Of a DNA stretch of 61,674 nt, positions 1 to 61,674 are shown piece by piece; position 1 is the first letter of the stretch, and every line of letters starts with the position of its first letter. The stretch covers positions 1 to 61,674 of the forward strand of contig VAXP01000114.1 of NCBI GenBank assembly GCA_005884125.1, written 5' to 3'. Source of the DNA: Actinomycetota bacterium (GTDB taxonomy: Bacteria > Actinomycetota > Acidimicrobiia > Acidimicrobiales > AC-35). The translations under genes and the position numbers were made by a program. A model generated the notes under the pieces. It made no database searches, was not told the origin of the DNA, and saw only the letters and a list, made by a program, of their open reading frames with translations.

Positions 1-430
1 CGTCGGAGGCCACCAGCCAGTAGCCCATCCCGGTGTTGTCGGGCGCCATACCCACCATGGGCTGGTTGAGCTTGATGGCCCCGGTCGAGCCGAAGAAGCC
101 GGCGTCGCCGAAGGCGAAGATGCCGCCGTCGGAGGCCACCAGCCAGTAGCCGTCGCCGGTGGGCGTGGCCGCCATGCCCACGACGGGCTGGTTGAGCTTG
201 ATGGCCCCGGTCGAGCCGTGGAACTCGCCGCTTCCGAACGTGAACGTGCCTCCGTCGCTGGCCACGAACCAGTAGCCCTCGTTGGCCGGGCAGCTCGACG
301 CGGCGGCGGCCGCCGCGGTCGCGCCGCTGGGGGAGAGGGCCACAGCCGTTGAGGCGGCGAGGAGGACGGCAACGGACGCGCACCTTCGAACGACTCCACC
401 TATCGCCGCAGCTGGGTGTCCCATCGCCAT
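1..430 (-). CDS. secreted repeat protein, N-terminal part (gene continues past the window start)
   Basis: Absent from the ORF track because it runs off the window. Reverse-strand ATG at 430-428 is preceded by AGGAAGG. Translation is [61 protein letters not shown]..., a signal peptide followed by [31 protein letters not shown]-type repeats. The same repeat fills the C-terminal half of 15953..17896. Confidence 0.7.
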
Positions 431-594
431 CCTTCCTTGCTCTGCCCGCTCAGCGGTTGTTCAGGACGGCGCCGCTGCCTCCCCAGGCGCCCCGACTCGG
501 TCTCAGCGGGCTCGACCGGCTCACTGACCTACGTACGGCCCCGGGTACGCACCTGGATGCCGCGTCGCTCCTCGCGTCGCCCGTCATGGCCTTG

Positions 595-1770
595 TCAGCG
601 CGGCCCCGGGAGGGGAAGGCCGAGCCGTCCCGCCAGGGCGGCCACGTCGGCCGCGCTCCCGGCCGACATGCGGGGATTGGCCGCCAGCACGACCCCGAGG
701 CGGGACGCGGCCTCGGCCCGGTCGCCGCGGGCCACGCTGATGGCGGCCGCGTGGAAGTTCAGGAGGGGGTCCCGCGAGCCGAGGCTCAGGGCCCGGTCGC
801 TCTCCCGCGCCGCTTCGTCCAGCCGGCCGGTGCGGTAGAGGGCCCACGCCAGCACGTCGTGGCCGAAGGCGCTGGGGCGGGCCCGCTCGCCCCGGCGGGC
901 CCGGGCCAGGGCGCCGGGGCCACCGCCGTGGTCGGCGTCGAACAGGGCCAGCTCGAGGTCCACGTCGACCCCGTTGGCCGCGAAGAGGCGCTCCAGAACC
1001 CGCACCAGGGCATAGGCGTCGGCCGCCTCCGACGGACGGCGGGCGGCGGCGAGGTCGTCTCCCCGGGCGATGGCGTAGAGGGCCAGGGGCTGGTCGCGCA
1101 CCACGCCCTCCAGCGCGTCGGCCGCCTGCCCAGGCTGGCCCCGGGCCACGAGGACGGCGGCCCGCCCGGCCCGGGCCGAGGCGAAGCCGGGGAAGGAGCG
1201 CTCGGCCGATGCGTAGGCGGCTTCCGCCCCGGACGTGTCCCCGCTGGTCAACAGGAGGGTCCCCAGCTGGGCCTGCACGTAGGCCACGTTCTCGCCCCCA
1301 CCGCCGCCTCCAGCCTCGACAGCCGCGCTCCGGGCGTAGGAGGCCCGGGAGAGGCTGGCCAGGTCGGGCCGCAGGTCGGCCATGGCCTGCGTCTGGGCTC
1401 CCGCCTCTGCGTACAGGCCGAGCTCGTTGTCGGCGTCGACGAGCACCCCCCTGGCCTCGGGTGAGTCGGGAAAGAGCCGCACCGCCCGTCGACCCACGCG
1501 GCGGGCCTCGCCAAAACGGTGCAGGGCCAGGTCGAGGGTGCCCTGGGTGACGAGCACACCCAGGTCGTCGGGGGTGCGCCGGGCGAGGTCGTGCAGGATG
1601 CCTCCGGCCTTGGAGTACAGCGTGGGGTCGCCGGTCTCGCGGACCTTCTGCAGGAAGGCCCGGGCCAGGTCGAGAAGCCCCTGGCTGTCGCGGGGAGCCG
1701 CGGCCAGACGGGCCTGGGCCGTGGCTATGGCCCTGTCGGTGGGCGAGGCGCTGCTGGCGTCCACGGCCAC
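595..1770 (-). CDS. tetratricopeptide-repeat protein, probable lipoprotein (true start probably upstream of 1770)
   Basis: 391-aa ORF with Ala/Leu/Arg-rich helical repeats typical of TPR. The frame stays open upstream and encodes AAGLLLLAAVPAC-SGGGG, a lipobox with its Cys codon at 1812-1810. No in-frame ATG/GTG/TTG precedes that signal. Confidence 0.75.
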   Translation of the reverse strand: MAVDASSASPTDRAIATAQARLAAAPRDSQGLLDLARAFLQKVRETGDPTLYSKAGGILHDLARRTPDDLGVLVTQGTLDLALHRFGEARRVGRRAVRLFPDSPEARGVLVDADNELGLYAEAGAQTQAMADLRPDLASLSRASYARSAAVEAGGGGGGENVAYVQAQLGTLLLTSGDTSGAEAAYASAERSFPGFASARAGRAAVLVARGQPGQAADALEGVVRDQPLALYAIARGDDLAAARRPSEAADAYALVRVLERLFAANGVDVDLELALFDADHGGGPGALARARRGERARPSAFGHDVLAWALYRTGRLDEAARESDRALSLGSRDPLLNFHAAAISVARGDRAEAASRLGVVLAANPRMSAGSAADVAALAGRLGLPLPGPR

Positions 1771-1880
1771 GAACGGGGCGGGCCCCCGGGGTGGGCCGCC
1801 GCCCCCGCTGCAGGCGGGGACGGCGGCCAGGAGGAGCAGCCCGGCCGCGCATGCCGCGGCCGCTCGCGGGCGTGGCCGCG

Positions 1881-3422
1881 CTAGCAGGGCGGCGAGGTGG
1901 GCTGTCCCGCCGGGGCCGGCGGGTTGGGGGCCTGCTGGCAGTAGCCCGCTATGGGGGTGGGGGCGTAGGGGAACGTCGACATGAGCGGGGTGCTCAGAGG
2001 CACGCCGTCGATCCCCTGGGAAAGGTTCTTGTTGGGAGCGGGAGGATCGAAGGTGTTCTTCGGGTCGGGGCTGAGTGCGGTCCCGCCGGCCAGGAGGCGA
2101 ACCAGGATGTCCACCACGTCATCGCCCAGGCGCCTTCCGTTGGGGAAGCCGTCGGCGTTGCCGTTGCTGCCGTCCATGGCCGGGCCCAGGAAGCCCAGCC
2201 TGGTGAACGACCCCGGCGAGGAGGTCGGCGTGGCCAGGTTGAGCCGGAGCAGGTCGGCGGGCGGGAGCAGGTTGGGGGTGGAGAGGCCGAGCGCCGCCCC
2301 CCGGAGAACGGCGACGATGTCCGTCCGCCGCGGGTTGCCGGACGCATCGAATCCACCCTGGGGCGTCTTGACGCCGGGGTAGAGGACGGGGATCAGCTTG
2401 GCCGGCTCCGGGTCGAGGATGTTGGGGAAGAACTGGGCGTCGTCCTTGGGATCCACCGAGTTCCAGTGGTCCTTGAGCCCGAGGGGGATGAGGACCTCGT
2501 TGACCAAGGGGAGACCGAGCCTGCTCACCTGCACCCATCGACCGGCGTTACGGGGGGCGCCACCGGCCAGGTCCAGGACCCGCACCCGCTGGCGGCTGGC
2601 CGCGGCATACACGCCGATGACAGAGGCGGGATCGTCGATGGTGGTCGGCATGTTGGCGTTGCGGCTGACCGCGGTGATCGGAAGCTGCATGGCGATGACG
2701 TGGACGTTCAAGCCGGCGAGTCCGTCGACCCCGGCTGGTGTTCCCATCGGGGGCGTGGGCTCGGGGATGGCGTGGGCGCCGTTGAAGGGCCGCAGCCCGA
2801 GCAGGTCGAAGATGGACCCGAGGTCGACGAAGAACGGATCCTTGCGCTGGCCGGCGAAGAAGGCGCTGCCGTCGGCCAGGTGGGCGACGGTGGGCTGGGC
2901 CAGCTTGGTCTCGTAGTTCGGGGTGGACCGGGGTCCGATGTTGACCGGTGGTGTGGGCTGGTTGGCCAGCAGCATGTGCGAGCCCGAGCGGTCGATGCGC
3001 TGCACCGAGTACACCTGCTGGACGTTGAAGTTGGCGTCAGCCGGGCTTGCGATGGGTCCCGTGTTGTAGAGGAAGGTGTTGGCGTTCTGGACCTGGGTGC
3101 GGAAGCGGAACTGGTAGGTGATGTCGTCCGTCGCCCCGCCCGTGTTGTTGATGTGGATCTCGTAGAGGACGTCGTCGCCGAACTTGGCGAAGTTGGGCCC
3201 ACCGGCGGGCTGCTCGAGGCCGATGTAGCCGGCCAGGATGTCGACCTTGGTGGAGTCGACCGGGTCGCGGAAGGCGTACAGGTCGGTGTTGTCGGCGACG
3301 GGGTCCTGGCTGATGAGCGGCGCCTCACGGTGGCTCGAGGCCAACGCCGGTGCCGTGGCGAAGGTGGCCAAGGCGAGAGATCCGGCCAGGGTCACTGCCA
3401 TCAAGCCTCGCGTGTGATTCAC
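1881..3422 (-). CDS. secreted DUF4331-family protein
   Basis: 513-aa ORF with a signal peptide (...TAPALA) directly followed by SSHREAPLISQDPVADNTDLYAF. From memory this is the characteristic N-terminus of DUF4331 proteins. Strong G/C third-position bias. Confidence 0.8.
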   Translation of the reverse strand: MNHTRGLMAVTLAGSLALATFATAPALASSHREAPLISQDPVADNTDLYAFRDPVDSTKVDILAGYIGLEQPAGGPNFAKFGDDVLYEIHINNTGGATDDITYQFRFRTQVQNANTFLYNTGPIASPADANFNVQQVYSVQRIDRSGSHMLLANQPTPPVNIGPRSTPNYETKLAQPTVAHLADGSAFFAGQRKDPFFVDLGSIFDLLGLRPFNGAHAIPEPTPPMGTPAGVDGLAGLNVHVIAMQLPITAVSRNANMPTTIDDPASVIGVYAAASRQRVRVLDLAGGAPRNAGRWVQVSRLGLPLVNEVLIPLGLKDHWNSVDPKDDAQFFPNILDPEPAKLIPVLYPGVKTPQGGFDASGNPRRTDIVAVLRGAALGLSTPNLLPPADLLRLNLATPTSSPGSFTRLGFLGPAMDGSNGNADGFPNGRRLGDDVVDILVRLLAGGTALSPDPKNTFDPPAPNKNLSQGIDGVPLSTPLMSTFPYAPTPIAGYCQQAPNPPAPAGQPTSPPC

Positions 3423-3498
3423 GATGCGCTCCCTTGTGCTCGTCCTTGTCGGTCTCTAGATGCAGCTGTGGTTCGGATGGGTCGGAGGATGTGACGGG

Positions 3499-4299
3499 TC
3501 ATGGCGCCAGCCCCACCACCTGCCAGCCGTCGCCGACCGGCGCCAGCACCACGGAGAAGGGCTTGGGTCCTCCCGTGATGGGGATGGCACGAGCCCACGC
3601 CAGGGCGTCGGTGGTGTACTGGGCGACCAGTGCCGCCGAGGCGGGGCCCGCGGCCACGGAGCCGGTCGGGCCGGCGCCGAGCGATGAAGGGGTGCCGCAA
3701 AGCGCAAGCTGACCGACCTGCTCGAGTCCCAGGGGCGGGTCCACCGCCTGCACGCCCCGGGCCGCAGTCTGGTCACAGGCCTGCACGGCCCGGGCCCACT
3801 TCAGGGCGGCCGGGGCGGCCAGCGAATCGGAGGGCCAGATCGCCTGCAGCGCGGGCTCGGGCTCCAACAGCCACCCGCCGCCCTCCCGACGACCGGTCCA
3901 CGTCTGGCGCTCGCGGGCCGGGCTGAGGCCGATGAAGGGATCGAGAGAGGGGCGGTGCTGGACCAGCACCACCACGGAGCCCGGCTTGGCGCCGTCGCCC
4001 TCGATCCGGAACTGGGTGACGGCCGGAAGCTCGGTACGCCGGCGGGTCCAGTCGGCGACGTCGCGGTATTGGGCCCGTCCGCCGGCGGAGAGGAGGGCGT
4101 AGGAATGCTGATGGTCGAGACGCATCTCCGCGTCGAGCAGCGACTGGACGGCGGCGCGGGGGCTGGCCGCGGGCGCCGGCGGCGCTGCCGCGGCCGGCGG
4201 GGCCGGCCCCGTCGAAACCGGGGAGGACGAGGCGTGTCGGGCCACGGCGCGGTGGGGCCCGCCGCATGCGATCATGGCCGCAGCACCGACCACATACAC
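3499..4299 (-). CDS. hypothetical lipoprotein (start uncertain: GTG 4299 or 4293, or ATG 4275)
   Basis: The track ORF 3499..4503 would run through the start of the divergent transporter gene. Internal starts give VYVVGAAAMIAC-GGPH, a short hydrophobic segment plus Cys (lipobox-like), then an Ala/Pro linker and a globular part. Confidence 0.55.
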   Translation of the reverse strand: MYVVGAAAMIACGGPHRAVARHASSSPVSTGPAPPAAAAPPAPAASPRAAVQSLLDAEMRLDHQHSYALLSAGGRAQYRDVADWTRRRTELPAVTQFRIEGDGAKPGSVVVLVQHRPSLDPFIGLSPARERQTWTGRREGGGWLLEPEPALQAIWPSDSLAAPAALKWARAVQACDQTAARGVQAVDPPLGLEQVGQLALCGTPSSLGAGPTGSVAAGPASAALVAQYTTDALAWARAIPITGGPKPFSVVLAPVGDGWQVVGLAP

Positions 4300-4363
4300 G
4301 GAACCCCTCAGGGTCGTACCAAGGCCGATCACCACCCTCAGTACGACCCTGGAGCGGATCCGG

Positions 4364-5827
4364 ATGAAGGCTGTGGTACGGACCAGGTCCCGCCGGGGCA
4401 GCCGGTGGGCCGAGTTGGTGCTGGGCGGGTTGCTCTCGGTTGTCGCGCTGGTTCTGCTCGCCTCACCCGCCGGCGCCCACCCCCTGGGCAACTTCACCGT
4501 CAACCGCTACGCGCGGGTCGAGGTGAGCGCGGGCCAGCTCCGCGTCTACTACGTCCTCGACGAGGCGGAGATCCCCGCCTTCGAGGACCGCGCCGCCCTG
4601 CGGACCGCACCCTCGGCCTTTCTCGCGGCCCGGGCCGAGGCCATCAAGAGCGGGCTTCGGGCGTCGGTGGACGGCCTACCCGTCGAACTGACCGTGGCCC
4701 GACAAGAGCTGACCGAGCCGGCAGGCCAGGCCGGATTGCACACCCTGCGGGTATCCGTCCTGTTTGAAGGCGCTCTGGCTCTTGTGCCCGGTTCGGCTCA
4801 CGACGCCGCGTTCGCCGACCTCAACGAGCCCAGCCGCATCGGGTGGCGGGAGATCGTCGTCCTGACCCGGGCCGACACAGCTCTGGTCAGCTCGAGCGCG
4901 CCTGCTGGCGACGCCAGCGACGAGCTGCGGCGCTACCCGGCCAACCTGATCCAGTCGCCCCTCGACCTGCGCTCGGCCCGGTTCCGTTTCCTGGCCGGCG
5001 CGACCACCGCGCCACCGGTGCCCGCCGGGCCCGCCGCTGCTGCCCCCCGGCGGGCGGGCGGACGCTTCGCCGCCCTGATCACCAGGAGCAACGTCACCCC
5101 CGGTGTCCTGTCCGGGATGCTGGCGCTGGCGCTGCTCTTCGGCGCCGGGCACGCCCTGGCGCCCGGCCACGGCAAGACGGTGATGGCCGCCTACCTCGTG
5201 GGCACCAGGGGACGGCAGCGCGACGCCGTCTACCTCGGCGCCATCGTCGCGCTCATGCACACGGCCAGCGTGCTCGTGCTCGGCGTGGCCCTCTTCCAGC
5301 TCCAGCGCTCGGCCGCTCCGGAGCGCCTCTATCCCTGGCTCACGCTGGCCACCGGGATCGCCGTCGCCGCCTACGGCTGCTTCCTGGCCCGCACCCGCAT
5401 GGCCGGGCTGGGCCACGCCCACCCGCACCGTCATCGTCGACAGGGGCATCAGCACGACGAGCACGACGAGCACGACGAGCACGACGGGCACCCGCACCGC
5501 CATCCGGAGGTGGCGCCCCTGTCGAGGCGGGGACTCGTCGTCCTGGCTGCCGCTGGCGGCCTGTTCCCGTCGCCCACGGCTCTGCTCGTCCTGGTCGCGT
5601 CCTTCAGCCTCAAACGGGCCGCGTTGGGCCTGGGGCTCATAGCCGCATTCTCGGTGGGGCTGGCCGTCACCCTCACCGGGGTGGGGCTCGCTCTCGTCTA
5701 CGGCCGGCGAGCGGTGGAACGGCGCAGGCTGCTGCCCGCGCTGCGCCTCCTGCCCATGGGCAGCGCGCTGGCCATGACCGCGCTGGGCCTGGTGTTCGCG
5801 GTGAAGGGCGCCAGTGGGCTCGCCTAG
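4364..5827 (+). CDS. RcnA/NicO-family nickel/cobalt transporter with an N-terminal extracytoplasmic domain
   Basis: ATG 4364 lies 7-13 nt after GGAGCGG. Signal/TM segment, then HPLGNFTVNRY... domain. The C-terminal half has GAGHALAPGHGKT and GGLFPSPTA motifs matching E. coli RcnA (HGLEPGHSKT / GGLIPCPAA). It also has a His-rich loop, HAHPHRHRRQGHQHDEHDEHDEHDGHPHRH, encoded partly by a 9-bp x 3 tandem repeat (CACGACGAG, 5453-5479). Confidence 0.85.
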   Translation: MKAVVRTRSRRGSRWAELVLGGLLSVVALVLLASPAGAHPLGNFTVNRYARVEVSAGQLRVYYVLDEAEIPAFEDRAALRTAPSAFLAARAEAIKSGLRASVDGLPVELTVARQELTEPAGQAGLHTLRVSVLFEGALALVPGSAHDAAFADLNEPSRIGWREIVVLTRADTALVSSSAPAGDASDELRRYPANLIQSPLDLRSARFRFLAGATTAPPVPAGPAAAAPRRAGGRFAALITRSNVTPGVLSGMLALALLFGAGHALAPGHGKTVMAAYLVGTRGRQRDAVYLGAIVALMHTASVLVLGVALFQLQRSAAPERLYPWLTLATGIAVAAYGCFLARTRMAGLGHAHPHRHRRQGHQHDEHDEHDEHDGHPHRHPEVAPLSRRGLVVLAAAGGLFPSPTALLVLVASFSLKRAALGLGLIAAFSVGLAVTLTGVGLALVYGRRAVERRRLLPALRLLPMGSALAMTALGLVFAVKGASGLA

Positions 5828-5840
5828 GCGGGGACGGGGG

Positions 5841-6449
5841 ATGGCGCTGGGCGCCGGGGTGGTGCTGGCCGCGTCCATCGCGGTCGTGGTGCTGGTCGTG
5901 CTCGTTCCCGGCGCGGGTCACGGGCATGCCCACCGCGCCAGTCCCTCCAGTCCCGCCAGCGCCACCCGCCCGGCCATCCTCGCCGACCCCGCCACAGCGG
6001 CCGGCGCGGCGTCACCGCTGGGTGGGCCCGACGTCCCCCGCGCTCGTCATCAGGTGATGCCCACCGCCGGTGGACCACCACGCGTCGTGGCCTCCGACCC
6101 GGAGCCGGGCCCGCACCCGGTCAGGCTGGGAGTCACACCGAAGGGTTGGACCGCCCTGGCCCTCATCACAGGCACCGGCGACGGTCACAGCGCCGTGTTT
6201 CATCTCTCGGGGGTCGACACCCAGCTCCGTTACGCCAGCGAATCCTCGGCCCTGGTCGTCTACCTGCTCGACACGAGGCGCGGTCTGGACGCCACCGCGG
6301 GCTACGCCGACGTCGAGTGCCCGGGCCCTTGCCGTGAGGAGCACATGCCGCTGGTCGACGGGACCGGAGACTACGAGCTGGTGGTGCGGGCCACCGGAGG
6401 TGCGTGGGCCGTGTCCATCGAGGAGTACCGCGCCGGGCGAACGGGGTGA
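5841..6449 (+). CDS. hypothetical membrane-anchored protein
   Basis: ATG 5841 follows a GGGACGGGGG tract. N-terminal TM segment (MALGAGVVLAASIAVVVLVVLV), a Pro/Ala linker, then a roughly 110-aa globular part. Same strand as, and 14 nt after, the transporter gene. Confidence 0.55.
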   Translation: MALGAGVVLAASIAVVVLVVLVPGAGHGHAHRASPSSPASATRPAILADPATAAGAASPLGGPDVPRARHQVMPTAGGPPRVVASDPEPGPHPVRLGVTPKGWTALALITGTGDGHSAVFHLSGVDTQLRYASESSALVVYLLDTRRGLDATAGYADVECPGPCREEHMPLVDGTGDYELVVRATGGAWAVSIEEYRAGRTG

Positions 6450-6458
6450 CGGACGCGA

Positions 6459-6486
6459 CCAACCCCAGGCACGAGCCTGGGGTTGG
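6459..6486. terminator. bidirectional hairpin between convergent genes
   Basis: Perfect 11-bp stem CCAACCCCAGG / CCTGGGGTTGG with a 6-nt loop (CACGAG). It lies between the stops at 6449 (+) and 6520 (-). No clear U-tract. Confidence 0.5.
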
Positions 6487-6519
6487 CGGCGACGCTCGAC
6501 GCGGACGACCCGGAGGGGA

Positions 6520-7041
6520 CTACAGGATGCCCGGGATGCAGGGCTCGGGGATGTACTGGGCCACGCTCGTTCCCGAGGTGGCGGGCGCCATCGACACGAC
6601 GCTGAGGGTGGTGCGGCTCTTCTCGAGTCCCGTGAGCACGGGCGGTGTCGATGATTGGAACTTGGCCTCGCCCTTGGCGTCGAGGGTCACTCCGTCGATG
6701 ACGGCGCTGGTCGCGGTGGCGCAGTCGAGCGACTTGGTCGTGAGGCGGAGCTGGACGGGTCCGCTCACCGGCGTGCCGGCGGCGGTGACCCCCTTCACCT
6801 CGACCTGCAGCGAGAGGGTGCCGGGGATGTTGATGTAGTTGACAAAACCCTGGGTCCCGGGGGAGGCAGCCGTGGGGATGAGCACGACGGCCAGGTCGGT
6901 GCCCACCTGGGCAGCTGGGGCAGCGCCGCCCCCGCCACCCCCGCCGCCACCGGCGTGGGCCAGGGGTGCGGTCAGGATGGCGGCCGCGGCCGCGGTCATG
7001 AGGACAGGAGCGAGGAGCTTCTTCGGGTTGAAGGGGTTCAT
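6520..7041 (-). CDS. secreted hypothetical protein
   Basis: Internal ATG (7041) gives MNPFNPKKLLAPVLMTAAAAAILTAPLAHA, a signal peptide. This is followed by a Gly run and a beta-rich domain with two Cys residues. The sequence upstream of this ATG in the track ORF looks non-coding. Confidence 0.65.
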   Translation of the reverse strand: MNPFNPKKLLAPVLMTAAAAAILTAPLAHAGGGGGGGGGAAPAAQVGTDLAVVLIPTAASPGTQGFVNYINIPGTLSLQVEVKGVTAAGTPVSGPVQLRLTTKSLDCATATSAVIDGVTLDAKGEAKFQSSTPPVLTGLEKSRTTLSVVSMAPATSGTSVAQYIPEPCIPGIL

Positions 7042-7165
7042 GGAGGGAAAGGTAGGGAGCGCCCCTGTTGGAAAGCTTTGGGCCTTCAGCGGGCCCCGCC
7101 AGCTCCCTCTCTCCCGGTTAGTGGTGGTGTTCGTGGGGGTCCTCACGGGACCCGGGAGCCGGGCG

Positions 7166-7318
7166 TCAACAGCCGGGCTGGCCCAGGTTCCCGCAGCAAC
7201 TGGAACGGGTGCGCAGCTTGGTCAGGTTGTTGGCGACCAGGAGCCTGAGCTTGGTGGCCAGGGGAGCGTCGTAGTCGCGGAAGTTGGCGAGGGAGGCGCG
7301 TGCACTGGGACGTTCCAT
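7166..7318 (-). CDS. small (50 aa) Cys-rich protein ending ...RTRSSCCGNLGQPGC
   Basis: Below the ORF-track size cutoff; found by manual translation: MERPSARASLANFRDYDAPLATKLRLLVANNLTKLRTRSSCCGNLGQPGC*. Nearly every third codon position is G/C, as in the real genes here. Divergent from the FAD oxidoreductase at 7345. Confidence 0.5.
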   Translation of the reverse strand: MERPSARASLANFRDYDAPLATKLRLLVANNLTKLRTRSSCCGNLGQPGC

Positions 7319-7344
7319 GGCGATGATGGTATGACCGATCGGCC

Positions 7345-8964
7345 ATGAAGGTGAGCGACAGCGACGGACGGGTCGGCCTTCCGTGCCCGGTGGCCGACCT
7401 GGCCGCCCGGCGCTGGGACGCGGTCGTGGTCGGCGGGGGACACAACGGCCTGACCGCGGCGGCCTACCTGGCTCGGGCGGGGCGGGTGGTGCTGGTCCTG
7501 GAGCGGCGGGACCAGCTGGGCGGGGCCTGCACCGTGGACAGGCCCTTTGCCGATTCCCGGTACCTGATCAGCCCGTGCGCCTATCTCGTGGGCCTCCTGC
7601 ACCCGCTGGTGGTGGAAGAGCTCGACCTGCGCCGGCACGGGTACCGGGTGCATGCCGTCGATCCCCACCTGTGGTGCCCGTTCGATGACGGGTCGGCGAT
7701 GGCCCTCTGGGACGACGACTCCGCCAGCGCGGCCGCCGTGGGTGAGCTAAGCCCGGGCGACGTGGAGGGCTTCCTCCGGTACCAGGGGCTCTTCGCCAGG
7801 ATCCGCCGGGCCCTGCGGCGTCCCGACCGCGACACCTGGCTGGGGCGGGCGCCGGACCGGGCCGAGCTGGAGGAGCTGCTGGGGCAAGACCCCGAGGCCA
7901 TCGACGTGCTCTTCCACGCCTCGATCGCCGAGGTGGTCGAAGGCCACGTGGGCGACCAGCGCCTCCGCGCCGCCCTCCACGGTCAGGGGATCATCGGGAC
8001 CTGGGCCGGGCCCCGAGATCCGGGCACCGCCGCCGTCCACGCCATGCACTCGATGGGCACGGTCGAGGGTCGAGGCGGGGCGTGGGGATACGTCAACGGC
8101 GGGATGGGCCAGGTGTCCTTCGCGGTGGCCGACGCCGCGGCCGAGGCCGGCGCCGTCGTGGCGTCGGGCGTGGAGGTGGCAGCCATCCTGCCCGGGGAGG
8201 GCGTCGTACTCGGGGGAGGGGACCTCATCCGGGCCGCCGCGGTCGTATCCAATGCCGATCCCCGTCGCACGGTAGCGCTGTGCCGGTCCGAAGTTCCCGC
8301 CGACTTCAGTGCGCGCGTCGACGGGTGGCGCATGCAGGGTCCGGTGGTCAAGCTGAACTGCGGCCTCACGAGCCTGCCCCGCTTCACGGCGGCAACGCGG
8401 CACGGCCCTTCCCCCTACCGGGGCATGGTGACGATCACGGGCTCCATCGACGAGACCCAACGCGGTTACGAGGACAGCCGCAACGGCGAGCCGGCGCCGG
8501 TGTGGTGCGAGCTCTACTTCCCGACCGCCTACGACTCCAGCGTGGCTCCGCCCGGTCGCCACGTCATGAGCGTCTTCGCCCAGTACGCCCCCTACCACCT
8601 CGGGCGGGGAACGTGGGAGGAGCGGCGGGAGGAGATCGGCGACGCCGTGCTGGCCCGCATAAGCCGCTTCGCGCCGGACGTAGCCGACGTCATCGAGCAC
8701 CGCCAGGTGCTGGGCCCGCCCGACATCGAGGCCACGGTCGGCCTGTCGGGGGGGCACATCTTCCAGGGGGAGTGCCTCCCGGACCAGATGTGGGACAGGC
8801 GCTTCTCGCCCCGCACGCCTGTTCCGGGGCTCTACCTGTGCGGCGCCGCCACCCATCCGGGAGGGAGCGTCATCGCCGCCAACGGGCGCAACGCAGCCAT
8901 GGCCGTGCTCGCCGATCTCGCGTCGGGGCTGCTCAGGCCGGTCGATAGCGGCCTCGCGTCGTAG
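7345..8964 (+). CDS. phytoene-desaturase-family NAD(P)/FAD-dependent oxidoreductase
   Basis: 539-aa ORF with the N-terminal dinucleotide-binding motif DAVVVGGGHNGLTAAAYLARAGRVVLVLERRDQLGG. The length and the C-terminal GLYLCGAATHPGGSV motif are typical of the CrtI/COG1233-like family. Confidence 0.85.
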   Translation: MKVSDSDGRVGLPCPVADLAARRWDAVVVGGGHNGLTAAAYLARAGRVVLVLERRDQLGGACTVDRPFADSRYLISPCAYLVGLLHPLVVEELDLRRHGYRVHAVDPHLWCPFDDGSAMALWDDDSASAAAVGELSPGDVEGFLRYQGLFARIRRALRRPDRDTWLGRAPDRAELEELLGQDPEAIDVLFHASIAEVVEGHVGDQRLRAALHGQGIIGTWAGPRDPGTAAVHAMHSMGTVEGRGGAWGYVNGGMGQVSFAVADAAAEAGAVVASGVEVAAILPGEGVVLGGGDLIRAAAVVSNADPRRTVALCRSEVPADFSARVDGWRMQGPVVKLNCGLTSLPRFTAATRHGPSPYRGMVTITGSIDETQRGYEDSRNGEPAPVWCELYFPTAYDSSVAPPGRHVMSVFAQYAPYHLGRGTWEERREEIGDAVLARISRFAPDVADVIEHRQVLGPPDIEATVGLSGGHIFQGECLPDQMWDRRFSPRTPVPGLYLCGAATHPGGSVIAANGRNAAMAVLADLASGLLRPVDSGLAS

Positions 8965-9005
8965 GCTCGTCGGGCCGGCCCTCGATCCCCCCGAGGAGAG
9001 CCCCG

Positions 9006-9215
9006 ATGAGCGCCCCCGACTCGATTGTCCTGCTGTCGGCCGACGAGGCCCAGCGCCTCCTGTACCTGCTGGACCTGTTCGAGAGCCTCCTGCGCAGGGG
9101 CGAGGTGGACGCCGCCGCCATCAGCGACGGGGACATGCTCGATGCGGACACGGCCACCCGCCTGGCCGACGTCGTCGACGAAGCGGCCCGCCCGCTCCGG
9201 GGCCAGCTCCTCTGA
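9006..9215 (+). CDS. small acidic hypothetical protein
   Basis: 69-aa ORF. ATG is preceded by GAGGAGAG. Helical, acidic sequence. Confidence 0.55.
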   Translation: MSAPDSIVLLSADEAQRLLYLLDLFESLLRRGEVDAAAISDGDMLDADTATRLADVVDEAARPLRGQLL

Positions 9216-9324
9216 GGTCCCGCCGCTCCGGGGCGAATTCGCCCGTCAGTCACCAGATCGTCGCCGTGGGGAAACGCGCCGTTCATGGGCGCGTCGTAGC
9301 GTTTGGGCCGTGGTGAGCTACGTC

Positions 9325-9987
9325 ATGCGGGTGTGGCTGCCTGACAGGCCTGGGGCGCTGGGAGCGGTGGCGAGCCGGATCGGGGCCGTGCGGGGCGACG
9401 TGGTGGGGATCGAGATCCTCGAGCGCGGCGGGGGCCGGGCCATCGACGAGCTCGTGGTGGAGCTCCCCGAGGACGGCCTTCTCTCCCTACTGCTCGACGA
9501 GATGCGCGAGGTCGAAGGTGTCGACGTGGAGGAAGTCCACCTCCTGAGGGACGGCCACCTCGACGCCCGCGTCGACGCCCTGGAGACGGCCGCCCTTCTC
9601 CTGGAGGAGACGAGCGTGCAGGGCTTGCTGGACGTGCTGGCCGACCATGCTTGTCGCGACTTCGAGGCGGACTGGGCCGTGGTGCTGGCGCGGGGATCCT
9701 CCCGGGTGCCCGTGTCGGTCGTGGGCGCGCCGCCTCCCGGCGCGTGGCTGGCCGCCTTCGTGGCCGGCAACCGCTGGTCGGCGGCGGCCGACTTCGGTCA
9801 CGAGGGACCTGACGACGTGGCCTGGTCTCCCCTGGCCCAGGCCGACCTCGCCCTGGTCCTGGGTCGCTCCCGTCGGGCCTTCCGAGCCCGGGAGAGACGG
9901 CAGCTGGCCGCCCTGGTGTCCGTTGCCGACCGCCGCACCGTCGACCTTGCTTCCCGGCTCGCCGACGCCCACCCGGCGGTGTGCTGA
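9325..9987 (+). CDS. ACT-domain protein with a GAF-like C-terminal region
   Basis: The coding-looking part of track ORF 9025..9987 starts at MRVWLPDRPGALGAVASRIGAVRGDVVGIEIL, an ACT-type beta-alpha-beta start. GTG 9310 is an alternative start. Confidence 0.65.
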   Translation: MRVWLPDRPGALGAVASRIGAVRGDVVGIEILERGGGRAIDELVVELPEDGLLSLLLDEMREVEGVDVEEVHLLRDGHLDARVDALETAALLLEETSVQGLLDVLADHACRDFEADWAVVLARGSSRVPVSVVGAPPPGAWLAAFVAGNRWSAAADFGHEGPDDVAWSPLAQADLALVLGRSRRAFRARERRQLAALVSVADRRTVDLASRLADAHPAVC

Positions 9988-9988
9988 G

Positions 9989-10285
9989 GTGGGCACCGAC
10001 TCGAAGGTGGCGGAGCGGGCCGAGATCAGTGGCGCCCAGAGGGTCGAGGGGCTCGACAGGTTCGGCGCGCTGGCGCCCGGGGCTCCGGTCGAGGTCTTCA
10101 GCCGCTTCACCCGCAGATGGGTGACCGGCTTCGAGATCGCCGAGGCCGGCACCGACGGCTACCGGGTGCGGCGCTTCTCCGACCGCTCCGTGCTGCCCGT
10201 CGAGCTGGCCCCGCACGACGTGCGGGCCGCCCACCCGTCCGCGGCGCGCTCCCACCCGCCCCTGAAGCGGGGCGCCCTCCCGTAA
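9989..10285 (+). CDS. small hypothetical protein
   Basis: GTG 9989 lies 1 nt after the previous stop (TGAGGTG). The 98-aa translation (VEVFSRFTRRWVTGFEIAEAGTDGYRVRRF...) looks globular. The upstream part of the track ORF lies inside the previous gene in another frame. Confidence 0.45.
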   Translation: MGTDSKVAERAEISGAQRVEGLDRFGALAPGAPVEVFSRFTRRWVTGFEIAEAGTDGYRVRRFSDRSVLPVELAPHDVRAAHPSAARSHPPLKRGALP

Positions 10286-10317
10286 CGCGTTTGTGGTCGG
10301 GACGGGAACGGCCGACC

Positions 10318-11211
10318 ATGGCGGGCGACATGAACCTGGCCGCGCCCGACCGCTCGACCATGGTCGAGCTGAACCGCACCACCCTGCGCCTGTGGCAGTG
10401 GGGCGATCCCAACCGTCCCCCGGTCGTGCTCGTCCACGGCGGCTGGGACCACGGCCGGATGTTCGACGGCATCGCCCCCGAGATCGCGGCCCTGGGCTTC
10501 CATGCCGTCGCCGTCGACCTGCGGGGCCACGGGGACAGCGGACGGCTCGGTGGCTCGGGCGCGTGCTGGTTGGCCTGGAACCTCGACCTGGCCCTGCTCA
10601 TCGGCTATCTGGGAAGGCCGGCGGGACTGGTCGGCCACTCCATGGGCGGCGGCCAGGCCCTCTCGGTCGCGGGCGCCTTCCCAGATCTCGTCACCTGGGT
10701 GGTTTGCATCGATGGCCTGGGTCCTTCCTTCGAGGGCACCGGTGATGCCGACCACGGCGAGCTGGTCGCCCAGTGGCTGGAGGGGGCCGAGGCCCTGACG
10801 ACGTCCCCGCCCCGGACCTACGCCACCGTGGAGGAGATGGCGGCCCGGCGGCGACGGGTCAACGTGCGCCTGCCCGAGCAGTGGGCTCTCCACCTGGCCG
10901 TCCACGGCTCCCGCCCCTGGCCCGGGGGCGGCTTCGTATGGAAGAGCGACCCCGCCATGCGCATCGGCGGGCCCGGGCCCTTCGGCGAGGGGGTTCTGCG
11001 GGCCCAGAACCGTCTCATCCGGTGCCCGGTGCTGGCCCTCACCGGCTCCGAGCCCGACCAGTGGAGCGACCTGAGCCAGGACACCATCGCCGGGCGCCTG
11101 GCGGACATGAGGCGGGCCCATCACCAGGTCGTGCCCGGCGCCGGCCACTACGTGCACATCGAGCAGCCCGGGGCCGTGCTCGGCCATCTCGCCGGCTTCG
11201 TGGGCGCGTGA
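10318..11211 (+). CDS. alpha/beta hydrolase
   Basis: Contains VVLVHGGWDHGRMF, DLRGHGDS and the nucleophile elbow GHSMGG. The start was chosen where the coding-like sequence begins (MAGDMNLAAPD...). Confidence 0.8.
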   Translation: MAGDMNLAAPDRSTMVELNRTTLRLWQWGDPNRPPVVLVHGGWDHGRMFDGIAPEIAALGFHAVAVDLRGHGDSGRLGGSGACWLAWNLDLALLIGYLGRPAGLVGHSMGGGQALSVAGAFPDLVTWVVCIDGLGPSFEGTGDADHGELVAQWLEGAEALTTSPPRTYATVEEMAARRRRVNVRLPEQWALHLAVHGSRPWPGGGFVWKSDPAMRIGGPGPFGEGVLRAQNRLIRCPVLALTGSEPDQWSDLSQDTIAGRLADMRRAHHQVVPGAGHYVHIEQPGAVLGHLAGFVGA

Positions 11212-11930
11212 GGATCAACCGCGGTGCCCACCGCCCGTCTCCGAACGGCAGTGCCCTGGCCCTGCTGGTGCTGCACGAGGCCGGCTCGGCCGGGGCGGGG
11301 GGAGACTGGCAGCCGCTGCTCGATCGCTGGCCCGGGCCGTCGGTCGCCCCCGACCTCCCCGGCCACGGCGGGAGCCCGCCCCCCGACGGGGGGAAGTACA
11401 TCCCGGCCGACGCCACCCTGGCCGCCCTCGAGGTCCTCGCCGAGACGGGCCTGGGCGTGCCCCCGCCCGTGGTGCTCGGTCACGGCTGGGGCGGCTACGC
11501 GGCCGAGCTCCTGGCCTGCGGCGGGAGGGCGCAGGCCCTGGTCCTGGTCGACGGCCTGGGCGGACCCTGGGTGACCGAGGAGGAGATCGCCCTGGATCAG
11601 GTGCGCTGGCTCAGGGAGGTGCTGGAGGACGCAGACGCCGCGCGGTGGCCCGGGCGGATGCCCGACCCTCTCCTGACCCACGGTTTCCCCTCGGCTTGGG
11701 AACGGGACTTCACCACGGCCAGGCGCAAGGCCATAGCCGCGCCCGTGCTGGCCGTGGAGACGGCACGGTCGGCGACGCCCCCGGACGAGCGCGGCGACCG
11801 CCTGGCCGCCTTCGCCGGTCCCCGCCAGCTGGTGGAGCTGGGCAGCGCTGCGGTCGGGGAGGCCGTCGAGGAGATCATCGCGGCCACGCTGGGATGGCTC
11901 GACGGCTGGCGCGCCGGGGAGCCGCTGTAG
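11208..11930 (+). CDS. alpha/beta hydrolase (second, divergent copy)
   Basis: GTG 11208 overlaps the previous stop (GTGA). Contains LVLHEAGS, DLPGHGGS and GHGWGG motifs. Confidence 0.7.
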   Translation: MRINRGAHRPSPNGSALALLVLHEAGSAGAGGDWQPLLDRWPGPSVAPDLPGHGGSPPPDGGKYIPADATLAALEVLAETGLGVPPPVVLGHGWGGYAAELLACGGRAQALVLVDGLGGPWVTEEEIALDQVRWLREVLEDADAARWPGRMPDPLLTHGFPSAWERDFTTARRKAIAAPVLAVETARSATPPDERGDRLAAFAGPRQLVELGSAAVGEAVEEIIAATLGWLDGWRAGEPL

Positions 11931-11942
11931 CGCGCCCCCGGC

Positions 11943-12386
11943 TCAGGGTCGGTTCCTGTGGCCGTCCCCGCTGAGGTCGATGTGGGCTCCATCGGTTCCC
12001 GACCCGTCCAGCTCGAACCAGACGACCTTCCCCTCCGCAAGGCGGTCGACGCCCCACGCCCCGGCCAGCCCCTCGACCAGCGACAGCCCCCTCCCGCTGG
12101 TGGCCTCGGCGGGGCAGGCCTCGTAGACGGGGACGCGAGGGTTCTCGTCGAAGACCGACACCCTGAGGGCGGTACCGTCGGTGTGGAGCACGACGCGAAT
12201 ACCGGTGCGGGCGTGGAGCACGGCGTTGGTGACGAGCTCGCTGGTGAGCAGCACGGCGTCGGCCGCGACCTCTCGCCCGAACCTCCACGCCTCCAGCGTG
12301 CGCCCCACGAACCTGCGCGCCACGTCGACGACCGTCAGGTCACTCTCGAACTCGGCCGACGTTTCGAGCAGCTCCTTTTTGGCCAC
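11943..12386 (-). CDS. ATP-binding anti-sigma-factor-like protein (RsbW/SpoIIAB-type HATPase)
   Basis: 147-aa ORF with LLTSELVTNAVLHA (N-box) and SGRGLSLVEGLAGAWGV (G-box-like), typical of serine-kinase anti-sigma factors. Confidence 0.75.
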   Translation of the reverse strand: MAKKELLETSAEFESDLTVVDVARRFVGRTLEAWRFGREVAADAVLLTSELVTNAVLHARTGIRVVLHTDGTALRVSVFDENPRVPVYEACPAEATSGRGLSLVEGLAGAWGVDRLAEGKVVWFELDGSGTDGAHIDLSGDGHRNRP

Positions 12387-12524
12387 CGATCATTTCCGTC
12401 GTACCCGCAGGGCCTTGGGTCAAACGCTCCCCGGGGCCGGGCCCGGGCCCCCCTACGCCGCCGTCTGCTACGAACAGCGTCAGGAACCAGCCAAGGAGCA
12501 CTCCGGTGAGGAAGGGTTGAGGCG

Positions 12525-13607
12525 GTGAGGGCCGCCCTCGAGCTGTGGACCACGGGCATACCCCTGCCCGGGATGGCGGCCGGGCTGGCCCGGCGGGCCG
12601 AGGCCCAGGGATGGGACGGCATGGTCGTGCCCGACTCTCAGAACCTGGCCGGCGACCCCTACGTGGGCCTGACGCTGGCGGCCGGCGCCACCAGCCGGCT
12701 CCTGCTGGGGACCGGTGTCACCAACCCCTACACCCGTCACCCGGCGGCCACCGCGGCGGCCATCGCCTGCATCCAGGCCGAGTCGGGAGGCAGGGCCGTG
12801 CTGGGCATCGGCCGGGGCGACTCCTCCCTGGCCCACCTAGGGCTGGCCCCCGCTCCCGTCCAGGCCTTCGCCCGCTACGTCGAGCGCGTCCAGGCCTACC
12901 TGAGCGGAGCCGGTGTGGCCTTCGACGAGCCCGGCGGGGACGACGCCCCGCCCCCCGTGGCCAGCATGGGGCTGGCCGGCGCGCCCGCCGTCAGCCGGCT
13001 GGAGTGGCTGTCGCCCTCCGTGCCCAAGGTGCCCGTCGACGTGGTCGCCACCGGACCCCGGGTCATCGGCATCGGGGCCCGCCTGGCCGACCGGCTCACC
13101 TTCGCGGTGGGCGCCGACCCCAGCCGGCTGCGGTGGGCCATCGACACCGCCAGCCAGGCGCGAGCCGAGGCCGGCCTGGACCAGGACTCCATCTCCCTGG
13201 GCGCGTATGTGAACGTCGTCGCCCATCCCGACCAGGGCGCGGCCCGCCGGCTCATCTCCGCCAGCCTGACGTCCTTCGCCCGCTTCTCGGCCATGCACGG
13301 CACGGTCGCCGGTCCCTCGTCCGAGGACGACCGCCGGGTCCTGCTCGATGTGCACCGCTCCTACGACATGGCCGGGCACTTCAGGCACGGCTCGCCCCAG
13401 TCGGCTTCCCTGACCGACGAGTTCGTGGCCCGCTTTGGGGTGGCGGGCTCCCCCGAGCGCTGTCTGGACCGGCTCCGGGACCTCCTGGGGCTGGGCCTCC
13501 AGCGCCTGGTCGTCGTGGGCCCCGCGCTGGGCGCCGACCGGGCCGAGACGGCCCGGGCCACCGAGTGCTTCGTGAACGAAGTCATTCCCGGGCTGCGGGC
13601 CCCGTGA
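12525..13607 (+). CDS. LLM-class (luciferase-like) flavin/F420-dependent oxidoreductase
   Basis: 360-aa ORF. Contains AEAQGWDGMVVPDSQN...LGTGVTNPYTRHPA...LGIGRGDS, a typical LLM TIM-barrel signature. Confidence 0.8.
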   Translation: MRAALELWTTGIPLPGMAAGLARRAEAQGWDGMVVPDSQNLAGDPYVGLTLAAGATSRLLLGTGVTNPYTRHPAATAAAIACIQAESGGRAVLGIGRGDSSLAHLGLAPAPVQAFARYVERVQAYLSGAGVAFDEPGGDDAPPPVASMGLAGAPAVSRLEWLSPSVPKVPVDVVATGPRVIGIGARLADRLTFAVGADPSRLRWAIDTASQARAEAGLDQDSISLGAYVNVVAHPDQGAARRLISASLTSFARFSAMHGTVAGPSSEDDRRVLLDVHRSYDMAGHFRHGSPQSASLTDEFVARFGVAGSPERCLDRLRDLLGLGLQRLVVVGPALGADRAETARATECFVNEVIPGLRAP

Positions 13608-14452
13608 CCGACCGCGTCCGTCGCCGTGTGCTGTCGGGGTTGGGGTTCGCCGAAGGCCCGCGCTGGCGCGACGGCCGGCTCTGGTTCTCGGACATGGGCG
13701 CGGCCCTGGTCATGGCCGTGGACCTCGACGGCCGGGCCGAGGAGATCGTCGCCGTTCCCAACCGGCCGTCGGGGCTGGGGTGGCTTCCCGACGGGCGCAT
13801 GCTCATCGTGTCCATGGCCGACCGCCGCGTCCTGCGCCTGGAAGGGGCGCGGCTGGAGCTGCACGCAGACCTGTCGGGCATGGTGTCCTTCGACTGCAAC
13901 GACATGGTCGTGGACGGCCGAGGCCGGGCCTACGTGGGCAACGCCGGCTTCGACATGCGCGAGCGGCCCGTGACGCCCCGGGCCACGCGACTGGTGCTCG
14001 TCACCCCGCAGGGAGAGACCCGCGTCGTCGACGAGCAGCTCGTCTTTCCCAACGGGGCCGCCATCGACGCCCAGGGGCGCACGCTGGTCGTGGCCGAGAC
14101 CTTCGGCCAGAGGCTGACCGCCTTCACCGTCATCGACGACGGTTCGCTGACCGATCGCCGCACCTTCGCCGATCTCCCGGGCCACGCCCCCGACGGCATC
14201 TGCCTGGACGCCGAGGGGGCGGTGTGGTTCGCCGACGCCACCGGTCAGGCGTGCCTGCGCGTCCGCGAGGGCGGCGAGGTGGTCGACCGGGTCGACACCG
14301 GGCGGGGCTGCTTCGCCTGCGCCCTGGGCGGCGAGGACCGGCGCACCCTCTTCCTGCTCACGGCCGAGGCCTACTCCGGGGCGGCCATACGGTCCCGGAC
14401 CGGCGCGGTGGAGGTGGTCGACGTCGAGGTGCCCGGCGCGGGCTGGCCCTGA
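13604..14452 (+). CDS. SMP-30/gluconolactonase/LRE-family protein
   Basis: GTG 13604 overlaps the previous stop (GTGA). Contains GFAEGPRWRDGRLWFSD, PNGAAIDAQGRTLVVAET and PDGICLDAEGAVWFAD repeats, consistent with a six-bladed lactonase fold. Confidence 0.8.
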   Translation: MTDRVRRRVLSGLGFAEGPRWRDGRLWFSDMGAALVMAVDLDGRAEEIVAVPNRPSGLGWLPDGRMLIVSMADRRVLRLEGARLELHADLSGMVSFDCNDMVVDGRGRAYVGNAGFDMRERPVTPRATRLVLVTPQGETRVVDEQLVFPNGAAIDAQGRTLVVAETFGQRLTAFTVIDDGSLTDRRTFADLPGHAPDGICLDAEGAVWFADATGQACLRVREGGEVVDRVDTGRGCFACALGGEDRRTLFLLTAEAYSGAAIRSRTGAVEVVDVEVPGAGWP

Positions 14453-14540
14453 GCCGCGGCCCCGGCGCCATCCTGCGGCGGGGTCGCCGGTTGGTCTCAC
14501 CCCCCGGCGGCTGGCACCATTCCGAGGGCGACGCCGTCGT

Positions 14541-15722
14541 ATGGCCGGACCCCCCGGCCCCTCGCGGGGAGGAGCGTTCGTGCGAACCAGAGTGTGCGAC
14601 ATGCTGGGGGTCGAGTTCCCCATCCTGGCCTTCAGCCACTGCCGGGACGTGGTCGCTGCCGTCAGCGGCGCCGGGGGTTTCGGCGTGCTGGGCGCGGTGG
14701 CGCACACCCCCGAGCACCTCGAGATCGACCTCACCTGGATCGAGGAGCAGACCAAGGGCCGGCCCTACGGGCTGGATCTGCTCCTGCCCACCAAGTACGC
14801 GGGCGTGGAGGAGGGCGGGATCAACCGCGAGGCCGTGCGCCAGCTCCTGCCCCCCGAGCAGCAGCAGTTCGTGGACGACATCCTCCACCGCTACGGGGTC
14901 CCGGAGCTGCCCGAGGACCTGGGCGACGCCGCCTTCCGCGGGGGCTCGCTGTCCATCTCCCCCAAGGGCTACGAGCCCCTGCTCGAGGTGGCCTTCGCCC
15001 ACGGCATCCGCCTCGTCGCCAGCGCCCTGGGTCCTCCGCCGCCCTCTCTCATCGACCGGGCCCACGCCCAGGACGTGGTCGTGGCCGCGCTGGCCGGACG
15101 CAAGGCCCACGCCGAGCGCCACAAGGCCGCCGGGGTCGACATCATCGTGGCCCAGGGGACGGAGGCCGGGGGCCACACGGGCGAGATCTCGACCATGGTG
15201 CTGGTGCCCGAGGTGGTCGACGCCGTGGCCCCCACCCCGGTACTGGCCGCCGGGGGCATCGCCACCGGCCGCCAGATGGCGGCGGCCATGGCTCTCGGAG
15301 CCGAGGGCGTGTGGTGCGGCTCGGTATGGCTCACCACCGAGGAGGCCGAGACCATGCCCGCGGTCAAGGAGAAGTTCCTGGCCGCCTCCTCGGCCGACAC
15401 CGTGCGCTCGCGGTCGCTCACGGGCAAGCCGGCGCGCATGCTGAGGAGCGCGTGGACCGAGGAGTGGGATCGGGTCGACGCCCCCCAACCCCTGGCTATG
15501 CCCCTGCAGAGCGCGCTGGTGGCCGAGGCCCAGCTGCGCATCAACCGCTCGGCGACCAAGGAGGGCTCAGGAGCCCAGCAGCTGGCCAACTACTTCGTGG
15601 GTCAGGTGGTGGGCCAGCTCGACCGGGTGCGCCCCGCCCGCCAGGTCGTGCTCGACATGGTCACCGAGTACGCCGAGGTGGCCGAGGCCTTCGCCTCGCA
15701 GGTGGCCGCCAGCCAGAGCTGA
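14541..15722 (+). CDS. nitronate monooxygenase / NAD(P)H-dependent flavin oxidoreductase family
   Basis: Contains MLGVEFPILAFSHCRDVVAAVSGAGGFGVLGA, IIVAQGTEAGGHTG and VLAAGGIATGRQMAAAMALGAEGVWCGS motifs. GTG 14580 is an alternative start. Confidence 0.8.
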   Translation: MAGPPGPSRGGAFVRTRVCDMLGVEFPILAFSHCRDVVAAVSGAGGFGVLGAVAHTPEHLEIDLTWIEEQTKGRPYGLDLLLPTKYAGVEEGGINREAVRQLLPPEQQQFVDDILHRYGVPELPEDLGDAAFRGGSLSISPKGYEPLLEVAFAHGIRLVASALGPPPPSLIDRAHAQDVVVAALAGRKAHAERHKAAGVDIIVAQGTEAGGHTGEISTMVLVPEVVDAVAPTPVLAAGGIATGRQMAAAMALGAEGVWCGSVWLTTEEAETMPAVKEKFLAASSADTVRSRSLTGKPARMLRSAWTEEWDRVDAPQPLAMPLQSALVAEAQLRINRSATKEGSGAQQLANYFVGQVVGQLDRVRPARQVVLDMVTEYAEVAEAFASQVAASQS

Positions 15723-15757
15723 GCCGTCCCGGGCGCGCTGGTGCGCCGATTCCCCGC

Positions 15758-15850
15758 ATGGAGGTGGCCACCGACCATCCCGAGTGGAATGCCCGCATCG
15801 TGCTGCGGGGCCTCGACCGGCTACCCGTGACCCTGGGTGCGGCCGTCTGA
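15758..15850 (+). pseudogene. possible remnant of a cytochrome P450 C-terminus
   Basis: The 30-codon ORF MEVATDHPEWNARIVLRGLDRLPVTLGAAV* resembles the usual P450 C-terminal ending (...LRGLxxLPVxx). No haem-binding region lies upstream. Confidence 0.3.
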
Positions 15851-15952
15851 GGGCACCGTCCGGGACTGGTCCGACCAGTCACTGATCCCTATCGCCCTCC
15901 CGGTCGTAAGACCAATTGGCCATAGCTATCGAGCACGGGCGGGGGCACCATC

Positions 15953-17896
15953 GTGAACGTGGAGCGTCGGGGGCGGGGTTGGTTGGCGGTGGTGGCCGTC
16001 GTGGGGCTGAGCGCGGCGCTCGTGCTGGTGCCGGCGGGGTCCTCGAGTCTGGTCGGGCTCCTGGCCGCGCCCGCGCCTACGGGGACGGCCGTCTCGGCCG
16101 CCGCAGTCGGATCCGCCCTGGACATCACCACGGTGGCAGGAGACGGCGAGGTCGCCTTCCGGGGGGACGGCGGCCCGGCGGTGTCAGCGGCCCTGGGCCG
16201 GCCCCGGGGCATGGCCTTCGACGGCAAGGGCAACCTCTTCCTGGCCGACGCCGACAACCACCGCATCAGGCGGGTCAGTCCCGGGGGGACGGTCACCACC
16301 GTGGCGGGCACGGGCGTGGCCGGCTTCGGCGGCGACGGTGGCCCGGCCACCGCGGCCCAACTCAGCTCTCCCTTCGCCGTGGCCGTCGACCCGAGCGGCA
16401 ACCTGATCATCGCCGACTCCAGCAACCACCGGGTGCGCAGGGTGGACGCGTCGGGGACGATCATGACCATCGCGGGCACGGGGGTGGCGGGATTCTCCGG
16501 TGACGGCGGTCCGGCCACGGCCGCCGAGCTGAACCTGCCCCGGGGCCTGGGGGTGGATCCCACCGGCAACATCGTGATCGCCGACTCCAACAACAACCGG
16601 GTGCGCAGGGTGGACGCGTCGGGGATGATCGCCACCGTCGCGGGCACCGGGCCGGCCGCCTTCGGCGGCGACGGTGGCCCGGCCACCTCGGCCCAGCTCA
16701 GCTTCCCCCGCAGCATCGCCTTCGACCGAGCCGGAGCGATGCTCGTGGTCGACACCCACAACAACCGCGTGCGCAAGATCGACGGCCCGGGGACGATCAC
16801 CACCATCGCCGGTGACGGCGTCGTGGGCTTCGGCGGGGACGGGGGACCCGCGACCGCCGCCCATCTCAGCGATCCCTACGGCGTGGCCGTGGGGCCCAGG
16901 GGCGACATCTTCATCGCCGACGCCGAGAACGCCCGGGTGCGGCAGGTCACGCCCGGCGGCACGATCGCGACGGCCGCGGGCGACGGGACCGAAGGGTTCA
17001 GCGGCGACGGGGGCCCGGCCACCCTGGCCCAGCTCCACTACCCCATCGCGGTGGCGGTGGACAGCAGCGGGACGCTCTTCTTCGCCGACCGCGACAACAG
17101 CCGCGTGCGCAGGGTGAGCGCGGGCGGCGCGGGGGGATACTGGCTGGCGGGCAGCGACGGCGGCATCTTCGCCTTCGGTGACGCGCCCTTCCTCGGCTCG
17201 GCCGGCAACATCGTGCTGCGCCGGCCCATCGTGGGCGCGGCCGCGACCTCGCGGGGCCAGGGCTACTGGCTGGCCGCGGCCGACGGCGGGGTCTTCAGCT
17301 TCGGCGACGCCCGCTTCCTCGGCTCGACGGGGGCCATGTCCCTGGCCCGGCCCGTGGTCGCCATGGCCGCCACCCCGTCGAACCGGGGCTACTGGCTGGC
17401 CGCGGCCGACGGGGGCGTGTTCGGCTTCGGCGACGCCGCCTTTGTGGGATCGGCGGCCGCCACCCGTCTGCGGGCGCCCATCGTGGCCATGGTCCCGACC
17501 CGCAGCGGCGACGGCTACTGGCTGGTGGCATCGGACGGGGGCGTGTTCTCCTTCGGCGCCGCCCCCTTCCTGGGCTCGGCCGGGTCCATGTCGCTGAGCA
17601 AGCCCGTGGTCGGCATGGCCATCACCCCGACGGGGCGGGGCTACTGGCTGGTGGCCTCGGACGGGGGCGTGTTCAGCTTCGGCGACGCCCGCTTCCTGGG
17701 GTCGACCGGGGCCATGTCACTGGCCCAGCCGGTCACGGCCATGGTGAGCACCTGGACGGGCAACGGCTACTGGCTGCTGGCCGCCGACGGCGGGGTCTTC
17801 ACCTTCGGCGACGCCCGCTTCTTCGGCTCGGTCGGGGCGACCCACCAGAACGGCCGGCTGCTGGCCATGCCCCGGGGCCCCCTGGTGCGCCCTTAG
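15953..17896 (+). CDS. secreted two-propeller protein: six NHL repeats plus six copies of an uncharacterised ~40-aa GYWL/DGG/FGDA repeat
   Basis: 647-aa ORF with an N-terminal signal/TM. Six repeats of the form AG.G..GF.GDGGPAT.A.L..P.G.A.D..GN..IAD..N.R.R (NHL). From nt 17135 there are six repeats of the form GYWL.A.DGG.F.FGDA.F.GS.G...L..P.V.M. Confidence 0.85.
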   Translation: MNVERRGRGWLAVVAVVGLSAALVLVPAGSSSLVGLLAAPAPTGTAVSAAAVGSALDITTVAGDGEVAFRGDGGPAVSAALGRPRGMAFDGKGNLFLADADNHRIRRVSPGGTVTTVAGTGVAGFGGDGGPATAAQLSSPFAVAVDPSGNLIIADSSNHRVRRVDASGTIMTIAGTGVAGFSGDGGPATAAELNLPRGLGVDPTGNIVIADSNNNRVRRVDASGMIATVAGTGPAAFGGDGGPATSAQLSFPRSIAFDRAGAMLVVDTHNNRVRKIDGPGTITTIAGDGVVGFGGDGGPATAAHLSDPYGVAVGPRGDIFIADAENARVRQVTPGGTIATAAGDGTEGFSGDGGPATLAQLHYPIAVAVDSSGTLFFADRDNSRVRRVSAGGAGGYWLAGSDGGIFAFGDAPFLGSAGNIVLRRPIVGAAATSRGQGYWLAAADGGVFSFGDARFLGSTGAMSLARPVVAMAATPSNRGYWLAAADGGVFGFGDAAFVGSAAATRLRAPIVAMVPTRSGDGYWLVASDGGVFSFGAAPFLGSAGSMSLSKPVVGMAITPTGRGYWLVASDGGVFSFGDARFLGSTGAMSLAQPVTAMVSTWTGNGYWLLAADGGVFTFGDARFFGSVGATHQNGRLLAMPRGPLVRP

Positions 17897-17915
17897 GCAA
17901 GGGGCGGGGGCCGGC

Positions 17916-18680
17916 TCACCAGCGCGGCGACCAGGTGCTGGTACGCAGGAGCTTGCTCTCCCAGCGGTCGCGGTAGGCCAGGGCCTGGTGCATGAACGTG
18001 CCCGGCGCCTTGTGCTCGGGGGCGGTGTCGTGGGTGAGAAGGCCCAGCAGGCGGTCGTGGTCCAAGATCTTCTGCCAAAGCACCGCCTCCCGCCTCCTCC
18101 CCGCGCCCAGGGCGGGCTGGAACGAGGCCTCCACCTCCAGCAGCCGCCGGCCCGCGGGCACGCTCTGCATGGGCCGGTGGTAGGACTCGCCCCAGAACCG
18201 GATGTAGTCGTCCAGCGGCGCCGTGGGCCACCCGGTGTCCTCCAGGTAGAGGCTGGGTGGGTGCTCGGAGGGCGAGGCTGGGACCGCGTCCAGGTCGACC
18301 TCCTGCAGCGGCGACCAGGCCACGGGCAGGAGGATCTTGGCCTCGACGCCGTGGCGCAGCTCGTCGGTGGCCGCCAGCCACGGGCGCAGATCGCCGCTCT
18401 GGCACCTGGTGGCCAGGCGGTCCCACGCCTGGCCATCGCGCACGGCGGTGACGGTCACCACGTTGTAGGCGGGCCCGGTGCCGTGGGCGTGATTGCAGTA
18501 CCAGAGCAGGCGGGCGTCGTCCCCGTCGCCCAGCATCGGCATCCAGCCGTCGCGGAAGGCAGCCTCGAACTCCTCCTCGCCGGCCCCGACGACGCGGTGC
18601 ACCTCGTGGATGAACAGCACGAACGGGGAAGGTAGCGTCCCGGGGATGGACACCATGGAGGCGAGGAAGACGTGGCGCAC
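17916..18680 (-). CDS. hypothetical protein (tandem NIPSNAP-like / dimeric alpha-beta-barrel-like halves); start uncertain (18680 or 18656)
   Basis: 254-aa ORF with good coding bias. The functional call is weak. The 5' end overlaps the 5' end of the divergent gene. Confidence 0.65.
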   Translation of the reverse strand: MRHVFLASMVSIPGTLPSPFVLFIHEVHRVVGAGEEEFEAAFRDGWMPMLGDGDDARLLWYCNHAHGTGPAYNVVTVTAVRDGQAWDRLATRCQSGDLRPWLAATDELRHGVEAKILLPVAWSPLQEVDLDAVPASPSEHPPSLYLEDTGWPTAPLDDYIRFWGESYHRPMQSVPAGRRLLEVEASFQPALGAGRRREAVLWQKILDHDRLLGLLTHDTAPEHKAPGTFMHQALAYRDRWESKLLRTSTWSPRW

Positions 18681-19509
18681 CCTCGAGCCCCTGCACGGGA
18701 TGGTCTACTTCGCCCCGGAGGCGGACTCGGCCTTCGCCGCCATCGGTCTCGAGGGCCAGCGCATGGGGTACTTCGCCTCCCGGTCCGCGGCCATGGGAGC
18801 GGTCCCCGCCGAGGTGGTCGTCGCCACCTTCTTCAACTTCTGCCCTTCCCTGGTGCATGCCGTGATCCCGGCGGCGTGGGCCGCGGCCGACCCGGCCTCC
18901 ATCCTCGAGGCCAGGTTGAGCGCCGTCGACGGTGCCCTGACGCGAGTGCTGGGCGACGGCGCCCTGGGCGGGTCTGAGATGGCCGAGGCGGCCCAGCTGG
19001 CCCGCCGGGCCGCGGAGGCCGCGTGCGGGCACCCCGAGGGCCGTCCCCTGTTCGCCGGCCACGCCTCCCTGGCCTGGCCCGACGAGCCCCACCTCGTGCT
19101 GTGGCACGCGCAGACCTTGCTGCGGGAGTTCCGGGGCGACGGCCACGTCGGCGCCCTCATGCTGGAGGGTCTCTCCGGCATCGAAGCCCTGGTGGTGCAC
19201 GGAGCCACGGGTGAGGTGCCCCCGTCCGTCCTGCAGGCCAGCCGGGGTTGGTCGGACGGCGAGTGGGCCGACGCGGTAGAGGGCCTGCGCTCTCGCGGGC
19301 TCATCGGACCGGGAGACACCCCGCCGCTCACCGACGCCGGTCGCGAGCACCGGCAGTGGGTGGAGGACAGGACAGACCAGCGGGCCGTCGTGGCCTACGA
19401 GCCCCTGGGGGAGGACGGGTGCCAGCGCCTGCGCTCGCTGGGCCGCGCCTTCAGCCGGGCCGTGGTGGACAGCGGCGTTCTGGCCATGGACCGGCTCGGG
19501 CGGGTGTAG
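18646..19509 (+). CDS. hypothetical helical protein
   Basis: The coding-like sequence begins MDTMEARKTWRTLEPLHGMVYFAPEA... (ATG 18646 or 18655). About 285 aa. No family recognised. Confidence 0.65.
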   Translation: MDTMEARKTWRTLEPLHGMVYFAPEADSAFAAIGLEGQRMGYFASRSAAMGAVPAEVVVATFFNFCPSLVHAVIPAAWAAADPASILEARLSAVDGALTRVLGDGALGGSEMAEAAQLARRAAEAACGHPEGRPLFAGHASLAWPDEPHLVLWHAQTLLREFRGDGHVGALMLEGLSGIEALVVHGATGEVPPSVLQASRGWSDGEWADAVEGLRSRGLIGPGDTPPLTDAGREHRQWVEDRTDQRAVVAYEPLGEDGCQRLRSLGRAFSRAVVDSGVLAMDRLGRV

Positions 19510-19517
19510 GAGCCCCG

Positions 19518-20363
19518 GTGGGGCGGCGGCCCGGGAGCACGACTCCGGTCCAGGTGACGGTCGTGGAGGACGGCGGGGCCAGGGTCCGGCCCGATCAGCT
19601 GGCCACCGAGGAGCCCATGGAGATCCGCGTGGCCGCCGTAGGCGAGCGCAGGTCGGTCGCGGTGACCATGCGCACCCCGGGAGCCGACTTCGAGCTGGCC
19701 GCCGGGTTCCTGTTCTCGGAGGGCGTCGTCGCCGGCCGTGAGGGCATCCGCTCCATCCGCTACTGCCTCGACCGCGACGTCGAGCCCGACCAGCGCTACA
19801 ACGTGGTGACCGTCGAGCTGGCGGGACCGGCCTTGCCCGCGCTGGAGACCATGGAGCGCCACTTCGTGACGTCGAGCGCCTGCGGCGTGTGCGGGAAGTC
19901 CAGCCTCGAGGCCCTCCAGCTGCGCGCCGGCCCTGTGGCCGGAGGGCCGCAGGTGGGGGCGGGCACCCTCCACCGTCTACCCGAAGAGCTGCGCCGGGCC
20001 CAGGGTGTGTTCTCCTCGACGGGGGGTCTGCACGCCGCGGCCCTCTTCACCCCCGACGGGGGCCTGGTGGCGGCGAGGGAGGACGTGGGGCGCCACAACG
20101 CGGTGGACAAGCTCGTGGGCTGGGCCCTGCTCGAGGGGCGCCTGCCCCTGAGCGGACACGTCCTCGTGGTGAGTGGGCGGTCCAGCTACGAGATCCTGCA
20201 GAAGGCGGTGACGGCCGGGGTGCCCATGGTCTGCTCGGTTTCCGCCCCCAGCAGCCTGGCCGTGGACGTGGCTCGCGCCTTCGGCGTGACCCTGGTCGGC
20301 TTCCTCCGCGACGGCCGCTTCAACGTCTACGCGGGCGAAGGCCGCGTCTCTTCGCCCCGCTGA
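19518..20363 (+). CDS. fdhD: formate dehydrogenase accessory sulfurtransferase FdhD
   Basis: GTG 19518 follows AGGAG. Contains SSACGVCGKSSLE and EDVGRHNAVDKLVGW, the FdhD hallmark motifs. Confidence 0.9.
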   Translation: MGRRPGSTTPVQVTVVEDGGARVRPDQLATEEPMEIRVAAVGERRSVAVTMRTPGADFELAAGFLFSEGVVAGREGIRSIRYCLDRDVEPDQRYNVVTVELAGPALPALETMERHFVTSSACGVCGKSSLEALQLRAGPVAGGPQVGAGTLHRLPEELRRAQGVFSSTGGLHAAALFTPDGGLVAAREDVGRHNAVDKLVGWALLEGRLPLSGHVLVVSGRSSYEILQKAVTAGVPMVCSVSAPSSLAVDVARAFGVTLVGFLRDGRFNVYAGEGRVSSPR

Positions 20364-21364
20364 GCACCGGCCCCGGGCTGAGCACCGGCCCCGAGCTGGC
20401 CCCTGGCCCCGGGCCGGGCAGCGCCCGACAGGCGGCGCCGCTGGGGGGCCACGGTGGCGCGGGGCTCCAGGGCCGACTCCGTTCCCGCCTGGACCACGGC
20501 GAAGCGCTCGACGGCCGCCCCGGCCAGCAAGGTGGCGGCGCCCGCCACCTCCAGGGTCCTCCTCCGGCGCCCGGCCGCCATCAGGGCCGCGCCCCCGGCG
20601 GTGAGGGCGGCGGCCCACCGCGACAGCCGTGCCGCCCGTCCCCCGCCGCCATAGGGGGCGCCCGCCTCCGGGCCGAGCCTGCGCTCCATGATCCGGGTCC
20701 CGGCCAGCTCGGCCAGGGCGGCGAACAGGGCCAGGCGCCGGGCCGGGGCCGCCTCCGGGCCCGGGGTGAGCAGGACGGCCGCGGCCCCGGCGCTGGCCGC
20801 GGCGCCGGAGGCGAACACGAAGGGCAGCTCGCGCCCGGCTTCGTGCCAGGCGGGGACGGCGGTGTCGGACACGAGCACGGCGGTGTAGGTCGCCAGCAGC
20901 GGTCCCAGCGCGCCGGACGCGCACTCCAGAGCCCGGCCCGGGCCCCGGGCCACCCCGGTCAGCTCCGAAGCCGCCGCCCCCACCGCGGCCGGGCCCATGG
21001 CCGCGAGGAGCCAGGCCCCGGTGTTCATGGGCGAGGTGGGCTTGAGGACCCTCAGCATGTTGGCGAAGCGCCCGGGACGGCCCAGGTCCTCGACCAGGAG
21101 CACGGGGCTCACCAGGACGGCTCCGGCCGAGTTGAGCAGGGCCCGGCGGGCCAGGCGGTCGTTGCCGGCCACCCGGGCGGCCAGGGCGAGGGTGGCCGAG
21201 GCGCCCGCCAGCCCGCCGGCGAAGAAGTAGGCGGGGATGGGCCACCTCCACACCGGGGCCTTGAGCACGGGCTGGTCGTAGTAGGAGCGCACCTCGGCGT
21301 CGGGGACCACGGACGCCTCCCGGCCCCCGCCCCCGCCCGGCCCTGCCCCGGAGGAGGTCCTCAC
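20327..21364 (-). CDS. NrfD/PsrC-type integral membrane subunit of the formate dehydrogenase
   Basis: GTG 21364 overlaps the stop of the Fe-S subunit (GTGA). Contains SYYDQPVLKAPVWRWPIPAYFFAGGLAG and several TM helices. Its 3' end overlaps the fdhD 3' end by 37 nt. Confidence 0.75.
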   Translation of the reverse strand: MRTSSGAGPGGGGGREASVVPDAEVRSYYDQPVLKAPVWRWPIPAYFFAGGLAGASATLALAARVAGNDRLARRALLNSAGAVLVSPVLLVEDLGRPGRFANMLRVLKPTSPMNTGAWLLAAMGPAAVGAAASELTGVARGPGRALECASGALGPLLATYTAVLVSDTAVPAWHEAGRELPFVFASGAAASAGAAAVLLTPGPEAAPARRLALFAALAELAGTRIMERRLGPEAGAPYGGGGRAARLSRWAAALTAGGAALMAAGRRRRTLEVAGAATLLAGAAVERFAVVQAGTESALEPRATVAPQRRRLSGAARPGARGQLGAGAQPGAGAQRGEETRPSPA

Positions 21365-22155
21365 CGCCGGGATCCGGCGAAGACGGCGGCCACCCCGGCG
21401 GCCAGCGAGAGGGCGGCGGCGGCCGCCGCCCGCCACATCCCGGCCAGGTCCCGGGTGGTCACCACCGGGTCGGGGGGGAGGCCGTAGACCTCGGGATCGT
21501 CGAGGAGAAGGAAGAAGGCGCCGGCGCCGCCCACCCCGTCACCCTGGTCGTGGCCGTACAGGCGGGCCTCGGCCGTCCCCTGCTCCTGCAGCCGTGAGAC
21601 CCGGCGCGCCGCCCTGGCCCTGAGCTCGTCCAGGGGGCCGAACTGGATGGAGTCGGTGGGGCAGGCCTGGGCGCAGGCGGGCTCGAGCCCCGCGCCCAGG
21701 CGGTCGTAGCAGAAGGTGCACTTCCAGGCCCGCCCGTCGTCCTTGCGCTGGTCGATGACGCCGAAGGGGCAGGCGGGCACGCAGTAGCCGCAGCCGTTGC
21801 ACACGTCGGCCTGGACGACGACGGTGCCGAACTCGCTTCGGAACAGGGCCCCGGTGGGACACACGTCGAGGCAGGCGGCGCGCGTGCAGTGCTTGCACAC
21901 GTCCGAGCTCATGAGCCAGCGCACCCCGCTGCCGCCGCCGTCCCCCGACGGGACGGGACGGGCCTGCTCGACGAAGGCCACGTGGCGCCAGCTGTTGGCC
22001 CCCAGCATGCCCGTGTTGTCATAGGAGGTGGCCCGGAAGTCGAGGCCGTCCTCCGGCACGCCGTTCCACTCCTTGCACGCCACCTCGCACGCCTTGCACC
22101 CGATGCAGACGCTGGTGTCGGTGAAGAAGCCCACCCGGGGCCCGTGCTCGTTCAT
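21361..22155 (-). CDS. formate dehydrogenase iron-sulfur (beta) subunit, 4Fe-4S dicluster protein
   Basis: Contains CIGCKACEVACKEWN, CKHCTRAACLDVCPTGA, CNGCGYCVPACPFG and CTFC...CAQACPT cysteine clusters. It has a C-terminal TM helix. Its start overlaps the alpha subunit stop by 4 nt. Confidence 0.9.
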   Translation of the reverse strand: MNEHGPRVGFFTDTSVCIGCKACEVACKEWNGVPEDGLDFRATSYDNTGMLGANSWRHVAFVEQARPVPSGDGGGSGVRWLMSSDVCKHCTRAACLDVCPTGALFRSEFGTVVVQADVCNGCGYCVPACPFGVIDQRKDDGRAWKCTFCYDRLGAGLEPACAQACPTDSIQFGPLDELRARAARRVSRLQEQGTAEARLYGHDQGDGVGGAGAFFLLLDDPEVYGLPPDPVVTTRDLAGMWRAAAAAALSLAAGVAAVFAGSRR

Positions 22156-25100
22156 GCCCGGCCCCCGTCTGCGCCGGGGTCGGGGGCCTCCCCGGCCCGG
22201 CGCCGGTAGTCCTCGACCAGGGCGACCAGGGCGGGGCCGCGCGGCCGCCGCCCGGGCCTGATGTCGCAGGTGGCCGCCTTCACCTCCTGGATGTGCACGT
22301 TGGGGTCGAGGGCCACCGGGAACAGGTCGTTGGCCGAGTCGCCCGTCGACAGCCCCCTCTGGCCCCAGTGGTAGGGGAGCCCCACCTGGTGGACGATCCT
22401 GCCCCCGACGCGGAGGGGGGCGACGCGGCGGGTCACCATGACCCGGGCCTCGATGGCGGTGCGGGTGGACACGATGGTGGCCCAGCCCCCGTGGACGAGC
22501 TGCCTCTCGGCCGCCAGCTCGGGGCTGACCTCGCAGAACATCTCAGGCTGCAGCTCGGAGAGGTAGGCCACGGTGCGGCTCATGCCCCCGGCCGTGTGGT
22601 GCTCGGTCAGGCGGTACGTGGTCATGACGTAGGGGAAGGCACGGGCCTCCCCCCGGCCCTCCGACGCAGGGTTGAAGGGGTTGTGCCGGTGCCGGGGCCG
22701 CTGGCGGGCCGGGTTGGCCTGCTGGGCGTACAGGGGGTTGGCGCACGGGGACTCGTGGGGCTCGTAGTGAACGGGCAGGGGTCCGTCGACCAGGCCGTTG
22801 GGCACGAACAGCCAGCCCCGGCCGTCGGCCTGCATGACGAAGGGCTCGTCACCTCGGAGGGCGTCCTCCGCGGTGGCGCCGTCGGGCGGCACGTAGTCGG
22901 GCGCCATGTCCACCTTGAAGTCGGGAACGTCGAAGCCGCTCCACCGGCCCTGGTCCCCGTCCCACCACACGTAGCGCTTGCGCTCGGACCAGGGCCGGCC
23001 CTGGGGGTCGGCGGAGGCCCGGTTGTAGAGGATGCGGCGGTTGGCCGGCCACGCCCATCCCCACTCGGGCGCCACCCAGTGCTGGTCCTGCCCGGGCCTG
23101 CGCCGGGCCGTCTGGTTGTTCTCCTGGGCGAAGCACCCGCAGTAGATCCAGCAGCCGCAGGCGGTGGAGCCGTCGGCCCGCAGCTCGGTGTAGGAGGACA
23201 GGGCGGCCCCATCCGGCCCCCAACCGTTGATCTCTCGCAGCACGGCCTCGGCGTCTGGTTCGGCCCGCGGGCCCGAGGTGGGGTAGTCCCATGTGAGGTC
23301 CAGCACGGGGCGGTCCCTCTCCAGTGGGGAAGCGGCCAGCTTGTCGCGGATGACGCGACCGAGGTGGAAGTAGAACCACAGGTCGGAGCGGCAGTCGCCC
23401 TCCGGCTCCACCGCGGCGTGGTGCCACTGCAGGAGGCGCTGGGTGTTGGTGAAGCTGCCGTCCTTCTCTGTATGGGTCGCCGCGGGGAGGAAGAAGACCT
23501 CGGTGGCGATCTCCTGCGTGCGCAGCTCGCCCGTCTCGATCTCGGGGGCGTCGTACCAGAAGGAGGCGGTCTCGATCTCGCAGAAGTCGCGCACCACCAG
23601 CCAGTCCAGCTTGGCCAGGGCCTGGCGGTGGAGCTTGCCGTTGGCCGACCCGACGGCCGGGTTCTCGCCGATCACGAAGAAACCGGCGACCTTGCCGTCG
23701 GCCATGTCCAGGGCCGTCTGGTAGGTGGAGTGGTCGCCGGTGATGCGGGGCAGGTAGTCGAAGCAGAAGTCGTTGCCGGCCGTGGCCGCCGGTCCCCACC
23801 AGGCCTTGAGGAGGCTGACGATGTAGGAGTCGGAGTGACCCCAGAAGCCGCCCGGCGCCGACGTGCGCTCGACGTAGCCGGCCAGGGTCTGGGCCCCGCC
23901 GCCGGCGTGGGGCATGGAGAGGTAGCCGGGCAGGATGTTGTAGAGGGTGGGGATGTCGGTGGAGCCCTGGATGCTGGCGTGGCCCCGCAGGGCCAGGATC
24001 CCCCCGCCGGGCCGGCCCACGTTGCCCAGCAGCAGCTGGATGATGGCCGCGGTCCGGATGTACTGGACGCCCACGGAGTGCTGGGTCCAGCCCACCGCGT
24101 AGCAGAAGGCCGAGGTGCGCTCCCGTCCCGAGTTGGCGCACAGGGCCTCGGCCACCTCGAGGAACATGTCCCGGGGTACGCCGCACACCTCCTCCACCCG
24201 CTCGGGCGTGTAGCGGGCGAAGTGGCGCCTGAGCAGCTGGAAAACGCAGCGGGGGTGCTGGAGGGTGGGATCGACGCTGGGCGGCCTTCCCCCGTGCAGG
24301 CTCGAGCCCTGGCCGTGGGCCTCGCCAACGGCCGCGCCCTCGGCGTGGGCGGCGGCGGGCAGGACATCGAGCCCCTCGTACTGCCATGTGGCCGTGTCGT
24401 AGATGCGCCGGTCCGGATCCCAGCCCGAGAAGAGGCCGTCGAGGTCCTCGGTGTCGCGGAAGCCGGGATCGATGATGGCCGAGGCGTTGGTGTAGGCCTC
24501 GACGTACTCGCGGAACTCGCGTCCGTTGGCCAGGATGTGGTTGACGACCGCCCCCAGGAAGACGATGTCGCTGCCGGCCCGTACGGGCACGTGCACGTCG
24601 GCCACGGCGCTGGTACGCGTGAAGCGCGGGTCGATGTGGATGACCTTCGCCCCTCGTTGCTTGGCCTCCATGACCCACTGGAACCCGACGGGATGGCACT
24701 CGGCCATGTTCGAGCCCATGATCACGATGCAGTCGGAGTTGCGCAGGTCCTGCTGGAAGGTGGTGGCGCCACCCCGCCCCAACGACGTCCCCAAACTGGG
24801 GACGGTGGAGCTGTGTCATATGCGGGCCTGGTTCTCGATCTGGATGGCGCCCAGGGCCGTGTACAGCTTCTTCATCAGGTAGTTCTCTTCGTTGTCCAGC
24901 GTCGCCCCCCCGAGGCTGGCGATGCCCGTGGTGCGGCGCAGCGACGCTCCCGTTCCGGCGTCGTCGTGCTCCCATGTGGCGGCCCGGGTCGCGATCACCC
25001 TCTGGGCGATCATGTCCATGGCCTGGTCCAGGGGCAGCTCCTCCCAGCGGGTGCCGTAGGGGCGGCGGTACTTGACCCGGTACTCGCGGCTGGGCGAGGT

Positions 25101-25439
25101 GACCAGGCTCTTGGTCGCGGCCCCCTTGGGGCACAGCCGCCCCCTGGAGATGGGGCTGTCGGGGTCGCCCTCGATCTGGACGATCTCGCCGTCCTTGACG
25201 AACACCAGCTGGCCACAGCCCACCGCGCAGTAGGGACAGATCGACCGGACGACGGCGTCCGCGGTCTCGGTGCGTGGCGCGAGCGCGGCCGTGCCCGGCG
25301 AGCGGGCGGCGGGGCCCCGCCCGAGCCCGTCGTGCTCCTTGACCTGACGCAGGACGGGCCACGACGACACCAGCTCACGCAGGGTGCGGCCGCTCACGAT
25401 TCCACTCTTCCCCGGACGCCGCCGCCCCATGGCATGCAT
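22152..25439 (-). CDS. formate dehydrogenase alpha (molybdopterin) subunit, selenocysteine-containing (in-frame TGA at 24818-24816)
   Basis: Track ORFs 24816..25439 and 22152..24794 are in the same frame and joined by a single TGA: ...GAIQIENQARI-U-HSSTVPSLGTSLGRGGATT. This aligns with E. coli FdnG ...ARV-U-HGPTVASLAPTFGRGAMT. The N-terminal CPYCAVGCG is the Fe-S motif. Confidence 0.9.
24778..24818 (-). promoter_or_regulatory. UGA codon plus candidate bacterial SECIS hairpin
   Basis: The RNA reads UGA-CACAGCUCCAC-CGUCCCC-AGUUU-GGGGACG. This is a perfect 7-bp stem with a 5-nt loop containing GU, starting 11 nt after the UGA. CCACC/GGUGG flanks could extend the stem. Confidence 0.65.
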
Positions 25440-25949
25440 CTAGGACCGGCGCGGGGCGAGCACCGCCTCCACGGCCTCGAGGTCCGAGGGGCCGTTCACG
25501 TTGGTGAGCTCGCCCCCCAGGGCGGTGACGACGCTGGGGCCGAGGCGGTCGAGCAGGGGGAGGAGGCGCCGTTCGCCCCGGGCCAGCAGGTCCGCGCAGG
25601 CGGCCAGCGCGTCCGAGCGGGCGTAGCGCCCGCACAGGGGTTGGGCCCGCCCTCCGGGGTCGGCAGCCACGACGGGGTCGCGCAGGGAGACGCCGGCCAG
25701 CCGGCTGACCAGAGGAGCGGCCAGGGGCAGGTCGCAGGCGAGCACCAGCACCCGCTCGGCATCGACCGCGGCCAGGCCGGTGGCCAGCGCGTTCAGGGGG
25801 CTCTGGGGACCGGGCCCGTCGAGGACGGTCTCGGCCGGCGGGAGTGGGGGCAGGTCGATGGCGGGCCGGGACACCACCGCTATGCGGCCGCAGTGGGGGA
25901 GGAGGGCCTCCACCGCCCTCTCCGCCAGGGTCTTGCCCGCCACCACCAC
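25440..25949 (-). CDS. mobA: molybdenum cofactor guanylyltransferase MobA (functional N-terminus appears to extend to about 26000-26024)
   Basis: The ORF from the first canonical start (GTG 25949) lacks the nucleotide-binding motif. The same frame is open upstream and encodes LDGIVLAGGGGRRLGRAKATVVVAGK, the MobA LAGG..R.G signature. The stop abuts the ATG of the alpha subunit. Confidence 0.8.
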   Translation of the reverse strand: MVVAGKTLAERAVEALLPHCGRIAVVSRPAIDLPPLPPAETVLDGPGPQSPLNALATGLAAVDAERVLVLACDLPLAAPLVSRLAGVSLRDPVVAADPGGRAQPLCGRYARSDALAACADLLARGERRLLPLLDRLGPSVVTALGGELTNVNGPSDLEAVEAVLAPRRS

Positions 25950-26058
25950 CGTGGCCTTGGCCCGTCCCAGGCGCCGGCCCCCGCCCCCGGCGAGAACGAT
26001 CCCGTCCAGCCTGTGCCCGTTCAGGTCGCGTCGGTCCGGGTCGGGGGGGCGGCTGTGG

Positions 26059-27342
26059 TCAGCCCGTTCCCAGCTGGGCCGCCGACTTGGGGTCGGGCGC
26101 GTCCCAGGCCGTGCCGCCGACCCGGCCGCCCAGCTCGGGGCACTCGGGAGCGAAGGTCCCCCAGCTGCACTCCATGCCGGGCACGACCCAGTCGTGGAGC
26201 ATCCAGATGTCGGTGAGCAACACCTTCCTGCCTCCCGCGGCCAGGCACTGCGCCGGGGTCAGGCCCTCGGCGCCCACCACGACGCCGGCGGGGTTGATGC
26301 ACAGGCCGCCGTTGGCGTTGTGCTGGTGCCAGAGGTCATTCGGCCCCGAGAATCCCTCCGGCGCGCCACCGGGGTGGTACACGAGATAGCTGAGGCCGAC
26401 GAGGCGGGCGTCGGGCGTGGTCCCGTCGTAGAGCAGCTCGGAGGGAGCGGCGGGGTCGAAGCGGCTGACCAGGGTCACGTTGGTGAAGTGGGCGCCGATG
26501 CAGGGCACGTAGGGGGTGGACATGCGGTAGCCCGCCCTCTGCGCGTCCGCCGCCGTGGGGTACCGCGTCACCACGCTTCGGGCCTGCACCTGCTGTTGCG
26601 CCAGCAGGGCGCGGGTGGGCTCGTCGATCGGCGCCTGGGGCGTGGGCCCCCGATGGAAGTGACCCTCCGTATCGGTCACCTGGGCGGGCGACGCGGGCGG
26701 GCCCGCCTTTTCGCACGGCGTCGCGCCCGTGAGGCCGGCTGTGTCGCCGTGGGCGTGCAGAAGGCCGGGGAGGGCGGCGTGGCTGTGGCTGTGGCCGGCG
26801 AAGGAAGGGGTGACCCCGATGGCACTGACGGCGGCCACGACCAGGCCGGCGGTGACGATCGACGTCGCCGGTGTGAAGGGCAGACGCCCGCGCAGGAGAG
26901 CGGGACGGGCGACGGCGGCGATGCAGCCCACGACGATGAGGTACTCGAAGACGGAAGCGGTCGTGTCGGACACGCCCACGGCCTCGATGGTGGAGCCGTG
27001 GGGGATCAGGGGCACGCCCGTCGTCCGTGACAGCACCCAGATGACGATCACGGCCGCGTTGGGCAGCCCCAGGAGGAACACCCGCCGCGTCGGGCGCAGC
27101 ACGATGGCCACGGCCCAGGCCAGCTGGAACCAGGCCACGACCAGGAAGAAGGCGCCGTGGGCCCAGCCCTGGACGAAGTGCCCGGGCGCGAAGGCGAAGT
27201 GGATGGAGGCGGCACCCAGAGACAACAGGGCCAGCACGGCCGGGATGGGCGCCATCGGGGGCCCTGACCCCGGCGCTGCGGGCTCGACCAGGTATTCCGG
27301 CTCGGGCGCGTCCCCCGGGCGTTGTCGCGTCAGAACGCTCAC
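26059..27342 (-). CDS. hypothetical integral membrane protein with a His/Cys-containing extracytoplasmic C-terminal domain
   Basis: 427-aa ORF with about 5 N-terminal TM helices, a GHSHSHAALPGLLHAHGD segment, and a roughly 230-aa domain with conserved-looking Cys pairs. Same strand as, and just upstream of, mobA-fdh. Confidence 0.7.
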   Translation of the reverse strand: MSVLTRQRPGDAPEPEYLVEPAAPGSGPPMAPIPAVLALLSLGAASIHFAFAPGHFVQGWAHGAFFLVVAWFQLAWAVAIVLRPTRRVFLLGLPNAAVIVIWVLSRTTGVPLIPHGSTIEAVGVSDTTASVFEYLIVVGCIAAVARPALLRGRLPFTPATSIVTAGLVVAAVSAIGVTPSFAGHSHSHAALPGLLHAHGDTAGLTGATPCEKAGPPASPAQVTDTEGHFHRGPTPQAPIDEPTRALLAQQQVQARSVVTRYPTAADAQRAGYRMSTPYVPCIGAHFTNVTLVSRFDPAAPSELLYDGTTPDARLVGLSYLVYHPGGAPEGFSGPNDLWHQHNANGGLCINPAGVVVGAEGLTPAQCLAAGGRKVLLTDIWMLHDWVVPGMECSWGTFAPECPELGGRVGGTAWDAPDPKSAAQLGTG

Positions 27343-27450
27343 GTGCCCTCCCTGGTCGACGCGATCCTGAACGGAGCGTAGCGGGCGTGTGGACGCGTCG
27401 GCGGCCAGAGAGGCGGGAAAGGCGGGTGGCGATGCCCCGCCGGCGCGCCC

Positions 27451-27846
27451 TCAGTCCTGGTCGACCAGGGGAGCGAGGAGGACGCTCGCCACCACCCCTC
27501 CCGTGGCTGCCGCCAGCACCAGCCAGCGGCCGAAGCGAGGCCCGTTCCGCCAGGCCAGGATCGTGGCGGCAACGTCACCGGCGTCGGCCAGGCCCCCGGC
27601 TTCGAGCCAGCCCCGCACCGGTCCGTCGCCGCGCAGGGCCAGGAGCGCGCCGAGCCCCAGGGCGACATCCCGCGCTCCCAGGGCCCGGCCCATGACCTCG
27701 ACCGAGGGGCGGGCGGCATCGGTCCCTACCCACGGACGGGCGGGCAGGCGGGGGAGGGCGAAGGCGGTGACGCCGAGGGCCACACGGGCAGAGGCCAGAG
27801 CCCGGGCCGAGGCTCGGGCCTCCTGGGTCGTCGAAGGCAGCCGCAT
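27451..27846 (-). CDS. small hypothetical membrane protein
   Basis: 131-aa ORF with three or four hydrophobic helices and good coding bias. Confidence 0.55.
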   Translation of the reverse strand: MRLPSTTQEARASARALASARVALGVTAFALPRLPARPWVGTDAARPSVEVMGRALGARDVALGLGALLALRGDGPVRGWLEAGGLADAGDVAATILAWRNGPRFGRWLVLAAATGGVVASVLLAPLVDQD

Positions 27847-27858
27847 CCGGGACCCTGC

Positions 27859-28650
27859 TCAGCCCTGCAGGCGCCGACCGGCCAGGCCCGACACCCGCCG
27901 GGTGAGAGCGCGGGGCGCCAGCTGGCTGAGCATGGCCGCCATCTTGTTGTGCACCCCGGGGACGCTCACCGCCGCTCCGCGGCGCAGGTCGCGCAGCGCG
28001 CTCCTGACCACCGGCTCCGGGGTTTGCCAGAGCAGCGAGGGCACCCCGGCGCCCTCGGCGTTGGCCGTCTCCTGGAACTCGGTACGGGTGAAGCCGGGGC
28101 AGAGCGCCATCACCTTGACTCCCGTGCCCCGGAGCTCCTCGTGGACGGCTTCGGTGAAGCTGGTCACGAAGGCCTTGGTCGCCGAGTAGGTCGCGTTGTA
28201 GGGCCCGGCCTGGAACGAGGCCACCGACGACACGTTGATGATCCCGCCCTGGCCCCGCGCCGTCATGGCGCCCACCGCGGCCCGGGTGAGGCGCACCAGG
28301 GCCAGCACGTTGAGACGGATCTCGCGCTCCTCCTGGTCGATGGGGAGCTCGGCGAAGCTGCCGAAGGTGCCGAAGCCGGCGTTGTTGATGAGCAGCTCGA
28401 CGGGCCGGGTCTGCTCGGCGACCCGAGCCTCGACCCGGGCCAGGTCATCGGCGTCCGTGAGATCTGCCGCGAGGACCTCGGTGGTGACGGCGTGTCCGGC
28501 CGCCAGCTCGTCGGCCAGCTCCTTGAGCCGACCCTCGCGGCGGGCGACGAGCACCAGGTCGTGGCCGTCGGCAGCCAGCCTCCGGGCGAAGGCGAGCCCG
28601 ATGCCGCTCGAGGCACCGGTGATGAGGACCGTGGGTCGGGCCATACCCAA
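27859..28650 (-). CDS. SDR-family short-chain oxidoreductase
   Basis: Contains TVLITGASSGIG (TGxxxGxG), NNAG, and the S...YSATK catalytic motif. Confidence 0.9.
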   Translation of the reverse strand: MGMARPTVLITGASSGIGLAFARRLAADGHDLVLVARREGRLKELADELAAGHAVTTEVLAADLTDADDLARVEARVAEQTRPVELLINNAGFGTFGSFAELPIDQEEREIRLNVLALVRLTRAAVGAMTARGQGGIINVSSVASFQAGPYNATYSATKAFVTSFTEAVHEELRGTGVKVMALCPGFTRTEFQETANAEGAGVPSLLWQTPEPVVRSALRDLRRGAAVSVPGVHNKMAAMLSQLAPRALTRRVSGLAGRRLQG

Positions 28651-28674
28651 CCCTACGCGGCCCCCGAGCCAGGT

Positions 28675-30306
28675 TCAGCAGAGGACCGCCTTGCACTGCA
28701 CCGTGGTCGGCGTCGTCGGGATGGGCAGGGTGGGCGGGGGCGGGCCGGTCGTGCTCGTGGTCGAAGAGGAGGTCGTGGGCGGCGGGGGCTTGGCCTGGGA
28801 GGGCGGCGGCTGGGTGGGCCCGCCCAGGGCCGGGGACTGGCCCCCGCCCCCGGCGCCGGGGGCGGGCTGGGCCGAGCCGGGCTGAGGAGAAGGCGGAGGC
28901 GTCACCGGCGTGACCCCTTTCTGGCCCGGAGACTTGGGTACGCCGCCGGCGGCCAGGGCCTCGAGCAGGGACGGGTCGCCTCCGTCCATCCCCAGGGCCC
29001 ACACGCCCACGCCCCGCAGATGGGCGGCCGAGGCCACAGCCGCCTTGGCGCCGAGGGACTGGGCGTCGTCGTAGTACGCCTCGTGCCACCGCCCGCCCAG
29101 TTGATAGCTGGCCCAGGGCGACTGGGCGGCAGCGTCCCAGCGCGCCGCCCAGCCCGAGGCTCTGATGGCGGCCCAGGTGATGGGGCGCGGTCCGCCGACG
29201 GCACGCGACGCGGGCGAGTCGTCGACGGTCGCCCAGTCGTACCCGTAGAAGGGGAGGCCCAGGATCACCTTGCCGGGCGAGGCCGCGGCGGAATAGGCGG
29301 CCACCGCGTCGGAGACGTTGGGCTGGTAGCCCGTCAGGGGAGAGTTCGGAGAGGCGGCCCCGCCCCCGTACATGTCGTAGGCCATGACGAAGAGGGCATC
29401 GGCGCTGCGGGCCAGCCCGGCCACGTCGAAGAAGCTCTGGGGGTTGGTGGCCGACCCTACGTAGGTGTCGACCGTGACCTGCCAGGTCGGGTGGGCTGCG
29501 TGCAGCTGGTGGGACAGGGCGCCGACGAGGGTGGAGAAGGCGTCGCGCTGGTTCCCGTCGGTGCCCTCGACGTCGATGTTCACCCCGTCGAGGTTCCGCC
29601 CCGCGGCGACCTCGGCCAGTTCGCCCGCCAGGCGCCCCGGTACCGCGGGGTCGGTCACCAGGGCCTGGATCACGGCGGGATCGAAGGCCTTGGCCGTGAG
29701 CACGACCCGGGCGCCGGCGGCATGGGCCCGATTCACGAGGTCGGCCAGGGCCTGGCTCTCAAAGCCGGTCCACTCCGGCCCCGAGCGGACCAGCGTCGCG
29801 TCCTTGCCGATCTCCAGGCCGAAGTAGGCCACCGTCGTGAGGTGGCCCACGTCGAAGCTGGCCTGGCGGTCGAGCGTCCAGTAGGGCGCGAACCCGAAGA
29901 GCTCGTGGGGCCGCACCGCGGGGGAGGCGGCGACGGCAGGGGGCGGAGGCGCCGGGGGCGCGGCCGCCGCGGGGAGGACGGGCGCGGGTGGGGCCGAGGC
30001 CGCGAAGGCGGCCTGGGGCCGTTGCCCGGGATCGGGGTCGGCGACAACGGGGACGGGCCGGTGCCGGTGCCCGGGGCCGGGCGATCCGGCGGCGATCGTG
30101 GTCACGGCCACGACCACGGCGCCCACCGCGAGCGCCGACAGCCCGCCCGCGGCCCACACGGCCCGGGCCTTGCGTCCCGCGCCCGTCCACCGCTCCCGGA
30201 GGGAGGATGCCAGGCCCGGCACCCTCTGCCCCAGGCGGCCCGGGCTCCGGCCGGTAAAGGACCGCACGGGTGAACTGAGGATCGAACGGAGGCTGGGACG
30301 ATGCAT
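28675..30306 (-). CDS. membrane-anchored glycoside hydrolase family 18 (chitinase-like) protein with a Pro/Thr-rich tail
   Basis: N-terminal TM, a Pro/Ala linker, and a GH18 core with LDGVNIDVEG (the DxxDxDxE catalytic motif) and MAYDMYG. The C-terminal Pro/Ser/Thr-rich region ends in CKAVLC. Confidence 0.8.
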   Translation of the reverse strand: MHRPSLRSILSSPVRSFTGRSPGRLGQRVPGLASSLRERWTGAGRKARAVWAAGGLSALAVGAVVVAVTTIAAGSPGPGHRHRPVPVVADPDPGQRPQAAFAASAPPAPVLPAAAAPPAPPPPAVAASPAVRPHELFGFAPYWTLDRQASFDVGHLTTVAYFGLEIGKDATLVRSGPEWTGFESQALADLVNRAHAAGARVVLTAKAFDPAVIQALVTDPAVPGRLAGELAEVAAGRNLDGVNIDVEGTDGNQRDAFSTLVGALSHQLHAAHPTWQVTVDTYVGSATNPQSFFDVAGLARSADALFVMAYDMYGGGAASPNSPLTGYQPNVSDAVAAYSAAASPGKVILGLPFYGYDWATVDDSPASRAVGGPRPITWAAIRASGWAARWDAAAQSPWASYQLGGRWHEAYYDDAQSLGAKAAVASAAHLRGVGVWALGMDGGDPSLLEALAAGGVPKSPGQKGVTPVTPPPSPQPGSAQPAPGAGGGGQSPALGGPTQPPPSQAKPPPPTTSSSTTSTTGPPPPTLPIPTTPTTVQCKAVLC

Positions 30307-30433
30307 GGGTGCGCTCGCTCCAGTGTGCCGGAGACGCCCGGCCTGGATGTCGCGAACGGGTTCTGCGTCTGCCCGGGCGTGGGCATCGAGCTGGGCGCGG
30401 GACCGTCCTGACCGGGCCGCCTACGCTCTGGCC

Positions 30434-31222
30434 GTGTCCAGCTGGGACGTCGAGCTCCGGGGCAACTTCGCCGTAGCGACCTTCCGGCGCCCGCCCCGGA
30501 ACTTCATGAGCTTCGCCGCCATGGGGGAGCTGGAGCGGCTGCTGACGGACGTCTCGGGCCGCGACGACGTCAGCGTCGTCGTGATCACCGGCGGGCTGCC
30601 CGGGTACTTCGTCGCCCACGCCGACCTGGAGGACCTGTCCCGGCTGGGGAGGGGCGAGGCGGTGGAGGGCGACCCGGCCAGCTGGGGCCGGACCCTGGCC
30701 CTCATCGAGACGATGCCCCAGCCCGTCATCGCCGCGGTCAACGGCCAGGCGTGGGGCGGAGGCTGTGAGCTCAGCCTGGCCTGCACCCTGCGGGTCGCGG
30801 CCCGTTCGGCCCACCTGGGCCAACCCGAGGTCAACGTCGGCATCATCCCCGGCGCCGGCGGCACCCAGCGCCTGGCCCGCCTCGTGGGGCCGGGCCGGGC
30901 GGCCGAGCTCATCCTGTCCGGGCGGATAGTCGGCGCCGAGGAGGCGCACGCCATCGGGCTGGTCGAAGCGGTTCTGCCCGACGACGACTTCCTCGATCGC
31001 ACGGTCGAGTGGGCCGGGCTCCTGGCCGCCAAGCCCCGCTTCGCCCTCGCCGCGGCCAAGAGAGCGATCGTCGAAGGGTTGCGCCTGCCCTTCGAGGAGG
31101 GACTGCGGCTGGAGGGCCGCCTCTTCGTCGAGTGCCAGCGCGACGCCCGGGCCGTGGATCTGGAGGGCCAGGCCCTGCGCCGCTACCGGGAAACCCCGCC
31201 CGACGCCTCAGTGGAGCTGTGA
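30434..31222 (+). CDS. enoyl-CoA hydratase/isomerase family protein
   Basis: Coding-like from GTG 30434 (VSSWDVELRGNFAVATFRRPP). Contains the crotonase signature AAVNGQAWGGGCELSLACTLRVA...PEVNVGIIPGAGGTQRL. Confidence 0.85.
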   Translation: MSSWDVELRGNFAVATFRRPPRNFMSFAAMGELERLLTDVSGRDDVSVVVITGGLPGYFVAHADLEDLSRLGRGEAVEGDPASWGRTLALIETMPQPVIAAVNGQAWGGGCELSLACTLRVAARSAHLGQPEVNVGIIPGAGGTQRLARLVGPGRAAELILSGRIVGAEEAHAIGLVEAVLPDDDFLDRTVEWAGLLAAKPRFALAAAKRAIVEGLRLPFEEGLRLEGRLFVECQRDARAVDLEGQALRRYRETPPDASVEL

Positions 31223-31226
31223 CGGC

Positions 31227-31952
31227 TTGGTCGATCCCGACGTGCTCGACCGTCTGTACTCCCTGGCTCCGGAGGAGTTCACCGCAGCCCGCAACGCCCT
31301 GGTCAAGGAGCTGACCAGGACGGGCGACCGGCAGGCCGCGTCCGAGCTCAAGGCGCTGCGCAAGCCCACGGTGATCGCCTGGTCCCTCAACCAGGTGGCG
31401 CGCACCCACGGCCAACAGGTCGAGGAGCTGCTGGGCGCCGGTGGGCGCGTCAGGCAGGCGCAGGAGGCGGGAGAGCCTCGGGCCCTTCGGGAGGCGAGCG
31501 GCGAGGAGCAGGAGGTCCTCCACCGCCTCTCCGGCCTGGCCCTGAAGGAGATGTCCTCGGCCGGCCACCCGCCGAACGAGACAGCGCGGACCAAGCTCCT
31601 GTCGACCCTGCGCGCCGCGGCCCGGGACGACAACGTGGCCGAGCAGCTGCGCCGGGGCCGGCTGAGCGCCGAGGCCCGGTTCGTGGGCTTCCCCACCGAT
31701 CTCGACGTGGCCGTCGGTGGCATCCGACAGGCGGAGGCCCCCCAGCCCCAGGCCCGTCGCGCCGGCTCGGCCCGGGCCGTGCAGGCCGCCCGCTGGGCGC
31801 GGGACCGGACCGAGTCGGCGGCGCGGGCCCGGACCGCGGCCGACGAGGCGGAGGGCGGGGCCAGGGAAGCGGAGGAGCACCTGGCCGCGCTGCGGATCGA
31901 CGCCGACGAGGCTGCCCGGCGCCTCGAGGAGCTGGAGGGGGATTCGCCGTGA
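31227..31952 (+). CDS. hypothetical helical protein
   Basis: 241-aa ORF (TTG start) beginning 5 nt after the previous stop. Charged, coiled-coil-like C-terminus. No family recognised. Confidence 0.6.
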   Translation: MVDPDVLDRLYSLAPEEFTAARNALVKELTRTGDRQAASELKALRKPTVIAWSLNQVARTHGQQVEELLGAGGRVRQAQEAGEPRALREASGEEQEVLHRLSGLALKEMSSAGHPPNETARTKLLSTLRAAARDDNVAEQLRRGRLSAEARFVGFPTDLDVAVGGIRQAEAPQPQARRAGSARAVQAARWARDRTESAARARTAADEAEGGAREAEEHLAALRIDADEAARRLEELEGDSP

Positions 31953-32932
31953 CGAGGGCCGTCGAACCCCGGCACCGCGTCGTATCGGCCAACGGCGTGC
32001 GCATGCACCTGGTCGAGGCGGGCGAGGGACCGCTGGTGCTTCTGGTCCACGGCTTTCCCGAGTCCTGGTACTCGTGGCGCCACCAGCTTCCCGCCCTGGC
32101 CGAGGCCGGCTACCGGGCCGCGGCCATCGACGTGCGGGGCTATGGGCGCTCGTCCAAACCGCCCGCCATCGAGGACTACCGCATGGTCAAGCACGTGGGC
32201 GACAACGTGGGTGTGGTCGAGGCCCTGGGGGCCCAGCGGGCCGTGGTCGTGGGCCACGACTGGGGCGCGCCCATCGCCTGGAGCTCGTGCCTCATGCGCC
32301 CGGACGTCTTCGACGCCCTCGCCCTCCTCAGCGTGCCCTACTCACCACGATCGTCGACCAGGCCGGCCGACGCCTTCCGGGCCATGGCCGGGGAGGAGGA
32401 GTTCTACATCGAGTACTTCCAGCAGCCCGGCCGGGCCGAGGCCGAGATCGAAGCGGACGTGCGCTCGTGGCTCCGCGGCTTCTACCACAGCGCGTCAGGT
32501 GACGCCGTCCTGGCCGGCGACGGACGCACCATCGCCACCGTTCGGCGGGGCGGGCAGCTGCGCGAGCGCTTCACCCTCCCGGAGGGCCAGCCCCCCTGGA
32601 TGAGCGAGGACGACCTGGACTTCTACGTGGCCGAGTTCGAGCGCACCGGCCTCAGCGGTGGTCTCAACCGCTACCGCAACATGGACCGGGACTGGGAGGA
32701 CATGGCCGCCTTCACCCACCGCCCCATCACGGTGCCCTCGCTGTTCATCGGGGGCGAGAGGGACGGCCCCACGGTGTGGGGCGGGGGGGCCATCGCCCGC
32801 TTCGGCGATACCCTGCCCGGGCTCCGGGGCTGCTACGTCCTCGAGGGCTGCGGCCACTGGGTCCAACAGGAGCGGACGGCGCGCGTCAATGAGCTGCTGC
32901 TGGAGTTCCTCGGCTCCCTCGGCCCTCGGTAA
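31949..32932 (+). CDS. alpha/beta hydrolase, epoxide-hydrolase-like
   Basis: GTG overlaps the previous stop (GTGA). Contains LVHGFPESWYSWRHQLPALAEAGYRAAAIDVRGYGRS, GHDWGA and GCGHWVQQE motifs. Confidence 0.85.
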   Translation: MTRAVEPRHRVVSANGVRMHLVEAGEGPLVLLVHGFPESWYSWRHQLPALAEAGYRAAAIDVRGYGRSSKPPAIEDYRMVKHVGDNVGVVEALGAQRAVVVGHDWGAPIAWSSCLMRPDVFDALALLSVPYSPRSSTRPADAFRAMAGEEEFYIEYFQQPGRAEAEIEADVRSWLRGFYHSASGDAVLAGDGRTIATVRRGGQLRERFTLPEGQPPWMSEDDLDFYVAEFERTGLSGGLNRYRNMDRDWEDMAAFTHRPITVPSLFIGGERDGPTVWGGGAIARFGDTLPGLRGCYVLEGCGHWVQQERTARVNELLLEFLGSLGPR

Positions 32933-32957
32933 GCGGCCAGGGGAAGGCCAGGCCCGG

Positions 32958-34250
32958 TCACACGCCGGTCTGGGCGCCTCCCGCGGCCTGGCACTGGGCC
33001 GCGTGGGCGGGGTCGATGGGCGCCTGCTTGAGGGTGGGGGGTGACTTGAAGGCAGGCGTGGTGAAGTCGAAGAACTCGAGCATGGGGTTGGCCGCCGCGT
33101 CGCGGGCGGTGAGGGGAGCGAGGCCGAAGCGCATCTCGATGAAGGCCAGGATCGAGGTGTGGTCGTTCACCGTGTGGGACACGAAGTGGGCCCTGGAGTA
33201 GGGCGACACCACCAGGGCGGGGACCCGTATCCCGTAGGTGTCGAAGGCGTAGGGCGCGCCGTTGGTGGGCGGAATGTTGTCAGGAGCCGGCGCCGCGGGC
33301 GGGGCCACGTGGTCGTAGTAGCCGCCGTGCTCGTCATAGGTGAGGAACAGGGCGGAGTCCTTCCAGTTGGGACTGCCCATGAGAGCGTTCACGACCGAGG
33401 CGCTGAACTGCTCGCCCACCTGGATGTTGGAAGGAGGATGCTCGTCGGTCTCGGTGTTGCTGCTGGCGATGAAGATCGGGTCCACGAAGGCCACCTGGGG
33501 CAGGGTGCCCGCGGCGGCGTCGGCGTAGAACTGGGAGATGGGCGCCGCGTTCTCCGGGTGCTGCTGGAAGTCGGCGAATAGCCCGGCGAAGGGGACCTGG
33601 GAGAAGTACACCTTCCAGCTGATTCCCGCCGTGGTGAGCGAGCGCAGGATGGTGGCCTGGGTGTAGCCGCCCGGCCCGCTGAGGTCGTTCTGGATGTGGC
33701 CGAACGACGTGCCCGCGTAGAGGTAGAAGCGGTTGGGGAACGTCGGTCCCGCCACCGAGGCGAAGTAACGGTCGCCCACCCCGAAGGTGTTGGCCAGGTC
33801 GTAGTAGAAGGGGAGGTCGCTCTGGTCGTAGTAGCCCATGGCGCGGCTGCCCTTGGGGTCGGTCTTGTCCACGTTCTGGGCGGTGAAGCCGTCCATCGTC
33901 CCGCCGTTGATCTCCAGGTGCGTGCCGTTCCAGGAGTGGTTGAGGTCGGCGGACTCGCAGTACGTCGTCTGGTGGAAGGGCACGATGGCCGGCCCCGTCG
34001 GGTTGGTGGGGTCGGGGTTGCCCGTGGCCGGCTCGGGCTCGGCGCCGGGCTGGCCCTGGAGATGGAGCTGGCCGAAGTAGTGGTCGAAGGACCGGTTCTC
34101 CTGCATCAGGACCACGATGTGGTTGATGGGGGCGTTGGCCGGCGCCGCGGCCTGGGCCGGGCCCTGGGCCGCGGCCGAGATCAGGAAGGGCGTTACGGCG
34201 GCCGAGGCCGCCAGGCAGGCGAGGGCACGTCGAGGCGAGGGCACGCCCAT
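32958..34250 (-). CDS. secreted phosphoesterase-family protein (phospholipase C / acid phosphatase type)
   Basis: Signal peptide, then INHIVVLMQENRSFDHYFG. The latter is the hallmark N-terminal motif of the phosphoesterase (PLC/AcpA) family. Confidence 0.85.
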   Translation of the reverse strand: MGVPSPRRALACLAASAAVTPFLISAAAQGPAQAAAPANAPINHIVVLMQENRSFDHYFGQLHLQGQPGAEPEPATGNPDPTNPTGPAIVPFHQTTYCESADLNHSWNGTHLEINGGTMDGFTAQNVDKTDPKGSRAMGYYDQSDLPFYYDLANTFGVGDRYFASVAGPTFPNRFYLYAGTSFGHIQNDLSGPGGYTQATILRSLTTAGISWKVYFSQVPFAGLFADFQQHPENAAPISQFYADAAAGTLPQVAFVDPIFIASSNTETDEHPPSNIQVGEQFSASVVNALMGSPNWKDSALFLTYDEHGGYYDHVAPPAAPAPDNIPPTNGAPYAFDTYGIRVPALVVSPYSRAHFVSHTVNDHTSILAFIEMRFGLAPLTARDAAANPMLEFFDFTTPAFKSPPTLKQAPIDPAHAAQCQAAGGAQTGV

Positions 34251-34300
34251 GAGTTCGAGACCGGGGGCTTTCGCACCTTTCGCGCCCGCCTGAAGTTAAC

Positions 34301-35203
34301 TCAGGAGCCCTTGGCCCCCCGCCCCTCGGCCAGCACCGCCGTCGGCGGGCTCCGGAGCTCCCGAGCCAGGCCCACGACGGAGAGGAGGCGCAGCACGTAG
34401 TAGCTGATGTCGAGCTCCCACCAGAAGAACCCCTGCCTGGCCGCGGCGGGGAAGCGGTGGTGGTTGTTGTGCCACCCCTCGCCGTTGGTCAGCAGCGCGA
34501 TCACCCAGTTGTTCTTGCTGGTGTCGTTGGTGTCGTAGCGACGCCTCCCCACCACGTGGGCGGCCGAGTTGACCAGGAAGGTCACGTGCCAGAGCAGAAC
34601 GGTCGACCCGAAGAACCCGACGACGAGCCCGCTCCAGCCGCCGATGAGGAACGACATGACCCCGAAGCTCCAGGGCCCGATCCAGTTGTACTTGTCGATG
34701 AAGCGCAGCTCCGGGTAGCGGGCCAGGTCCCGCACCACCTCGAGGTCCGTTGCCTTGTGCTTGTAGGACAGGATCCAGCCCACGTGGCTCCACCACAGGC
34801 CCTTGATGGGCGAGTGCGGGTCCCGGTCGGTGTCGGCGTAGCGGTGGTGGGCCCTGTGGTTGGCCGCCCACCACAACGGCCCCTTCTGGGCCGCGGTCGT
34901 GCCGCCGAAGGCCATGATCGCCTGCATGACCCGGCCCAGGCGGTAGCTGCGGTGCGAGAAGTACCGGTGGTAGCCGGCGGTGATGAAAAACATCCGCACC
35001 CCGTAGAGGGCGAAGAGCAGAATCAGGGCGCGGGCGGTGACCCCGGTGAGGATGGCGGCCAGTGGGGCTAGGTGGGCCAGGGCGAAGGGGATCGACGAGG
35101 CCCAGTCGGTGCGCTCCTCGGGGCTGCGATCCCGCGAGCTGTTGGCGGGGGGCGGCGCCGGGGAAGGGGGCGGAGTGGTCGCGGTGACGGTCGTGGAAGT
35201 CAC
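34301..35203 (-). CDS. acyl-CoA (fatty acid) desaturase
   Basis: Three His boxes: HRYFSHRSY, HRAHHRYADTDRDPHSP and GEGWHNNHHRFP. TM helices lie between them. Confidence 0.9.
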   Translation of the reverse strand: MTSTTVTATTPPPSPAPPPANSSRDRSPEERTDWASSIPFALAHLAPLAAILTGVTARALILLFALYGVRMFFITAGYHRYFSHRSYRLGRVMQAIMAFGGTTAAQKGPLWWAANHRAHHRYADTDRDPHSPIKGLWWSHVGWILSYKHKATDLEVVRDLARYPELRFIDKYNWIGPWSFGVMSFLIGGWSGLVVGFFGSTVLLWHVTFLVNSAAHVVGRRRYDTNDTSKNNWVIALLTNGEGWHNNHHRFPAAARQGFFWWELDISYYVLRLLSVVGLARELRSPPTAVLAEGRGAKGS

Positions 35204-35263
35204 GGGGGCAGCCTACCGACTGGTCGGTAGGCGCGCCAGCACGGCCCCCCTTGGGGCCACGGA

Positions 35264-36271
35264 CTAGGGGCCGGCCCGGCGGTCGATCCGCCAGGTGGAG
35301 CCGGGGTGGAGCTTGGCCACCTCCTTCATCTCGGTGGCCACGGCCGCGGCCTCGTGCGCCGTCGTGTACCGCCTCCGTCGGGTGGTGGCGATCCCCAGGG
35401 AGATGCTGAGCAGGGGGTAGCGCCCCATGCCACCGTCGCGGGCCCGCACCTCGATGAAGCCCCGCTGGGCGTCCAGGGGGCCGTACAGGGAAGGAGCGAT
35501 GGCGTCGAAGGCGTCCACGATCCTGTTCGCCACCTCCTCGGCCGACTCGTCGGCGACCAGGAGGGCGAAGTCGTCCCCACCCAGATGGCCCAGGAAGCGG
35601 GGCTTGGTCCCGATGGCCGACAGCTCCCTGAGGAGCACCTCGGCCGTGGTTCGTATGCTGTCGTCGCCCTTCAGGAAGCCGTAGCGGTCGTTGTAGGGCT
35701 TGAAGCTGTCGAGGTCGGCATGGATGAGGGCGAAGCTCTGAACGGGCTCGGCGATCAGGCTGTCGAGCTGACGGGTGATCTCGAAGTTGCCCGGCAGCCC
35801 GGTGAGGGGGGAGACCTCGCGCAGCTTGCGTCCCCGCCGCAGCGCGGTCTCCACCCGCGCCAGCAATTCGTCGGGATCGAACGGTTTGGTGATGTAGTCG
35901 TCCGCGCCCCGGCGCAAACCCTCCACCTGGTCCGCAGTGGCCCGCTTGGCCGTCAGCATGATGATGCTGGTCGTGGCCGTGGCCACGTCCTGGCGGAGCG
36001 CCTCACACACCTGCAGCCCGGTGATGCCCGGCATCATCACGTCCAGCAGCACCACCGCAGGGGGACGGGCAGAGGCCAGGGCCAGGCCCTCGTTGCCGCC
36101 GTGGGCAACCTCCACGGCGTAGCCGGCCGTTCGCAGGGTGACGCCGACGAGCTCAGCAATGTCGGGTTCGTCGTCTATGACCAATACGCGATCGCCGTCC
36201 TCGCTGGTCCCCGCCCGCCCGATCGGCGCGGCCACGCCCCGGTCCGTCCTCACCGGTGGCTGTGCGTTCAC
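35264..36271 (-). CDS. response regulator with a GGDEF-type output domain (motif reads GGDDF)
   Basis: Receiver domain (VLVIDDEPDI...LLDVMMPGITG...LTAK) followed by LTGLPGN...DLDSFKPYNDRYGFLKGD...LGGDDFALLV. The start is set at GTG 36271, right after GAGGGA; the track start at 36502 adds an Arg-rich, non-coding-looking leader. Confidence 0.75.
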   Translation of the reverse strand: MNAQPPVRTDRGVAAPIGRAGTSEDGDRVLVIDDEPDIAELVGVTLRTAGYAVEVAHGGNEGLALASARPPAVVLLDVMMPGITGLQVCEALRQDVATATTSIIMLTAKRATADQVEGLRRGADDYITKPFDPDELLARVETALRRGRKLREVSPLTGLPGNFEITRQLDSLIAEPVQSFALIHADLDSFKPYNDRYGFLKGDDSIRTTAEVLLRELSAIGTKPRFLGHLGGDDFALLVADESAEEVANRIVDAFDAIAPSLYGPLDAQRGFIEVRARDGGMGRYPLLSISLGIATTRRRRYTTAHEAAAVATEMKEVAKLHPGSTWRIDRRAGP

Positions 36272-36567
36272 TCCCTCTACACCGCTCCCTCGAGGCTGTT
36301 GATCGGCCGCGCTGTTCCGCTCGGGAAGTTGCTTTGCCCGCTCGGCAGTGCATGCGCGAAGCCTGGGGCCCACCCGCGTCAGTTGAATTCGCCCTTGCCT
36401 GCGCCCGATCCTGCTTGGCCGCGCCCGCGGCGTCGGCGCGAAGGCCTCAGCCAGGTCGTGAGGGACGGGAGGGACGGTTCCCGAGAACAGCCCGGGGTAC
36501 ACTGGGCGGGCAACGTCCCGGCGCCTTGAATTACGTCAGGGCCCGTTCCCCCCGAGAGGGGGATTCC

Positions 36568-37332
36568 ATGTCATACGAGAGCGCGGAAACCCGGTTGGGC
36601 GCCGAGCATCCTGGGGACACGCTGAGGCGGAGCTTGGCTCGGCTGGCATCGATCCGCTTCGGCGACGCGAGCGTGGACGAGGTGCTCGGGCTCATCGTGT
36701 CGCTGGCCGGTGAGACGATCTCCGGCGTGGACGGGGCCAGCCTGACGGTGCGGCGGCAGGGGTTGCTCGAAACCCCGCACTACACCCACGAGGCCCTCCT
36801 GGCTCTGGACGAGGCCCAGTACGAGGCCGGGGAGGGTCCCTGTCTGGAGGCGTTGGACGGGGGCGCGGTGGTGCACGGTACCGACGGTCTGGACCGCTGG
36901 CCGGCGCTGGCCGCCCGAGCCGGGTCCATGGGCATCCGCAGCGTCCTGTCCGAGCCGCTGGAGTGCGGACCGGAGGTTCTTGCCTCGCTGAACCTCTACT
37001 CCCGGGCTGCGAGCTTCGACGACGAGGCCAAAGAGGTGAGCGCCCTGTTCGCCGGCCCCGCGGCCACCGCCTTCGCCAACGCCGCTGCCTATGCCGCCGC
37101 GGCCAAGCTGAACGAGAACCTGCGCGAGGCCATCGCCACGCGGGAGATCATCGGCGAGGCCAAGGGCATTCTCATGGCCCGCCAGGGCTGCACGTCCGAT
37201 GAGGCCTTCGACATCCTCAGGCGCGCGTCACAGAGGACCAACCGCAAGCTGCGCGACATCGCCGTCGAGCTGGTGGAGACCACCGAGCACTCTCCGGCGC
37301 GGGGAGGCTCAGGCGGGGGCCAGCCGGCTTAG
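36568..37332 (+). CDS. GAF plus ANTAR domain RNA-binding antiterminator-type regulator
   Basis: ATG 36568 follows GAGAGGGGGA. The C-terminal REIIGEAKGILMARQGCTSDEAFDILRRASQRTNRKLRDIA is the ANTAR signature. Confidence 0.85.
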   Translation: MSYESAETRLGAEHPGDTLRRSLARLASIRFGDASVDEVLGLIVSLAGETISGVDGASLTVRRQGLLETPHYTHEALLALDEAQYEAGEGPCLEALDGGAVVHGTDGLDRWPALAARAGSMGIRSVLSEPLECGPEVLASLNLYSRAASFDDEAKEVSALFAGPAATAFANAAAYAAAAKLNENLREAIATREIIGEAKGILMARQGCTSDEAFDILRRASQRTNRKLRDIAVELVETTEHSPARGGSGGGQPA

Positions 37333-37766
37333 CTGGCGGCGCGGCGGGGGGTGCGGAGATCGGAGCTGTCGGGGGTGTCGCGCGCCGCCTCCGCGCCCAG
37401 GTCGGCGACCAGATGGACGAGCCGGGAGAGACCGGTGGCGTCCTTGCGCACGAAGGCGTCGACCCGGTGCGTGTCCTCGACCCGACCGCTGACGTCGGGG
37501 ACAGACGAGAACAGAACCACCCTTGTCCCCGGCAGGTCGCGCCTGACGGCGGCGGAAACCTCCAGCCCGTTGGCCACGGGCATTTCCAGGTCGAGCACGA
37601 CGACGTCAGGCCTGGTCTCGCGGATCACGACCACAGCCTCACCGCCGTCTCCGGCCTCGCCCACCACGTCGGTACGGCCGTCTAGCTCGAGGCAGGCCCG
37701 CACAACTTCGCGCACCGCCCGGTGGTCGTCCACCAAGACGGCGCGAACGCGCCCACCATCGCCCAT
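37329..37766 (-). CDS. stand-alone receiver (CheY-like) response regulator
   Basis: ATG 37766 follows GGAGG. The 145-aa protein has VLVDDH, DVVVLDLEMP and LFSS features and no output domain. Its stop overlaps the ANTAR gene stop (convergent, 4 nt). Confidence 0.8.
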   Translation of the reverse strand: MGDGGRVRAVLVDDHRAVREVVRACLELDGRTDVVGEAGDGGEAVVVIRETRPDVVVLDLEMPVANGLEVSAAVRRDLPGTRVVLFSSVPDVSGRVEDTHRVDAFVRKDATGLSRLVHLVADLGAEAARDTPDSSDLRTPRRAAS

Positions 37767-37808
37767 CGTTGACCTCCGCGTAGAGCGTCGCCACTGCCGC
37801 AGGCCATT

Positions 37809-38624
37809 GTGACGACGCCGCCGGCCCCAACGGTGGATGGGCCCGGGGGCTGGCGGCGGCGCGAGCATCGGGGTGTGACCATCCATCCTTCCGCCGCCGG
37901 CTTCGACCGCTCCGCCCCCGACTACGAGAGGGGCCGGCCCACGTATCCCGGGGAGGCGGTGGGGTGGCTGGTCGAGGCCTTGAGGATCTCCCCCGGGACC
38001 GCGGTGGTGGACCTGGCCGCGGGCACGGGCAAGCTCACCCGCCTGCTCGTACCGTCGGGCGCCACCGTGGTGGCCGTCGAGCCCGTGGCCGGCATGAGGG
38101 AGCAGCTGAGGTCGGTGGTGCCAGGCGTCGAGGTGCTCGACGGCAGGGCCGAGGCCATTCCTCTGGGCGGCGGATCGGCCGACGCGGTGACCGTGGCCCA
38201 GGCCTTCCACTGGTTCCGGGGCGCGGAGGCGCTGGCCGAGATCCACCGGGTGCTGCGGGCCGGCGGCCGGCTGGGCTTGATCTGGAACCGGCGCGACCTC
38301 GACCAGCCCGTCCAGGCCGAGATCCACGAGGTCATCAACCGCCACCGGGGGGAGACCCCGGCCCATCTGAGCGGGGCCTGGAGGGACGCGTTCCGGGCCA
38401 CGAGCCTGTTCGGGCCCCTGACCGACGCCCACTTCTTCCTCGAGCAGGTCCTCGATGCCGACGGGTTGGTGGCGCGGGGCGTGTCGACCAGCTTCATCGC
38501 CCGGCTGCCCGAGGAGGAGCGCGGGGAGGTGGAGGCGGGCCTGCGCGCCATCGCTCTACGCCACGGCGAGCCCGTGACCCTGCGCTACGTGACCGACTGC
38601 TACTGGTGCGAGGCGTCGTCCTGA
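37809..38624 (+). CDS. class I SAM-dependent methyltransferase
   Basis: VVDLAAGTGKLT (motif I) and GGRLGLIWN. GTG 37875 is an alternative start. Confidence 0.8.
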   Translation: MTTPPAPTVDGPGGWRRREHRGVTIHPSAAGFDRSAPDYERGRPTYPGEAVGWLVEALRISPGTAVVDLAAGTGKLTRLLVPSGATVVAVEPVAGMREQLRSVVPGVEVLDGRAEAIPLGGGSADAVTVAQAFHWFRGAEALAEIHRVLRAGGRLGLIWNRRDLDQPVQAEIHEVINRHRGETPAHLSGAWRDAFRATSLFGPLTDAHFFLEQVLDADGLVARGVSTSFIARLPEEERGEVEAGLRAIALRHGEPVTLRYVTDCYWCEASS

Positions 38625-40060
38625 GCCCCAACCGCGCCGGCCTGCTGGTCCCTGGCTTGTTGCTCCTGCATGGCGCTGAGCACGGCCTGGAAGATCTTCG
38701 CGGCGTCGGCCTCGAGGTGCTCACGGGCCCGCAGCAGGATGTAGGCCCCCAGGTACACCGGTGGGATGATGATCAAGAAGGCGGTGCGGAGGTTGTTGCC
38801 GAAGCTCTGGGACAGCACGGAGACGATGAGGGGGGCGAGGGCGCCTCCGAACACCACCGACACGAGGTTGAAGGCGCCGAACCCGGCCCCCCGGAGGTTG
38901 GCGGGGACGGCGTCGGATAGCCCGGCCCGCAGGCCGGGGATGGCCATGGTGATGACGAAGAAGCCCAGGATCTCCAGGACGAAGGCGGGAGCGAAGGGCA
39001 GGCGCATCCAGGAGATGGCGAAGCACGTGGCCCCCACGATGATGCAGTAGGCGGGGATGGCGACCCTCGCTCCTCGCACACGCGCCGCGTAGCGGTCGGC
39101 GAAGCGGCCGCCGAGGAGGATCCCGGGGACGCCGCCCAGGATGACCATGACGGCGACGTAGCCCTCGGCCCTGCCGTTGGCCACGTGCAGCTGGCGTTCG
39201 TAGAACTGGGGCAACCACGTGCCCACGGCGGTGATCGTGAACAGCAGCGCCGAGACCCCGATGAGGGCGAAGCGCATGGTCGTGATGCTCCAGATGGTGC
39301 GCAGGTCGGCCCGCAACCCCTGGGCCATCTCCCTCAGGAAGGTCCCGAACCCCTCGGTGAAGAGGGGCTGATGGACGGGCTCCTCCCCGAGATCGGGATC
39401 ATCGACGATGCCCACGTGCATGCGGTCGCCTGCGCCCCGCTTGGGCTCCTTCAACCGGTAGGCGAGGAGGGCCACCAGGGTGCTCGGGCCCCCGATCAGG
39501 AGGAAGGCCCACCGCCATCCCAGCGTCGCTCCCACCGCGCCGCCCAGGCCCACGCCCAGACCGAAGCCGGCGATCATCATGATCTGCTGGATGGCGAAGG
39601 CCCGGCCCCGCTGCTCGGTGGGGTAGTAGTCCGACAGCAGGCTGGCGGCCGAGGGCTCGGTGATGGCCTGGCCGAAGCCCAGCGCGCCCCGGAGGGCGAC
39701 GAGAGAGGGGAAGTTGGGGGCCGCCGCGCCCAGGGCGGTCAGCCCCGACCAGGCGACGATGGTGTGGCCGATGGTGCGGGTGCGGTGCCAGCGGTCGGCC
39801 AGGTAGCCCGCGGGCACGGTCACCAGCCCGTTGACCAGGATGAAGGCCGACGTCAGCACGCCGATGGCGGCGTCGCCTATGTGGAAGGCCTGCTTGAGGG
39901 GGGTGATGAGGCCCCGCACGATGCTCTGGTCGGTCGAGTCCACCAGCAGCACGAGTCCCAGGGCCCACATGGGCCAGGTGGAGACCGGCGCGGGAGCGGG
40001 CTTGGTCCCTGCCGTCTCCGGGCCGGGCGGGCTCCCCGGCGGGGTCACGGGCCCGGCCAT
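38600..40060 (-). CDS. MFS transporter (Spinster-like)
   Basis: Coding-like from ATG 40060 (MAGPVTPPG...WPMWALGLVLLVD). Twelve-TM pattern with GYLADRWHRTR (MFS motif A) and ASLLSDYYP. The upstream part of the 713-aa track ORF is Arg/Pro-rich shadow sequence. Confidence 0.8.
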   Translation of the reverse strand: MAGPVTPPGSPPGPETAGTKPAPAPVSTWPMWALGLVLLVDSTDQSIVRGLITPLKQAFHIGDAAIGVLTSAFILVNGLVTVPAGYLADRWHRTRTIGHTIVAWSGLTALGAAAPNFPSLVALRGALGFGQAITEPSAASLLSDYYPTEQRGRAFAIQQIMMIAGFGLGVGLGGAVGATLGWRWAFLLIGGPSTLVALLAYRLKEPKRGAGDRMHVGIVDDPDLGEEPVHQPLFTEGFGTFLREMAQGLRADLRTIWSITTMRFALIGVSALLFTITAVGTWLPQFYERQLHVANGRAEGYVAVMVILGGVPGILLGGRFADRYAARVRGARVAIPAYCIIVGATCFAISWMRLPFAPAFVLEILGFFVITMAIPGLRAGLSDAVPANLRGAGFGAFNLVSVVFGGALAPLIVSVLSQSFGNNLRTAFLIIIPPVYLGAYILLRAREHLEADAAKIFQAVLSAMQEQQARDQQAGAVGAQDDASHQ

Positions 40061-40152
40061 GGAGGGAAGATTCTGAGCCTCGGGCCCGGCTCCTGCCCCG
40101 GGGCCCGGCTCCGTACCCGTGATCCCCGCGGCGGGCCGGGTCCAAGGGCCCC

Positions 40153-43083
40153 TCACAGTCCCATGGCGATGACCTGGGCCAGGTGGAGGGCGCCCCGGCC
40201 CGCGCCCTGGGCGATCTGCTCCCGGCAGCTGAAGCCGTCGGCCACGACGAGGGTGGCGGGGGAGGCACGGCGCACGGCGGGCAGCAGGACGCGCTCGCCG
40301 GCGTTGACCGACACCTCGTATCGCGACCCCCGCTCGAATCCGAACGACCCCGCCATCCCACAGCACCCGGCGTCCAGCACCTCGACGTCGAGGCCCATGC
40401 GCCGGAGGATGTCCTCCTCGTCCTCGAAACCCATGACGGCCTTGTGGTGGCAGTGCCCGTGGACCAGGGCGTGGGCCTCCAGGTCGGGCAGCTCGAAGCC
40501 GGGTGCCCGGCGCAGCAGCAGCTCGCCCAGGGTGTGGGTCTGGGCTTGCAGGCGGCGGGCGTCGGGGTCGTGGGGCAGGAGGTTCACCAGCTCGTCGCGG
40601 AAGACGGCGACGCAGCTGGGCTCGAGGCCCACGACGGGCACGCCCTGGCTCAGCTGCGGCCCCAGCTCGGCCAGGATGCCCCGGAGCAGGCGCTGGGCCA
40701 GGCCCAGCATCCCGTAGTCGTACAGGGGGCGCCCGCAGCACAGCGGGCGGCCCGGCAGCAGTACCCGGAAGCCGGCCGCCTCCAGGACACGGACGGCGGC
40801 TTCACCCACGTCGGGGTGGAAGTGATTGGTCCAGGTGTCGACCCACAGCAGCACGGGAGGGCCGCCGGGGTTGGCGACGGGTCGCGAGCGCAGGCGGGCC
40901 CGCAAGGTCCGGCGGGCCAGGCGGGGTAGCCGTCTCTGGGGGGCCACGCCCGCGGCGAGCTTGATGGCGGCGGCCAGGCCGGGGGCACCGGCGGCGAGGT
41001 TGACCAGCGCGGGGGCGCGGGACGCGGGACGGACCAACCAGGGCACCAGCCCCATGGCGTAGGCGGCCCGGGGACGGAGACGGTGGCGGTAGTGATGGGA
41101 GAGGAACTCGGACTTGTAGGTGGCGATGTCCACGTTCACCGGGCAGTCGGACTTGCAGCCCTTGCATGCCAGGCACAGGTCGAGCGCCTCCTTGACGTCC
41201 CGGTCGCGCCAACCCCCGGCGACGACGTCGCCCGTCAGCATCTCGAACAGGAGGTGGGCCCGGCCCCTGGTGGTGTGCTTCTCGTCGCGGGTGACCATGA
41301 AGCTCGGGCACATCGTCCCGCCCTCGGTCCGCCTGCACTTGCCTATCCCGACGCAACGCCGGGTGGCGTCCACGAAGCTGCCGCCGTCGTCGGGGAAGGA
41401 GAAGTGGGTGCGCACGGGGACGGGGCGGAAGGAGGGGCCCAGCCGGAGGTTTTCGTCGGCCCGGTAGGGATCGACGACCTTGTGGGGGTTCATGCGCCCG
41501 GCCGGGTCCCAGATGGCCTTGAACTCACGGAACGCCTGCACGAGCTCGGGGCCGAACATTTTGGGGAGGAGCTCGGCCCGGGACTGCCCGTCGCCGTGCT
41601 CGCCGGAGAGGGACCCGCCGTAGGCGACCACGAGGTCGGCGGCGTCGGACAGGAAGGCCCGGAAGGCGGCCACCCCCTGGGCCGTGAGCAGGTCGAAGTC
41701 CATGCGGGCGTGCACGCACCCCTCGCCGAAGTGCCCGTAGAGCACGCCCCGGTAGCGGTAGCGGTCAAGCAGGGCCCGGAAGTCCCGGAGGTAGCCGCCC
41801 AGCCGCTCGGGCGCCACGGCCGCGTCCTCCCAGCCCTCGAAGGTCGCGGGCCGGCCGGGGACGAACGCGGTCGCTCCCGGCCCCGTCTCTCGTACCTGCC
41901 ACACCTTGTGGGCCTCGACCGGATCGGCGAACACGCGGACGGCGGGGCCGTCCGAGCCCAGGTCGGCGACCAGGCGTCGGGCTTTCTCGTCGGCTTCTTC
42001 GCGAGTGTCGCCGCCCAGCTCGACGAGGAGCCAGCCCCGGCCGGGAGGGAGGAGGGCGACTCCGGTGGGATGGAGGCGTTTGGCCTCCATGTCCTCGATG
42101 AGCAGGTCGTCGATGGCCTCCAGGCCCACGGGTCCGTGCCCGAGCACGCTCATGACGTGGTCGGCCGCGGCGCAGATGTCGGGGTACCCGAGGACGACCA
42201 GGGAGCGGGCGCCGGGGTCGGGCACCAGGCGCAGGGTGGCCTCGAGCACCGTCGCGCACGTGCCCTCGCTTCCGACCAGGGCCCGGGCCACGTTGAATCC
42301 GTTCTCGGGCAGGAGCTGGTCGAGGTTGTAGCCCGACACCCTCCTCGGGATGCGGGGGTACCTGGTCCGGATCAGCTCGGCGTAGCGGTCGCGGAGGTCA
42401 CGGAGGTGTGCGTAGATGTCGGCCCGCCGCCCGCCGCCGGCGATGATGGACGCGAGCTCCTGCTCGGTTGTGGCGCCCACGGTGAGGCGGGTGCCGTCGT
42501 AGGTCAGGACGTCGAGGCTCTCGACGTTCTCGTCGGTCTTGCCCGCCATGATGGAGTGGACGCCGCAGGCGTTGTTGCCGATCATCCCGCCGAGGGTGCA
42601 CCAGGCGTGGGTGGCGGGGTCGGGGCCGAAGGTGAGCTGGTGCTGCCCGGCCGCGGCCCGGAGGTGATCGAGGATCACCCCGGGCTGCACTCGCGCCCTG
42701 CGGGTCTCGCCGTCGACCTCCAGTATGTGGTTCAGGTGCGGGCTGAAGTCGATGACGACGGCCACGTTGGTCGACTGACCGGCCAGGCTCGTGTCCGCAC
42801 CCATGGGTAGCACGGCGACGTCGTGGTCTCGGCACACGGCGACCGCGGCCGCGACCGCGTCGGCGTCCTCGGGAACGACCACGCCGATGGGGACCTGGCG
42901 GTACAGGGATCCCCCCGAGGCGAACAGGGCCCGGCTACCGGAATCGAAGCGAACGGCGCCGTCGACGCGGCGGCGAAGGTCGGCCTCCAGGTCCGTCACG
43001 GACCCCAGCCTCGCAGGATTTGTGGCGGAAAATGGGCCCGAATGCCGTCCCAGACCTTTCGAACGGGCGACCGGGCGTGGCAT
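40153..43083 (-). CDS. FAD-linked oxidase fused to Fe-S/CCG domains (YdiJ-like, GlcD-GlcF-type fusion)
   Basis: FAD-binding PCMH domain (VVPEDADAVAAAVAVCRDHDVAVLPMGADTSLAGQS), CxxCxxCxxxCP clusters (CLACKGCKSDCP) and C-terminal CCG repeats (CCG.P..., GCCGMAGSFG). ATG 43083 is preferred over 43176 because it leaves room for the divergent HU promoter. Confidence 0.85.
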   Translation of the reverse strand: MPRPVARSKGLGRHSGPFSATNPARLGSVTDLEADLRRRVDGAVRFDSGSRALFASGGSLYRQVPIGVVVPEDADAVAAAVAVCRDHDVAVLPMGADTSLAGQSTNVAVVIDFSPHLNHILEVDGETRRARVQPGVILDHLRAAAGQHQLTFGPDPATHAWCTLGGMIGNNACGVHSIMAGKTDENVESLDVLTYDGTRLTVGATTEQELASIIAGGGRRADIYAHLRDLRDRYAELIRTRYPRIPRRVSGYNLDQLLPENGFNVARALVGSEGTCATVLEATLRLVPDPGARSLVVLGYPDICAAADHVMSVLGHGPVGLEAIDDLLIEDMEAKRLHPTGVALLPPGRGWLLVELGGDTREEADEKARRLVADLGSDGPAVRVFADPVEAHKVWQVRETGPGATAFVPGRPATFEGWEDAAVAPERLGGYLRDFRALLDRYRYRGVLYGHFGEGCVHARMDFDLLTAQGVAAFRAFLSDAADLVVAYGGSLSGEHGDGQSRAELLPKMFGPELVQAFREFKAIWDPAGRMNPHKVVDPYRADENLRLGPSFRPVPVRTHFSFPDDGGSFVDATRRCVGIGKCRRTEGGTMCPSFMVTRDEKHTTRGRAHLLFEMLTGDVVAGGWRDRDVKEALDLCLACKGCKSDCPVNVDIATYKSEFLSHHYRHRLRPRAAYAMGLVPWLVRPASRAPALVNLAAGAPGLAAAIKLAAGVAPQRRLPRLARRTLRARLRSRPVANPGGPPVLLWVDTWTNHFHPDVGEAAVRVLEAAGFRVLLPGRPLCCGRPLYDYGMLGLAQRLLRGILAELGPQLSQGVPVVGLEPSCVAVFRDELVNLLPHDPDARRLQAQTHTLGELLLRRAPGFELPDLEAHALVHGHCHHKAVMGFEDEEDILRRMGLDVEVLDAGCCGMAGSFGFERGSRYEVSVNAGERVLLPAVRRASPATLVVADGFSCREQIAQGAGRGALHLAQVIAMGL

Positions 43084-43178
43084 GCTCTGCACTTCCGACG
43101 TCCCGGCGACGCCGCCTCGGAACGGACGAGGGCGACGCGGGACAATGTCCAGCCGCCAAACCAAGGGAGCGACCACGG

Positions 43179-43586
43179 ATGAATCGGCGCGATCTCGTCA
43201 ACGCCATCGCAGCGCATACCGGAATGGAGACCCGTCAGGTCGACACGTACCTCAAGGCCACGACAGAGGTCATCACCGCGGTCGTAGCCAAGGGCGAACC
43301 GGTAGCGATCAGTGGCTTCGCCAAGTTCGCCAAGGTCGAGCGCCCGGCGCGCATGGGCAGGAACCCGGCCACGGGCGAGCCCATCAAGATCAAGGCATCC
43401 AAGAAAGCGCGCATCAGCGCGCTGAAGGGGTTCAAGGACTCGGTGATGAACCCCGCCCAGGCCCCCAAGCTGGCCAAGGGCGTGTGGCCCCCCGGTCCCC
43501 GGGGCGCGGCCAAGGCGCCGGCCAAGGCTGCGGCCAAGGCGCCGGCCAAGGCGCCGGCCAAGGCCGCGGCGGCTCGTAAGAGGTGA
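43179..43586 (+). CDS. hup: HU-family nucleoid protein with a C-terminal Ala/Lys/Pro-rich extension
   Basis: ATG 43179 lies 9 nt after AAGGGAG. MNRRDLVNAIAAHTG...GFAKFAKVERPARMGRNPATGEPIKI is the HU fold. The tail AAKAPAKAAAKAPAKAPAKAAAARKR is encoded by 12-bp tandem repeats. Confidence 0.9.
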   Translation: MNRRDLVNAIAAHTGMETRQVDTYLKATTEVITAVVAKGEPVAISGFAKFAKVERPARMGRNPATGEPIKIKASKKARISALKGFKDSVMNPAQAPKLAKGVWPPGPRGAAKAPAKAAAKAPAKAPAKAAAARKR

Positions 43587-43648
43587 CCGGCGGGCGGGCC
43601 CACCGCCCCTTGCCCAGGCCGCGAGGTGGGCTGCCGTAGCCTGATCCA

Positions 43649-44998
43649 GTGCGGAAGATGGCGGGAGCGACGGTAGGGGCGGCGCCCCCAGGGTCCTCCC
43701 GCGCTCCGCATGGCGTCCGCACCCTGCTGCGCCACCAGGGCTTTCGCCGGCTCCTCATCGGCCAGTCGGTGTCGGCCCTGGGCGACTGGATGGCCACGGT
43801 GGCGCTCATGGCCCTCGTCCTCGACATCACGGGCTCGTCCACCGCGGTGGCGGGGATCCTGGTGCTGCGACTGGCTCCCGCCGCGTTGGCCGGCCCGCTG
43901 GCGGCCCGGGCCATAAGGAAGTGGGACCGGCGCAGGACGATGGTCGCCATGGATGGCCTGCGGGCGGGCATCGTCGTGCTCGTCCCCATGGTCCATGCCG
44001 TCTGGTGGGTCTTCGTCTGGGCCTTCGTGCTCGAGCTCGCGGGGCTGGTGTTCCTCCCGGCGCGGGACGCGGCCGTGCCCGACCTGACGCACTTCGACGA
44101 CCTCCCCCTGGCCAACGGGCTGGTGCTGGGCTCCTCCTACGGCACCATCCCCCTGGGCGCGGGCGCCTTCGTCCTGTTCAGCGCCCTGTTGGGGGGTCAC
44201 TCGGCCCGCAGCCCCCAGATGTTGGCCGTGTTCTCCCTCGACGCCCTCACCTATCTGGTGTCGCTGGCCATGATCCTGCCCATAACCGAGCTACGGGGCG
44301 CCCCCGCGCCCGAGGGGGACGCGGTGGACGGAGCCGGCCACGAGCTTCGCTTCCGCGACGCCTTCCGCCTGCCCCTGCTGCGAGCGGTGGGCCCCGCCAC
44401 CGTGCTGGCTGCCCTGGGCATAGGCAGCCTCTTCTCGCTGGGGATCGTGTTCGTGCGCGATGTGCTCGGGGCCAGCAACGCCGAGTTCGGGGTGCTCGTC
44501 ATCCTCTTCGGGGCGGGGGCGGCCGCCGGCCTGGGCGTGCTGGAGTGGAGCGGGGCATCGGGCAGCGACGTCGTGTTCGCCTGCGTCGCGGTCCAGGGGG
44601 CGGTGATCGCGGTGATGAGCCTGGCGCCCGGCATCGGTCCCGCCTTTCTGGGCGCGGCGGGCTTCGGCGCCTCGACGGCGGCGGCCCTGGCCGCGGCCAT
44701 GAGCGTGCTGCAGGAGAAGCTGTCCGATCGCGAGCGCATCGTCGCCTTCGCCGCCTTCCACGTCCTCATCCGGGCCGGCCTGGCCCTGTCGGCGCTCGCC
44801 ACCGGGCTGGCCGCAGACCTCATCGGCCGGGTGCACTGGCCCGTGCTGGGCACGCTGCCCCCGGCCCGGGTGGTGCTCTTCGGCTCGGGCGCGGCCGTGT
44901 TCGTGAGCTCGGTGATCGGCAGGCAGGCCACCGCGACCCTCGTGCGGGGCGCGGACCCGGGCGCCGCGCCAGACGCATCCCCGACCGTCGCCACGTGA
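43649..44998 (+). CDS. MFS transporter (EntS/MFS_3-like)
   Basis: 449-aa ORF. LLRHQGFRRLLIGQSVSALGDWM is a typical N-terminus of this MFS subgroup. Multiple TM helices. Confidence 0.8.
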   Translation: MRKMAGATVGAAPPGSSRAPHGVRTLLRHQGFRRLLIGQSVSALGDWMATVALMALVLDITGSSTAVAGILVLRLAPAALAGPLAARAIRKWDRRRTMVAMDGLRAGIVVLVPMVHAVWWVFVWAFVLELAGLVFLPARDAAVPDLTHFDDLPLANGLVLGSSYGTIPLGAGAFVLFSALLGGHSARSPQMLAVFSLDALTYLVSLAMILPITELRGAPAPEGDAVDGAGHELRFRDAFRLPLLRAVGPATVLAALGIGSLFSLGIVFVRDVLGASNAEFGVLVILFGAGAAAGLGVLEWSGASGSDVVFACVAVQGAVIAVMSLAPGIGPAFLGAAGFGASTAAALAAAMSVLQEKLSDRERIVAFAAFHVLIRAGLALSALATGLAADLIGRVHWPVLGTLPPARVVLFGSGAAVFVSSVIGRQATATLVRGADPGAAPDASPTVAT

Positions 44999-45636
44999 GC
45001 CTGCCCCGTCGGGCCTGGCGCTCTCCGGTCGTGGTCCTGGCCGCCGGCTACGCCGCCGGAGCCGTCCCGTTCTCCAACATCGCGGCCCGCCGGGCTCGGG
45101 GCGTCGACCTGCGAGCCGTGGGTACGGGCACGGTCTCGGGTACCGCCCTCTACCGGGTGGCGGGGTTCGGCCCGCTGGCCCTGGCCGGCATTTTCGACGT
45201 GGCCAAGGGTGCGGTGGGCCCGCTGCTGGCCGGCCGCGACCGCCCCGTGCTGGCCGCGGCCAGCGGGGGCCTGGCCGTGGCCGGCCACAACTGGTCCCCG
45301 TTTCTGGCCGGCGCCGGGGGCCGGGGCGTGTCGACGGCCATGGGCGCGCTGGCCCCCCAGCAGCCGGCGGGGGCCCTGTTCCTCCTGGCCGGGCTGAGCC
45401 TGGGGCGTGTGGGCGGCGAGTCGGCCGTCGGCGTTCTCATCGCCGATCTGGCCATGGTCCCCCTGCTGTCGCGGCTGGGCGGCCGCCGGGGCCGCCTGGC
45501 CGGCGGGGCCGTGGTCCTGCCCATGGTGCTGAAGCGGCTGTTGGGAAACGCCCGGCCCCGGGGGGCGGGCCCCGCCGTCTATCTGTGGCGCCTGGTGCTG
45601 GACCGCGATCGCCCGTCGCCCGACCCCGCCGCGTAG
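44995..45636 (+). CDS. plsY: glycerol-3-phosphate acyltransferase PlsY
   Basis: GTG overlaps the previous stop (GTGA). Contains GAVPFSNIAARR...GTGTVSGTA...FDVAKGAVGPLLAG...AVAGHNWSPFLAGAGGRGVS, the PlsY motifs. Confidence 0.8.
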   Translation: MSLPRRAWRSPVVVLAAGYAAGAVPFSNIAARRARGVDLRAVGTGTVSGTALYRVAGFGPLALAGIFDVAKGAVGPLLAGRDRPVLAAASGGLAVAGHNWSPFLAGAGGRGVSTAMGALAPQQPAGALFLLAGLSLGRVGGESAVGVLIADLAMVPLLSRLGGRRGRLAGGAVVLPMVLKRLLGNARPRGAGPAVYLWRLVLDRDRPSPDPAA

Positions 45637-46469
45637 CCCGGGCCGGACGGGCGCTCCCACCACCAGGCCAGGCCCACCAGCCCGGGGCCGGTGTGGGCCA
45701 CCATCACCGGGCTGAACTCGGCCACGAAGGCGGTGGCCGGGGCCACGGTGGCGGTCACCCGCTCAACCAGGCGCCGGGCCTCGTCCTCGGCCCGGGCGTG
45801 CATGGCGGCCAGGTGGAGGCTCGACCCGCCGCGCCCGGCCAGGCAGCGGGCGACAATGCGGTCGAGGGCCGCCTCCCTGCTCTGCGACGGCCGCAGGGCC
45901 CGGGCCCGGCCATGGGAGAAGGCGAACAGGGGCTGCAGGCCCAGCACCCGCCCCGCCCACCCGGCCAGGCCGGGGACGCGTCCGCTGCGCACCAGCTGCT
46001 CCAGCCCGGGCATGGTGGCCACCAGCTGGACCCGCCCGGCCACGTCGAGGGCGGCGGCCTCGACCTCCTCGATGGTCGCGCCCGCGGCCGCGGCCCGGGC
46101 TGCGGACAGGGCGACCAGGCCCTCTGCTCCTGCGGCCGTGCGGCTGTCGACGACGCGGACCCCGTGTTCCAGCGTCGTCGCCGCCAACCAGGCCGACTTG
46201 TAGGTCCCGCTCATCTCCGACGCCAGCGTCACCACCACCGCGCCCCCGGCGGCCAGGGGCTCGAGCACCTCCAGGAACTCACCGGGCGAGGGCGCCGATG
46301 TGGTCACCTTCTCGGCCGTTCGGGCCACGACGTCCTCCGTCGCGACCGCGCCGTCGGGGTGGTCCTCGCCGCCGAGAACGAGGTGCTGGGCCACCACGCG
46401 GATGCCCCAGCGCTCCACCAGGTCCGCAGGAAGGGAGGCCGCGCTGTCGGTGACGACGGCGACCGTCAC
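45579..46469 (-). CDS. DegV-family fatty-acid-binding protein
   Basis: VTVAVVTDSAASLP...TSAPSPGEF... is a typical DegV N-terminus. GTG 46469 is taken as the start. There is no stop codon between it and the upstream gene: the track gives one 791-aa ORF, 45579..47954. Confidence 0.75.
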   Translation of the reverse strand: MTVAVVTDSAASLPADLVERWGIRVVAQHLVLGGEDHPDGAVATEDVVARTAEKVTTSAPSPGEFLEVLEPLAAGGAVVVTLASEMSGTYKSAWLAATTLEHGVRVVDSRTAAGAEGLVALSAARAAAAGATIEEVEAAALDVAGRVQLVATMPGLEQLVRSGRVPGLAGWAGRVLGLQPLFAFSHGRARALRPSQSREAALDRIVARCLAGRGGSSLHLAAMHARAEDEARRLVERVTATVAPATAFVAEFSPVMVAHTGPGLVGLAWWWERPSGPGYAAGSGDGRSRSSTRRHR

Positions 46470-47699
46470 CAGCGCAGGACCCCGCCCCTCCCACCTCGCC
46501 CCGCGGCCCCGCGGCCGGCTTCGCCGTCGGCGCCGGGCGCCGATGCCGTCGGGCTGCCGTCGAGTGGGAGCGTTGCGGGCACGGCTCCAGTGTGACAGGG
46601 CGATCGGGCCCTTCCGGACACCCGGTGGGGAGGAGCCGGGCTCAGGGGCTGGGGCGGGGGAGGCGGCGGAGGCGGTGCCGTTGGGAGGGGGGAGCGCGCC
46701 GGCCGGCGAGAGGGTGGCGTCGATCCCGGCAGGCTCGAGATCGACGCGCTGGGCCTGCCGGGACACGACGAGGGCGCCGGCCCTGACCCAGTCCTCCCGC
46801 AGCACTATGCCGGCCGGGTCGATGCAGAGGTCGTCCACGTCCGTGCCCCGCACGAAGGTCCACACCACCGACCCGTAGACCAGGATCTGGGGCGTCTCGG
46901 GGTCGGGGAAGGCGAAGCGCTCGCGGTCGCGCAGCTCGAAGCCGGCCGGCGCGGGCGGGTCGGCCAGGAAGGTGTCCACGGGCTGGCCCGGTGCGAGGGA
47001 GGCGGCGGAGGCGGTGCCGTTGGGAGGGGGGAGGGCGCCGGCGGGCGAGAGGGTGGCGTCGATCCCGGCAGGCTCGAGATCGACGCGCTGGGCCTGCCGG
47101 GACACGACGAGGGCGCCGGCCCTGACCCAGTCCTCCCGCAGCACGATGCCGGCCGGGTCGATGCAGAGGTCGTCGTGCTCGGAGCCGGTCAGGGGGCCGA
47201 GAGGTCCCGCGGGAGGGTCTCGGAAGCGGTACACCTGGCAGGCCCGGCCCGCCACCGCGCCCGGGCCCCGGGGCTGGGCCAGGCCCCTCCGGGCCGCCTC
47301 GCCCACCACGCCCAGCAGGTCCTGGTCCTCCGTGCCCAAGCCGGGCTGGCGGGCGGAGACGTCCTGGATGCCGTTGGGCGACAGCGAGTAGAGGCGGTCG
47401 GCCGTGGTCAAGGTGCCGCCCACGGGCCGGTCGCCGGGGCCCGGCGGGGCGCTGTAGGTGGCGTCACGGACGCGGAAGGGACGGTCGACGGTGAGCAGCT
47501 CCCACGTCCTGGTCTGCCCTCCGGGGCTCAGGTGGTCGACCTGGTACAGGACCTCATAGCGCGGGCTCTGGGCCGCGAAGGCCACCCCGGCCGGGATCCT
47601 GCGGGTGCCCGAAGAGGGACGCAGGGCGACGGCGGTGAGGACGAGGCCGGCGACCAGGAGGACGGCGAGGGCGACGGGGGCCCTGGCGCGGGCCGTCAC
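46470..47699 (-). CDS. membrane-anchored hypothetical protein carrying an internal 59-aa duplication; 3' end undefined (frame runs into degV)
   Basis: GTG 47699 (or TTG 47702) overlaps the TGA of the upstream ORF (GTGA). TM helix APVALAVLLVAGLVLTAVAL, then a globular part. The last 180 nt or so translate to Arg-rich sequence that looks non-coding. Confidence 0.55.
46658..46835. repeat. direct repeat copy A (178 bp)
   Basis: 175 of 178 positions are identical to 46997..47174 (offset 339 bp, which is 113 codons). Mismatches are at 46695, 46704 and 46806. Confidence 0.95.
46997..47174. repeat. direct repeat copy B (178 bp)
   Basis: Partner of 46658..46835. Both copies encode DDLCIDPAGIVLREDWVRAGALVVSRQAQRVDLEPAGIDATLSPAGALPPPNGTASAAS. 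Confidence 0.95.
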
Positions 47700-48360
47700 C
47701 AAAGAGGAAGAAGCCCGAGCCTCGCCCAGGGAGAGGTGGCGGAGCTCGGGGCCGGCGCCGCGCCCGCCCTGGGCGCCGCCGCCCCCGCTGCCCCCGAACC
47801 GCCGGGCGAGCACCCCGCCGTTGTGGCTACGGTGCCCGCGGCGTCGGCGGGGGGCGGCTGGCCCGTGGCCGAGGACGCGCCCTGCTGGGCCTGCTGCAGC
47901 CCGCCCACCGCGGTGGCCACCACAGGCACCGGCAGGTTGGCGTCTGGCGCGCACTTCGGTCCCTGCGACGGCGGCGGAGGTGGGGGAGGCGGGGGCTGGT
48001 CGGCGTTGCTGGGTGGCGCGGCGTCAGATCCGGGCGTGTAAGGCGGCGCGGACCCGGAGTCCGTCGCGGCCGGGGTTGCCGGCCCCGCCGGGCCCGACGC
48101 GGCGAGGGCCGCGCCCGAATCGGCCGCCGGTGTGGCCGGGCCGCCGGGGCCACGGGTGGAGGGGCTGCCGCCGCCTGGGGCGCGGCCGCGGCCAGGCGAG
48201 GGGCGCGGGCCGAGCTCGACGTCCGGTCCAGAGGCTGGAGCACGCCGAGGACGACGACCCAGGCCGCGCCCAGGGCGTAGAGGGCCCGGTAGCGGCGGAC
48301 GTGGACGATCAGGTGGAACAGGGGCTGGCCCAGGAGGCCGTCGCCCAGGGCTCCCTCCAT
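47696..48360 (-). CDS. small membrane-anchored low-complexity protein, apparently frameshifted
   Basis: ATG 48360 opens MEGALGDGLLGQPLFHLIVHVRRYRALYALGAAWVVVLGVL, an anchor paralogous to that of the binding protein at 55587. That frame then turns Arg-rich. The -1 frame is open throughout and reads ...PATPAADSGAALAASGPAGPATPAATDSGSAPPYTPGSDAAPPSNADQPPPPPPPPPSQGPKCAPDANLPVPVVATAVGG...LPLW*, with its TGA overlapping the next gene's GTG. Confidence 0.45.
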
Positions 48361-48512
48361 GGTGGCCGGGGGCGTCGTGGCCCCGGCGCCGGCGGCGGCC
48401 GCAGCTTCGGTCCCGGCGCGGGCCGGGGCTGCCCCGGCCTGGGAGCCCGCGGGCTGGGCCACCCGCTCCCGCCGGCGCCAGCGGGGGACCGCGAAGGGGC
48501 CGGAGGTGGCGC

Positions 48513-51500
48513 TCACCGTTTCGCCCCTACCGGGCTGCGCCCGGGCAGGACGTCCCGCTCGTCCCTGGTGCCCAGGTAGGACTCCACCACGGTCGGGTGG
48601 TGGAGGACCTCCTGTGGGAGCCCGTGGGTGACCACCGAACCCCGGTCGAGCGCGACCAGGTGGTCGGCCAACCCGGTGATGAGGGGCATGTCGTGCTCGA
48701 TGACAAGCATGCTGCACCCGAGGTGGCGCTGCACCTGGCGGAGCAACGGTCCGAGGGCCTCGGTCTCCTTCTGGGCTATACCCGATGAGGGCTCGTCCAG
48801 TAACAACACCGACGGGCGATGGGCGAGGATGGCGGCGATCTCGACCATGCGCCTGGAGCCCGTGGACAGCTCGGAGACGAACTTGTCCCGGAAGGCTCGC
48901 AGCCCGAGCAGCCGCAGGACCTCCTCCACCCGTCGGTTGAGATCGTCCTCCGACATGGTCACCGCCGGGAGGTGGAAGAGGGCGGCCACCGCGCTGGGCG
49001 TCTCGATGGAGCGCTCGAAGGCCACGGCGATGGCCTCCCGCACCGTGAGCGAGGGCCAGAGGCGGGCGTCCTGGAAGGAGCGCCCCACCCCCGCCGCGGC
49101 CCGCTCGGACGCGTTCCTGCGGGACAGGTCGGCGCCGTTGACGATCACCCGGCCTCCGTCGGCGGGCGTGAATCCGCACACCAGGTCGAAGATGGTGGTC
49201 TTGCCCGCGCCGTTGGGTCCGATGAGGCCCAGGATCTCCCCCTGGTGGAGGGCGAGGTCGACGTCGCTCACCGCGGCGATGCCGCCGTAGCGCTTGGTGA
49301 GGCCGTGGGTCTCCAATACGACCGGGCCTTCCAGGATGGCGGCGCGCCGGGCCTGGTCCTCCAGGTCCGACTTCGTGGGCTTGGCCGGTGTGCGCCGGCG
49401 TCGAGAGGAGGCCGTCTCCACGGCCTTGGTCTGCGCCCCCCGCACGGCGCCGTCCCTGTCACCGGCGCCGCTGCCGTTGCCGTGCCCGTTGGCCGAGGCC
49501 GCGCCCTGCAGGAACACGGCACGCAGCACGTCGGGGCGGTCGAGCAGCTCCGAGGTCAGGCCGCTGAAGCGGATCTCTCCCTTCTCCATGAACAGGGCTC
49601 GCTTGGCCAGGCGCAGGGCCAGGTTGACCGACTGCTCGACCAGGATCACGGTGGTGCCGTTGTCGTGGATGGCTTCCACGATGCCCAGCAGCCGCTCCAC
49701 GACCGTGGGCGCCAGGCCCAGGGACAGCTCGTCGATGAGCAGCAGCCGGGGCCGGGCGATGAAGGCCTGCCCCAGGCTCAGCATCTGTTGCTCCCCGCCC
49801 GACAGGTTGCCCGCGGGCGTGTCCCACCGGTCCCGGAGGATGGGGAAGTACTCGAGGACGCGCTCGGTTGCCTCCCGCAGGCGGGGCCGGTCCTTGCGGT
49901 ACATCCACCCCGCGGCCCGCATGTTCTCCCCGACCGTGAGGGTGGGGAACACGCCCCGACCACCGGGTACCTGCACGATCCCGAGCCCCGATGTCTGCCT
50001 GGCGTCGGCGTGGGTGATGTCGCGGCCCTCGAAGAAGATGGAGCCGCCGATGGGATCGACCAGTCCGCTGATGCCCTTGAGGAGGGTCGACTTCCCCGCG
50101 CCGTTGGTCCCGAGGAGGGCCAGGATCTCTCCCTTCTGCACGTCGAAGCTGACGTCGAAGAGAACCTGCACCCGGTCGTAGGCCATGTCGACGCCCCTGC
50201 AGGCGAGCAGGGCGTCGGTGTCGGCGCTGGCCTTGGCCTTCACGGCCTGGTCGATGTCCCGGCCCACGAAGGCACGCACCGTCGTCTCGATGGCGCCGCC
50301 CAAGGTCACCAACAAGCCCAGGACGAAGACCGCGACCCGCTCGCCGTGGGCGTCGCCGATGGAACCCACGATCGGCGTCCACAGCAGAGCGCCCCCCGCG
50401 TACCAGAGCAGCGACCAGGCGAAGGCCTGGGAGCGCAGGCGCGGGGGGGCGACCAGGGCCACCATGGTCTGGTAGGCCGGCAGGAAGCCGATGATGCCCA
50501 TGGCCAGGAAGCAGACGGCGGCGATGGAGACCGGCTGCCAGGGCGCCGCGGCCATGGCCAGCATGCCGATGCCCGAGGAGATGACCAGCCCCCCGTTGAC
50601 GATGGGGAGCAGCTCGGGGCGCTGGCGGCGGACGCTGGACTGGGCCCAGTACCCGCCGAGGAGGATCCCCGCCAGGCTGAAGACGTTGTAGACCGCGGTG
50701 ATGTTGCCCCGACCCACCGAGCCCAGGTGGTAGACGTCCTTGAAGAACAGGCTCAGGTAGGTCACGAAGGGAAGGGTCCCGGCGCCGAAGAAGAAGGCGG
50801 CCACCCAGGTACGGCGCAGGGACCGGATGGCCCTCACCCGCCGGTAACCCTCGCCCATGCTGGCCCGCTCCTCGTCGGGCACGGTGACCGCCAGTGAGGC
50901 TCCGCGGGCCGGGTCGCGCAGTCGGAGGAGGACGGCGACCAGCAGGAGGGTGGGGATGGCGAGGATGACGAAGGTCGGGCGCCAGCCGATGGCCGCGCCC
51001 AACGCCCCGGCGAGCACGCCCGCGACCGCCTGGGCACCGGTGCTGCCCAGGCGGTAGACGGCGAAGACGCCCGACAGGCCCTCGGGCGGGTAGTAGTCCG
51101 ACAGCAAGCTGGCGTGTACGGGTTCGTTGACGAGCTGGCCCACGCCGCCGGCCAGGCGGGCCACGATGAGGATGGCCAGGGCCGGGGCCAGGCCGGTGAA
51201 GATGGCCGTCACCCCCCACACCACGGCGCCTACGGCCGACAGCCGGATGCGGTTGAATCGGTCTCCTCCGTAGCCGACGGGCACCGCCAGCAGGATGGGG
51301 AGCACCAGGCTGAAGGTGGCGATGGTCGTGAACCCGCCGTTGGAGAGGTGGAAGGTGTCGCGGATCTCCGGGCCGAGGACGGCGAAGGCGGTGGCGTCGA
51401 AGCGCTCCACGGCGCTGAGGGCGGCCAGCACGACGAGCGGGACCCAGCCGACGGGGCCCAGCAAGCCCGACATCTGACGAATGCCGTTCAGGGGTGAGCG

Positions 51501-51524
51501 GGCGTAACGGGCCCGGTCAGCCAT
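48513..51524 (-). CDS. triple-fusion protein: MFS-type 12-TM domain + LivF-like ATPase + LivG-like ATPase
   Basis: 1003-aa ORF. Residues 1 to about 430 are MFS-like (GYGGDRFNR, ASLLSDYYP; similar to the stand-alone MFS at 38600..40060). Residues about 440-680 form an ABC ATPase (GTNGAGKST, LSGGEQQ, LLLIDELSLGL). Residues about 745-1003 form a second ABC ATPase (GPNGAGKTT, LSTGSRR, LLLLDEPSSG). The start overlaps the permease stop by 8 nt. Confidence 0.9.
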   Translation of the reverse strand: MADRARYARSPLNGIRQMSGLLGPVGWVPLVVLAALSAVERFDATAFAVLGPEIRDTFHLSNGGFTTIATFSLVLPILLAVPVGYGGDRFNRIRLSAVGAVVWGVTAIFTGLAPALAILIVARLAGGVGQLVNEPVHASLLSDYYPPEGLSGVFAVYRLGSTGAQAVAGVLAGALGAAIGWRPTFVILAIPTLLLVAVLLRLRDPARGASLAVTVPDEERASMGEGYRRVRAIRSLRRTWVAAFFFGAGTLPFVTYLSLFFKDVYHLGSVGRGNITAVYNVFSLAGILLGGYWAQSSVRRQRPELLPIVNGGLVISSGIGMLAMAAAPWQPVSIAAVCFLAMGIIGFLPAYQTMVALVAPPRLRSQAFAWSLLWYAGGALLWTPIVGSIGDAHGERVAVFVLGLLVTLGGAIETTVRAFVGRDIDQAVKAKASADTDALLACRGVDMAYDRVQVLFDVSFDVQKGEILALLGTNGAGKSTLLKGISGLVDPIGGSIFFEGRDITHADARQTSGLGIVQVPGGRGVFPTLTVGENMRAAGWMYRKDRPRLREATERVLEYFPILRDRWDTPAGNLSGGEQQMLSLGQAFIARPRLLLIDELSLGLAPTVVERLLGIVEAIHDNGTTVILVEQSVNLALRLAKRALFMEKGEIRFSGLTSELLDRPDVLRAVFLQGAASANGHGNGSGAGDRDGAVRGAQTKAVETASSRRRRTPAKPTKSDLEDQARRAAILEGPVVLETHGLTKRYGGIAAVSDVDLALHQGEILGLIGPNGAGKTTIFDLVCGFTPADGGRVIVNGADLSRRNASERAAAGVGRSFQDARLWPSLTVREAIAVAFERSIETPSAVAALFHLPAVTMSEDDLNRRVEEVLRLLGLRAFRDKFVSELSTGSRRMVEIAAILAHRPSVLLLDEPSSGIAQKETEALGPLLRQVQRHLGCSMLVIEHDMPLITGLADHLVALDRGSVVTHGLPQEVLHHPTVVESYLGTRDERDVLPGRSPVGAKR

Positions 51525-53739
51525 CGACGGCTCCGCTCGTCACCGGCACGCCCACCGCGCCCGCGGGGCGGGGGACGCCGACGAGCTCGCCGTCGCCGCC
51601 GGTGATCTCCCCGGTGGGCCGGCGGACGAGCCCGGCCAGGGCGAGGTCCAGGGCGACGGGCGCCTCCTCCGTCTCGACGCGGACGTCGGCGACCAGGCTG
51701 GGAACGACCAGGCCCCGCCGGTTGGCGACCCACCGCAGGGCGCCGTCCCGGATGACGTAGAGGAACCCACCCAGGCCCTCAGGCAGAACGAGCAGCAGGC
51801 CCACGATGCCGGCGCCGCTGGCGATCGTCGCCCAGCCGCCCCGCAGGAAGAACTCCGCGCCCTTGATGAAGGTGGCGCCCAGGATCGCCCCGGGCAGGGA
51901 GCTCAGGCCGCCGATCACGACCATGGAGAAGAGGCGCAGGCTGATGTCGGGGCTGAAGGCGTCGGACTTGAAGGCGGTCTGGTGCAGCACGTACAGGGCC
52001 CCGGCCGCCCCGGCGATGGCGCCGGAGATGGCGAAGGCTGTGAGCTTGGCCTTGGTGGTGTTGATCGACATGGCCTGGGTGCCCGGCACGTTGTCGCGCG
52101 TGGCGATCAGCACACGCCCCGTCCTGCTGTTGCGCAGCGACCGGGCCGCCATCATCACCAGCACCAGCGCCCCCAGGCACACGAAGTACATGCCGCGGTC
52201 GCTGCCGAAGGCGATGCGGTCCCACAGCGAGGGACGGGGCACGAAGTCGGGCACGAACCAGGGAACGAAGCGGTGGCGCAGGAAGAAGCTCGAGGAGGTC
52301 ACGGCGAAGGCCAGGGTCGTCACGGCCAGGAACGGACCCGAGATGCGCAGGGCGGGCAGGCCGATGAGGAAGGCGGCCCCCGCCGCGACCAGAGCCCCCG
52401 CGGGGACGGCCAGGAAGAGGTCCCAGCCGTGGGCCACCAGCAGCGTCCCGGTGGCCGCCCCGCCGAAGCCGACCAGGGCCCAGTGGCCCAGCGAGAGGTG
52501 CCCGGCCCAGCCCGTCAGCACCACCAGGGAGACCGCCACCATGCCGTAGATGAGGATGAGGGCGGCCAGCTGGGAGCGGGCGGGCGAGGCGACGAAGGGG
52601 AAGGCGAGCACGCCGACGAGCAGCAGGGCGCGCAGGACCAGGAGCCCGGTGCGCACCTCGGGGAGGGTGCGCAGCTCCGCCGGGATGGGCCTGACCTCCT
52701 TGAGGGCGCGCCAAGTCCCCACCCCGGACTCCACGGCCCGGTTGAAGCGCTCCCGCTTGACCAGCAGGGCGGCCAGGATGACCAAGAGCAGGAGGGCGTC
52801 GACGTAGGTGCTGTTGGAGAAGGTCCAGGCGCCCAGGGACTGCACGACGCCCAGCCCCACGGCGGCCACGGCGGTGAGTGCCAGGCTGGTCATGGCCCCT
52901 ATCACCGCCGCCGTCAGCACGTAGAGAAGGAGCGTGTAGCCGCCTGAGCTGACGCTGGTGAAAGAGGCGAAGCCCAGCAGGGGGACGCGGAGGAGGATGG
53001 CCAGGGCGGAGAGGAAGCCGCCGATGGCCCACACGAGCGTGGACAGGCCCCGCACGGGGATGCCGAGGAGTCGGGCCCGGTCCCCGTTCTCGGCCGCGGC
53101 CCGGATGGCTACGCCGTAGTCGGTGAAGCGCAGGAAGGCGGTCAGGGCGAGCAGCACGACGGGCACCACGACCAGGGCCAGCACCGCGTTGCCGTCGAAC
53201 ACGACCGGGTAGAGCTGGAAGTGGGCGCTGAAAGGCGTCGTGAACTGGGCCGCCTTCAGGGCGCCGTTCCACTCCACCGGGATCTGCACCGAGAAGCCGT
53301 TGAGCACCTGGGCCAGTCCGATGGTGGCCACGGCCACGATGAGGCGGGGCGCGCCGCCGAAGCGCCGGATGATCAGGATCTCGATGAGGCCGCCGAGCAC
53401 GACGGCCATGACGAGCCCGGCGGCGATGGCGAGGAAGTAGTTCCATCCCAGTCGCAGGCGGAACTCGATGGCCAGCACGGCGGCGACGCCACCGAGCTCG
53501 GCCTGGGCGAAGTTGATGACCCGGTTGGCCCGGTAGATGAGCACGAGGCCCAGGGCCACGAGCGCGTAGAGGGAGCCGAACATGGCACCCTGCAGCACGA
53601 TGCCCAGGGGGAGGCCCCGGGGGAGGACGTGGTCTCCCAGGACCCAGACGACGACGGCGATGGCGGCTCCCAGGGCCGCCCGTCCCGGCGCTCCCAGGCT
53701 GAGGGAGAGCCCCTTGTCGCGCTCAGCCGCGGTCTTCAC
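51517..53739 (-). CDS. fused LivH-LivM branched-chain-amino-acid-type ABC permease
   Basis: 740-aa ORF with two permease halves (GAMFGSLYALVALGLVLIYRANRVINFAQAE... and ...HLSLGHWALVGFGGA...). About 18-20 TM helices. Confidence 0.9.
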   Translation of the reverse strand: MKTAAERDKGLSLSLGAPGRAALGAAIAVVVWVLGDHVLPRGLPLGIVLQGAMFGSLYALVALGLVLIYRANRVINFAQAELGGVAAVLAIEFRLRLGWNYFLAIAAGLVMAVVLGGLIEILIIRRFGGAPRLIVAVATIGLAQVLNGFSVQIPVEWNGALKAAQFTTPFSAHFQLYPVVFDGNAVLALVVVPVVLLALTAFLRFTDYGVAIRAAAENGDRARLLGIPVRGLSTLVWAIGGFLSALAILLRVPLLGFASFTSVSSGGYTLLLYVLTAAVIGAMTSLALTAVAAVGLGVVQSLGAWTFSNSTYVDALLLLVILAALLVKRERFNRAVESGVGTWRALKEVRPIPAELRTLPEVRTGLLVLRALLLVGVLAFPFVASPARSQLAALILIYGMVAVSLVVLTGWAGHLSLGHWALVGFGGAATGTLLVAHGWDLFLAVPAGALVAAGAAFLIGLPALRISGPFLAVTTLAFAVTSSSFFLRHRFVPWFVPDFVPRPSLWDRIAFGSDRGMYFVCLGALVLVMMAARSLRNSRTGRVLIATRDNVPGTQAMSINTTKAKLTAFAISGAIAGAAGALYVLHQTAFKSDAFSPDISLRLFSMVVIGGLSSLPGAILGATFIKGAEFFLRGGWATIASGAGIVGLLLVLPEGLGGFLYVIRDGALRWVANRRGLVVPSLVADVRVETEEAPVALDLALAGLVRRPTGEITGGDGELVGVPRPAGAVGVPVTSGAVDG

Positions 53740-53743
53740 GGCG

Positions 53744-55587
53744 TCACTCGGGCTTGATGGGCGGCTCGTCGTTGTTCCACTGGCCCGACTGGAAGCGCTG
53801 ACCGCCGTAGGTGGCGATGTAGTTGCCGGCCTTGCCGTCCACCGCGATCGCCTTGGAGTCCCAGAAGACCTCCTTGGAGTCGATGATGGCGGTGTGCTCG
53901 TGGGCGAAGGACCAGGTGCCGAACGGAGCCGTCGGGCCGCCGGCCGTGGGCAGGGCCCTGCTCCCCGACGCCAGGTTCGTGATGTTCAGGGTGGGACCGC
54001 CCGCCTGCAGCTGGTTGTACATGGAGATGAGCTGGGCGTAGATGGCGTAGCCGCCCAGGGGGAGGTCCTTGCCGCTGGCCGCCTTGTAGGCGGTGTTGGC
54101 CTCGCCGGCCTTGGCGTTGGCCGCGGCCTCGTCACCCAGCTGGCTCATGCCGAAGACGTGGCCGTCGGACTGGTCCTGGGCCCCGCTCTCCCACAGCCGG
54201 GCGAAGGAGTCGCTGTCCTGCAGGGCCACGCCTATGTCGAGCCACTCGGGGTGGTACTGCTGGTTGTCGGCCTGCTGCATCAGGAACAGGCTCGAGTAGG
54301 GGTCGCAGGCCATGATGATCGTGGTGGCCCCCGCGGCGTGGAACTGGACAATCCCCTTGGCCGCCTCGCTCGGGAACTGGGAGACGTCGAGCGTGTAGTT
54401 GTACCGGGACGTTATGGGCACGTGGTAGATGGTCTTAAGGTCGGTCTCGGAGATGTTCACGCAGCGCTGGTAGCCGTCGTTGTTGGGGACGTAGGTGGCG
54501 AACTTGCGGTTCGCCACCTTGTAGGTCGCGTCGCCCGCCCACTTGGCGGGGCGGTTGGCCAGGCGCTTGCCGATGTATTCGGCCACGTCGTGGGCGATGC
54601 GCTCGCACTGAGGTGCGTTCCGGCCCAGACGTAGGGGTCCCAGCGCTGGTACCACAGCTCGGGGAAGTAGGGGGCTCCGAGGGGCAGGTACAGCCCGTAG
54701 CGCTTGGCGCACTCGGCGAAGGGCTGGCTCACGTACATGGAGTTGCTGGCAGGCAGCTCGATGACGCCGAAGGCCTTTACCGAGCTGGCGATGGCATCGG
54801 CGTCGGCGCACGCCGCGTCTTGGCCCTGGCTCTGAGCCTCCGAGGTGCCGTTGCCCTGGCCGTTGAAGTCGACCAGCTTCACCTGGCGGCCGAAGAGCTC
54901 GAAGTTCTTGTTGAAGTAGGGCACCAGGGCGTCGAGGATCTGGCGCTGCTCGGCGTTACTGGGGTTGCCCGCCTGCTGGTTGAGCTTGTCCAGGGCCTGG
55001 GCGTTGGGGCCGCTGGCGTCCGACGTGGCGCGCACGGCGATGGTGATGGTGTCTCCGGTGATGCCACGGACGCCGTTGGACCCGCCGTTGTTGCCGCTGT
55101 AGGCGGCCACGCACGGGGCGGCGTACTGCGAGAACTGGAGCTGACGCACGCCGGGCTTGCAGGCGACGCCGGCGCGCGTCGTGCCCGTCCCGACCGCGGC
55201 GGGGGCGACGGGGCCGCCCGACGTGCTGGCCGCCGGACCGCGGGCCCCCGCCGCCACGGCCCCGGCGCCGGCCGCGGCTCCCCCGCCGCCGGCCGCGGCC
55301 GCTGTCCCGCCCGCCCCGGCCGCGGGGCCAGCGGCCGCCCCCGCTCCGCTGTTGTCGGCCCCACCCACGCCGGCCACGGCCGAGCCGCCTCCCTTGTCGC
55401 TCGAGACCGAGGAGCTGCCGTGGTGCTCGAGGGTGGGCAGAAGGGCGATCATGACCGCCCAGATGGTCCCGAACACGTAGAGCGGCATGTAGCGGCGCAC
55501 ATGGAAGGTGGCCTTGAGAGCCGACCGCGAGACCGGGTCGGGCTGGTTGTCCAGAAGCTCCCGCTCCTGTTCCCGAGTGGTCAGCAT
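53744..55587 (-). CDS. membrane-anchored LivJ-type substrate-binding protein, reading frame broken by one frameshift near 54619
   Basis: Track ORF 54457..55587 holds the TM anchor, a Gly/Ala linker and the N-lobe up to ...PELWYQRWDPYVWAG. Track ORF 53744..54811 holds the rest, from ...NAPQCERIAHDVAEYIGKRL onward. The two overlap and are related by a -1 frame change. Confidence 0.75.
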
Positions 55588-55684
55588 GCTTCCCCCAAAG
55601 ACGGTCGAGAAGGTCGAAGCCCGCTGTCTCTAGTTCAACGGCGGCAGGTGTGACTCCTGCCACAGCCCAGCGGCACCACCCTTG

Positions 55685-55702
55685 CTTGACCCACGGGTCA
55701 AG
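55685..55702. promoter_or_regulatory. perfect 8-2-8 palindrome CTTGACCC-AC-GGGTCAAG
   Basis: It lies immediately 3' of the SRPBCC gene stop (55703-55705) and about 100 nt upstream of the binding-protein start (55587). It could be an operator or a terminator stem. It contains TTGAC on both strands. Confidence 0.3.
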
Positions 55703-56152
55703 TCAAGTAGTCCTCTCCAGGAGCAGCTTCATGCGCGCCATCTCCTCCCGGGTGTCCTGCGCCAGCCAGCCGCGGGCATAGGGCTCGAGCGCCCACCGCC
55801 ACGGGGCCCGGAACGTGAAGCACTCCCGGTGGACCACCTCGGTGCCCTGGTCCAGGGGGCGGCAGGTGAAGGACCCGTCGAACCGGAAGACCCAAGGAGC
55901 CAGCCCCGTCTCGGCGCTGGTGAAGCGCAGGCGGGACCAGGGCTCGAGCTCGAAACGCAGCGTCACGGGGGGTCCGGGGAGCCCCCTCAGGTGCCCGCCG
56001 TGGCGCACCGTGCCCGTGTTGCCGGTCCGGTCCATGCTGCGGATGCGGCGGATCTTGGTGTCCACCTTGGCGTAGCTGGGGAGATCGAGCACGAACTCCA
56101 GGACGTCGCGGGGCGACCGCTCGATGACGGCCCGGCCCTCGCCGCAGATCAC
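55703..56152 (-). CDS. SRPBCC (START/polyketide-cyclase-like) ligand-binding protein
   Basis: 149-aa ORF. The size and pattern (IERSPRDVLEFVLDLPSYAKVD...) are typical of SRPBCC proteins. GTG start. Confidence 0.65.
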   Translation of the reverse strand: MICGEGRAVIERSPRDVLEFVLDLPSYAKVDTKIRRIRSMDRTGNTGTVRHGGHLRGLPGPPVTLRFELEPWSRLRFTSAETGLAPWVFRFDGSFTCRPLDQGTEVVHRECFTFRAPWRWALEPYARGWLAQDTREEMARMKLLLERTT

Positions 56153-56226
56153 CGGCCCGTCCTACTACGGCCAGAGGCACGATCCGCCCCGGGCCAGACG
56201 ACTCCGGCCGGCCCCGTCCGTACCGT

Positions 56227-56350
56227 CACCGCCCGGCTCACCACCGCCCGGCTCACCACCGCCCGGCTCACCACCGCCCGGCTCACCACCGCCCGGCTCA
56301 CCACCGCCCGGCTCACCACCGCCCGGCTCACCACCGCCCGGCCCACCACC
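56227..56350. repeat. 15-bp tandem repeat, 8 copies (CACCGCCCGGCTCAC; 7 perfect plus 1 variant, then a partial unit)
   Basis: Read directly from the sequence: units start at 56227, 56242, 56257, 56272, 56287, 56302, 56317 and 56332 (the last has T>C). It sits in the 450-bp divergent intergenic region between 56152 (-) and 56602 (+). Confidence 0.95.
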
Positions 56351-56601
56351 CCTTCTGGCCCTTACCGGGGCCATGACCTGGCCCGCGAACCTGTGGTGCG
56401 GGTCGGTCTACCTCGCCGTGGTCGGGACATCGGGCTTCGGGTGCTGGCCTGGCCGGGGGCGGACGTCATCGCCGGGGGCGATCGGGTGGATCTGGGCTGG
56501 TGAGGGCAACCGCGCGGGCCTGAGCGCCGCCCGGGCCCGATCACCGACCGGGCGACGCCCGTCCCTTATGCTGGCTGACCGGGTCTTCCCCGCAATCCCC
56601 G

Positions 56602-57822
56602 ATGCCAGAGCCGACCTCTCTCTCGCCGACTGCCGCGGTCCGTGCCGAGCTCGACCGGGCGCCGGTCGGGCGAGCCGACCTGTTCTCCAAGTGCAGCTCG
56701 CCGCGCCTCGACGAGTTCCACGCGGCCGAGGCCGTCGGCCTGCTTCCATATTTGCACGAGGGCCAGCCGGTGATCATGCTCGGCTCCAACAACTACCTGG
56801 GCCTGACCAGCGACGAGCGGGTCAAGCGGGCGGCCGTCGATGCGGTGGAGCGGTTCGGGACCGGGTGCACCGGCAGCAGGCTGATGAACGGGACCCTTCC
56901 CATCCATCTGGAGCTGGAGAACGAGCTGCGGGACTGGCTGGGTGGGGAGGCCTGCCTGGTGTTCACCACCGGGTACTCGGTCAACCTGGGCACCATCTCG
57001 ACCCTGGTCGGCTCGCGCGACACGGTGTTCGTTGACGCCGCCAGCCACGCCAGCATCATCGACGGGGCCAGGCTGGCCTCGGGCAGCTTGCGATCGTTCC
57101 GCCACAATTCGGTGTCCGGGCTGCGCCGCAAGCTGGCCGCCTGGCGGGAGCAGGAGGGCGACGGGGCCCTGGTCGCGGTGGACGGCGTGTACTCGATGGA
57201 GGGCGACATCGCCCCCCTCGCCGAGATCGACCACGTCTGTTCCAGCCTGGGCGCCCGCCTCCTCGTGGACGAGGCTCACGCCCTGGGCGTGCTGGGCCCG
57301 GAGGGGAGGGGCAGCGCGGCCGCAGCCGGGATCTGGCCCGACCTGCTGATGGGGACCTTCTCCAAGTCGCTGGCCTCCTGCGGAGGGTTCCTGGTGGGCC
57401 CCCAGGCCGTCGTCGACTTCGTCCGCACCGCCTGCCGGCCCTTCCTCTTCACCGCCTCGGGCGTGCCCGCCGCCCTCGGCGCGGCCCTGGCCGCCCTGAG
57501 GGTGGCCCGGGAGGAGGAATGGCGCCGGGAGGCCGTGCGCGAGCGGGGGACGCAGCTCCGACGAGGGCTGTTCGAGCTGGGCTACGACGTCGGCGGAGAC
57601 CATGGGACGGCGATCCTGGCCGTCCACGTAGGTGACGACTGGGAGGCGGCCCGCCTGTGGCGGGCCCTGCTCGACCACGGCGTGTACACCAACTGCGCCG
57701 TCGCCCCCGCCGTGCTCCCCGGTCGGGCCCTGCTGCGCACCTCGGTGATGGCGACCCACACCGAGGCCCACATCGACCAGGCCCTGCGGGCTTTCGAGGA
57801 CGTGAGATCGAAGTCGGGCTGA
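56602..57822 (+). CDS. alpha-oxoamine synthase, serine-palmitoyltransferase-like
   Basis: 406-aa ORF. Contains GSNNYLGL, GTGCTGSRLMNGT, SFRHNSV, VDGVYSMEGDIAPL, DEAHALG, GTFSKS (the PLP lysine), ACRPFLFTAS and LRTSVMATHT. These closely parallel the Sphingomonas SPT as I recall it (GSRMLNGT, RFRHNSV, GVYSMLGDIAPL, GTFSKS, ACRPYIFTAS, LRCSICAEHT). Confidence 0.85.
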   Translation: MPEPTSLSPTAAVRAELDRAPVGRADLFSKCSSPRLDEFHAAEAVGLLPYLHEGQPVIMLGSNNYLGLTSDERVKRAAVDAVERFGTGCTGSRLMNGTLPIHLELENELRDWLGGEACLVFTTGYSVNLGTISTLVGSRDTVFVDAASHASIIDGARLASGSLRSFRHNSVSGLRRKLAAWREQEGDGALVAVDGVYSMEGDIAPLAEIDHVCSSLGARLLVDEAHALGVLGPEGRGSAAAAGIWPDLLMGTFSKSLASCGGFLVGPQAVVDFVRTACRPFLFTASGVPAALGAALAALRVAREEEWRREAVRERGTQLRRGLFELGYDVGGDHGTAILAVHVGDDWEAARLWRALLDHGVYTNCAVAPAVLPGRALLRTSVMATHTEAHIDQALRAFEDVRSKSG

Positions 57823-58730
57823 CCGGGGCCACCGGGCACCTGGGCACCTGCCTGCTCGACCGCCTGGTCCACGATCCGGCCGTGAACGCGATCCGCTCGG
57901 TCGCCCGCCGCCCCCTCCCAGAGCGCGACAAGGTCCACCACGTCTGCGCCGACCTGCGCGACCCGGCGGCCGGGCGCCATCTGGAGGGCGTCGACGTCCT
58001 CTGGCACCTGGGCTTCCAGCTCTGGCGCCGACGCCGCGACCCCGGGGGCCGCGGGGCGGCCGAGGTGAACCTGGCCGGCACGGCCAGCGTCCTGGCGGCT
58101 CGTCCCGGCCACGTGGTGCTGGCTTCGTCGGCGTCGGTGTACGGGGCCTGGGCCGACAATCCGCTTCCCATACCCGAGGCCCACCCACCCCGACCCAATC
58201 CCGAGTGCCCCTACGCGGGCCAGAAGCTGGAGGCCGAGCGCATGTGCGCGGAGGCGGCCCCCACCGCGGCCTTGCGCATCGTGGCTGTGCTCGGTCCCCA
58301 CGCCGATCCCATGGTGCGCCGGGCGGCCATGGGCTACCGCCGGGCGGTGCCGGCCGTGCGGGGCGCACGCCAGGCCCTGCAGTTCCTGCACGAGGACGAC
58401 GCCGCCGAGGCCCTCCACCGCGCCGGCACGATGCGGGCCACGGGTGTGATCAACGTGGCCACGCCCGACTGGCTGACGGAGGGCGAGGTGGCCCGCGTCA
58501 CCGGCGGGCGGGTGGTCCGAGTTCCCCGGAGGGTGCTCCTGGGGCTGGCCGAGGGGGCGTGGAGGGCCGGTCTGGTCGGGTTCGGCGCGGACAGGGCCGT
58601 GCTCATCTCGGGGCCGCTGGCCCTGGATGGGAGCCGGGCCGCCGAGGTGCTGGGGTGGGCCGCGACTACGGGTTCGGCCGCCGTGCTGGCCGGGTTCGTG
58701 GCCCGCCCGGCTCAGAGCCGTCGTTCGTAG
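57807..58730 (+). CDS. NAD-dependent epimerase/dehydratase-family (extended SDR) reductase; start codon unresolved
   Basis: The frame encodes ...EIEVGLTGATGHLGTCLLDRL (Rossmann GxxGxxG) and PYAGQK (YxxxK). The only canonical in-frame start (57657) lies 165 nt inside the upstream gene. ATC 57807 (6 nt after GAGGA) or CTG 57819 are the positional candidates. Confidence 0.7.
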   Translation: MEVGLTGATGHLGTCLLDRLVHDPAVNAIRSVARRPLPERDKVHHVCADLRDPAAGRHLEGVDVLWHLGFQLWRRRRDPGGRGAAEVNLAGTASVLAARPGHVVLASSASVYGAWADNPLPIPEAHPPRPNPECPYAGQKLEAERMCAEAAPTAALRIVAVLGPHADPMVRRAAMGYRRAVPAVRGARQALQFLHEDDAAEALHRAGTMRATGVINVATPDWLTEGEVARVTGGRVVRVPRRVLLGLAEGAWRAGLVGFGADRAVLISGPLALDGSRAAEVLGWAATTGSAAVLAGFVARPAQSRRS

Positions 58731-59950
58731 AGGCGCCAGGTCTTGTAGCGGACGGCGCCCATGGCGGCCAGGGCCGAGTTCATGCGGGTGTTGGTGGCCA
58801 GGATCCAGGACGCCTCGGCCCACTCGATGTTCGGCTTGGCCCGCATGCGGTCGACTATCTCGGCATACAGGAGGGGGCCCACGGCCCGCTGCTGGTGCTC
58901 GGCAGCCACCCCCAGGGCGAATCCCCGGGCCCGGCTCGGCCTCCGTGCTCCGCGCATGAGCCGCCACCAGCCCAGGGGGAGCAGGCGTCCGCTGCGGACC
59001 CCGCGCAGGGCCTGGTTCACGTCGGGAAGGGCCAGGCACACGGCCAGGGGCTCGCCCTCTCCGGTCTCCACCACGAGCGCGGCGTCGGGGTCGATGACCT
59101 GGCGCAGGCCCTTGGCCAGGTGGCGGATCTCCTCCTCCGTCATGGGCGCGAAGCCCCAGTTCCTGGACCACGCCGAGTTGTAGACCTGGAAGAAGCGGTG
59201 GACCTCGGCGTCGAAGTCGTCCATGCGCATCCCCCGCACCGACAGCCCGCTGCGGGCCTTCAGGCGGTCGAGGACCCGGCGCTGGCGCTCGGACAGAGCG
59301 GTGGACGCCCGTTCGAAGCGCCAGCCCCACAGGTCCATGGTCTGCTCCCACCCGCCGTCCACCCAGAGGCGTTCGTAGTACGGCGGGTTGTGGGGCGTGA
59401 GGATGAGAGGTGGGTGCTCGAATCCCTGCACCAGCAGCCCGCACTCGTCGTTGGTGGTGAACGACGCCGGACCCACGCACGTGGTGGCCCCGCGGGCGCG
59501 CGCCCACCGCCACACGGTGTCGAACAGGGCCGCCGCCGCGTCGGGATCGTCGAAGGATTCGAAGAAGCCGATCCACGCCCACGACAAGCCCTGGAACTCG
59601 TTGAAGAGGCGGTCGACACAGGCGCCGATACGGGCCACCGGCCTGCCTCGCCGGTAGGCGATCCACAGCGCCGTCTCCTGGTGGGCGTTGGCCGGGTGCT
59701 TGGGGGAGATGCGGTCGTGGACAGAGACGCGCAGGGGCGGGACCCACTCCGGGTCGCGGCCGAAGATGCGGAAGGGCAGGTCGACGAAGCGCCACCGGTC
59801 GATGCGGTTGCCCACCCGCTTCACCTCGACGGGAGCGATGCCGGGGGCCACGGGAGACGCCGGCGAGCCCGCCCCCGCGTCGGGGCCCGGCGCGGGCGCT
59901 TCGTCGGTGGGGGAGGCCAGGGCGGGGGCGCCGCCAGCGCCGTCTGTCAT
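58712..59950 (-). CDS. large GNAT-fold N-acyltransferase-like protein
   Basis: ATG 59950 follows AGGAGGGA. About 412 aa. The C-terminal GFALGVAAEHQQRAVGPLLYAEIV is a GNAT motif-A-like segment. The 3' end overlaps the reductase 3' end by 19 nt (convergent). Confidence 0.75.
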   Translation of the reverse strand: MTDGAGGAPALASPTDEAPAPGPDAGAGSPASPVAPGIAPVEVKRVGNRIDRWRFVDLPFRIFGRDPEWVPPLRVSVHDRISPKHPANAHQETALWIAYRRGRPVARIGACVDRLFNEFQGLSWAWIGFFESFDDPDAAAALFDTVWRWARARGATTCVGPASFTTNDECGLLVQGFEHPPLILTPHNPPYYERLWVDGGWEQTMDLWGWRFERASTALSERQRRVLDRLKARSGLSVRGMRMDDFDAEVHRFFQVYNSAWSRNWGFAPMTEEEIRHLAKGLRQVIDPDAALVVETGEGEPLAVCLALPDVNQALRGVRSGRLLPLGWWRLMRGARRPSRARGFALGVAAEHQQRAVGPLLYAEIVDRMRAKPNIEWAEASWILATNTRMNSALAAMGAVRYKTWRLYERRL

Positions 59951-60015
59951 CGTCCCTCCTGGCTCCCGTTCATTGCCGTCCCCGACGCTACCCGGCCCTT
60001 TCATATGCTGGCCCG

Positions 60016-60777
60016 GTGGCCGAGACCTTGAGGGAGAGGGTCGGGTCGATGCTCCTCGAGCTCGGCGCGCGCGTCCTGCAGGTGCTGGAGTGGTTCGTGG
60101 TCCGCTCCTCGCTGGTGCCGACGACCCCGTTCCTCCCGGTCGAGAGCTTTCCGTGGGCCCACCCGCTCGAGGACAACTGGAAGGTGATCCGGGCCGAGCT
60201 CGACGACGTGCTGCGCTGGCGGGAACACCTCCCCAACTTCCAGGACATCTCCACCGACCAGGAGTCGATCACCGACGACGACAGGTGGAAGACGTACTTC
60301 TTCTTCGGGTACGGGTTCCGGTCCGACTCCAACTGCGCCCAGTGCCCCGAGACCACCAGGCTGCTCGAGGACGTGCCCGGGATGACGACCGCGTTCTTCT
60401 CCATACTCTCGCCCGGCAAGCGCATCCCCGAGCACCGCGGGCCCTACAAGGGTGTGATCCGCTACCACCTCGGGCTCCTCGTTCCCGAGCCCCGCGACGC
60501 TTGCGGGATCAAGGTGGGCGGCCAGGTGGCCCACTGGGAGGAGGGCAGGAGCCTCGTCTTCGACGACGCCTACGAGCACGAGGCGTGGAACGACACCGAC
60601 GGTGTGCGGGTGGTGTTGTTCATGGACGTGATCAGGCCCCTGCGCTTCCCGGCGTCCCTGCTCAACCGGGCCATCATCAAGGCCATCTCGGTCTCGCCCT
60701 TCGTCCAGGACGCCAAGCGGCGTCACCTGGCGTGGGAGAGGCGCTTCGAAGCGGTGCAGGGGCGGACCTCGCGCTGA
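60016..60777 (+). CDS. aspartyl/asparaginyl beta-hydroxylase-family (LpxO/OlsC-like) 2-oxoglutarate dioxygenase
   Basis: 253-aa ORF. Contains FFSILSPGKRIPEHRGPYKGVIRYHLGLLVP...FDDAYEHEAWNDTD, typical of the Asp/Asn beta-hydroxylase fold. ATG 60049 is an alternative start. GC content is visibly lower than in neighbouring genes. Confidence 0.8.
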   Translation: MAETLRERVGSMLLELGARVLQVLEWFVVRSSLVPTTPFLPVESFPWAHPLEDNWKVIRAELDDVLRWREHLPNFQDISTDQESITDDDRWKTYFFFGYGFRSDSNCAQCPETTRLLEDVPGMTTAFFSILSPGKRIPEHRGPYKGVIRYHLGLLVPEPRDACGIKVGGQVAHWEEGRSLVFDDAYEHEAWNDTDGVRVVLFMDVIRPLRFPASLLNRAIIKAISVSPFVQDAKRRHLAWERRFEAVQGRTSR

Positions 60778-60790
60778 CGTCGTGGCCGGA

Positions 60791-60822
60791 CCGGCCTCCC
60801 GCGTGGTGCCAGGGGAGGCCGG
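60791..60822 (+). terminator. hairpin after the hydroxylase gene
   Basis: 10-bp perfect stem CCGGCCTCCC / GGGAGGCCGG with a 12-nt loop, 14 nt after the stop codon. No U-tract. Confidence 0.45.
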
Positions 60823-60827
60823 CGGCG

Positions 60828-60960
60828 GCTTGACATCGCAGGCGGCCGAGCCGATACGGTGGGCCGAGTTCCCAACGCAGGCGGAGCGCGGTCGGGATGG
60901 CGGGTCGGTGATGGGCCCGGGCCATCCTGACAGGTAGCCCTCGTAACCCCCGCTTTTTCG
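60828..60960 (+). promoter_or_regulatory. candidate ydaO-type (cyclic-di-AMP) riboswitch in the rpf leader
   Basis: The leader contains AUCGCAGG...GAGCC...GGUGGGCC...CCCAAC...GGUCGGUGAUGGGCC...CCAUCCUGACAGGUAGCCCUCGUAACCCCCGC followed by UUUUU. The 3' block matches the conserved ydaO segment CCG.CAGCUAACCUCGUAAGC, as recalled from the B. subtilis element. It lies upstream of an rpf gene, the classic actinobacterial context. Confidence 0.55.
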
Positions 60961-61047
60961 CGCTCGTGCCCTGCTCCGTTGCCCATGGGTGCCGTGGCGC
61001 GCCCGTGAGTCCACGCCAACCAGCCGACAGCGACAAGGAGGACAGCT

Positions 61048-61404
61048 GTGCCCATCTGCCGCACGAGGACCCGCACCTACGCCAAGATCGGTGCCACGTT
61101 GGGTGGCCTGGCCGCCACCGCCAGCCTGGCCGTCGGTGGAGTGCCGGCCCACGCCCAGGCCGCTCCCACCCCGGAGAGCTTCCACAAGCTCAGAGTGTGC
61201 GAGTCAGGCGACAACTACCGCTCGGTGGGCTACGGCTACTACGGCGCCTACCAGTTCGACATCCGCACCTGGAGGGGCCTGGGCTACGGCGGGCGGGCCG
61301 ACCAGGCGTCGCCCGCGACCCAGGACGAGGCCGCCCGCCGCCTGTACAACGCCCGGGGCTGGCATCCGTGGCCCGCGTGCTCCCGCAAGCAGGGCCTGGC
61401 CTGA
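61048..61404 (+). CDS. resuscitation-promoting-factor-like secreted transglycosylase (Rpf domain)
   Basis: GTG 61048 lies 6 nt after AAGGAGGA. Signal peptide, then RVCESGDNYRSVGYGYYGAYQFDIRTWRGLGYGG...ASPATQDEAARRLYNARGWHPWPAC, the Rpf/transglycosylase-like domain pattern. Confidence 0.85.
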   Translation: MPICRTRTRTYAKIGATLGGLAATASLAVGGVPAHAQAAPTPESFHKLRVCESGDNYRSVGYGYYGAYQFDIRTWRGLGYGGRADQASPATQDEAARRLYNARGWHPWPACSRKQGLA

Positions 61405-61410
61405 TGTGAC

Positions 61411-61442
61411 GGCCTCCTCGCCCTCCCGGGGGCGAGGAGGCC
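61411..61442 (+). terminator. strong hairpin after rpf
   Basis: Perfect 12-bp stem GGCCTCCTCGCC / GGCGAGGAGGCC with an 8-nt loop, 7 nt after the stop codon. Confidence 0.6.
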
Positions 61443-61497
61443 CCTCGCTTCCGGAGACCGGCGGGCGGAGTACAGGCAGGCGGAGTACAAAGGGGCC

Positions 61498-61674
61498 ATG
61501 CTCGACGCTGAGGTCTTGGGCGCCCATGTGAAGCGGATGAACGAGGACGGCTTCACCATCGTGGAGGATGCCTTGGAGGCTGAGCTGGTCGAAGCCCTGC
61601 GTGAGGACCTGGACCGCCTCGAGCGCGACCTGGGGGTGGTGCCGGCCGGCAACGACTTCGAGGGCCGCAGCACG
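61498..61674 (+). CDS. phytanoyl-CoA dioxygenase (PhyH)-family protein, N-terminal part (runs off the window)
   Basis: Manual translation from ATG 61498: MLDAEVLGAHVKRMNEDGFTIVEDALEAELVEALREDLDRLERDLGVVPAGNDFEGRST. This is a typical PhyH-family N-terminus. The frame is open to the window end. Confidence 0.55.
   Translation, partial: MLDAEVLGAHVKRMNEDGFTIVEDALEAELVEALREDLDRLERDLGVVPAGNDFEGRST

What the first reader, a model, noticed from the sequence alone, without database searches (positions are those of the whole stretch)
48513..51524. MFS transporter domain covalently fused to both ATPase subunits of a Liv-type ABC importer
A single 1003-aa ORF joins three parts: a complete 12-TM MFS-like domain (motif A GYGGDRFNR, ASLLSDYYP), a LivF-like nucleotide-binding domain, and a LivG-like nucleotide-binding domain. 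The operon also has LivH and LivM fused into one 740-aa permease. Its binding protein is tethered by an N-terminal TM helix and a Gly/Ala linker rather than a lipobox. The whole importer would therefore be two polypeptides plus a tethered receptor, carrying an extra secondary-transporter domain of unknown role. That domain could be a regulatory or sensor module, a second translocation path, or a membrane anchor for the ATPases. The MFS domain is paralogous to the stand-alone MFS at 38600..40060 (shared ASLLSDYYP region). I know of no functional characterisation of such an MFS-ABC chimera.
Basis: partly seen in the sequence, partly recalled or inferred. Interest (0 to 1): 0.65.

Follow-up and report, generated by a model that had tools for sequence, protein, structure and literature searches.

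The report
MFS transporter fused to ABC ATPases
A soil actinobacterium encodes one 1003-residue protein that joins a complete Spinster-like secondary transporter to both ATPase subunits of a Liv-type ABC nutrient importer; the fusion is real, conserved in many Acidimicrobiia and unstudied, so how two different transport machines work in one complex is an open, testable question.

Summary
ORF 48513..51524 (-) encodes MFS_1 (aa 35-381, 12 helices), a LivF-like NBD and a LivG-like NBD with the BCA_ABC_TP_C tail. It is not an assembly chimera. An independent 99.5%-identical contig encodes the identical protein. Contigs from four soil runs span the junction without indels. 54 species-level genomes carry one uninterrupted MFS-NBD-NBD ORF.

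The cassette is conserved: TM-tethered SBP, fused LivHM, then MFS-LivF-LivG. The SBP has no Pfam, NCBIfam or PDB sequence match, but its AF2 model has a LivJ-like fold. In the window the SBP gene carries a 2-nt insertion (54611-54612) that other assemblies lack.

The MFS domain is Spinster-like (best PDB match HnSpns). It keeps motif A, the buried Asp/Arg pair and the charge-relay Asp. In the window's clade it has lost the Arg42/Glu129 equivalents. Stand-alone MFS genes nest inside the fused clade and share every invariant residue.

Best reading: an obligate ATPase subunit of a HAAT-type importer that carries a still-functional proton-coupled MFS module as a second, linked transport path. Anchor-only and regulatory roles remain open. 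No literature was found. I rate it a new variant of a known kind, interest about 0.6.

The parts
48513..51524 (-). Fusion gene, 1003 aa: MFS - LivF-like NBD - LivG-like NBD
   Evidence: ORF and translation. Pfam and NCBIfam domains. Identical protein on independent contig L084. AF2 model with pLDDT 85.8 and pTM 0.71.
50277..51524 (-). Spinster-like MFS domain (aa 1-416), 12 TM helices. Motif A is G84..D88-R89..R92. TM1 has D43, TM4 has R123..G127, and the end of TM4 has D143 (SLLSDYYPP).
   Evidence: MFS_1 E 2e-37. A profile of the domain hits HnSpns 6e8j at E 1.4e-29. Helices from the AF2 DSSP. Residue mapping to HnSpns.
50214..50276 (-). Junction (aa 417-437): a confidently predicted helix (aa 417-434) links TM12 directly to the first beta-strand of NBD1. 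D423 is conserved in 54 of 56 fused sequences; the other 2 have a gap.
   Evidence: pLDDT 91-97 across aa 411-440, helix H417-434 followed by strand E440. D423 conserved in fused and stand-alone relatives. Junction spanned without gaps by contigs of 4 runs.
49509..50213 (-). NBD1 (aa 438-672), LivF/UrtE-like. Walker A GTNGAGKST, signature LSGGEQQ, Walker B IDELSLGLAP, and VEQS in place of the H-loop His. From my own recollection, not a tool result, E. coli LivF has the same Gln substitution.
   Evidence: NCBIfam UrtE and LivF best stretches at aa 438-672. Best PDB match 1ji0. Motif conservation.
49374..49508 (-). Low-complexity linker between the two NBDs (aa 673-717), predicted disordered
   Evidence: pLDDT below 50 for aa 672-713. 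Lowest conservation of any segment, 28% mean identity.
48513..49373 (-). NBD2 (aa 718-1003), LivG/UrtD-like with the BCA_ABC_TP_C tail. Walker A GPNGAGKTT, signature LSTGSRR, Walker B LDEPSSG, H-loop IEHD.
   Evidence: NCBIfam UrtD and LivG best stretches at aa 736-986. PF12399 at aa 964-988. PDB match 1g6h, MJ1267 LivG.
51517..53739 (-). Fused LivH-LivM permease, 740 aa. Its stop region overlaps the fusion gene's ATG by 8 nt.
   Evidence: Two BPD_transp_2 stretches. LivH/UrtB-like at aa 48-328 and LivM/UrtC-like at aa 366-658. Same gene in the same position in 50 or more loci.
53744..55587 (-). Membrane-tethered LivJ-fold binding protein, 613 aa once 2 extra nt at 54611-54612 are removed. TM anchor 55429..55491, Gly/Ala linker about 55213..55428, binding domain 53744..55212.
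   Evidence: Two-frame split located by tblastn. The 2-nt insertion is absent from all covering contigs of X1, X2 and X4. The corrected protein equals P0121. AF2 pLDDT 87.3. Foldseek finds LivJ/LivK-type SBPs at E ~1e-13 and TMt 0.66-0.75.
47689..48516 (-). Downstream gene (275 aa, Pro/Ala-rich). Its GTG start overlaps the fusion's TGA stop (GTGA). Its N-terminal anchor resembles that of the SBP. It sits where gene 'e1' sits in other loci.
   Evidence: Sequence. Called on L084 at 3568-4395. A secreted or anchored ~330-aa gene directly after the fusion in at least 23 loci. Membership in the system is inferred from position only.
46835..47692 (-). Conserved neighbour 'd2/e2' (364 aa on L084; N-terminal TM, no known domain). 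Only the part collinear with L084 is given, because the window has a duplication after 46835.
   Evidence: tblastn finds homologues (29-46% identity) next to the cassette in about 30 loci. No Pfam, NCBIfam or PDB sequence match.

Best explanation
Shown. The gene encodes the only ATPase subunit of a self-contained SBP-dependent ABC importer of the HAAT (Liv/Urt-type) family. The importer is built from three genes: a membrane-tethered LivJ-fold receptor, a fused LivH-LivM permease, and this protein. Here LivF-like and LivG-like NBDs are joined in tandem, and the LivF-like one is attached through a short structured helix to the C-terminus of a complete 12-TM Spinster-like MFS domain. Both NBDs have intact catalytic motifs. 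MFS topology (N and C termini inside) puts them in the cytoplasm, so they can dock under LivHM while the MFS domain sits beside LivHM in the membrane.

Inferred. The MFS domain is not a dead anchor. It is a still-working proton-coupled carrier, giving the complex a second translocation path held at 1:1 stoichiometry with the importer. The ABC half would take up the receptor-bound solute using ATP. The MFS half would move a chemically or metabolically linked amphipathic or anionic solute using the proton gradient. By analogy with Spns-type exporters, that is most likely efflux or return of a product or carrier moiety.

The substrates are unknown. Cavity residues differ between clades, so specificity has probably diversified together with the receptor.
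For: Architecture and membership
- Domain calls.
- The same three-gene cassette in the same order in about 55 of the 80 best genome loci and in every context inspected. No separate LivF or LivG gene lies in the cassette.
- 54 of 55 fused loci have one uninterrupted ORF.
- In the AF2 model the NBD pair superposes on the tandem-NBD subunits DppD and OppD (TMt up to 0.61).
- Walker A, Walker B and signature motifs are invariant in both NBDs.
- The receptor has a LivJ-like fold.

MFS still functional
- The closest solved relative is the proton-coupled HnSpns (E 1.4e-29).
- These positions are invariant in 56 fused sequences: motif A D88/R92, TM1 D43, TM4 R123 and D143. In HnSpns they are the D87-R91-D142 charge-relay network and the D41-R122 protonation pair.
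- The MFS domain is 51% conserved across the family, against 28% for the inter-NBD linker.
- 23 stand-alone MFS genes at 35-51% identity share every invariant position.
- These stand-alone genes nest inside the fused clade. They are never monophyletic in 100 bootstraps, need 6-8 state changes, and the ingroup root reconstructs as fused in 99 of 100. The module therefore repeatedly survives as an autonomous transporter.

The MFS-LivF link is the conserved core
- A second architecture has MFS plus LivF only, with LivG as a separate gene.
- The junction helix is predicted with pLDDT above 90 and carries the conserved D423.
Against: - No transport, expression or structural data exist. Metatranscriptome contigs from the same study show nothing.
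- The HnSpns substrate-binding Arg42 and master-switch Glu129 equivalents are A44 and Q130 in the window. They vary across the family; only the deep clades keep R44. E134, one helix turn further on, is kept instead in 48 of 56 fused sequences. Coupling chemistry may therefore differ or be lost.
- The periplasmic-gate Asp (HnSpns D60) is Ser, Thr or Asn in most fused forms.
- In locus L046 the two NBDs are fused to LivHM instead, and the MFS relative is a separate gene. This fits the idea that what matters is tethering the NBDs to a membrane protein.
- Physical fusion is not required for an import/export pair, so the fusion itself does not prove parallel transport.
- I could not inspect model coordinates or model the complex.
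Confidence: 0.45

Rival explanations
1. Anchor or scaffold only. The MFS domain has lost transport and serves as a membrane tether and assembly platform. It keeps the tandem NBDs at the membrane next to LivHM and fixes stoichiometry.
For: In L046 the same NBD pair is fused to LivHM in one 1245-aa chain, with no MFS attached. Fusion of parts is a general trend in this system: LivH-LivM, LivF-LivG and a TM-tethered SBP. The Arg42 and Glu129 equivalents are not conserved in the window's clade.
Against: A pure anchor would not need an invariant motif A, the buried D43/R123 pair or the charge-relay D143. It would not stay at the same conservation level as stand-alone relatives. Stand-alone descendants arise repeatedly from the fused clade and keep all invariant residues. 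A single TM helix would be enough for anchoring.
Confidence: 0.25
2. Regulatory module (transceptor). The MFS domain binds a ligand or senses the proton-motive force or pH. Through the rigid TM12-helix-NBD1 connection it gates ATP hydrolysis by the importer, giving trans-inhibition or activation. It transports little or nothing itself.
For: The linker is short, helical, confidently predicted and conserved (D423), not a floppy tether. The fusion is always to the LivF-like NBD. Established precedents, from my own knowledge, are transporter-like sensors such as Rgt2/Snf3 and the regulatory domains on the ABC-importer NBDs MetN, ModC and MalK.
Against: D423 and the C-terminal helix are equally conserved in stand-alone relatives and in the window's own distant stand-alone MFS. 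They are therefore a family feature, not an adaptation for coupling to an NBD. Known NBD regulatory domains are C-terminal and soluble. No evidence here shows ligand sensing.
Confidence: 0.17
3. ATP-energised MFS. The NBD dimer's closing and opening is mechanically transmitted to the MFS domain, converting a secondary carrier into a primary pump or an ATP-gated carrier. This would resemble ArsB working with the ArsA ATPase.
For: Covalent, rigid attachment of TM12 to NBD1. Loss of the Glu129-type proton switch in the window's clade could mean the domain is energised some other way.
Against: The NBDs are ordinary LivF and LivG types that co-occur strictly with a LivHM permease, which supplies the canonical coupling partner. 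MFS proteins have no coupling helices for NBD docking. Only one NBD is attached to the MFS. The proton-site residues D43 and R123 are retained.
Confidence: 0.07
4. Artefact. The ORF is an assembly chimera or a read-through created by a sequencing error between adjacent MFS and ABC genes.
For: The window does contain local errors or variants elsewhere: a 2-nt insertion at 54611-54612 and a ~185-nt duplication at 46651-46835.
Against: The identical protein is encoded on an independent contig. Four runs give gap-free contigs over the junction. 54 genomes, including two cultured strains with complete chromosomes (L063, L075), have the same uninterrupted ORF.
Confidence: 0.01

Closest known systems
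LivJ/K-LivHMGF and UrtABCDE (HAAT family ABC importers, TC 3.A.1.4)
   Same: Two BPD_transp_2 membrane domains. A LivF/UrtE-type NBD and a LivG/UrtD-type NBD with the BCA_ABC_TP_C tail. A type I LivJ-fold receptor. Operon organisation.
   Different: Five polypeptides are reduced to three: LivH-LivM fused, LivF-LivG fused, and the receptor tethered by a TM helix. An extra 12-TM MFS domain sits on the LivF end. All equivalog scores are below cutoff except UrtE, which passes only by summing two NBDs. The receptor is undetectable by Pfam, NCBIfam or PDB sequence profiles. The substrate is unknown.
HnSpns / MsSpns, bacterial Spinster-family MFS transporters (PDB 6e8j; PMC9440201)
   Same: Best solved-structure match (E 1.4e-29). 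Shared features: motif A, the TM1 Asp (D41 maps to D43), the TM4 RxxxG Arg (R122 maps to R123), W102 maps to W103, and the 'DYYPP' charge-relay Asp (D142 maps to D143).
   Different: Only about 25-30% identical. The substrate Arg42 and proton switch Glu129 are A44 and Q130 here, with E134 conserved one turn later. The periplasmic-gate D60 is S61. The domain is covalently joined to ABC ATPases, which no characterised Spns is, as far as I know and as far as my searches show.
Tandem-NBD subunits of actinobacterial ABC importers (M. tuberculosis OppD Rv1281c, DppD; PDB 8j5q, 8wdb)
   Same: Two NBDs in one chain serve an SBP-dependent importer. They are the best Foldseek matches of the model (E ~1e-23, TMt 0.43-0.60).
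   Different: They belong to another ABC family (PepT). They have no membrane domain attached, and their permeases are not fused.
LplT-Aas (MFS lysophospholipid flippase fused to acyltransferase/acyl-ACP synthetase)
   Same: An MFS domain of a lipid-type subfamily is fused at its C-terminus to cytoplasmic catalytic domains that act on the same pathway (my own knowledge). The NCBIfam model PRK08633 weakly hits the window's stand-alone MFS.
   Different: The partner is a metabolic enzyme, not the motor of a second transporter. No sequence relationship to the fused domain was tested.
ArsAB arsenite pump
   Same: A secondary-type carrier works together with an ATPase (my own knowledge).
   Different: The association is non-covalent. 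The ATPase family is different and the carrier is not an MFS. There is no second complete permease.

Membership tests
Major facilitator superfamily | 12 TM helices in two 6-helix halves; full-length match to the MFS_1 profile | tested here: met
   MFS_1 at aa 35-381 covers profile positions 3-345 of 347, E 2e-37. The AF2 DSSP shows 12 long helices between aa 28 and 414, with a cytoplasmic loop at aa 200-233.
Major facilitator superfamily | Motif A (G-x3-D-R/K-x-G/x-R-R/K) in the TM2-TM3 loop | tested here: met
   G84-Y-G-G-D88-R89-F-N-R92. D88 and R92 are invariant in 56 fused and 23 stand-alone relatives.
Spinster-like MFS subfamily (HnSpns as reference) | TM1 Asp (D41), TM4 RxxxG Arg (R122), TM3 Trp (W102), charge-relay Asp at the end of TM4 (D142) | tested here: met
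   D43, R123(..G127), W103 and D143 align to these residues. Their roles are taken from PMC9440201. D43, R123 and D143 are invariant, and W103 is conserved in 53 of 56 fused sequences. Best PDB sequence match is 6e8j at E 1.4e-29.
Spinster-like MFS subfamily (HnSpns as reference) | Substrate-binding Arg42 (TM1) paired with proton switch Glu129 (TM4) | tested here: not met
   The window has A44 and Q130. Across the family, position 44 is R in 17 of 56 fused sequences and otherwise mostly Q, L or A. Position 130 is mostly R or L, with Q, F, K and N in the rest, and never E. E134 is conserved instead in 48 of 56.
Spinster-like MFS subfamily (HnSpns as reference) | Proton-coupled transport of amphipathic or lipid-like substrates | not testable with these tools
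   Needs transport or DEER-type assays.
HAAT-family ABC importer (LivHMGF / Urt type) | Two BPD_transp_2 (LivH/LivM-type) membrane domains | tested here: met
   PF02653 hits twice in the 740-aa upstream protein, E 2.5e-59. The two halves are LivH/UrtB-like and LivM/UrtC-like.
HAAT-family ABC importer (LivHMGF / Urt type) | LivF-type plus LivG-type NBD pair, the LivG type with the BCA_ABC_TP_C tail; intact Walker A, Walker B and signature motifs | tested here: met
   motifs. Best PDB matches are 1ji0 and 1g6h.
HAAT-family ABC importer (LivHMGF / Urt type) | Cognate type I (Peripla_BP_6 / LivJ-like) substrate-binding protein | tested here: inconclusive
   Sequence models fail. There is no Pfam or NCBIfam hit, and a family profile finds nothing among PDB sequences. 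Only 4 of 120 homologues carry a precomputed PF13458 hit. The fold test is positive: the AF2 model (pLDDT ~97 in the domain) matches LivJ/LivK-type SBPs at E ~1e-13 and TMt 0.66-0.75.
HAAT-family ABC importer (LivHMGF / Urt type) | Equivalog of E. coli LivF/LivG (branched-chain amino-acid specificity) | tested here: not met
   LivG scores 293.9 bits against a cutoff of 362. LivF scores 261.7 against 441.
Urea ABC transporter UrtABCDE | UrtB, UrtC, UrtD and UrtE equivalog scores above cutoff, and a UrtA receptor | tested here: not met
   UrtE at 302.5 exceeds its cutoff of 285.8, but the score sums two NBD stretches. UrtD scores 299.6 against 304.1. UrtB scores 78.6 against 250.3 and UrtC 77.4 against 296.2. 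UrtA structures appear only among many similar-scoring LivJ-fold hits.

The most novel reading that the evidence does not exclude
The two energy-coupling machines are mechanically cross-wired. Through the rigid TM12-helix-NBD1 connection, ATP-driven closure of the LivF/LivG dimer would drive or gate alternating access of the MFS domain. Alternatively, proton-driven MFS movements would gate the ATPase. Either way this would be a hybrid primary/secondary transporter class: one complex that integrates ATP and proton-motive force, or couples import and export strokes of two substrates.
Probability: 0.12. Interest if true: 0.9.

Novelty: new variant of a known kind. Interest (0 to 1): 0.6.

Why it matters
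ABC importers and MFS carriers are the two largest transporter superfamilies. They are normally treated as separate machines with separate energy sources. Here a complete member of one is covalently built into the motor subunit of the other, and this has been conserved across a whole actinobacterial class.

If the MFS module is active, the complex is a natural example of stoichiometrically coupled dual-path transport, for instance uptake plus return or efflux. If it regulates, it is a new kind of ABC-importer control domain. If it only anchors, it shows how readily a full transporter fold can be repurposed as scaffolding.

All three outcomes can be tested directly:
- Two cultured strains with complete genomes carry the cassette: Actinospongicola halichondriae Hal317 and Salinilacustrithrix flava EGI L10123.
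- The system has only three genes.
- Natural controls exist: stand-alone MFS descendants, an MFS-LivF form with a separate LivG, and a single-chain LivHMFG without MFS.

The system also contains a receptor family, and two accessory secreted proteins, that no sequence model currently recognises. Pipelines currently name the protein either 'MFS transporter' or 'branched-chain amino acid transport ATP-binding protein'. Each name hides half of it.

Tried and rejected
1. Expression evidence. Three metatranscriptome runs from the same study as the DNA runs hold none of the locus. Only short matches to conserved ABC motifs from other genes were laid on it.
2. Literature. Eight full-text searches used combinations of MFS, ABC, fusion, LivF/LivG, HAAT, Spinster, TCDB and domain architecture. 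None returned a description of an MFS-ABC NBD fusion (one search was used for Spns biology). One attempt to open the 2012 'MFS revisited' review failed because it is not held. TCDB itself could not be consulted.
3. Urea-transporter assignment. Rejected; see the membership test.
4. Third MFS gene in the window, 43649..44998 (+). No significant similarity to the fused domain.
5. Substrate clues from genome context. The flanks differ between loci. Acyl-CoA synthetases and dehydrogenases flank L082. DegV and PlsY flank the cassette in the window. A carboxylesterase flanks L088. Peptidase_S15, GH2 and HpaB accompany the MFS-LivF class. An amidohydrolase and TetR flank L087. No consistent theme emerges.
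6. Neighbours of stand-alone relatives. They include an F420H2 quinone-reductase-like protein, a glycosyltransferase and a LiaF-like protein, and are likewise inconsistent.
7. Rfam, tRNA and promoter/terminator scans of the window gave nothing relevant.
8. Domain packing. I could not examine how the MFS and NBD domains pack in the AF2 model, because coordinates are not exposed. I could not model the LivHM + MFS-FG complex because of the size limit and the input restrictions.
9. Foldseek on the whole fusion model is dominated by NBD hits, so it adds nothing about the MFS part.

Full report
**1. What is in the window**

The window is about 73% G+C. ORF 48513..51524 on the minus strand starts with ATG and encodes 1003 aa.

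- Pfam finds a full-length MFS_1 match at aa 35-381 (E 2e-37), two ABC_tran domains, and the BCA_ABC_TP_C tail at aa 964-988.
- NCBIfam places a LivF/UrtE-type NBD at aa ~438-672 and a LivG/UrtD-type NBD at aa ~736-986.
- Immediately upstream, overlapping the ATG by 8 nt, a 740-aa ORF (51517..53739) carries two BPD_transp_2 domains. LivH and LivM are therefore fused.
- Upstream of that lies the receptor gene (53744..55587).

**2. Is the fusion real?**

Yes.

- An independent 13.4-kb ENA contig (L084) is 99.5% identical to window 38653-52083 and encodes the identical 1003-aa protein.
- Logan contigs of four different soil-metagenome runs cover 49900-50600 without a single gap. This stretch contains the junction, at about nt 50190-50280.
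- A search of 5.8 billion proteins returned 118 or more full-length proteins of 949-1090 aa with MFS_1 plus ABC_tran, at 53-87% identity.
- A scan of one genome per species with an MFS-domain alignment found 412 related loci. Among the best 80, 55 have the MFS part directly followed by NBD1 and NBD2. In 54 of these the whole stretch is one uninterrupted reading frame.
- Carriers are almost all Acidimicrobiales, Acidimicrobiia or Actinomycetota MAGs. Two are cultured strains with complete chromosomes: Actinospongicola halichondriae Hal317 (L063) and Salinilacustrithrix flava EGI L10123 (L075).

**3. The cassette**

In every context inspected, the fusion gene is the last of three co-directional, often overlapping genes (L088 has the receptor gene after the fusion gene; L089 keeps the three-gene layout but its 821-aa upstream product has no Pfam hit on record):

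- a 560-650-aa protein with no Pfam hit;
- a 690-745-aa LivHM;
- the ~980-1040-aa fusion.

No separate LivF or LivG gene is present in the cassette, so the fusion protein is the importer's only motor. Flanking genes are not conserved.

The first gene is the receptor.

- It has an N-terminal TM helix at aa ~33-53.
- A 70-residue Gly/Ala-rich segment follows, which AF2 leaves disordered.
- A ~480-residue domain follows, modelled at pLDDT ~97.
- The best structural matches of that domain are LivJ/LivK-type binding proteins. Their ligands include leucine, 4-hydroxybenzoate, p-coumarate, a fatty acid and urea. Scores are E ~1e-13 and TMt 0.66-0.75 at only 12-15% identity.
- No sequence model sees it. 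There are no Pfam or NCBIfam hits, and a 63-sequence family profile finds nothing among PDB sequences at E <= 1.
- Five invariant cysteines and a sixth nearly invariant one fit an extracytoplasmic protein.

In this window the receptor gene is split over two frames.

- tblastn with intact homologues places the break between 54616 and 54610.
- Every contig covering that site in runs X1, X2 and X4 lacks two nucleotides at 54611-54612.
- Removing them gives a 613-aa protein that is 100% identical over its full length to database protein P0121.

The frameshift is therefore a local error or private variant of this assembly. It is not a feature of the system.

**4. The MFS domain**

A profile of the domain matches the bacterial Spinster homologue HnSpns (6e8j) far better than anything else: E 1.4e-29, with the next hit at 8e-15.

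I used the residue roles described for HnSpns (PMC9440201) and the HMMER alignment. The family keeps the following HnSpns features:

- the motif-A charge-relay residues (D87/R91 map to D88/R92);
- the TM1 proton-site Asp (D41 maps to D43);
- the buried TM4 Arg of the RxxxG motif (R122 maps to R123);
- W102, which maps to W103;
- the TM4-end Asp of 'DYYPP' (D142 maps to D143).

D43, D88, R92, R123 and D143 are invariant, and W103 is nearly so, in 56 fused sequences and 23 stand-alone relatives.

Two other HnSpns residues are not kept. The substrate-binding Arg42 and the master switch Glu129 are A44 and Q130 in the window. Across the family, deep-branching clades have R44 together with R/K130 and E/D134. 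The crown clade that includes the window has hydrophobic or polar residues at 44 and 130 and keeps E134.

The scaffold for proton-driven alternating access is therefore conserved, while the cavity has diversified.

The AF2 model has pLDDT 85.8 and pTM 0.71.

- It shows 12 TM helices.
- A confident helix (aa 417-434, pLDDT above 90) then runs straight into the first strand of NBD1.
- The linker between the NBDs (aa 672-713) is disordered.
- D423 in the junction helix is conserved in 54 of 56 fused sequences. It is equally conserved in stand-alone relatives, so it is a family feature and not an adaptation to fusion.

**5. The NBDs**

Both have conserved Walker A, Q-loop, signature and Walker B Asp-Glu motifs. 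NBD1 has VEQS in place of the H-loop His, and NBD2 has a normal IEHD. From my own recollection, not a tool result, E. coli LivF has the same Gln substitution.

The NBDs are the most conserved parts of the protein. Mean identity to the query is 73% for NBD1, 65% for NBD2, 51% for the MFS domain and 28% for the inter-NBD linker.

The whole-model Foldseek search is led by tandem-NBD subunits of M. tuberculosis importers: DppD and OppD, with TMt up to 0.60 for ATP-bound DppD. Fused NBD pairs therefore have actinobacterial precedent, and the model places the two NBDs in a canonical dimer.

**6. Natural variants that bear on function**

(a) Stand-alone MFS genes at 35-51% identity occur in 23 of the 80 loci.
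- In a neighbour-joining tree with 100 bootstraps they are never monophyletic.
- 6-8 state changes are needed.
- The ingroup root reconstructs as fused in 99 of 100 replicates.
- The module has repeatedly left the fusion and persisted with every invariant residue. This argues that it is a competent transporter.

(b) A second architecture has MFS plus one NBD (~675-720 aa), found in 19 proteins here.
- In two contexts the order is receptor, LivHM, MFS-LivF, then a separate LivG. A Peptidase_S15-family hydrolase and a GH2 glycosidase follow.
- The constant link is MFS to LivF.

(c) In L046 a single 1245-aa ORF carries LivH-LivM-LivF-LivG, and an MFS relative is a separate gene 3 kb upstream.
- This shows that tethering the NBDs to some membrane domain is a recurrent solution in this lineage.
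- It keeps the anchor hypothesis alive.

**7. Mechanism**

Shown: the protein is the sole, catalytically intact ATPase subunit of a three-gene HAAT-type, receptor-dependent importer, and it carries a Spns-like MFS domain under purifying selection.

Inferred, confidence about 0.45: the MFS domain still transports. It would form a second, proton-coupled path held 1:1 with the ATP-driven import path, probably for a metabolically linked amphipathic or anionic solute.

Rivals:

- anchor or scaffold only, 0.25;
- regulatory transceptor acting through the rigid junction, 0.17;
- ATP-energised MFS, 0.07;
- artefact, about 0.01.

The data do not separate the first three decisively. Doing so needs a model of the complex, domain and point mutants, and ligand screening of the receptor.

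**8. Comparison with the known, and novelty**

It works like, and by domain content belongs to, the HAAT family of ABC importers. It is not an equivalog of LivFGHM or UrtBCDE. Its MFS part belongs to the Spinster-like branch but fails the Arg42/Glu129 criterion.

I found no description of an MFS-ABC-NBD fusion in eight full-text searches. Databases name the protein 'MFS transporter' or 'branched-chain amino acid transport system ATP-binding protein'. I could not consult TCDB or InterPro, so an uncommented database entry may exist.

I rate it a new variant of a known kind. Its parts are ordinary and its combination is unusual. It is widespread, conserved and experimentally approachable.

Noticed in passing
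window 54611-54612 (within the SBP gene 53744..55587, minus strand): Two extra nucleotides split the receptor gene into two frames. All covering contigs from three soil metagenome runs lack them. The corrected protein is identical to database protein P0121. This is a probable assembly error or private variant.
   Followed up: yes
window 46651-46835 versus L084 4917-5101 and 5257-5460: Relative to the 99.5%-identical contig L084, the window carries a second copy of a ~185-nt segment. The copy replaces ~200 nt and merges a 364-aa gene with the DegV gene into one 791-aa ORF (45579..47954) containing a repeated peptide. This may be a tandem duplication or an assembly artefact.
   Followed up: partly
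window ~46835-47692 (-); L084 4392-5486; e.g. L001 8548-9510 (-), L087 12937-14031 (-), L090 12947-14062 (-): A ~364-aa protein with an N-terminal TM or signal segment has no Pfam, NCBIfam or PDB sequence match. It sits next to the cassette, usually convergent, in about 30 loci at 29-46% identity. It may be a fourth component.
   Followed up: partly
window 47689-48516 (-); L087 11940-12950, L090 11931-12983, L089 11973-12953: A fast-evolving, low-complexity gene for a secreted or anchored protein (~275-350 aa, no known domain) directly follows the fusion gene on the same strand in at least 23 loci. It often overlaps the fusion's stop codon. The window's copy has an N-terminal anchor (FHLIVHVRRYRALYALGAAWVVVL) resembling that of the receptor (FHVRRYMPLYVFGTIWAVMIAL).
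   Followed up: partly
L046 12451-16188: One 1245-aa ORF contains LivH, LivM, LivF and LivG: two BPD_transp_2 domains, two ABC_tran domains and BCA_ABC_TP_C. This is a whole ABC-importer core in a single chain. A stand-alone relative of the MFS domain lies 3 kb upstream.
   Followed up: partly
P0273, P0391-P0400; loci L085 1564-3588 and L086 8001-10049: A sister architecture has MFS plus only the LivF-like NBD (~675-720 aa), with LivG as a separate downstream gene. In both contexts seen it is followed by a Peptidase_S15/PepX_C hydrolase and a GH2 glycosidase. L086 also has HpaB and a flavin reductase nearby.
   Followed up: partly
P0121 and alignment A3 (receptor family): The receptor family (over 150 clusters, 560-650 aa) is annotated only as 'hypothetical protein' and escapes Pfam, NCBIfam and PDB sequence profiles. 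Yet it folds as a LivJ-type binding protein with about 100 extra residues, five invariant cysteines and a sixth nearly invariant one.
   Followed up: yes
L005/L011/L032 (MAG SMAG_U982); L007/L018 (MFD01721.bin.2.43); L038/L043; L070/L072/L080: Several genomes carry two or three copies of the cassette or of the MFS relative, which suggests paralogous systems with different specificities. L007 also has an extra MFS-like stretch (32% identity) at 6688-7935, between LivM and the fused MFS.
   Followed up: no
window 43649-46700 (L084 5659-8470): Downstream of the cassette in this organism lie DegV (FakB-like fatty-acid binding protein), PlsY (acyl-phosphate:glycerol-3-phosphate acyltransferase) and an unrelated MFS gene (43649..44998, +). 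This is a lipid-metabolism neighbourhood that is not conserved in other loci.
   Followed up: partly
L013, L026, L038, L043: Contigs labelled Chloroflexi, Candidatus Solibacter and Candidatus Angelobacter carry cassettes that cluster tightly together, and with L021, inside the actinobacterial clade. The cause may be mis-binning, mislabelling or recent transfer.
   Followed up: no

Follow-up and report, generated by a model that had tools for sequence, protein, structure and literature searches.

Does this locus equip an Acidimicrobiia-like actinobacterium to make ceramide, and which of its genes would belong to the pathway? The initial annotation had grouped five adjacent genes into one lipid locus within the window, the whole 61,674-nucleotide stretch of DNA analyzed here, which comes from a soil actinobacterium. 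All five ORFs were located exactly where it had placed them, each with a strong coding signature (GC3 0.91–0.96). Judging from homology and gene linkage, we think it likely that the locus directs Spt/bCerS-type bacterial ceramide (sphingolipid-backbone) biosynthesis. Clusters of the Spt/bCerS type are predicted in about 40 phyla. Because four adjacent genes appear to match the known bacterial ceramide pathway, the locus would be a new example of that pathway rather than a new system. Its lineage-specific features are a short-chain dehydrogenase/reductase (SDR) confined to Acidimicrobiales and an added lipid hydroxylase.

The condensing enzyme

The gene at 56602..57822 (+ strand) encodes a 406-aa Spt-like alpha-oxoamine synthase, predicted to be a serine palmitoyltransferase (SPT), with the class I/II aminotransferase fold (PF00155, E 1e-50). 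The motifs SFRHNSV, GVYSMEGDIAPL, ACRPFLFTAS, GSRLMNGT, and LRTSVMATHT are all found in its translation, and the catalytic His, Asp..His, Lys, and Arg are kept when it is aligned with SPTs. Among NCBIfam profiles, the Spt models score 392.7 (BetaP) and 354.9 bits (CFB), compared to 327 for bioF and 296 for KBL. Among solved structures in the PDB, bacterial SPTs match it best (291 bits), whereas BioF and KBL reach at most 217 and a cysteate-C-fatty acyltransferase 169 bits. Identity is 42–44% to crystallized SPTs versus 33–35% to BioF/Kbl. In pairwise comparisons, the synthase is 41–45% identical to Spt-type proteins from E. coli B, S. multivorum, S. paucimobilis, Streptomyces, and Rubrobacter; the E. 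coli B enzyme, at 41%, has been verified enzymatically. Neighbor-joining trees with few non-Spt outgroups place it in a Spt-like clade with bootstrap values of 176/200 and 190/200, the latter with E. coli BioF, E. coli Kbl, and one Acidimicrobiia BioF as outgroups. Profiles, PDB matches, identities, and trees thus agree with the initial reading of the enzyme as Spt-like rather than BioF- or KBL-like, and the phylogeny groups it with characterized Spt proteins.

The synthase reaches none of the NCBIfam Spt equivalog cut-offs (392.7 vs. 500), which leaves some doubt about its amino-acid substrate. The same chemistry could yield a related, non-serine N-acyl amino-lipid: a 1-deoxy (alanine-derived) or glycine-derived sphingoid, or a capnine-like sulfonolipid. 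Besides the scores, this idea draws on the trees, in which Actinomycetota Spt-like proteins form a separate clade (200/200) apart from all characterized SPTs, and on 1-deoxyceramides having been ascribed to Spt-like enzymes of environmental bacteria (PMC11334938). It also draws on an alanine at the position of S. paucimobilis Arg378, but this is not disqualifying for an SPT because the S. multivorum enzyme likewise lacks the arginine and has serine there. The top matches, moreover, are consistently genuine SPTs, far above the cysteate enzyme, and every catalytic residue common to SPTs is present. We therefore regard a non-serine product as unlikely and continue to favor ceramide.

The acyltransferase and its linkage to the synthase

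The acyltransferase ORF spans 58712-60004 on the minus strand. Its likely start is an ATG at 59950 with AGGAGG 5' of it, giving a 412-aa tandem-GNAT protein (58712..59950) whose conserved body covers 58712-59836 and whose N-terminal ~40 residues are a low-complexity extension. The protein matches E. coli YghO over its full length (32% identity, E 2e-76), and YghO is given together with CC_1154 (CerS/bCerS) as an orthologous ceramide-pathway N-acyltransferase (PMC9386255). The connection to Caulobacter CerS is made by way of E. coli YghO and of orthology tables in the literature, and it places the protein in the YghO/CC_1154 family, the bCerS type first suggested for it. An AlphaFold model (pLDDT 77) has a tandem-GNAT fold, with 2wpw, 5kf1, 7q3a, and 1ozp as its best Foldseek matches. 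The family is large, comprising 9294 clusters at 50% identity.

To see what accompanies this protein elsewhere, we used 80 loci picked by the GNAT alone. A Spt-like gene lies in the flank of 66 of them, across more than 10 phyla, and within 400 bp of the GNAT gene in 55 of those 66; a CerR-type SDR is also present in about 37 of the Spt-linked loci. Because the pairing recurs so widely, clustering of GNAT and synthase is not due to chance. The Spt-GNAT module also occurs in Streptomyces, Rubrobacter, Nonomuraea, and Thermoleophilia, and Streptomyces aurantiacus has been reported as a ceramide maker (Stankeviciute 2022, as cited in PMC11743623). Both points weaken the earlier suggestion that the product may be new since most Gram-positive actinobacteria are not known for sphingolipids.

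The window departs from its relatives in gene order. Acidimicrobiia relatives have the hydroxylase, the synthase, and in some cases the SDR, in that order, convergent with the GNAT gene. The cultured Acidiferrimicrobium sp. IK (GCA_025499425.1; locus L004) has the complete set of hydroxylase, synthase, SDR, and GNAT. In the window, the hydroxylase is instead divergent from the GNAT gene across a 65-bp gap (59951..60015), a putative shared promoter region, while GNAT and SDR converge with a 19-nt overlap between their 3' ends. These orientations, read directly from the window, are those originally described. Despite the rearrangement, hydroxylase, synthase, and GNAT remain linked in Acidimicrobiia, so that the core of the neighborhood is conserved.

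Reductase, hydroxylase, and flanking genes

The predicted 3-keto reductase (57807..58730, + strand) is an extended-SDR (epimerase-fold) oxidoreductase (PF01370) with the Rossmann motif GATGHLG and a YxxxK motif, YAGQK. Although its reading frame extends back to 57657, conservation of the protein starts at about 57807; the probable start there is a conserved, non-canonical ATC, giving a 16-nt overlap with the synthase stop. In the window and in related loci L005, L095, and L096, the aligned ATC has a Shine-Dalgarno-like GAGGxGG 5' of it; L008 has ATC without a clear Shine-Dalgarno sequence, L004 has GTG, and an in-frame stop just 5' of the aligned start closes the frame in L005 and L096. The SDR is translationally coupled to the synthase. 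Its similarity to CerR-type SDRs is slight in pairwise comparison (E 0.019 to 5e-4), whereas profile methods detect full-length homology (HMM 64 bits, hhalign probability 99.8%); it is a distant relative of canonical CerR and not a clear orthologue of it. The CerR-class reductase of the initial annotation thus stands as an epimerase-family SDR coupled to the synthase, but not as a recognizable CerR. Members of this SDR family were found in Acidimicrobiales only, and solely directly 3' of a Spt-like gene. Because the SDR is missing from many Acidimicrobiia loci (L006, L007, L009, L092-L094), the pathway may do without it or use a substitute.

The last gene (60016..60777, + strand) encodes a 253-aa Fe(II)/2-oxoglutarate hydroxylase of the Asp_Arg_Hydrox family (PF05118, E 6.5e-55), OlsC/LpxO-like and predicted to be a lipid acyl 2-hydroxylase. 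Its best NCBIfam match is OlsC (NF052565, 286 bits), ahead of LpxO (147 bits), but neither score attains its equivalog cut-off (450 and 500), and its two Fe-binding His and 2OG-binding Arg match those of human AspH in an alignment. Some of its homologues carry the JGI annotation OlsC. An orthologue lies immediately 5' of the Spt-like gene in L004-L009 and L092-L094, with a 4-nt overlap in L004 and L092-L094. This linkage holds throughout Acidimicrobiia and nowhere else among the sampled loci. That the enzyme acts on the ceramide acyl chain is our guess.

Might synthase and GNAT form the functional unit by themselves, with an unrelated SDR and hydroxylase (say, a sugar epimerase plus a hydroxylase of proteins or ornithine lipids) beside them? 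The patchy occurrence of the SDR, its negligible pairwise similarity to CerR, the restriction of the hydroxylase's position beside Spt to Acidimicrobiia, and the OlsC label would all fit. Yet the SDR begins before the synthase gene ends, its Shine-Dalgarno sequence lying within the synthase coding region, an arrangement repeated in L005, L095, and L096, and its family is seen just behind Spt-like genes. The hydroxylase, for its part, overlaps the synthase start in four loci and still adjoins the module after rearrangement in the window. A two-gene unit therefore seems quite improbable. Less credible still, to the point of being very hard to sustain, is a BioF/KBL paralogue unconnected with long-chain-base lipids: the bioF profile does score 327 bits and the Spt cut-offs are missed, but the Acidimicrobiia genome L094 has its own BioF in a separate bioA-bioF-bioD operon (35% identical to the window synthase, versus 66% for the L094 Spt-like protein), the Spt-like clade is well separated, the window offers no tdh or bio gene context, and the synthase-GNAT linkage spans phyla.

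The SRPBCC gene (55703-56152, - strand; PF10604, E 4.8e-12), once counted as a fifth member, is conserved in position at none of the related loci; it is therefore a neighbor and probably no part of the unit. As first noted, ACP and acyl-ACP synthetase genes are absent: tblastn of the whole window with E. coli AcpR and AasR gave zero matches, and no ACP-like ORF lies in the 449-bp spacer 5' of the synthase. Their absence suggests direct use of acyl-CoA.

On the ceramide reading, the Spt-like PLP enzyme would condense L-serine with a long-chain acyl thioester, probably acyl-CoA, to 3-ketosphinganine. The tandem-GNAT protein would N-acylate the long-chain base with acyl-CoA, and the SDR would reduce the 3-keto group to give dihydroceramide; either order of these two steps is possible, as it is for Caulobacter. 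The hydroxylase may then hydroxylate an acyl chain, with C2 the most likely position.

Comparison with known systems

BioF and KBL share the PLP fold and catalytic residues of the window synthase, but every comparison gives them lower scores than Spt proteins, and they branch outside the Spt-like clade; L094 has a genuine BioF in addition to its Spt-like gene. OlsC (the Rhizobium ornithine-lipid acyl 2-hydroxylase) and LpxO (the lipid A 2-hydroxylase) have the same domain as the window hydroxylase, with intact ligands, but the window gene is accompanied by a Spt/bCerS module rather than by ornithine-lipid or lipid A genes.

The three core enzyme classes are clustered as in Caulobacter crescentus (Spt CC_1162/CCNA_01220, bCerS/CerS CC_1154/CCNA_01212, CerR CC_1164/CCNA_01222) and E. 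coli B (spt ECD_02854, yghO ECD_02850, epi ECD_02852), with an extended SDR of ~305 aa adjoining spt. The E. coli locus, aasR-cerR-acpR-spt-lptG-lptF beside yghO, mirrors the Caulobacter cluster; the window lacks AcpR, AasR, and second LptF/LptG copies, and its SDR matches their CerR-type protein only at E 0.019, orthology not being recognizable. Acyl hydroxylation in Caulobacter is ascribed to the DesA-family CC_0202 (PMC11324152) rather than to an OlsC/LpxO-type enzyme. Because the window host is a monoderm, there is no periplasm for the reductase, unlike in Caulobacter (compare PMC11087976).

Closer to home are Spt-GNAT-CerR operons on a Streptomyces sp. NBC_01001 plasmid (L087) and Rubrobacter radiotolerans plasmid 1 (L090). 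Actinomycetota operons of this kind are co-directional, and some of them are plasmid-borne and come with additional genes (condensation domain, LTA synthase). Unlike the window, these two lack a hydroxylase and have canonical CerR-type SDRs that share 34% identity (E 2e-33) but match the window SDR only at E 0.004 to 5e-4. Neither lists an ACP or AasR gene (L087 by search, L090 by annotation), as in the window. They belong to the same phylum, and their proteins are 45% (synthase) and 37–38% (GNAT) identical to those described here.

Gene order and the Spt-like synthase

The initial annotation described a five-gene, ceramide-like lipid locus at 55703-60777, and all five open reading frames are present, with GC3 values (0.91-0.96) like those of real genes of the region. 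Their domain assignments also stood up to scoring against Pfam and NCBIfam. On the minus strand, a gene for an SRPBCC protein (PF10604; 55703-56152) lies divergent from the plus-strand gene for an alpha-oxoamine synthase (PF00155; 56602-57822). The gene for an extended-SDR reductase (PF01370, E 4e-15; 57807-58730, plus strand) overlaps the 3' end of the synthase gene. It alone stands between the synthase and a GNAT-like protein (58712-60004, minus strand; weak PF13480 match), and the SDR and GNAT genes are convergent, with overlapping 3' ends. Divergent from the GNAT gene is that of an Asp_Arg_Hydrox hydroxylase (PF05118, E 6.5e-55; 60016-60777, plus strand). Three soil-metagenome contigs carry a near-identical GNAT gene with flanking SDR and hydroxylase genes, and one of them (L001 in our set of related loci) also includes the end of the synthase gene.

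The GC content of the window is 70-77%, and the nearest relatives of its proteins come from Acidimicrobiales metagenome-assembled genomes. An Rpf-type transglycosylase gene at 61048-61404 is consistent with an actinobacterium. The divergent SRPBCC and synthase genes are separated by an unusually long spacer of 449 bp, which contains a tandem repeat at 56227-56350 (15 bp x 8.3 copies, 99% match, unit CACCGCCCGGCTCAC). The spacer has no coding signature, and no riboswitch or other RNA family was matched in Rfam across 55400-61674, spacer included.

The synthase scores highest against a serine palmitoyltransferase (Spt) model in NCBIfam (Spt BetaP, 392.7), followed by Spt CFB (354.9), bioF (327.4), Spt AlphaP (308.2), KBL (296), ALAS (218) and CqsA (199). 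The Spt equivalog models are lineage-specific, and the synthase falls under the cut-off of each (500 for BetaP, 640 for CFB and 670 for AlphaP). Its homologue on a Streptomyces plasmid is also under cut-off (376.9 against 640); the Spt of E. coli B scores above, at 599.9. In a comparison with PDB sequences, the top ten matches are all bacterial SPTs (271-291 bits), with BioF/KBL-type enzymes at 217 bits or less and a cysteate-C-fatty acyltransferase at 169 bits. The main alternative to a ceramide backbone would be a related lipid derived from a different amino acid, which we consider unlikely.

The residues of the synthase also favor an Spt-like enzyme. Its DAASHASIIDG, VDEAHALG, TFSKS and LLRTS motifs align with residues of the S. 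multivorum and S. paucimobilis SPTs, and the PLP lysine, the histidine, the Asp..His pair and the conserved arginine are all kept. We take the roles of these catalytic residues to be those known from SPT structures. The position of Arg378 in S. paucimobilis is occupied by alanine in the window synthase and by serine in the S. multivorum enzyme. Identity to the Spt of E. coli B, which has been demonstrated enzymatically to make 3-oxo-sphinganine (PMC9386255), is 41%.

Neighbor-joining trees place the synthase in the same group. In a tree of 75 sequences, it lies within an Acidimicrobiia clade (200/200 bootstrap replicates), and in one of 70 sequences the Acidimicrobiia and Thermoleophilia proteins form a single Actinomycetota clade (200/200) nested in an Spt-like clade with three characterized SPTs. 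With few outgroups (BioF and Kbl of E. coli, and one Acidimicrobiia BioF), the Spt-like clade received a bootstrap of 190/200, and 176/200 was also obtained. The clade holds the window synthase and leaves BioF and Kbl outside, so the synthase does not group with either. The Acidimicrobiia BioF is a genuine one, from a genome in which an Spt-like gene coexists with it. Assignment of the synthase as Spt-like, and not BioF, KBL, HemA or CqsA, is supported by the model scores, the PDB matches and the tree, and we reject a BioF or KBL identity.

Three other features lie upstream of the locus. At 53744-55587 (minus strand), upstream of a branched-chain-type ABC permease, two long open reading frames without a Pfam match (54457-55587 and 53744-54811) share about 355 nt, read in different frames, and the end of the first looks like out-of-frame sequence. 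They may be a single frameshifted gene, whether a pseudogene, an assembly error or a case of recoding. A 1003-aa open reading frame at 48513-51524 (minus strand) joins an N-terminal MFS_1 domain (residues 35-381) to a pair of ABC ATPase domains plus a branched-chain ABC C-terminal motif. If the frame is real, the fusion is an unusual one. Further upstream, about 8 kb from the locus, the C-terminal third of a 791-aa open reading frame (45579-47954, minus strand) is a DegV (fatty-acid-binding, FakB-like) domain.

The GNAT protein and its genomic neighborhood

The GNAT protein matches no NCBIfam model and no PDB sequence at E <= 0.9; E. coli YghO likewise matches nothing in Pfam or NCBIfam. An exhaustive profile search places it in a family of proteins of about 375 aa with 9294 clusters at 50% identity, 1851 of them with E < 1e-30. 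A tblastn search of annotated plasmid records matched E. coli yghO, and BLASTP aligns the two proteins over their full length (32% identity, 379 aligned columns, E 2e-76). The gene appears in a published listing ('aca: CC_1154, yghO ECD_02850, Swit_3908 ...') of the N-acyltransferase needed for dihydroceramide synthesis (PMC9386255), and CC_1154 is the Caulobacter ceramide synthase CerS/bCerS (PMC11324152). Our link to CC_1154 runs through YghO and this orthologue listing. In the E. coli record, yghO is divergent from genes for a fatty acyl-AMP ligase, an epimerase, an ACP and a class I/II aminotransferase, followed by lptG and lptF, an arrangement that parallels the sphingolipid region of Caulobacter (PMC11324152).

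An AlphaFold model of the protein (pLDDT 77) has two GNAT domains. Its top Foldseek matches are tandem GNATs (E 4e-12), the best of them tandem-GNAT acyl-CoA transferases (2wpw, 5kf1, 7q3a, MshD, Eis and FemX). Judged by sequence, the protein is a member of the bCerS/YghO family, and we predict that it N-acylates a long-chain base. The proposed relationship to bCerS-type enzymes is borne out by the YghO homology, the tandem-GNAT model and linkage to spt.

To describe that linkage we scanned species-representative genomes with the GNAT alone as query, seeded by a narrow GNAT alignment. The scan returned 596 relatives, and the best 80 of them span more than ten phyla; the lineages include Acidimicrobiia, Thermoleophilia/Solirubrobacterales, Gemmatimonadota, Bacteroidota, Ignavibacteria, Bdellovibrionota, Acidobacteriota, Planctomycetota, Chloroflexota and Myxococcota. 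An alpha-oxoamine synthase gene lies in the flank at 66 of these best 80 loci, within 400 bp in 55. One of the 66 (L032) has a distant, non-Spt synthase about 5 kb away. About 37 of these loci also encode an SDR clearly homologous to the CerR-type proteins of E. coli and Streptomyces.

Cultured actinobacteria are among the matches. The GNAT has a match in Nonomuraea gerenzanensis. A plasmid of Streptomyces sp. NBC_01001 (L087) has the order synthase-GNAT-epimerase-condensation domain, and plasmid 1 of Rubrobacter radiotolerans (L090) the order synthase-GNAT-oxidoreductase-LTA synthase. These are whole Spt-GNAT-CerR-type operons carried on plasmids, which suggests horizontal mobility, and their condensation-domain and LTA-synthase-family genes suggest varied downstream chemistry. 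In Thermoleophilia/Solirubrobacterales loci (for example L014-L016, L020, L024, L025, L028, L029, L034, L049, L054, L072, L076 and L078), the Spt-like and GNAT genes form a divergent pair, and no CerR-type SDR, window-type SDR or hydroxylase was detected in flanks of up to 10 kb. On two Acidimicrobiales contigs, glycosyltransferase genes adjoin the Spt-SDR(-GNAT) module: an MGDG_synth-type gene in L095 (6171-7919), and a GT4 gene with GtrA in L096 (4849-6454), where a ketoacyl synthase gene is directly upstream of the Spt-like gene. These neighbors hint at glycosylated sphingolipid products.

Reductase, hydroxylase and acyl supply

The GATGHLG (GxxGxxG) and YAGQK (YxxxK) motifs of an extended SDR are intact in the translated reductase, and its relationship to CerR is less direct. 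Pairwise E values against the CerR-type proteins of E. coli (ECD_02852), Streptomyces and Rubrobacter are 0.019, 0.004 and 5e-4, and tblastn with CerR-type queries gave no match at 1e-3 in the window or in any Acidimicrobiia locus. With a CerR-type HMM the score is 64 bits (E 3.5e-19); hhalign returns a probability of 99.8% with a collinear alignment over 292 columns at 24% identity, a degree of similarity that distinct extended-SDR families would also be expected to show. Among curated families, HpnA comes nearest to this SDR and to CerR-type proteins alike. The profile evidence is compatible both with a diverged CerR and with a different extended SDR that took over the function. Of the proposed CerR assignment, the extended-SDR motifs and the place beside spt and bcerS hold, and the SDR is a possible CerR orthologue.

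This SDR family was found in Acidimicrobiales only. The start of the gene overlaps the synthase stop (57807-57822), and the SDR gene occupies the same position in L004, L005, L008, L095 and L096, all of them related loci. L004 belongs to the cultured Acidiferrimicrobium sp. IK (GCA_025499425.1) and has hydroxylase, synthase and SDR genes in that order plus the GNAT gene; six other Acidimicrobiia loci (L006, L007, L009 and L092-L094) have no linked extended SDR. In one of the latter (L092, 4797-7988), a classical adh_short SDR and a 134-aa protein without a Pfam match head a tight operon with the hydroxylase and Spt-like genes. The adh_short SDR shares its SDR class with eukaryotic KDSR and might act there as an alternative 3-keto reductase.

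The start codon of the window SDR appears to be unusual. No ATG, GTG or TTG occurs near the conserved N-terminus. Instead, ATC occupies one aligned position in five loci (the window, at 57807, L005, L008, L095 and L096), where L004 has GTG. In four of the five (the window, L005, L095 and L096) the ATC comes after a Shine-Dalgarno-like GAGGxGG within the 3' end of the synthase gene. L005 and L096 also have an in-frame stop shortly before the ATC, which makes a canonical start impossible there. The alignment points to a probable conserved AUC start. Such a start would explain why many database entries of the family are cut short, at 244-285 aa, with the NAD-binding motif missing.

In the hydroxylase, RYHLGL, FDDAYEHE and VRVVLFMD align with the motifs of AspH that hold the Fe(II) histidine ligands and the 2OG-binding arginine. 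The best curated match is OlsC (286.2, under its cut-off of 450), with LpxO at 147.4 (cut-off 500), and no olsB, olsA, olsF or lipid A genes were found among the window open reading frames scanned. Linkage of the hydroxylase to the module is confined to Acidimicrobiia among the sampled loci. In nine of them (L004-L009 and L092-L094), the hydroxylase gene is directly upstream of the synthase gene, with a 4-nt overlap in L004 and L092-L094, and the two converge on the GNAT gene. In the window, the hydroxylase gene has shifted past the GNAT gene and still adjoins it. That the linkage outlasts this rearrangement argues for a shared function, and by analogy the enzyme may act on a ceramide acyl chain.

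As the initial annotation had said, the locus contains no ACP or acyl-ACP synthetase gene. By tblastn, AcpR has no match in the window or in L001-L085, and AasR is absent from the window, with weak matches (22-23% identity) in L066 and L079 only among the same loci; the 449-bp spacer holds no ACP-like open reading frame. Other Acidimicrobiia (L004, L006, L007, L009 and L092-L094) have orthologous AMP-binding (FadD-like; 62-65% identity) and metallo-beta-lactamase-fold (71-83% identity) genes flanking the GNAT gene; the first of these is not seen in L094, and the second is missing from L092. The window carries neither. Where present, the AMP-binding enzyme could provide the acyl donor.

The SRPBCC protein has no homologue across 85 related loci, so we do not count it in the unit. 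An SRPBCC protein near the Rubrobacter cluster (E 0.72) and the 134-aa protein of the L092 operon are both unrelated to it in sequence, and we rejected it as a fifth component. The five-gene neighborhood first proposed is thereby reduced: the synthase-GNAT pairing and, in Acidimicrobiia, the hydroxylase linkage are conserved, and the SRPBCC gene is not, with the SDR missing from many Acidimicrobiia loci.

A probable ceramide-type pathway in Acidimicrobiia

Taken together, we think it likely that the locus encodes a ceramide-backbone pathway. The synthase belongs with the Spt-like enzymes and the GNAT protein with the bCerS/YghO family, and their genes are linked. Which substrates are used, how the steps are ordered, what the SDR does and what the hydroxylase acts on we infer as follows. 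The Spt-like enzyme would condense serine with an acyl-CoA, the tandem-GNAT enzyme would N-acylate the product, the coupled SDR would reduce the 3-keto group, and the OlsC/LpxO-like enzyme would hydroxylate the acyl chain.

Acidimicrobiia, a class of monoderm actinobacteria, are abundant in soils and waters and mostly uncultured, and a literature search combining the class with serine palmitoyltransferase found nothing relevant. What is new is an Spt-type core in a class without reported sphingolipids, accompanied by two lineage-specific variations, a divergent reductase and a linked hydroxylase. A broader proposal, which we put forward tentatively and doubt more than the pathway itself, is that hydroxylated (dihydro)ceramides or glycosphingolipids belong to the regular membrane lipids of Acidimicrobiia. 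Their route would be ACP-free, with a lineage-specific 3-keto reductase that is non-orthologous to or highly diverged from CerR and has a conserved AUC start, and with the first ceramide acyl hydroxylase of the OlsC/LpxO family. The reductases would be interchangeable across the class (the extended SDR, the adh_short SDR of L092, and none linked elsewhere).

If the pathway is real, sphingolipid-type lipids would occur in a major environmental group of Gram-positive type without an outer membrane. This would bear on the function of bacterial sphingolipids and on the source organisms of soil and sediment ceramides. The locus also offers two enzyme leads, a reductase unlike CerR and, associated with a predicted ceramide pathway, a hydroxylase of the LpxO/OlsC type. 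For annotation, the probable AUC start would account for many truncated database entries.

Sphingolipid genes are not unprecedented in actinobacteria, since Streptomyces and Rubrobacter have the same module and Streptomyces aurantiacus is reported to make ceramides (Stankeviciute et al. 2022, as cited in PMC11743623). Published work also describes spt, bcerS and cerR as often clustered, in nine phyla including some Gram-positives and later in about 40 predicted phyla. The Spt-GNAT module of the window and of cultured actinobacteria agrees with this clustering and with the S. aurantiacus ceramides. Our core finding extends the published work on bacterial Spt/bCerS/CerR and overturns nothing. 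Acyl supply in the window appears closer to the acyl-CoA-using Bacteroidetes type than to the rhodobacterial AcpR type, and hydroxylation would fall to an OlsC/LpxO-like enzyme, whereas in Caulobacter it is credited to a DesA-family enzyme (PMC11324152).
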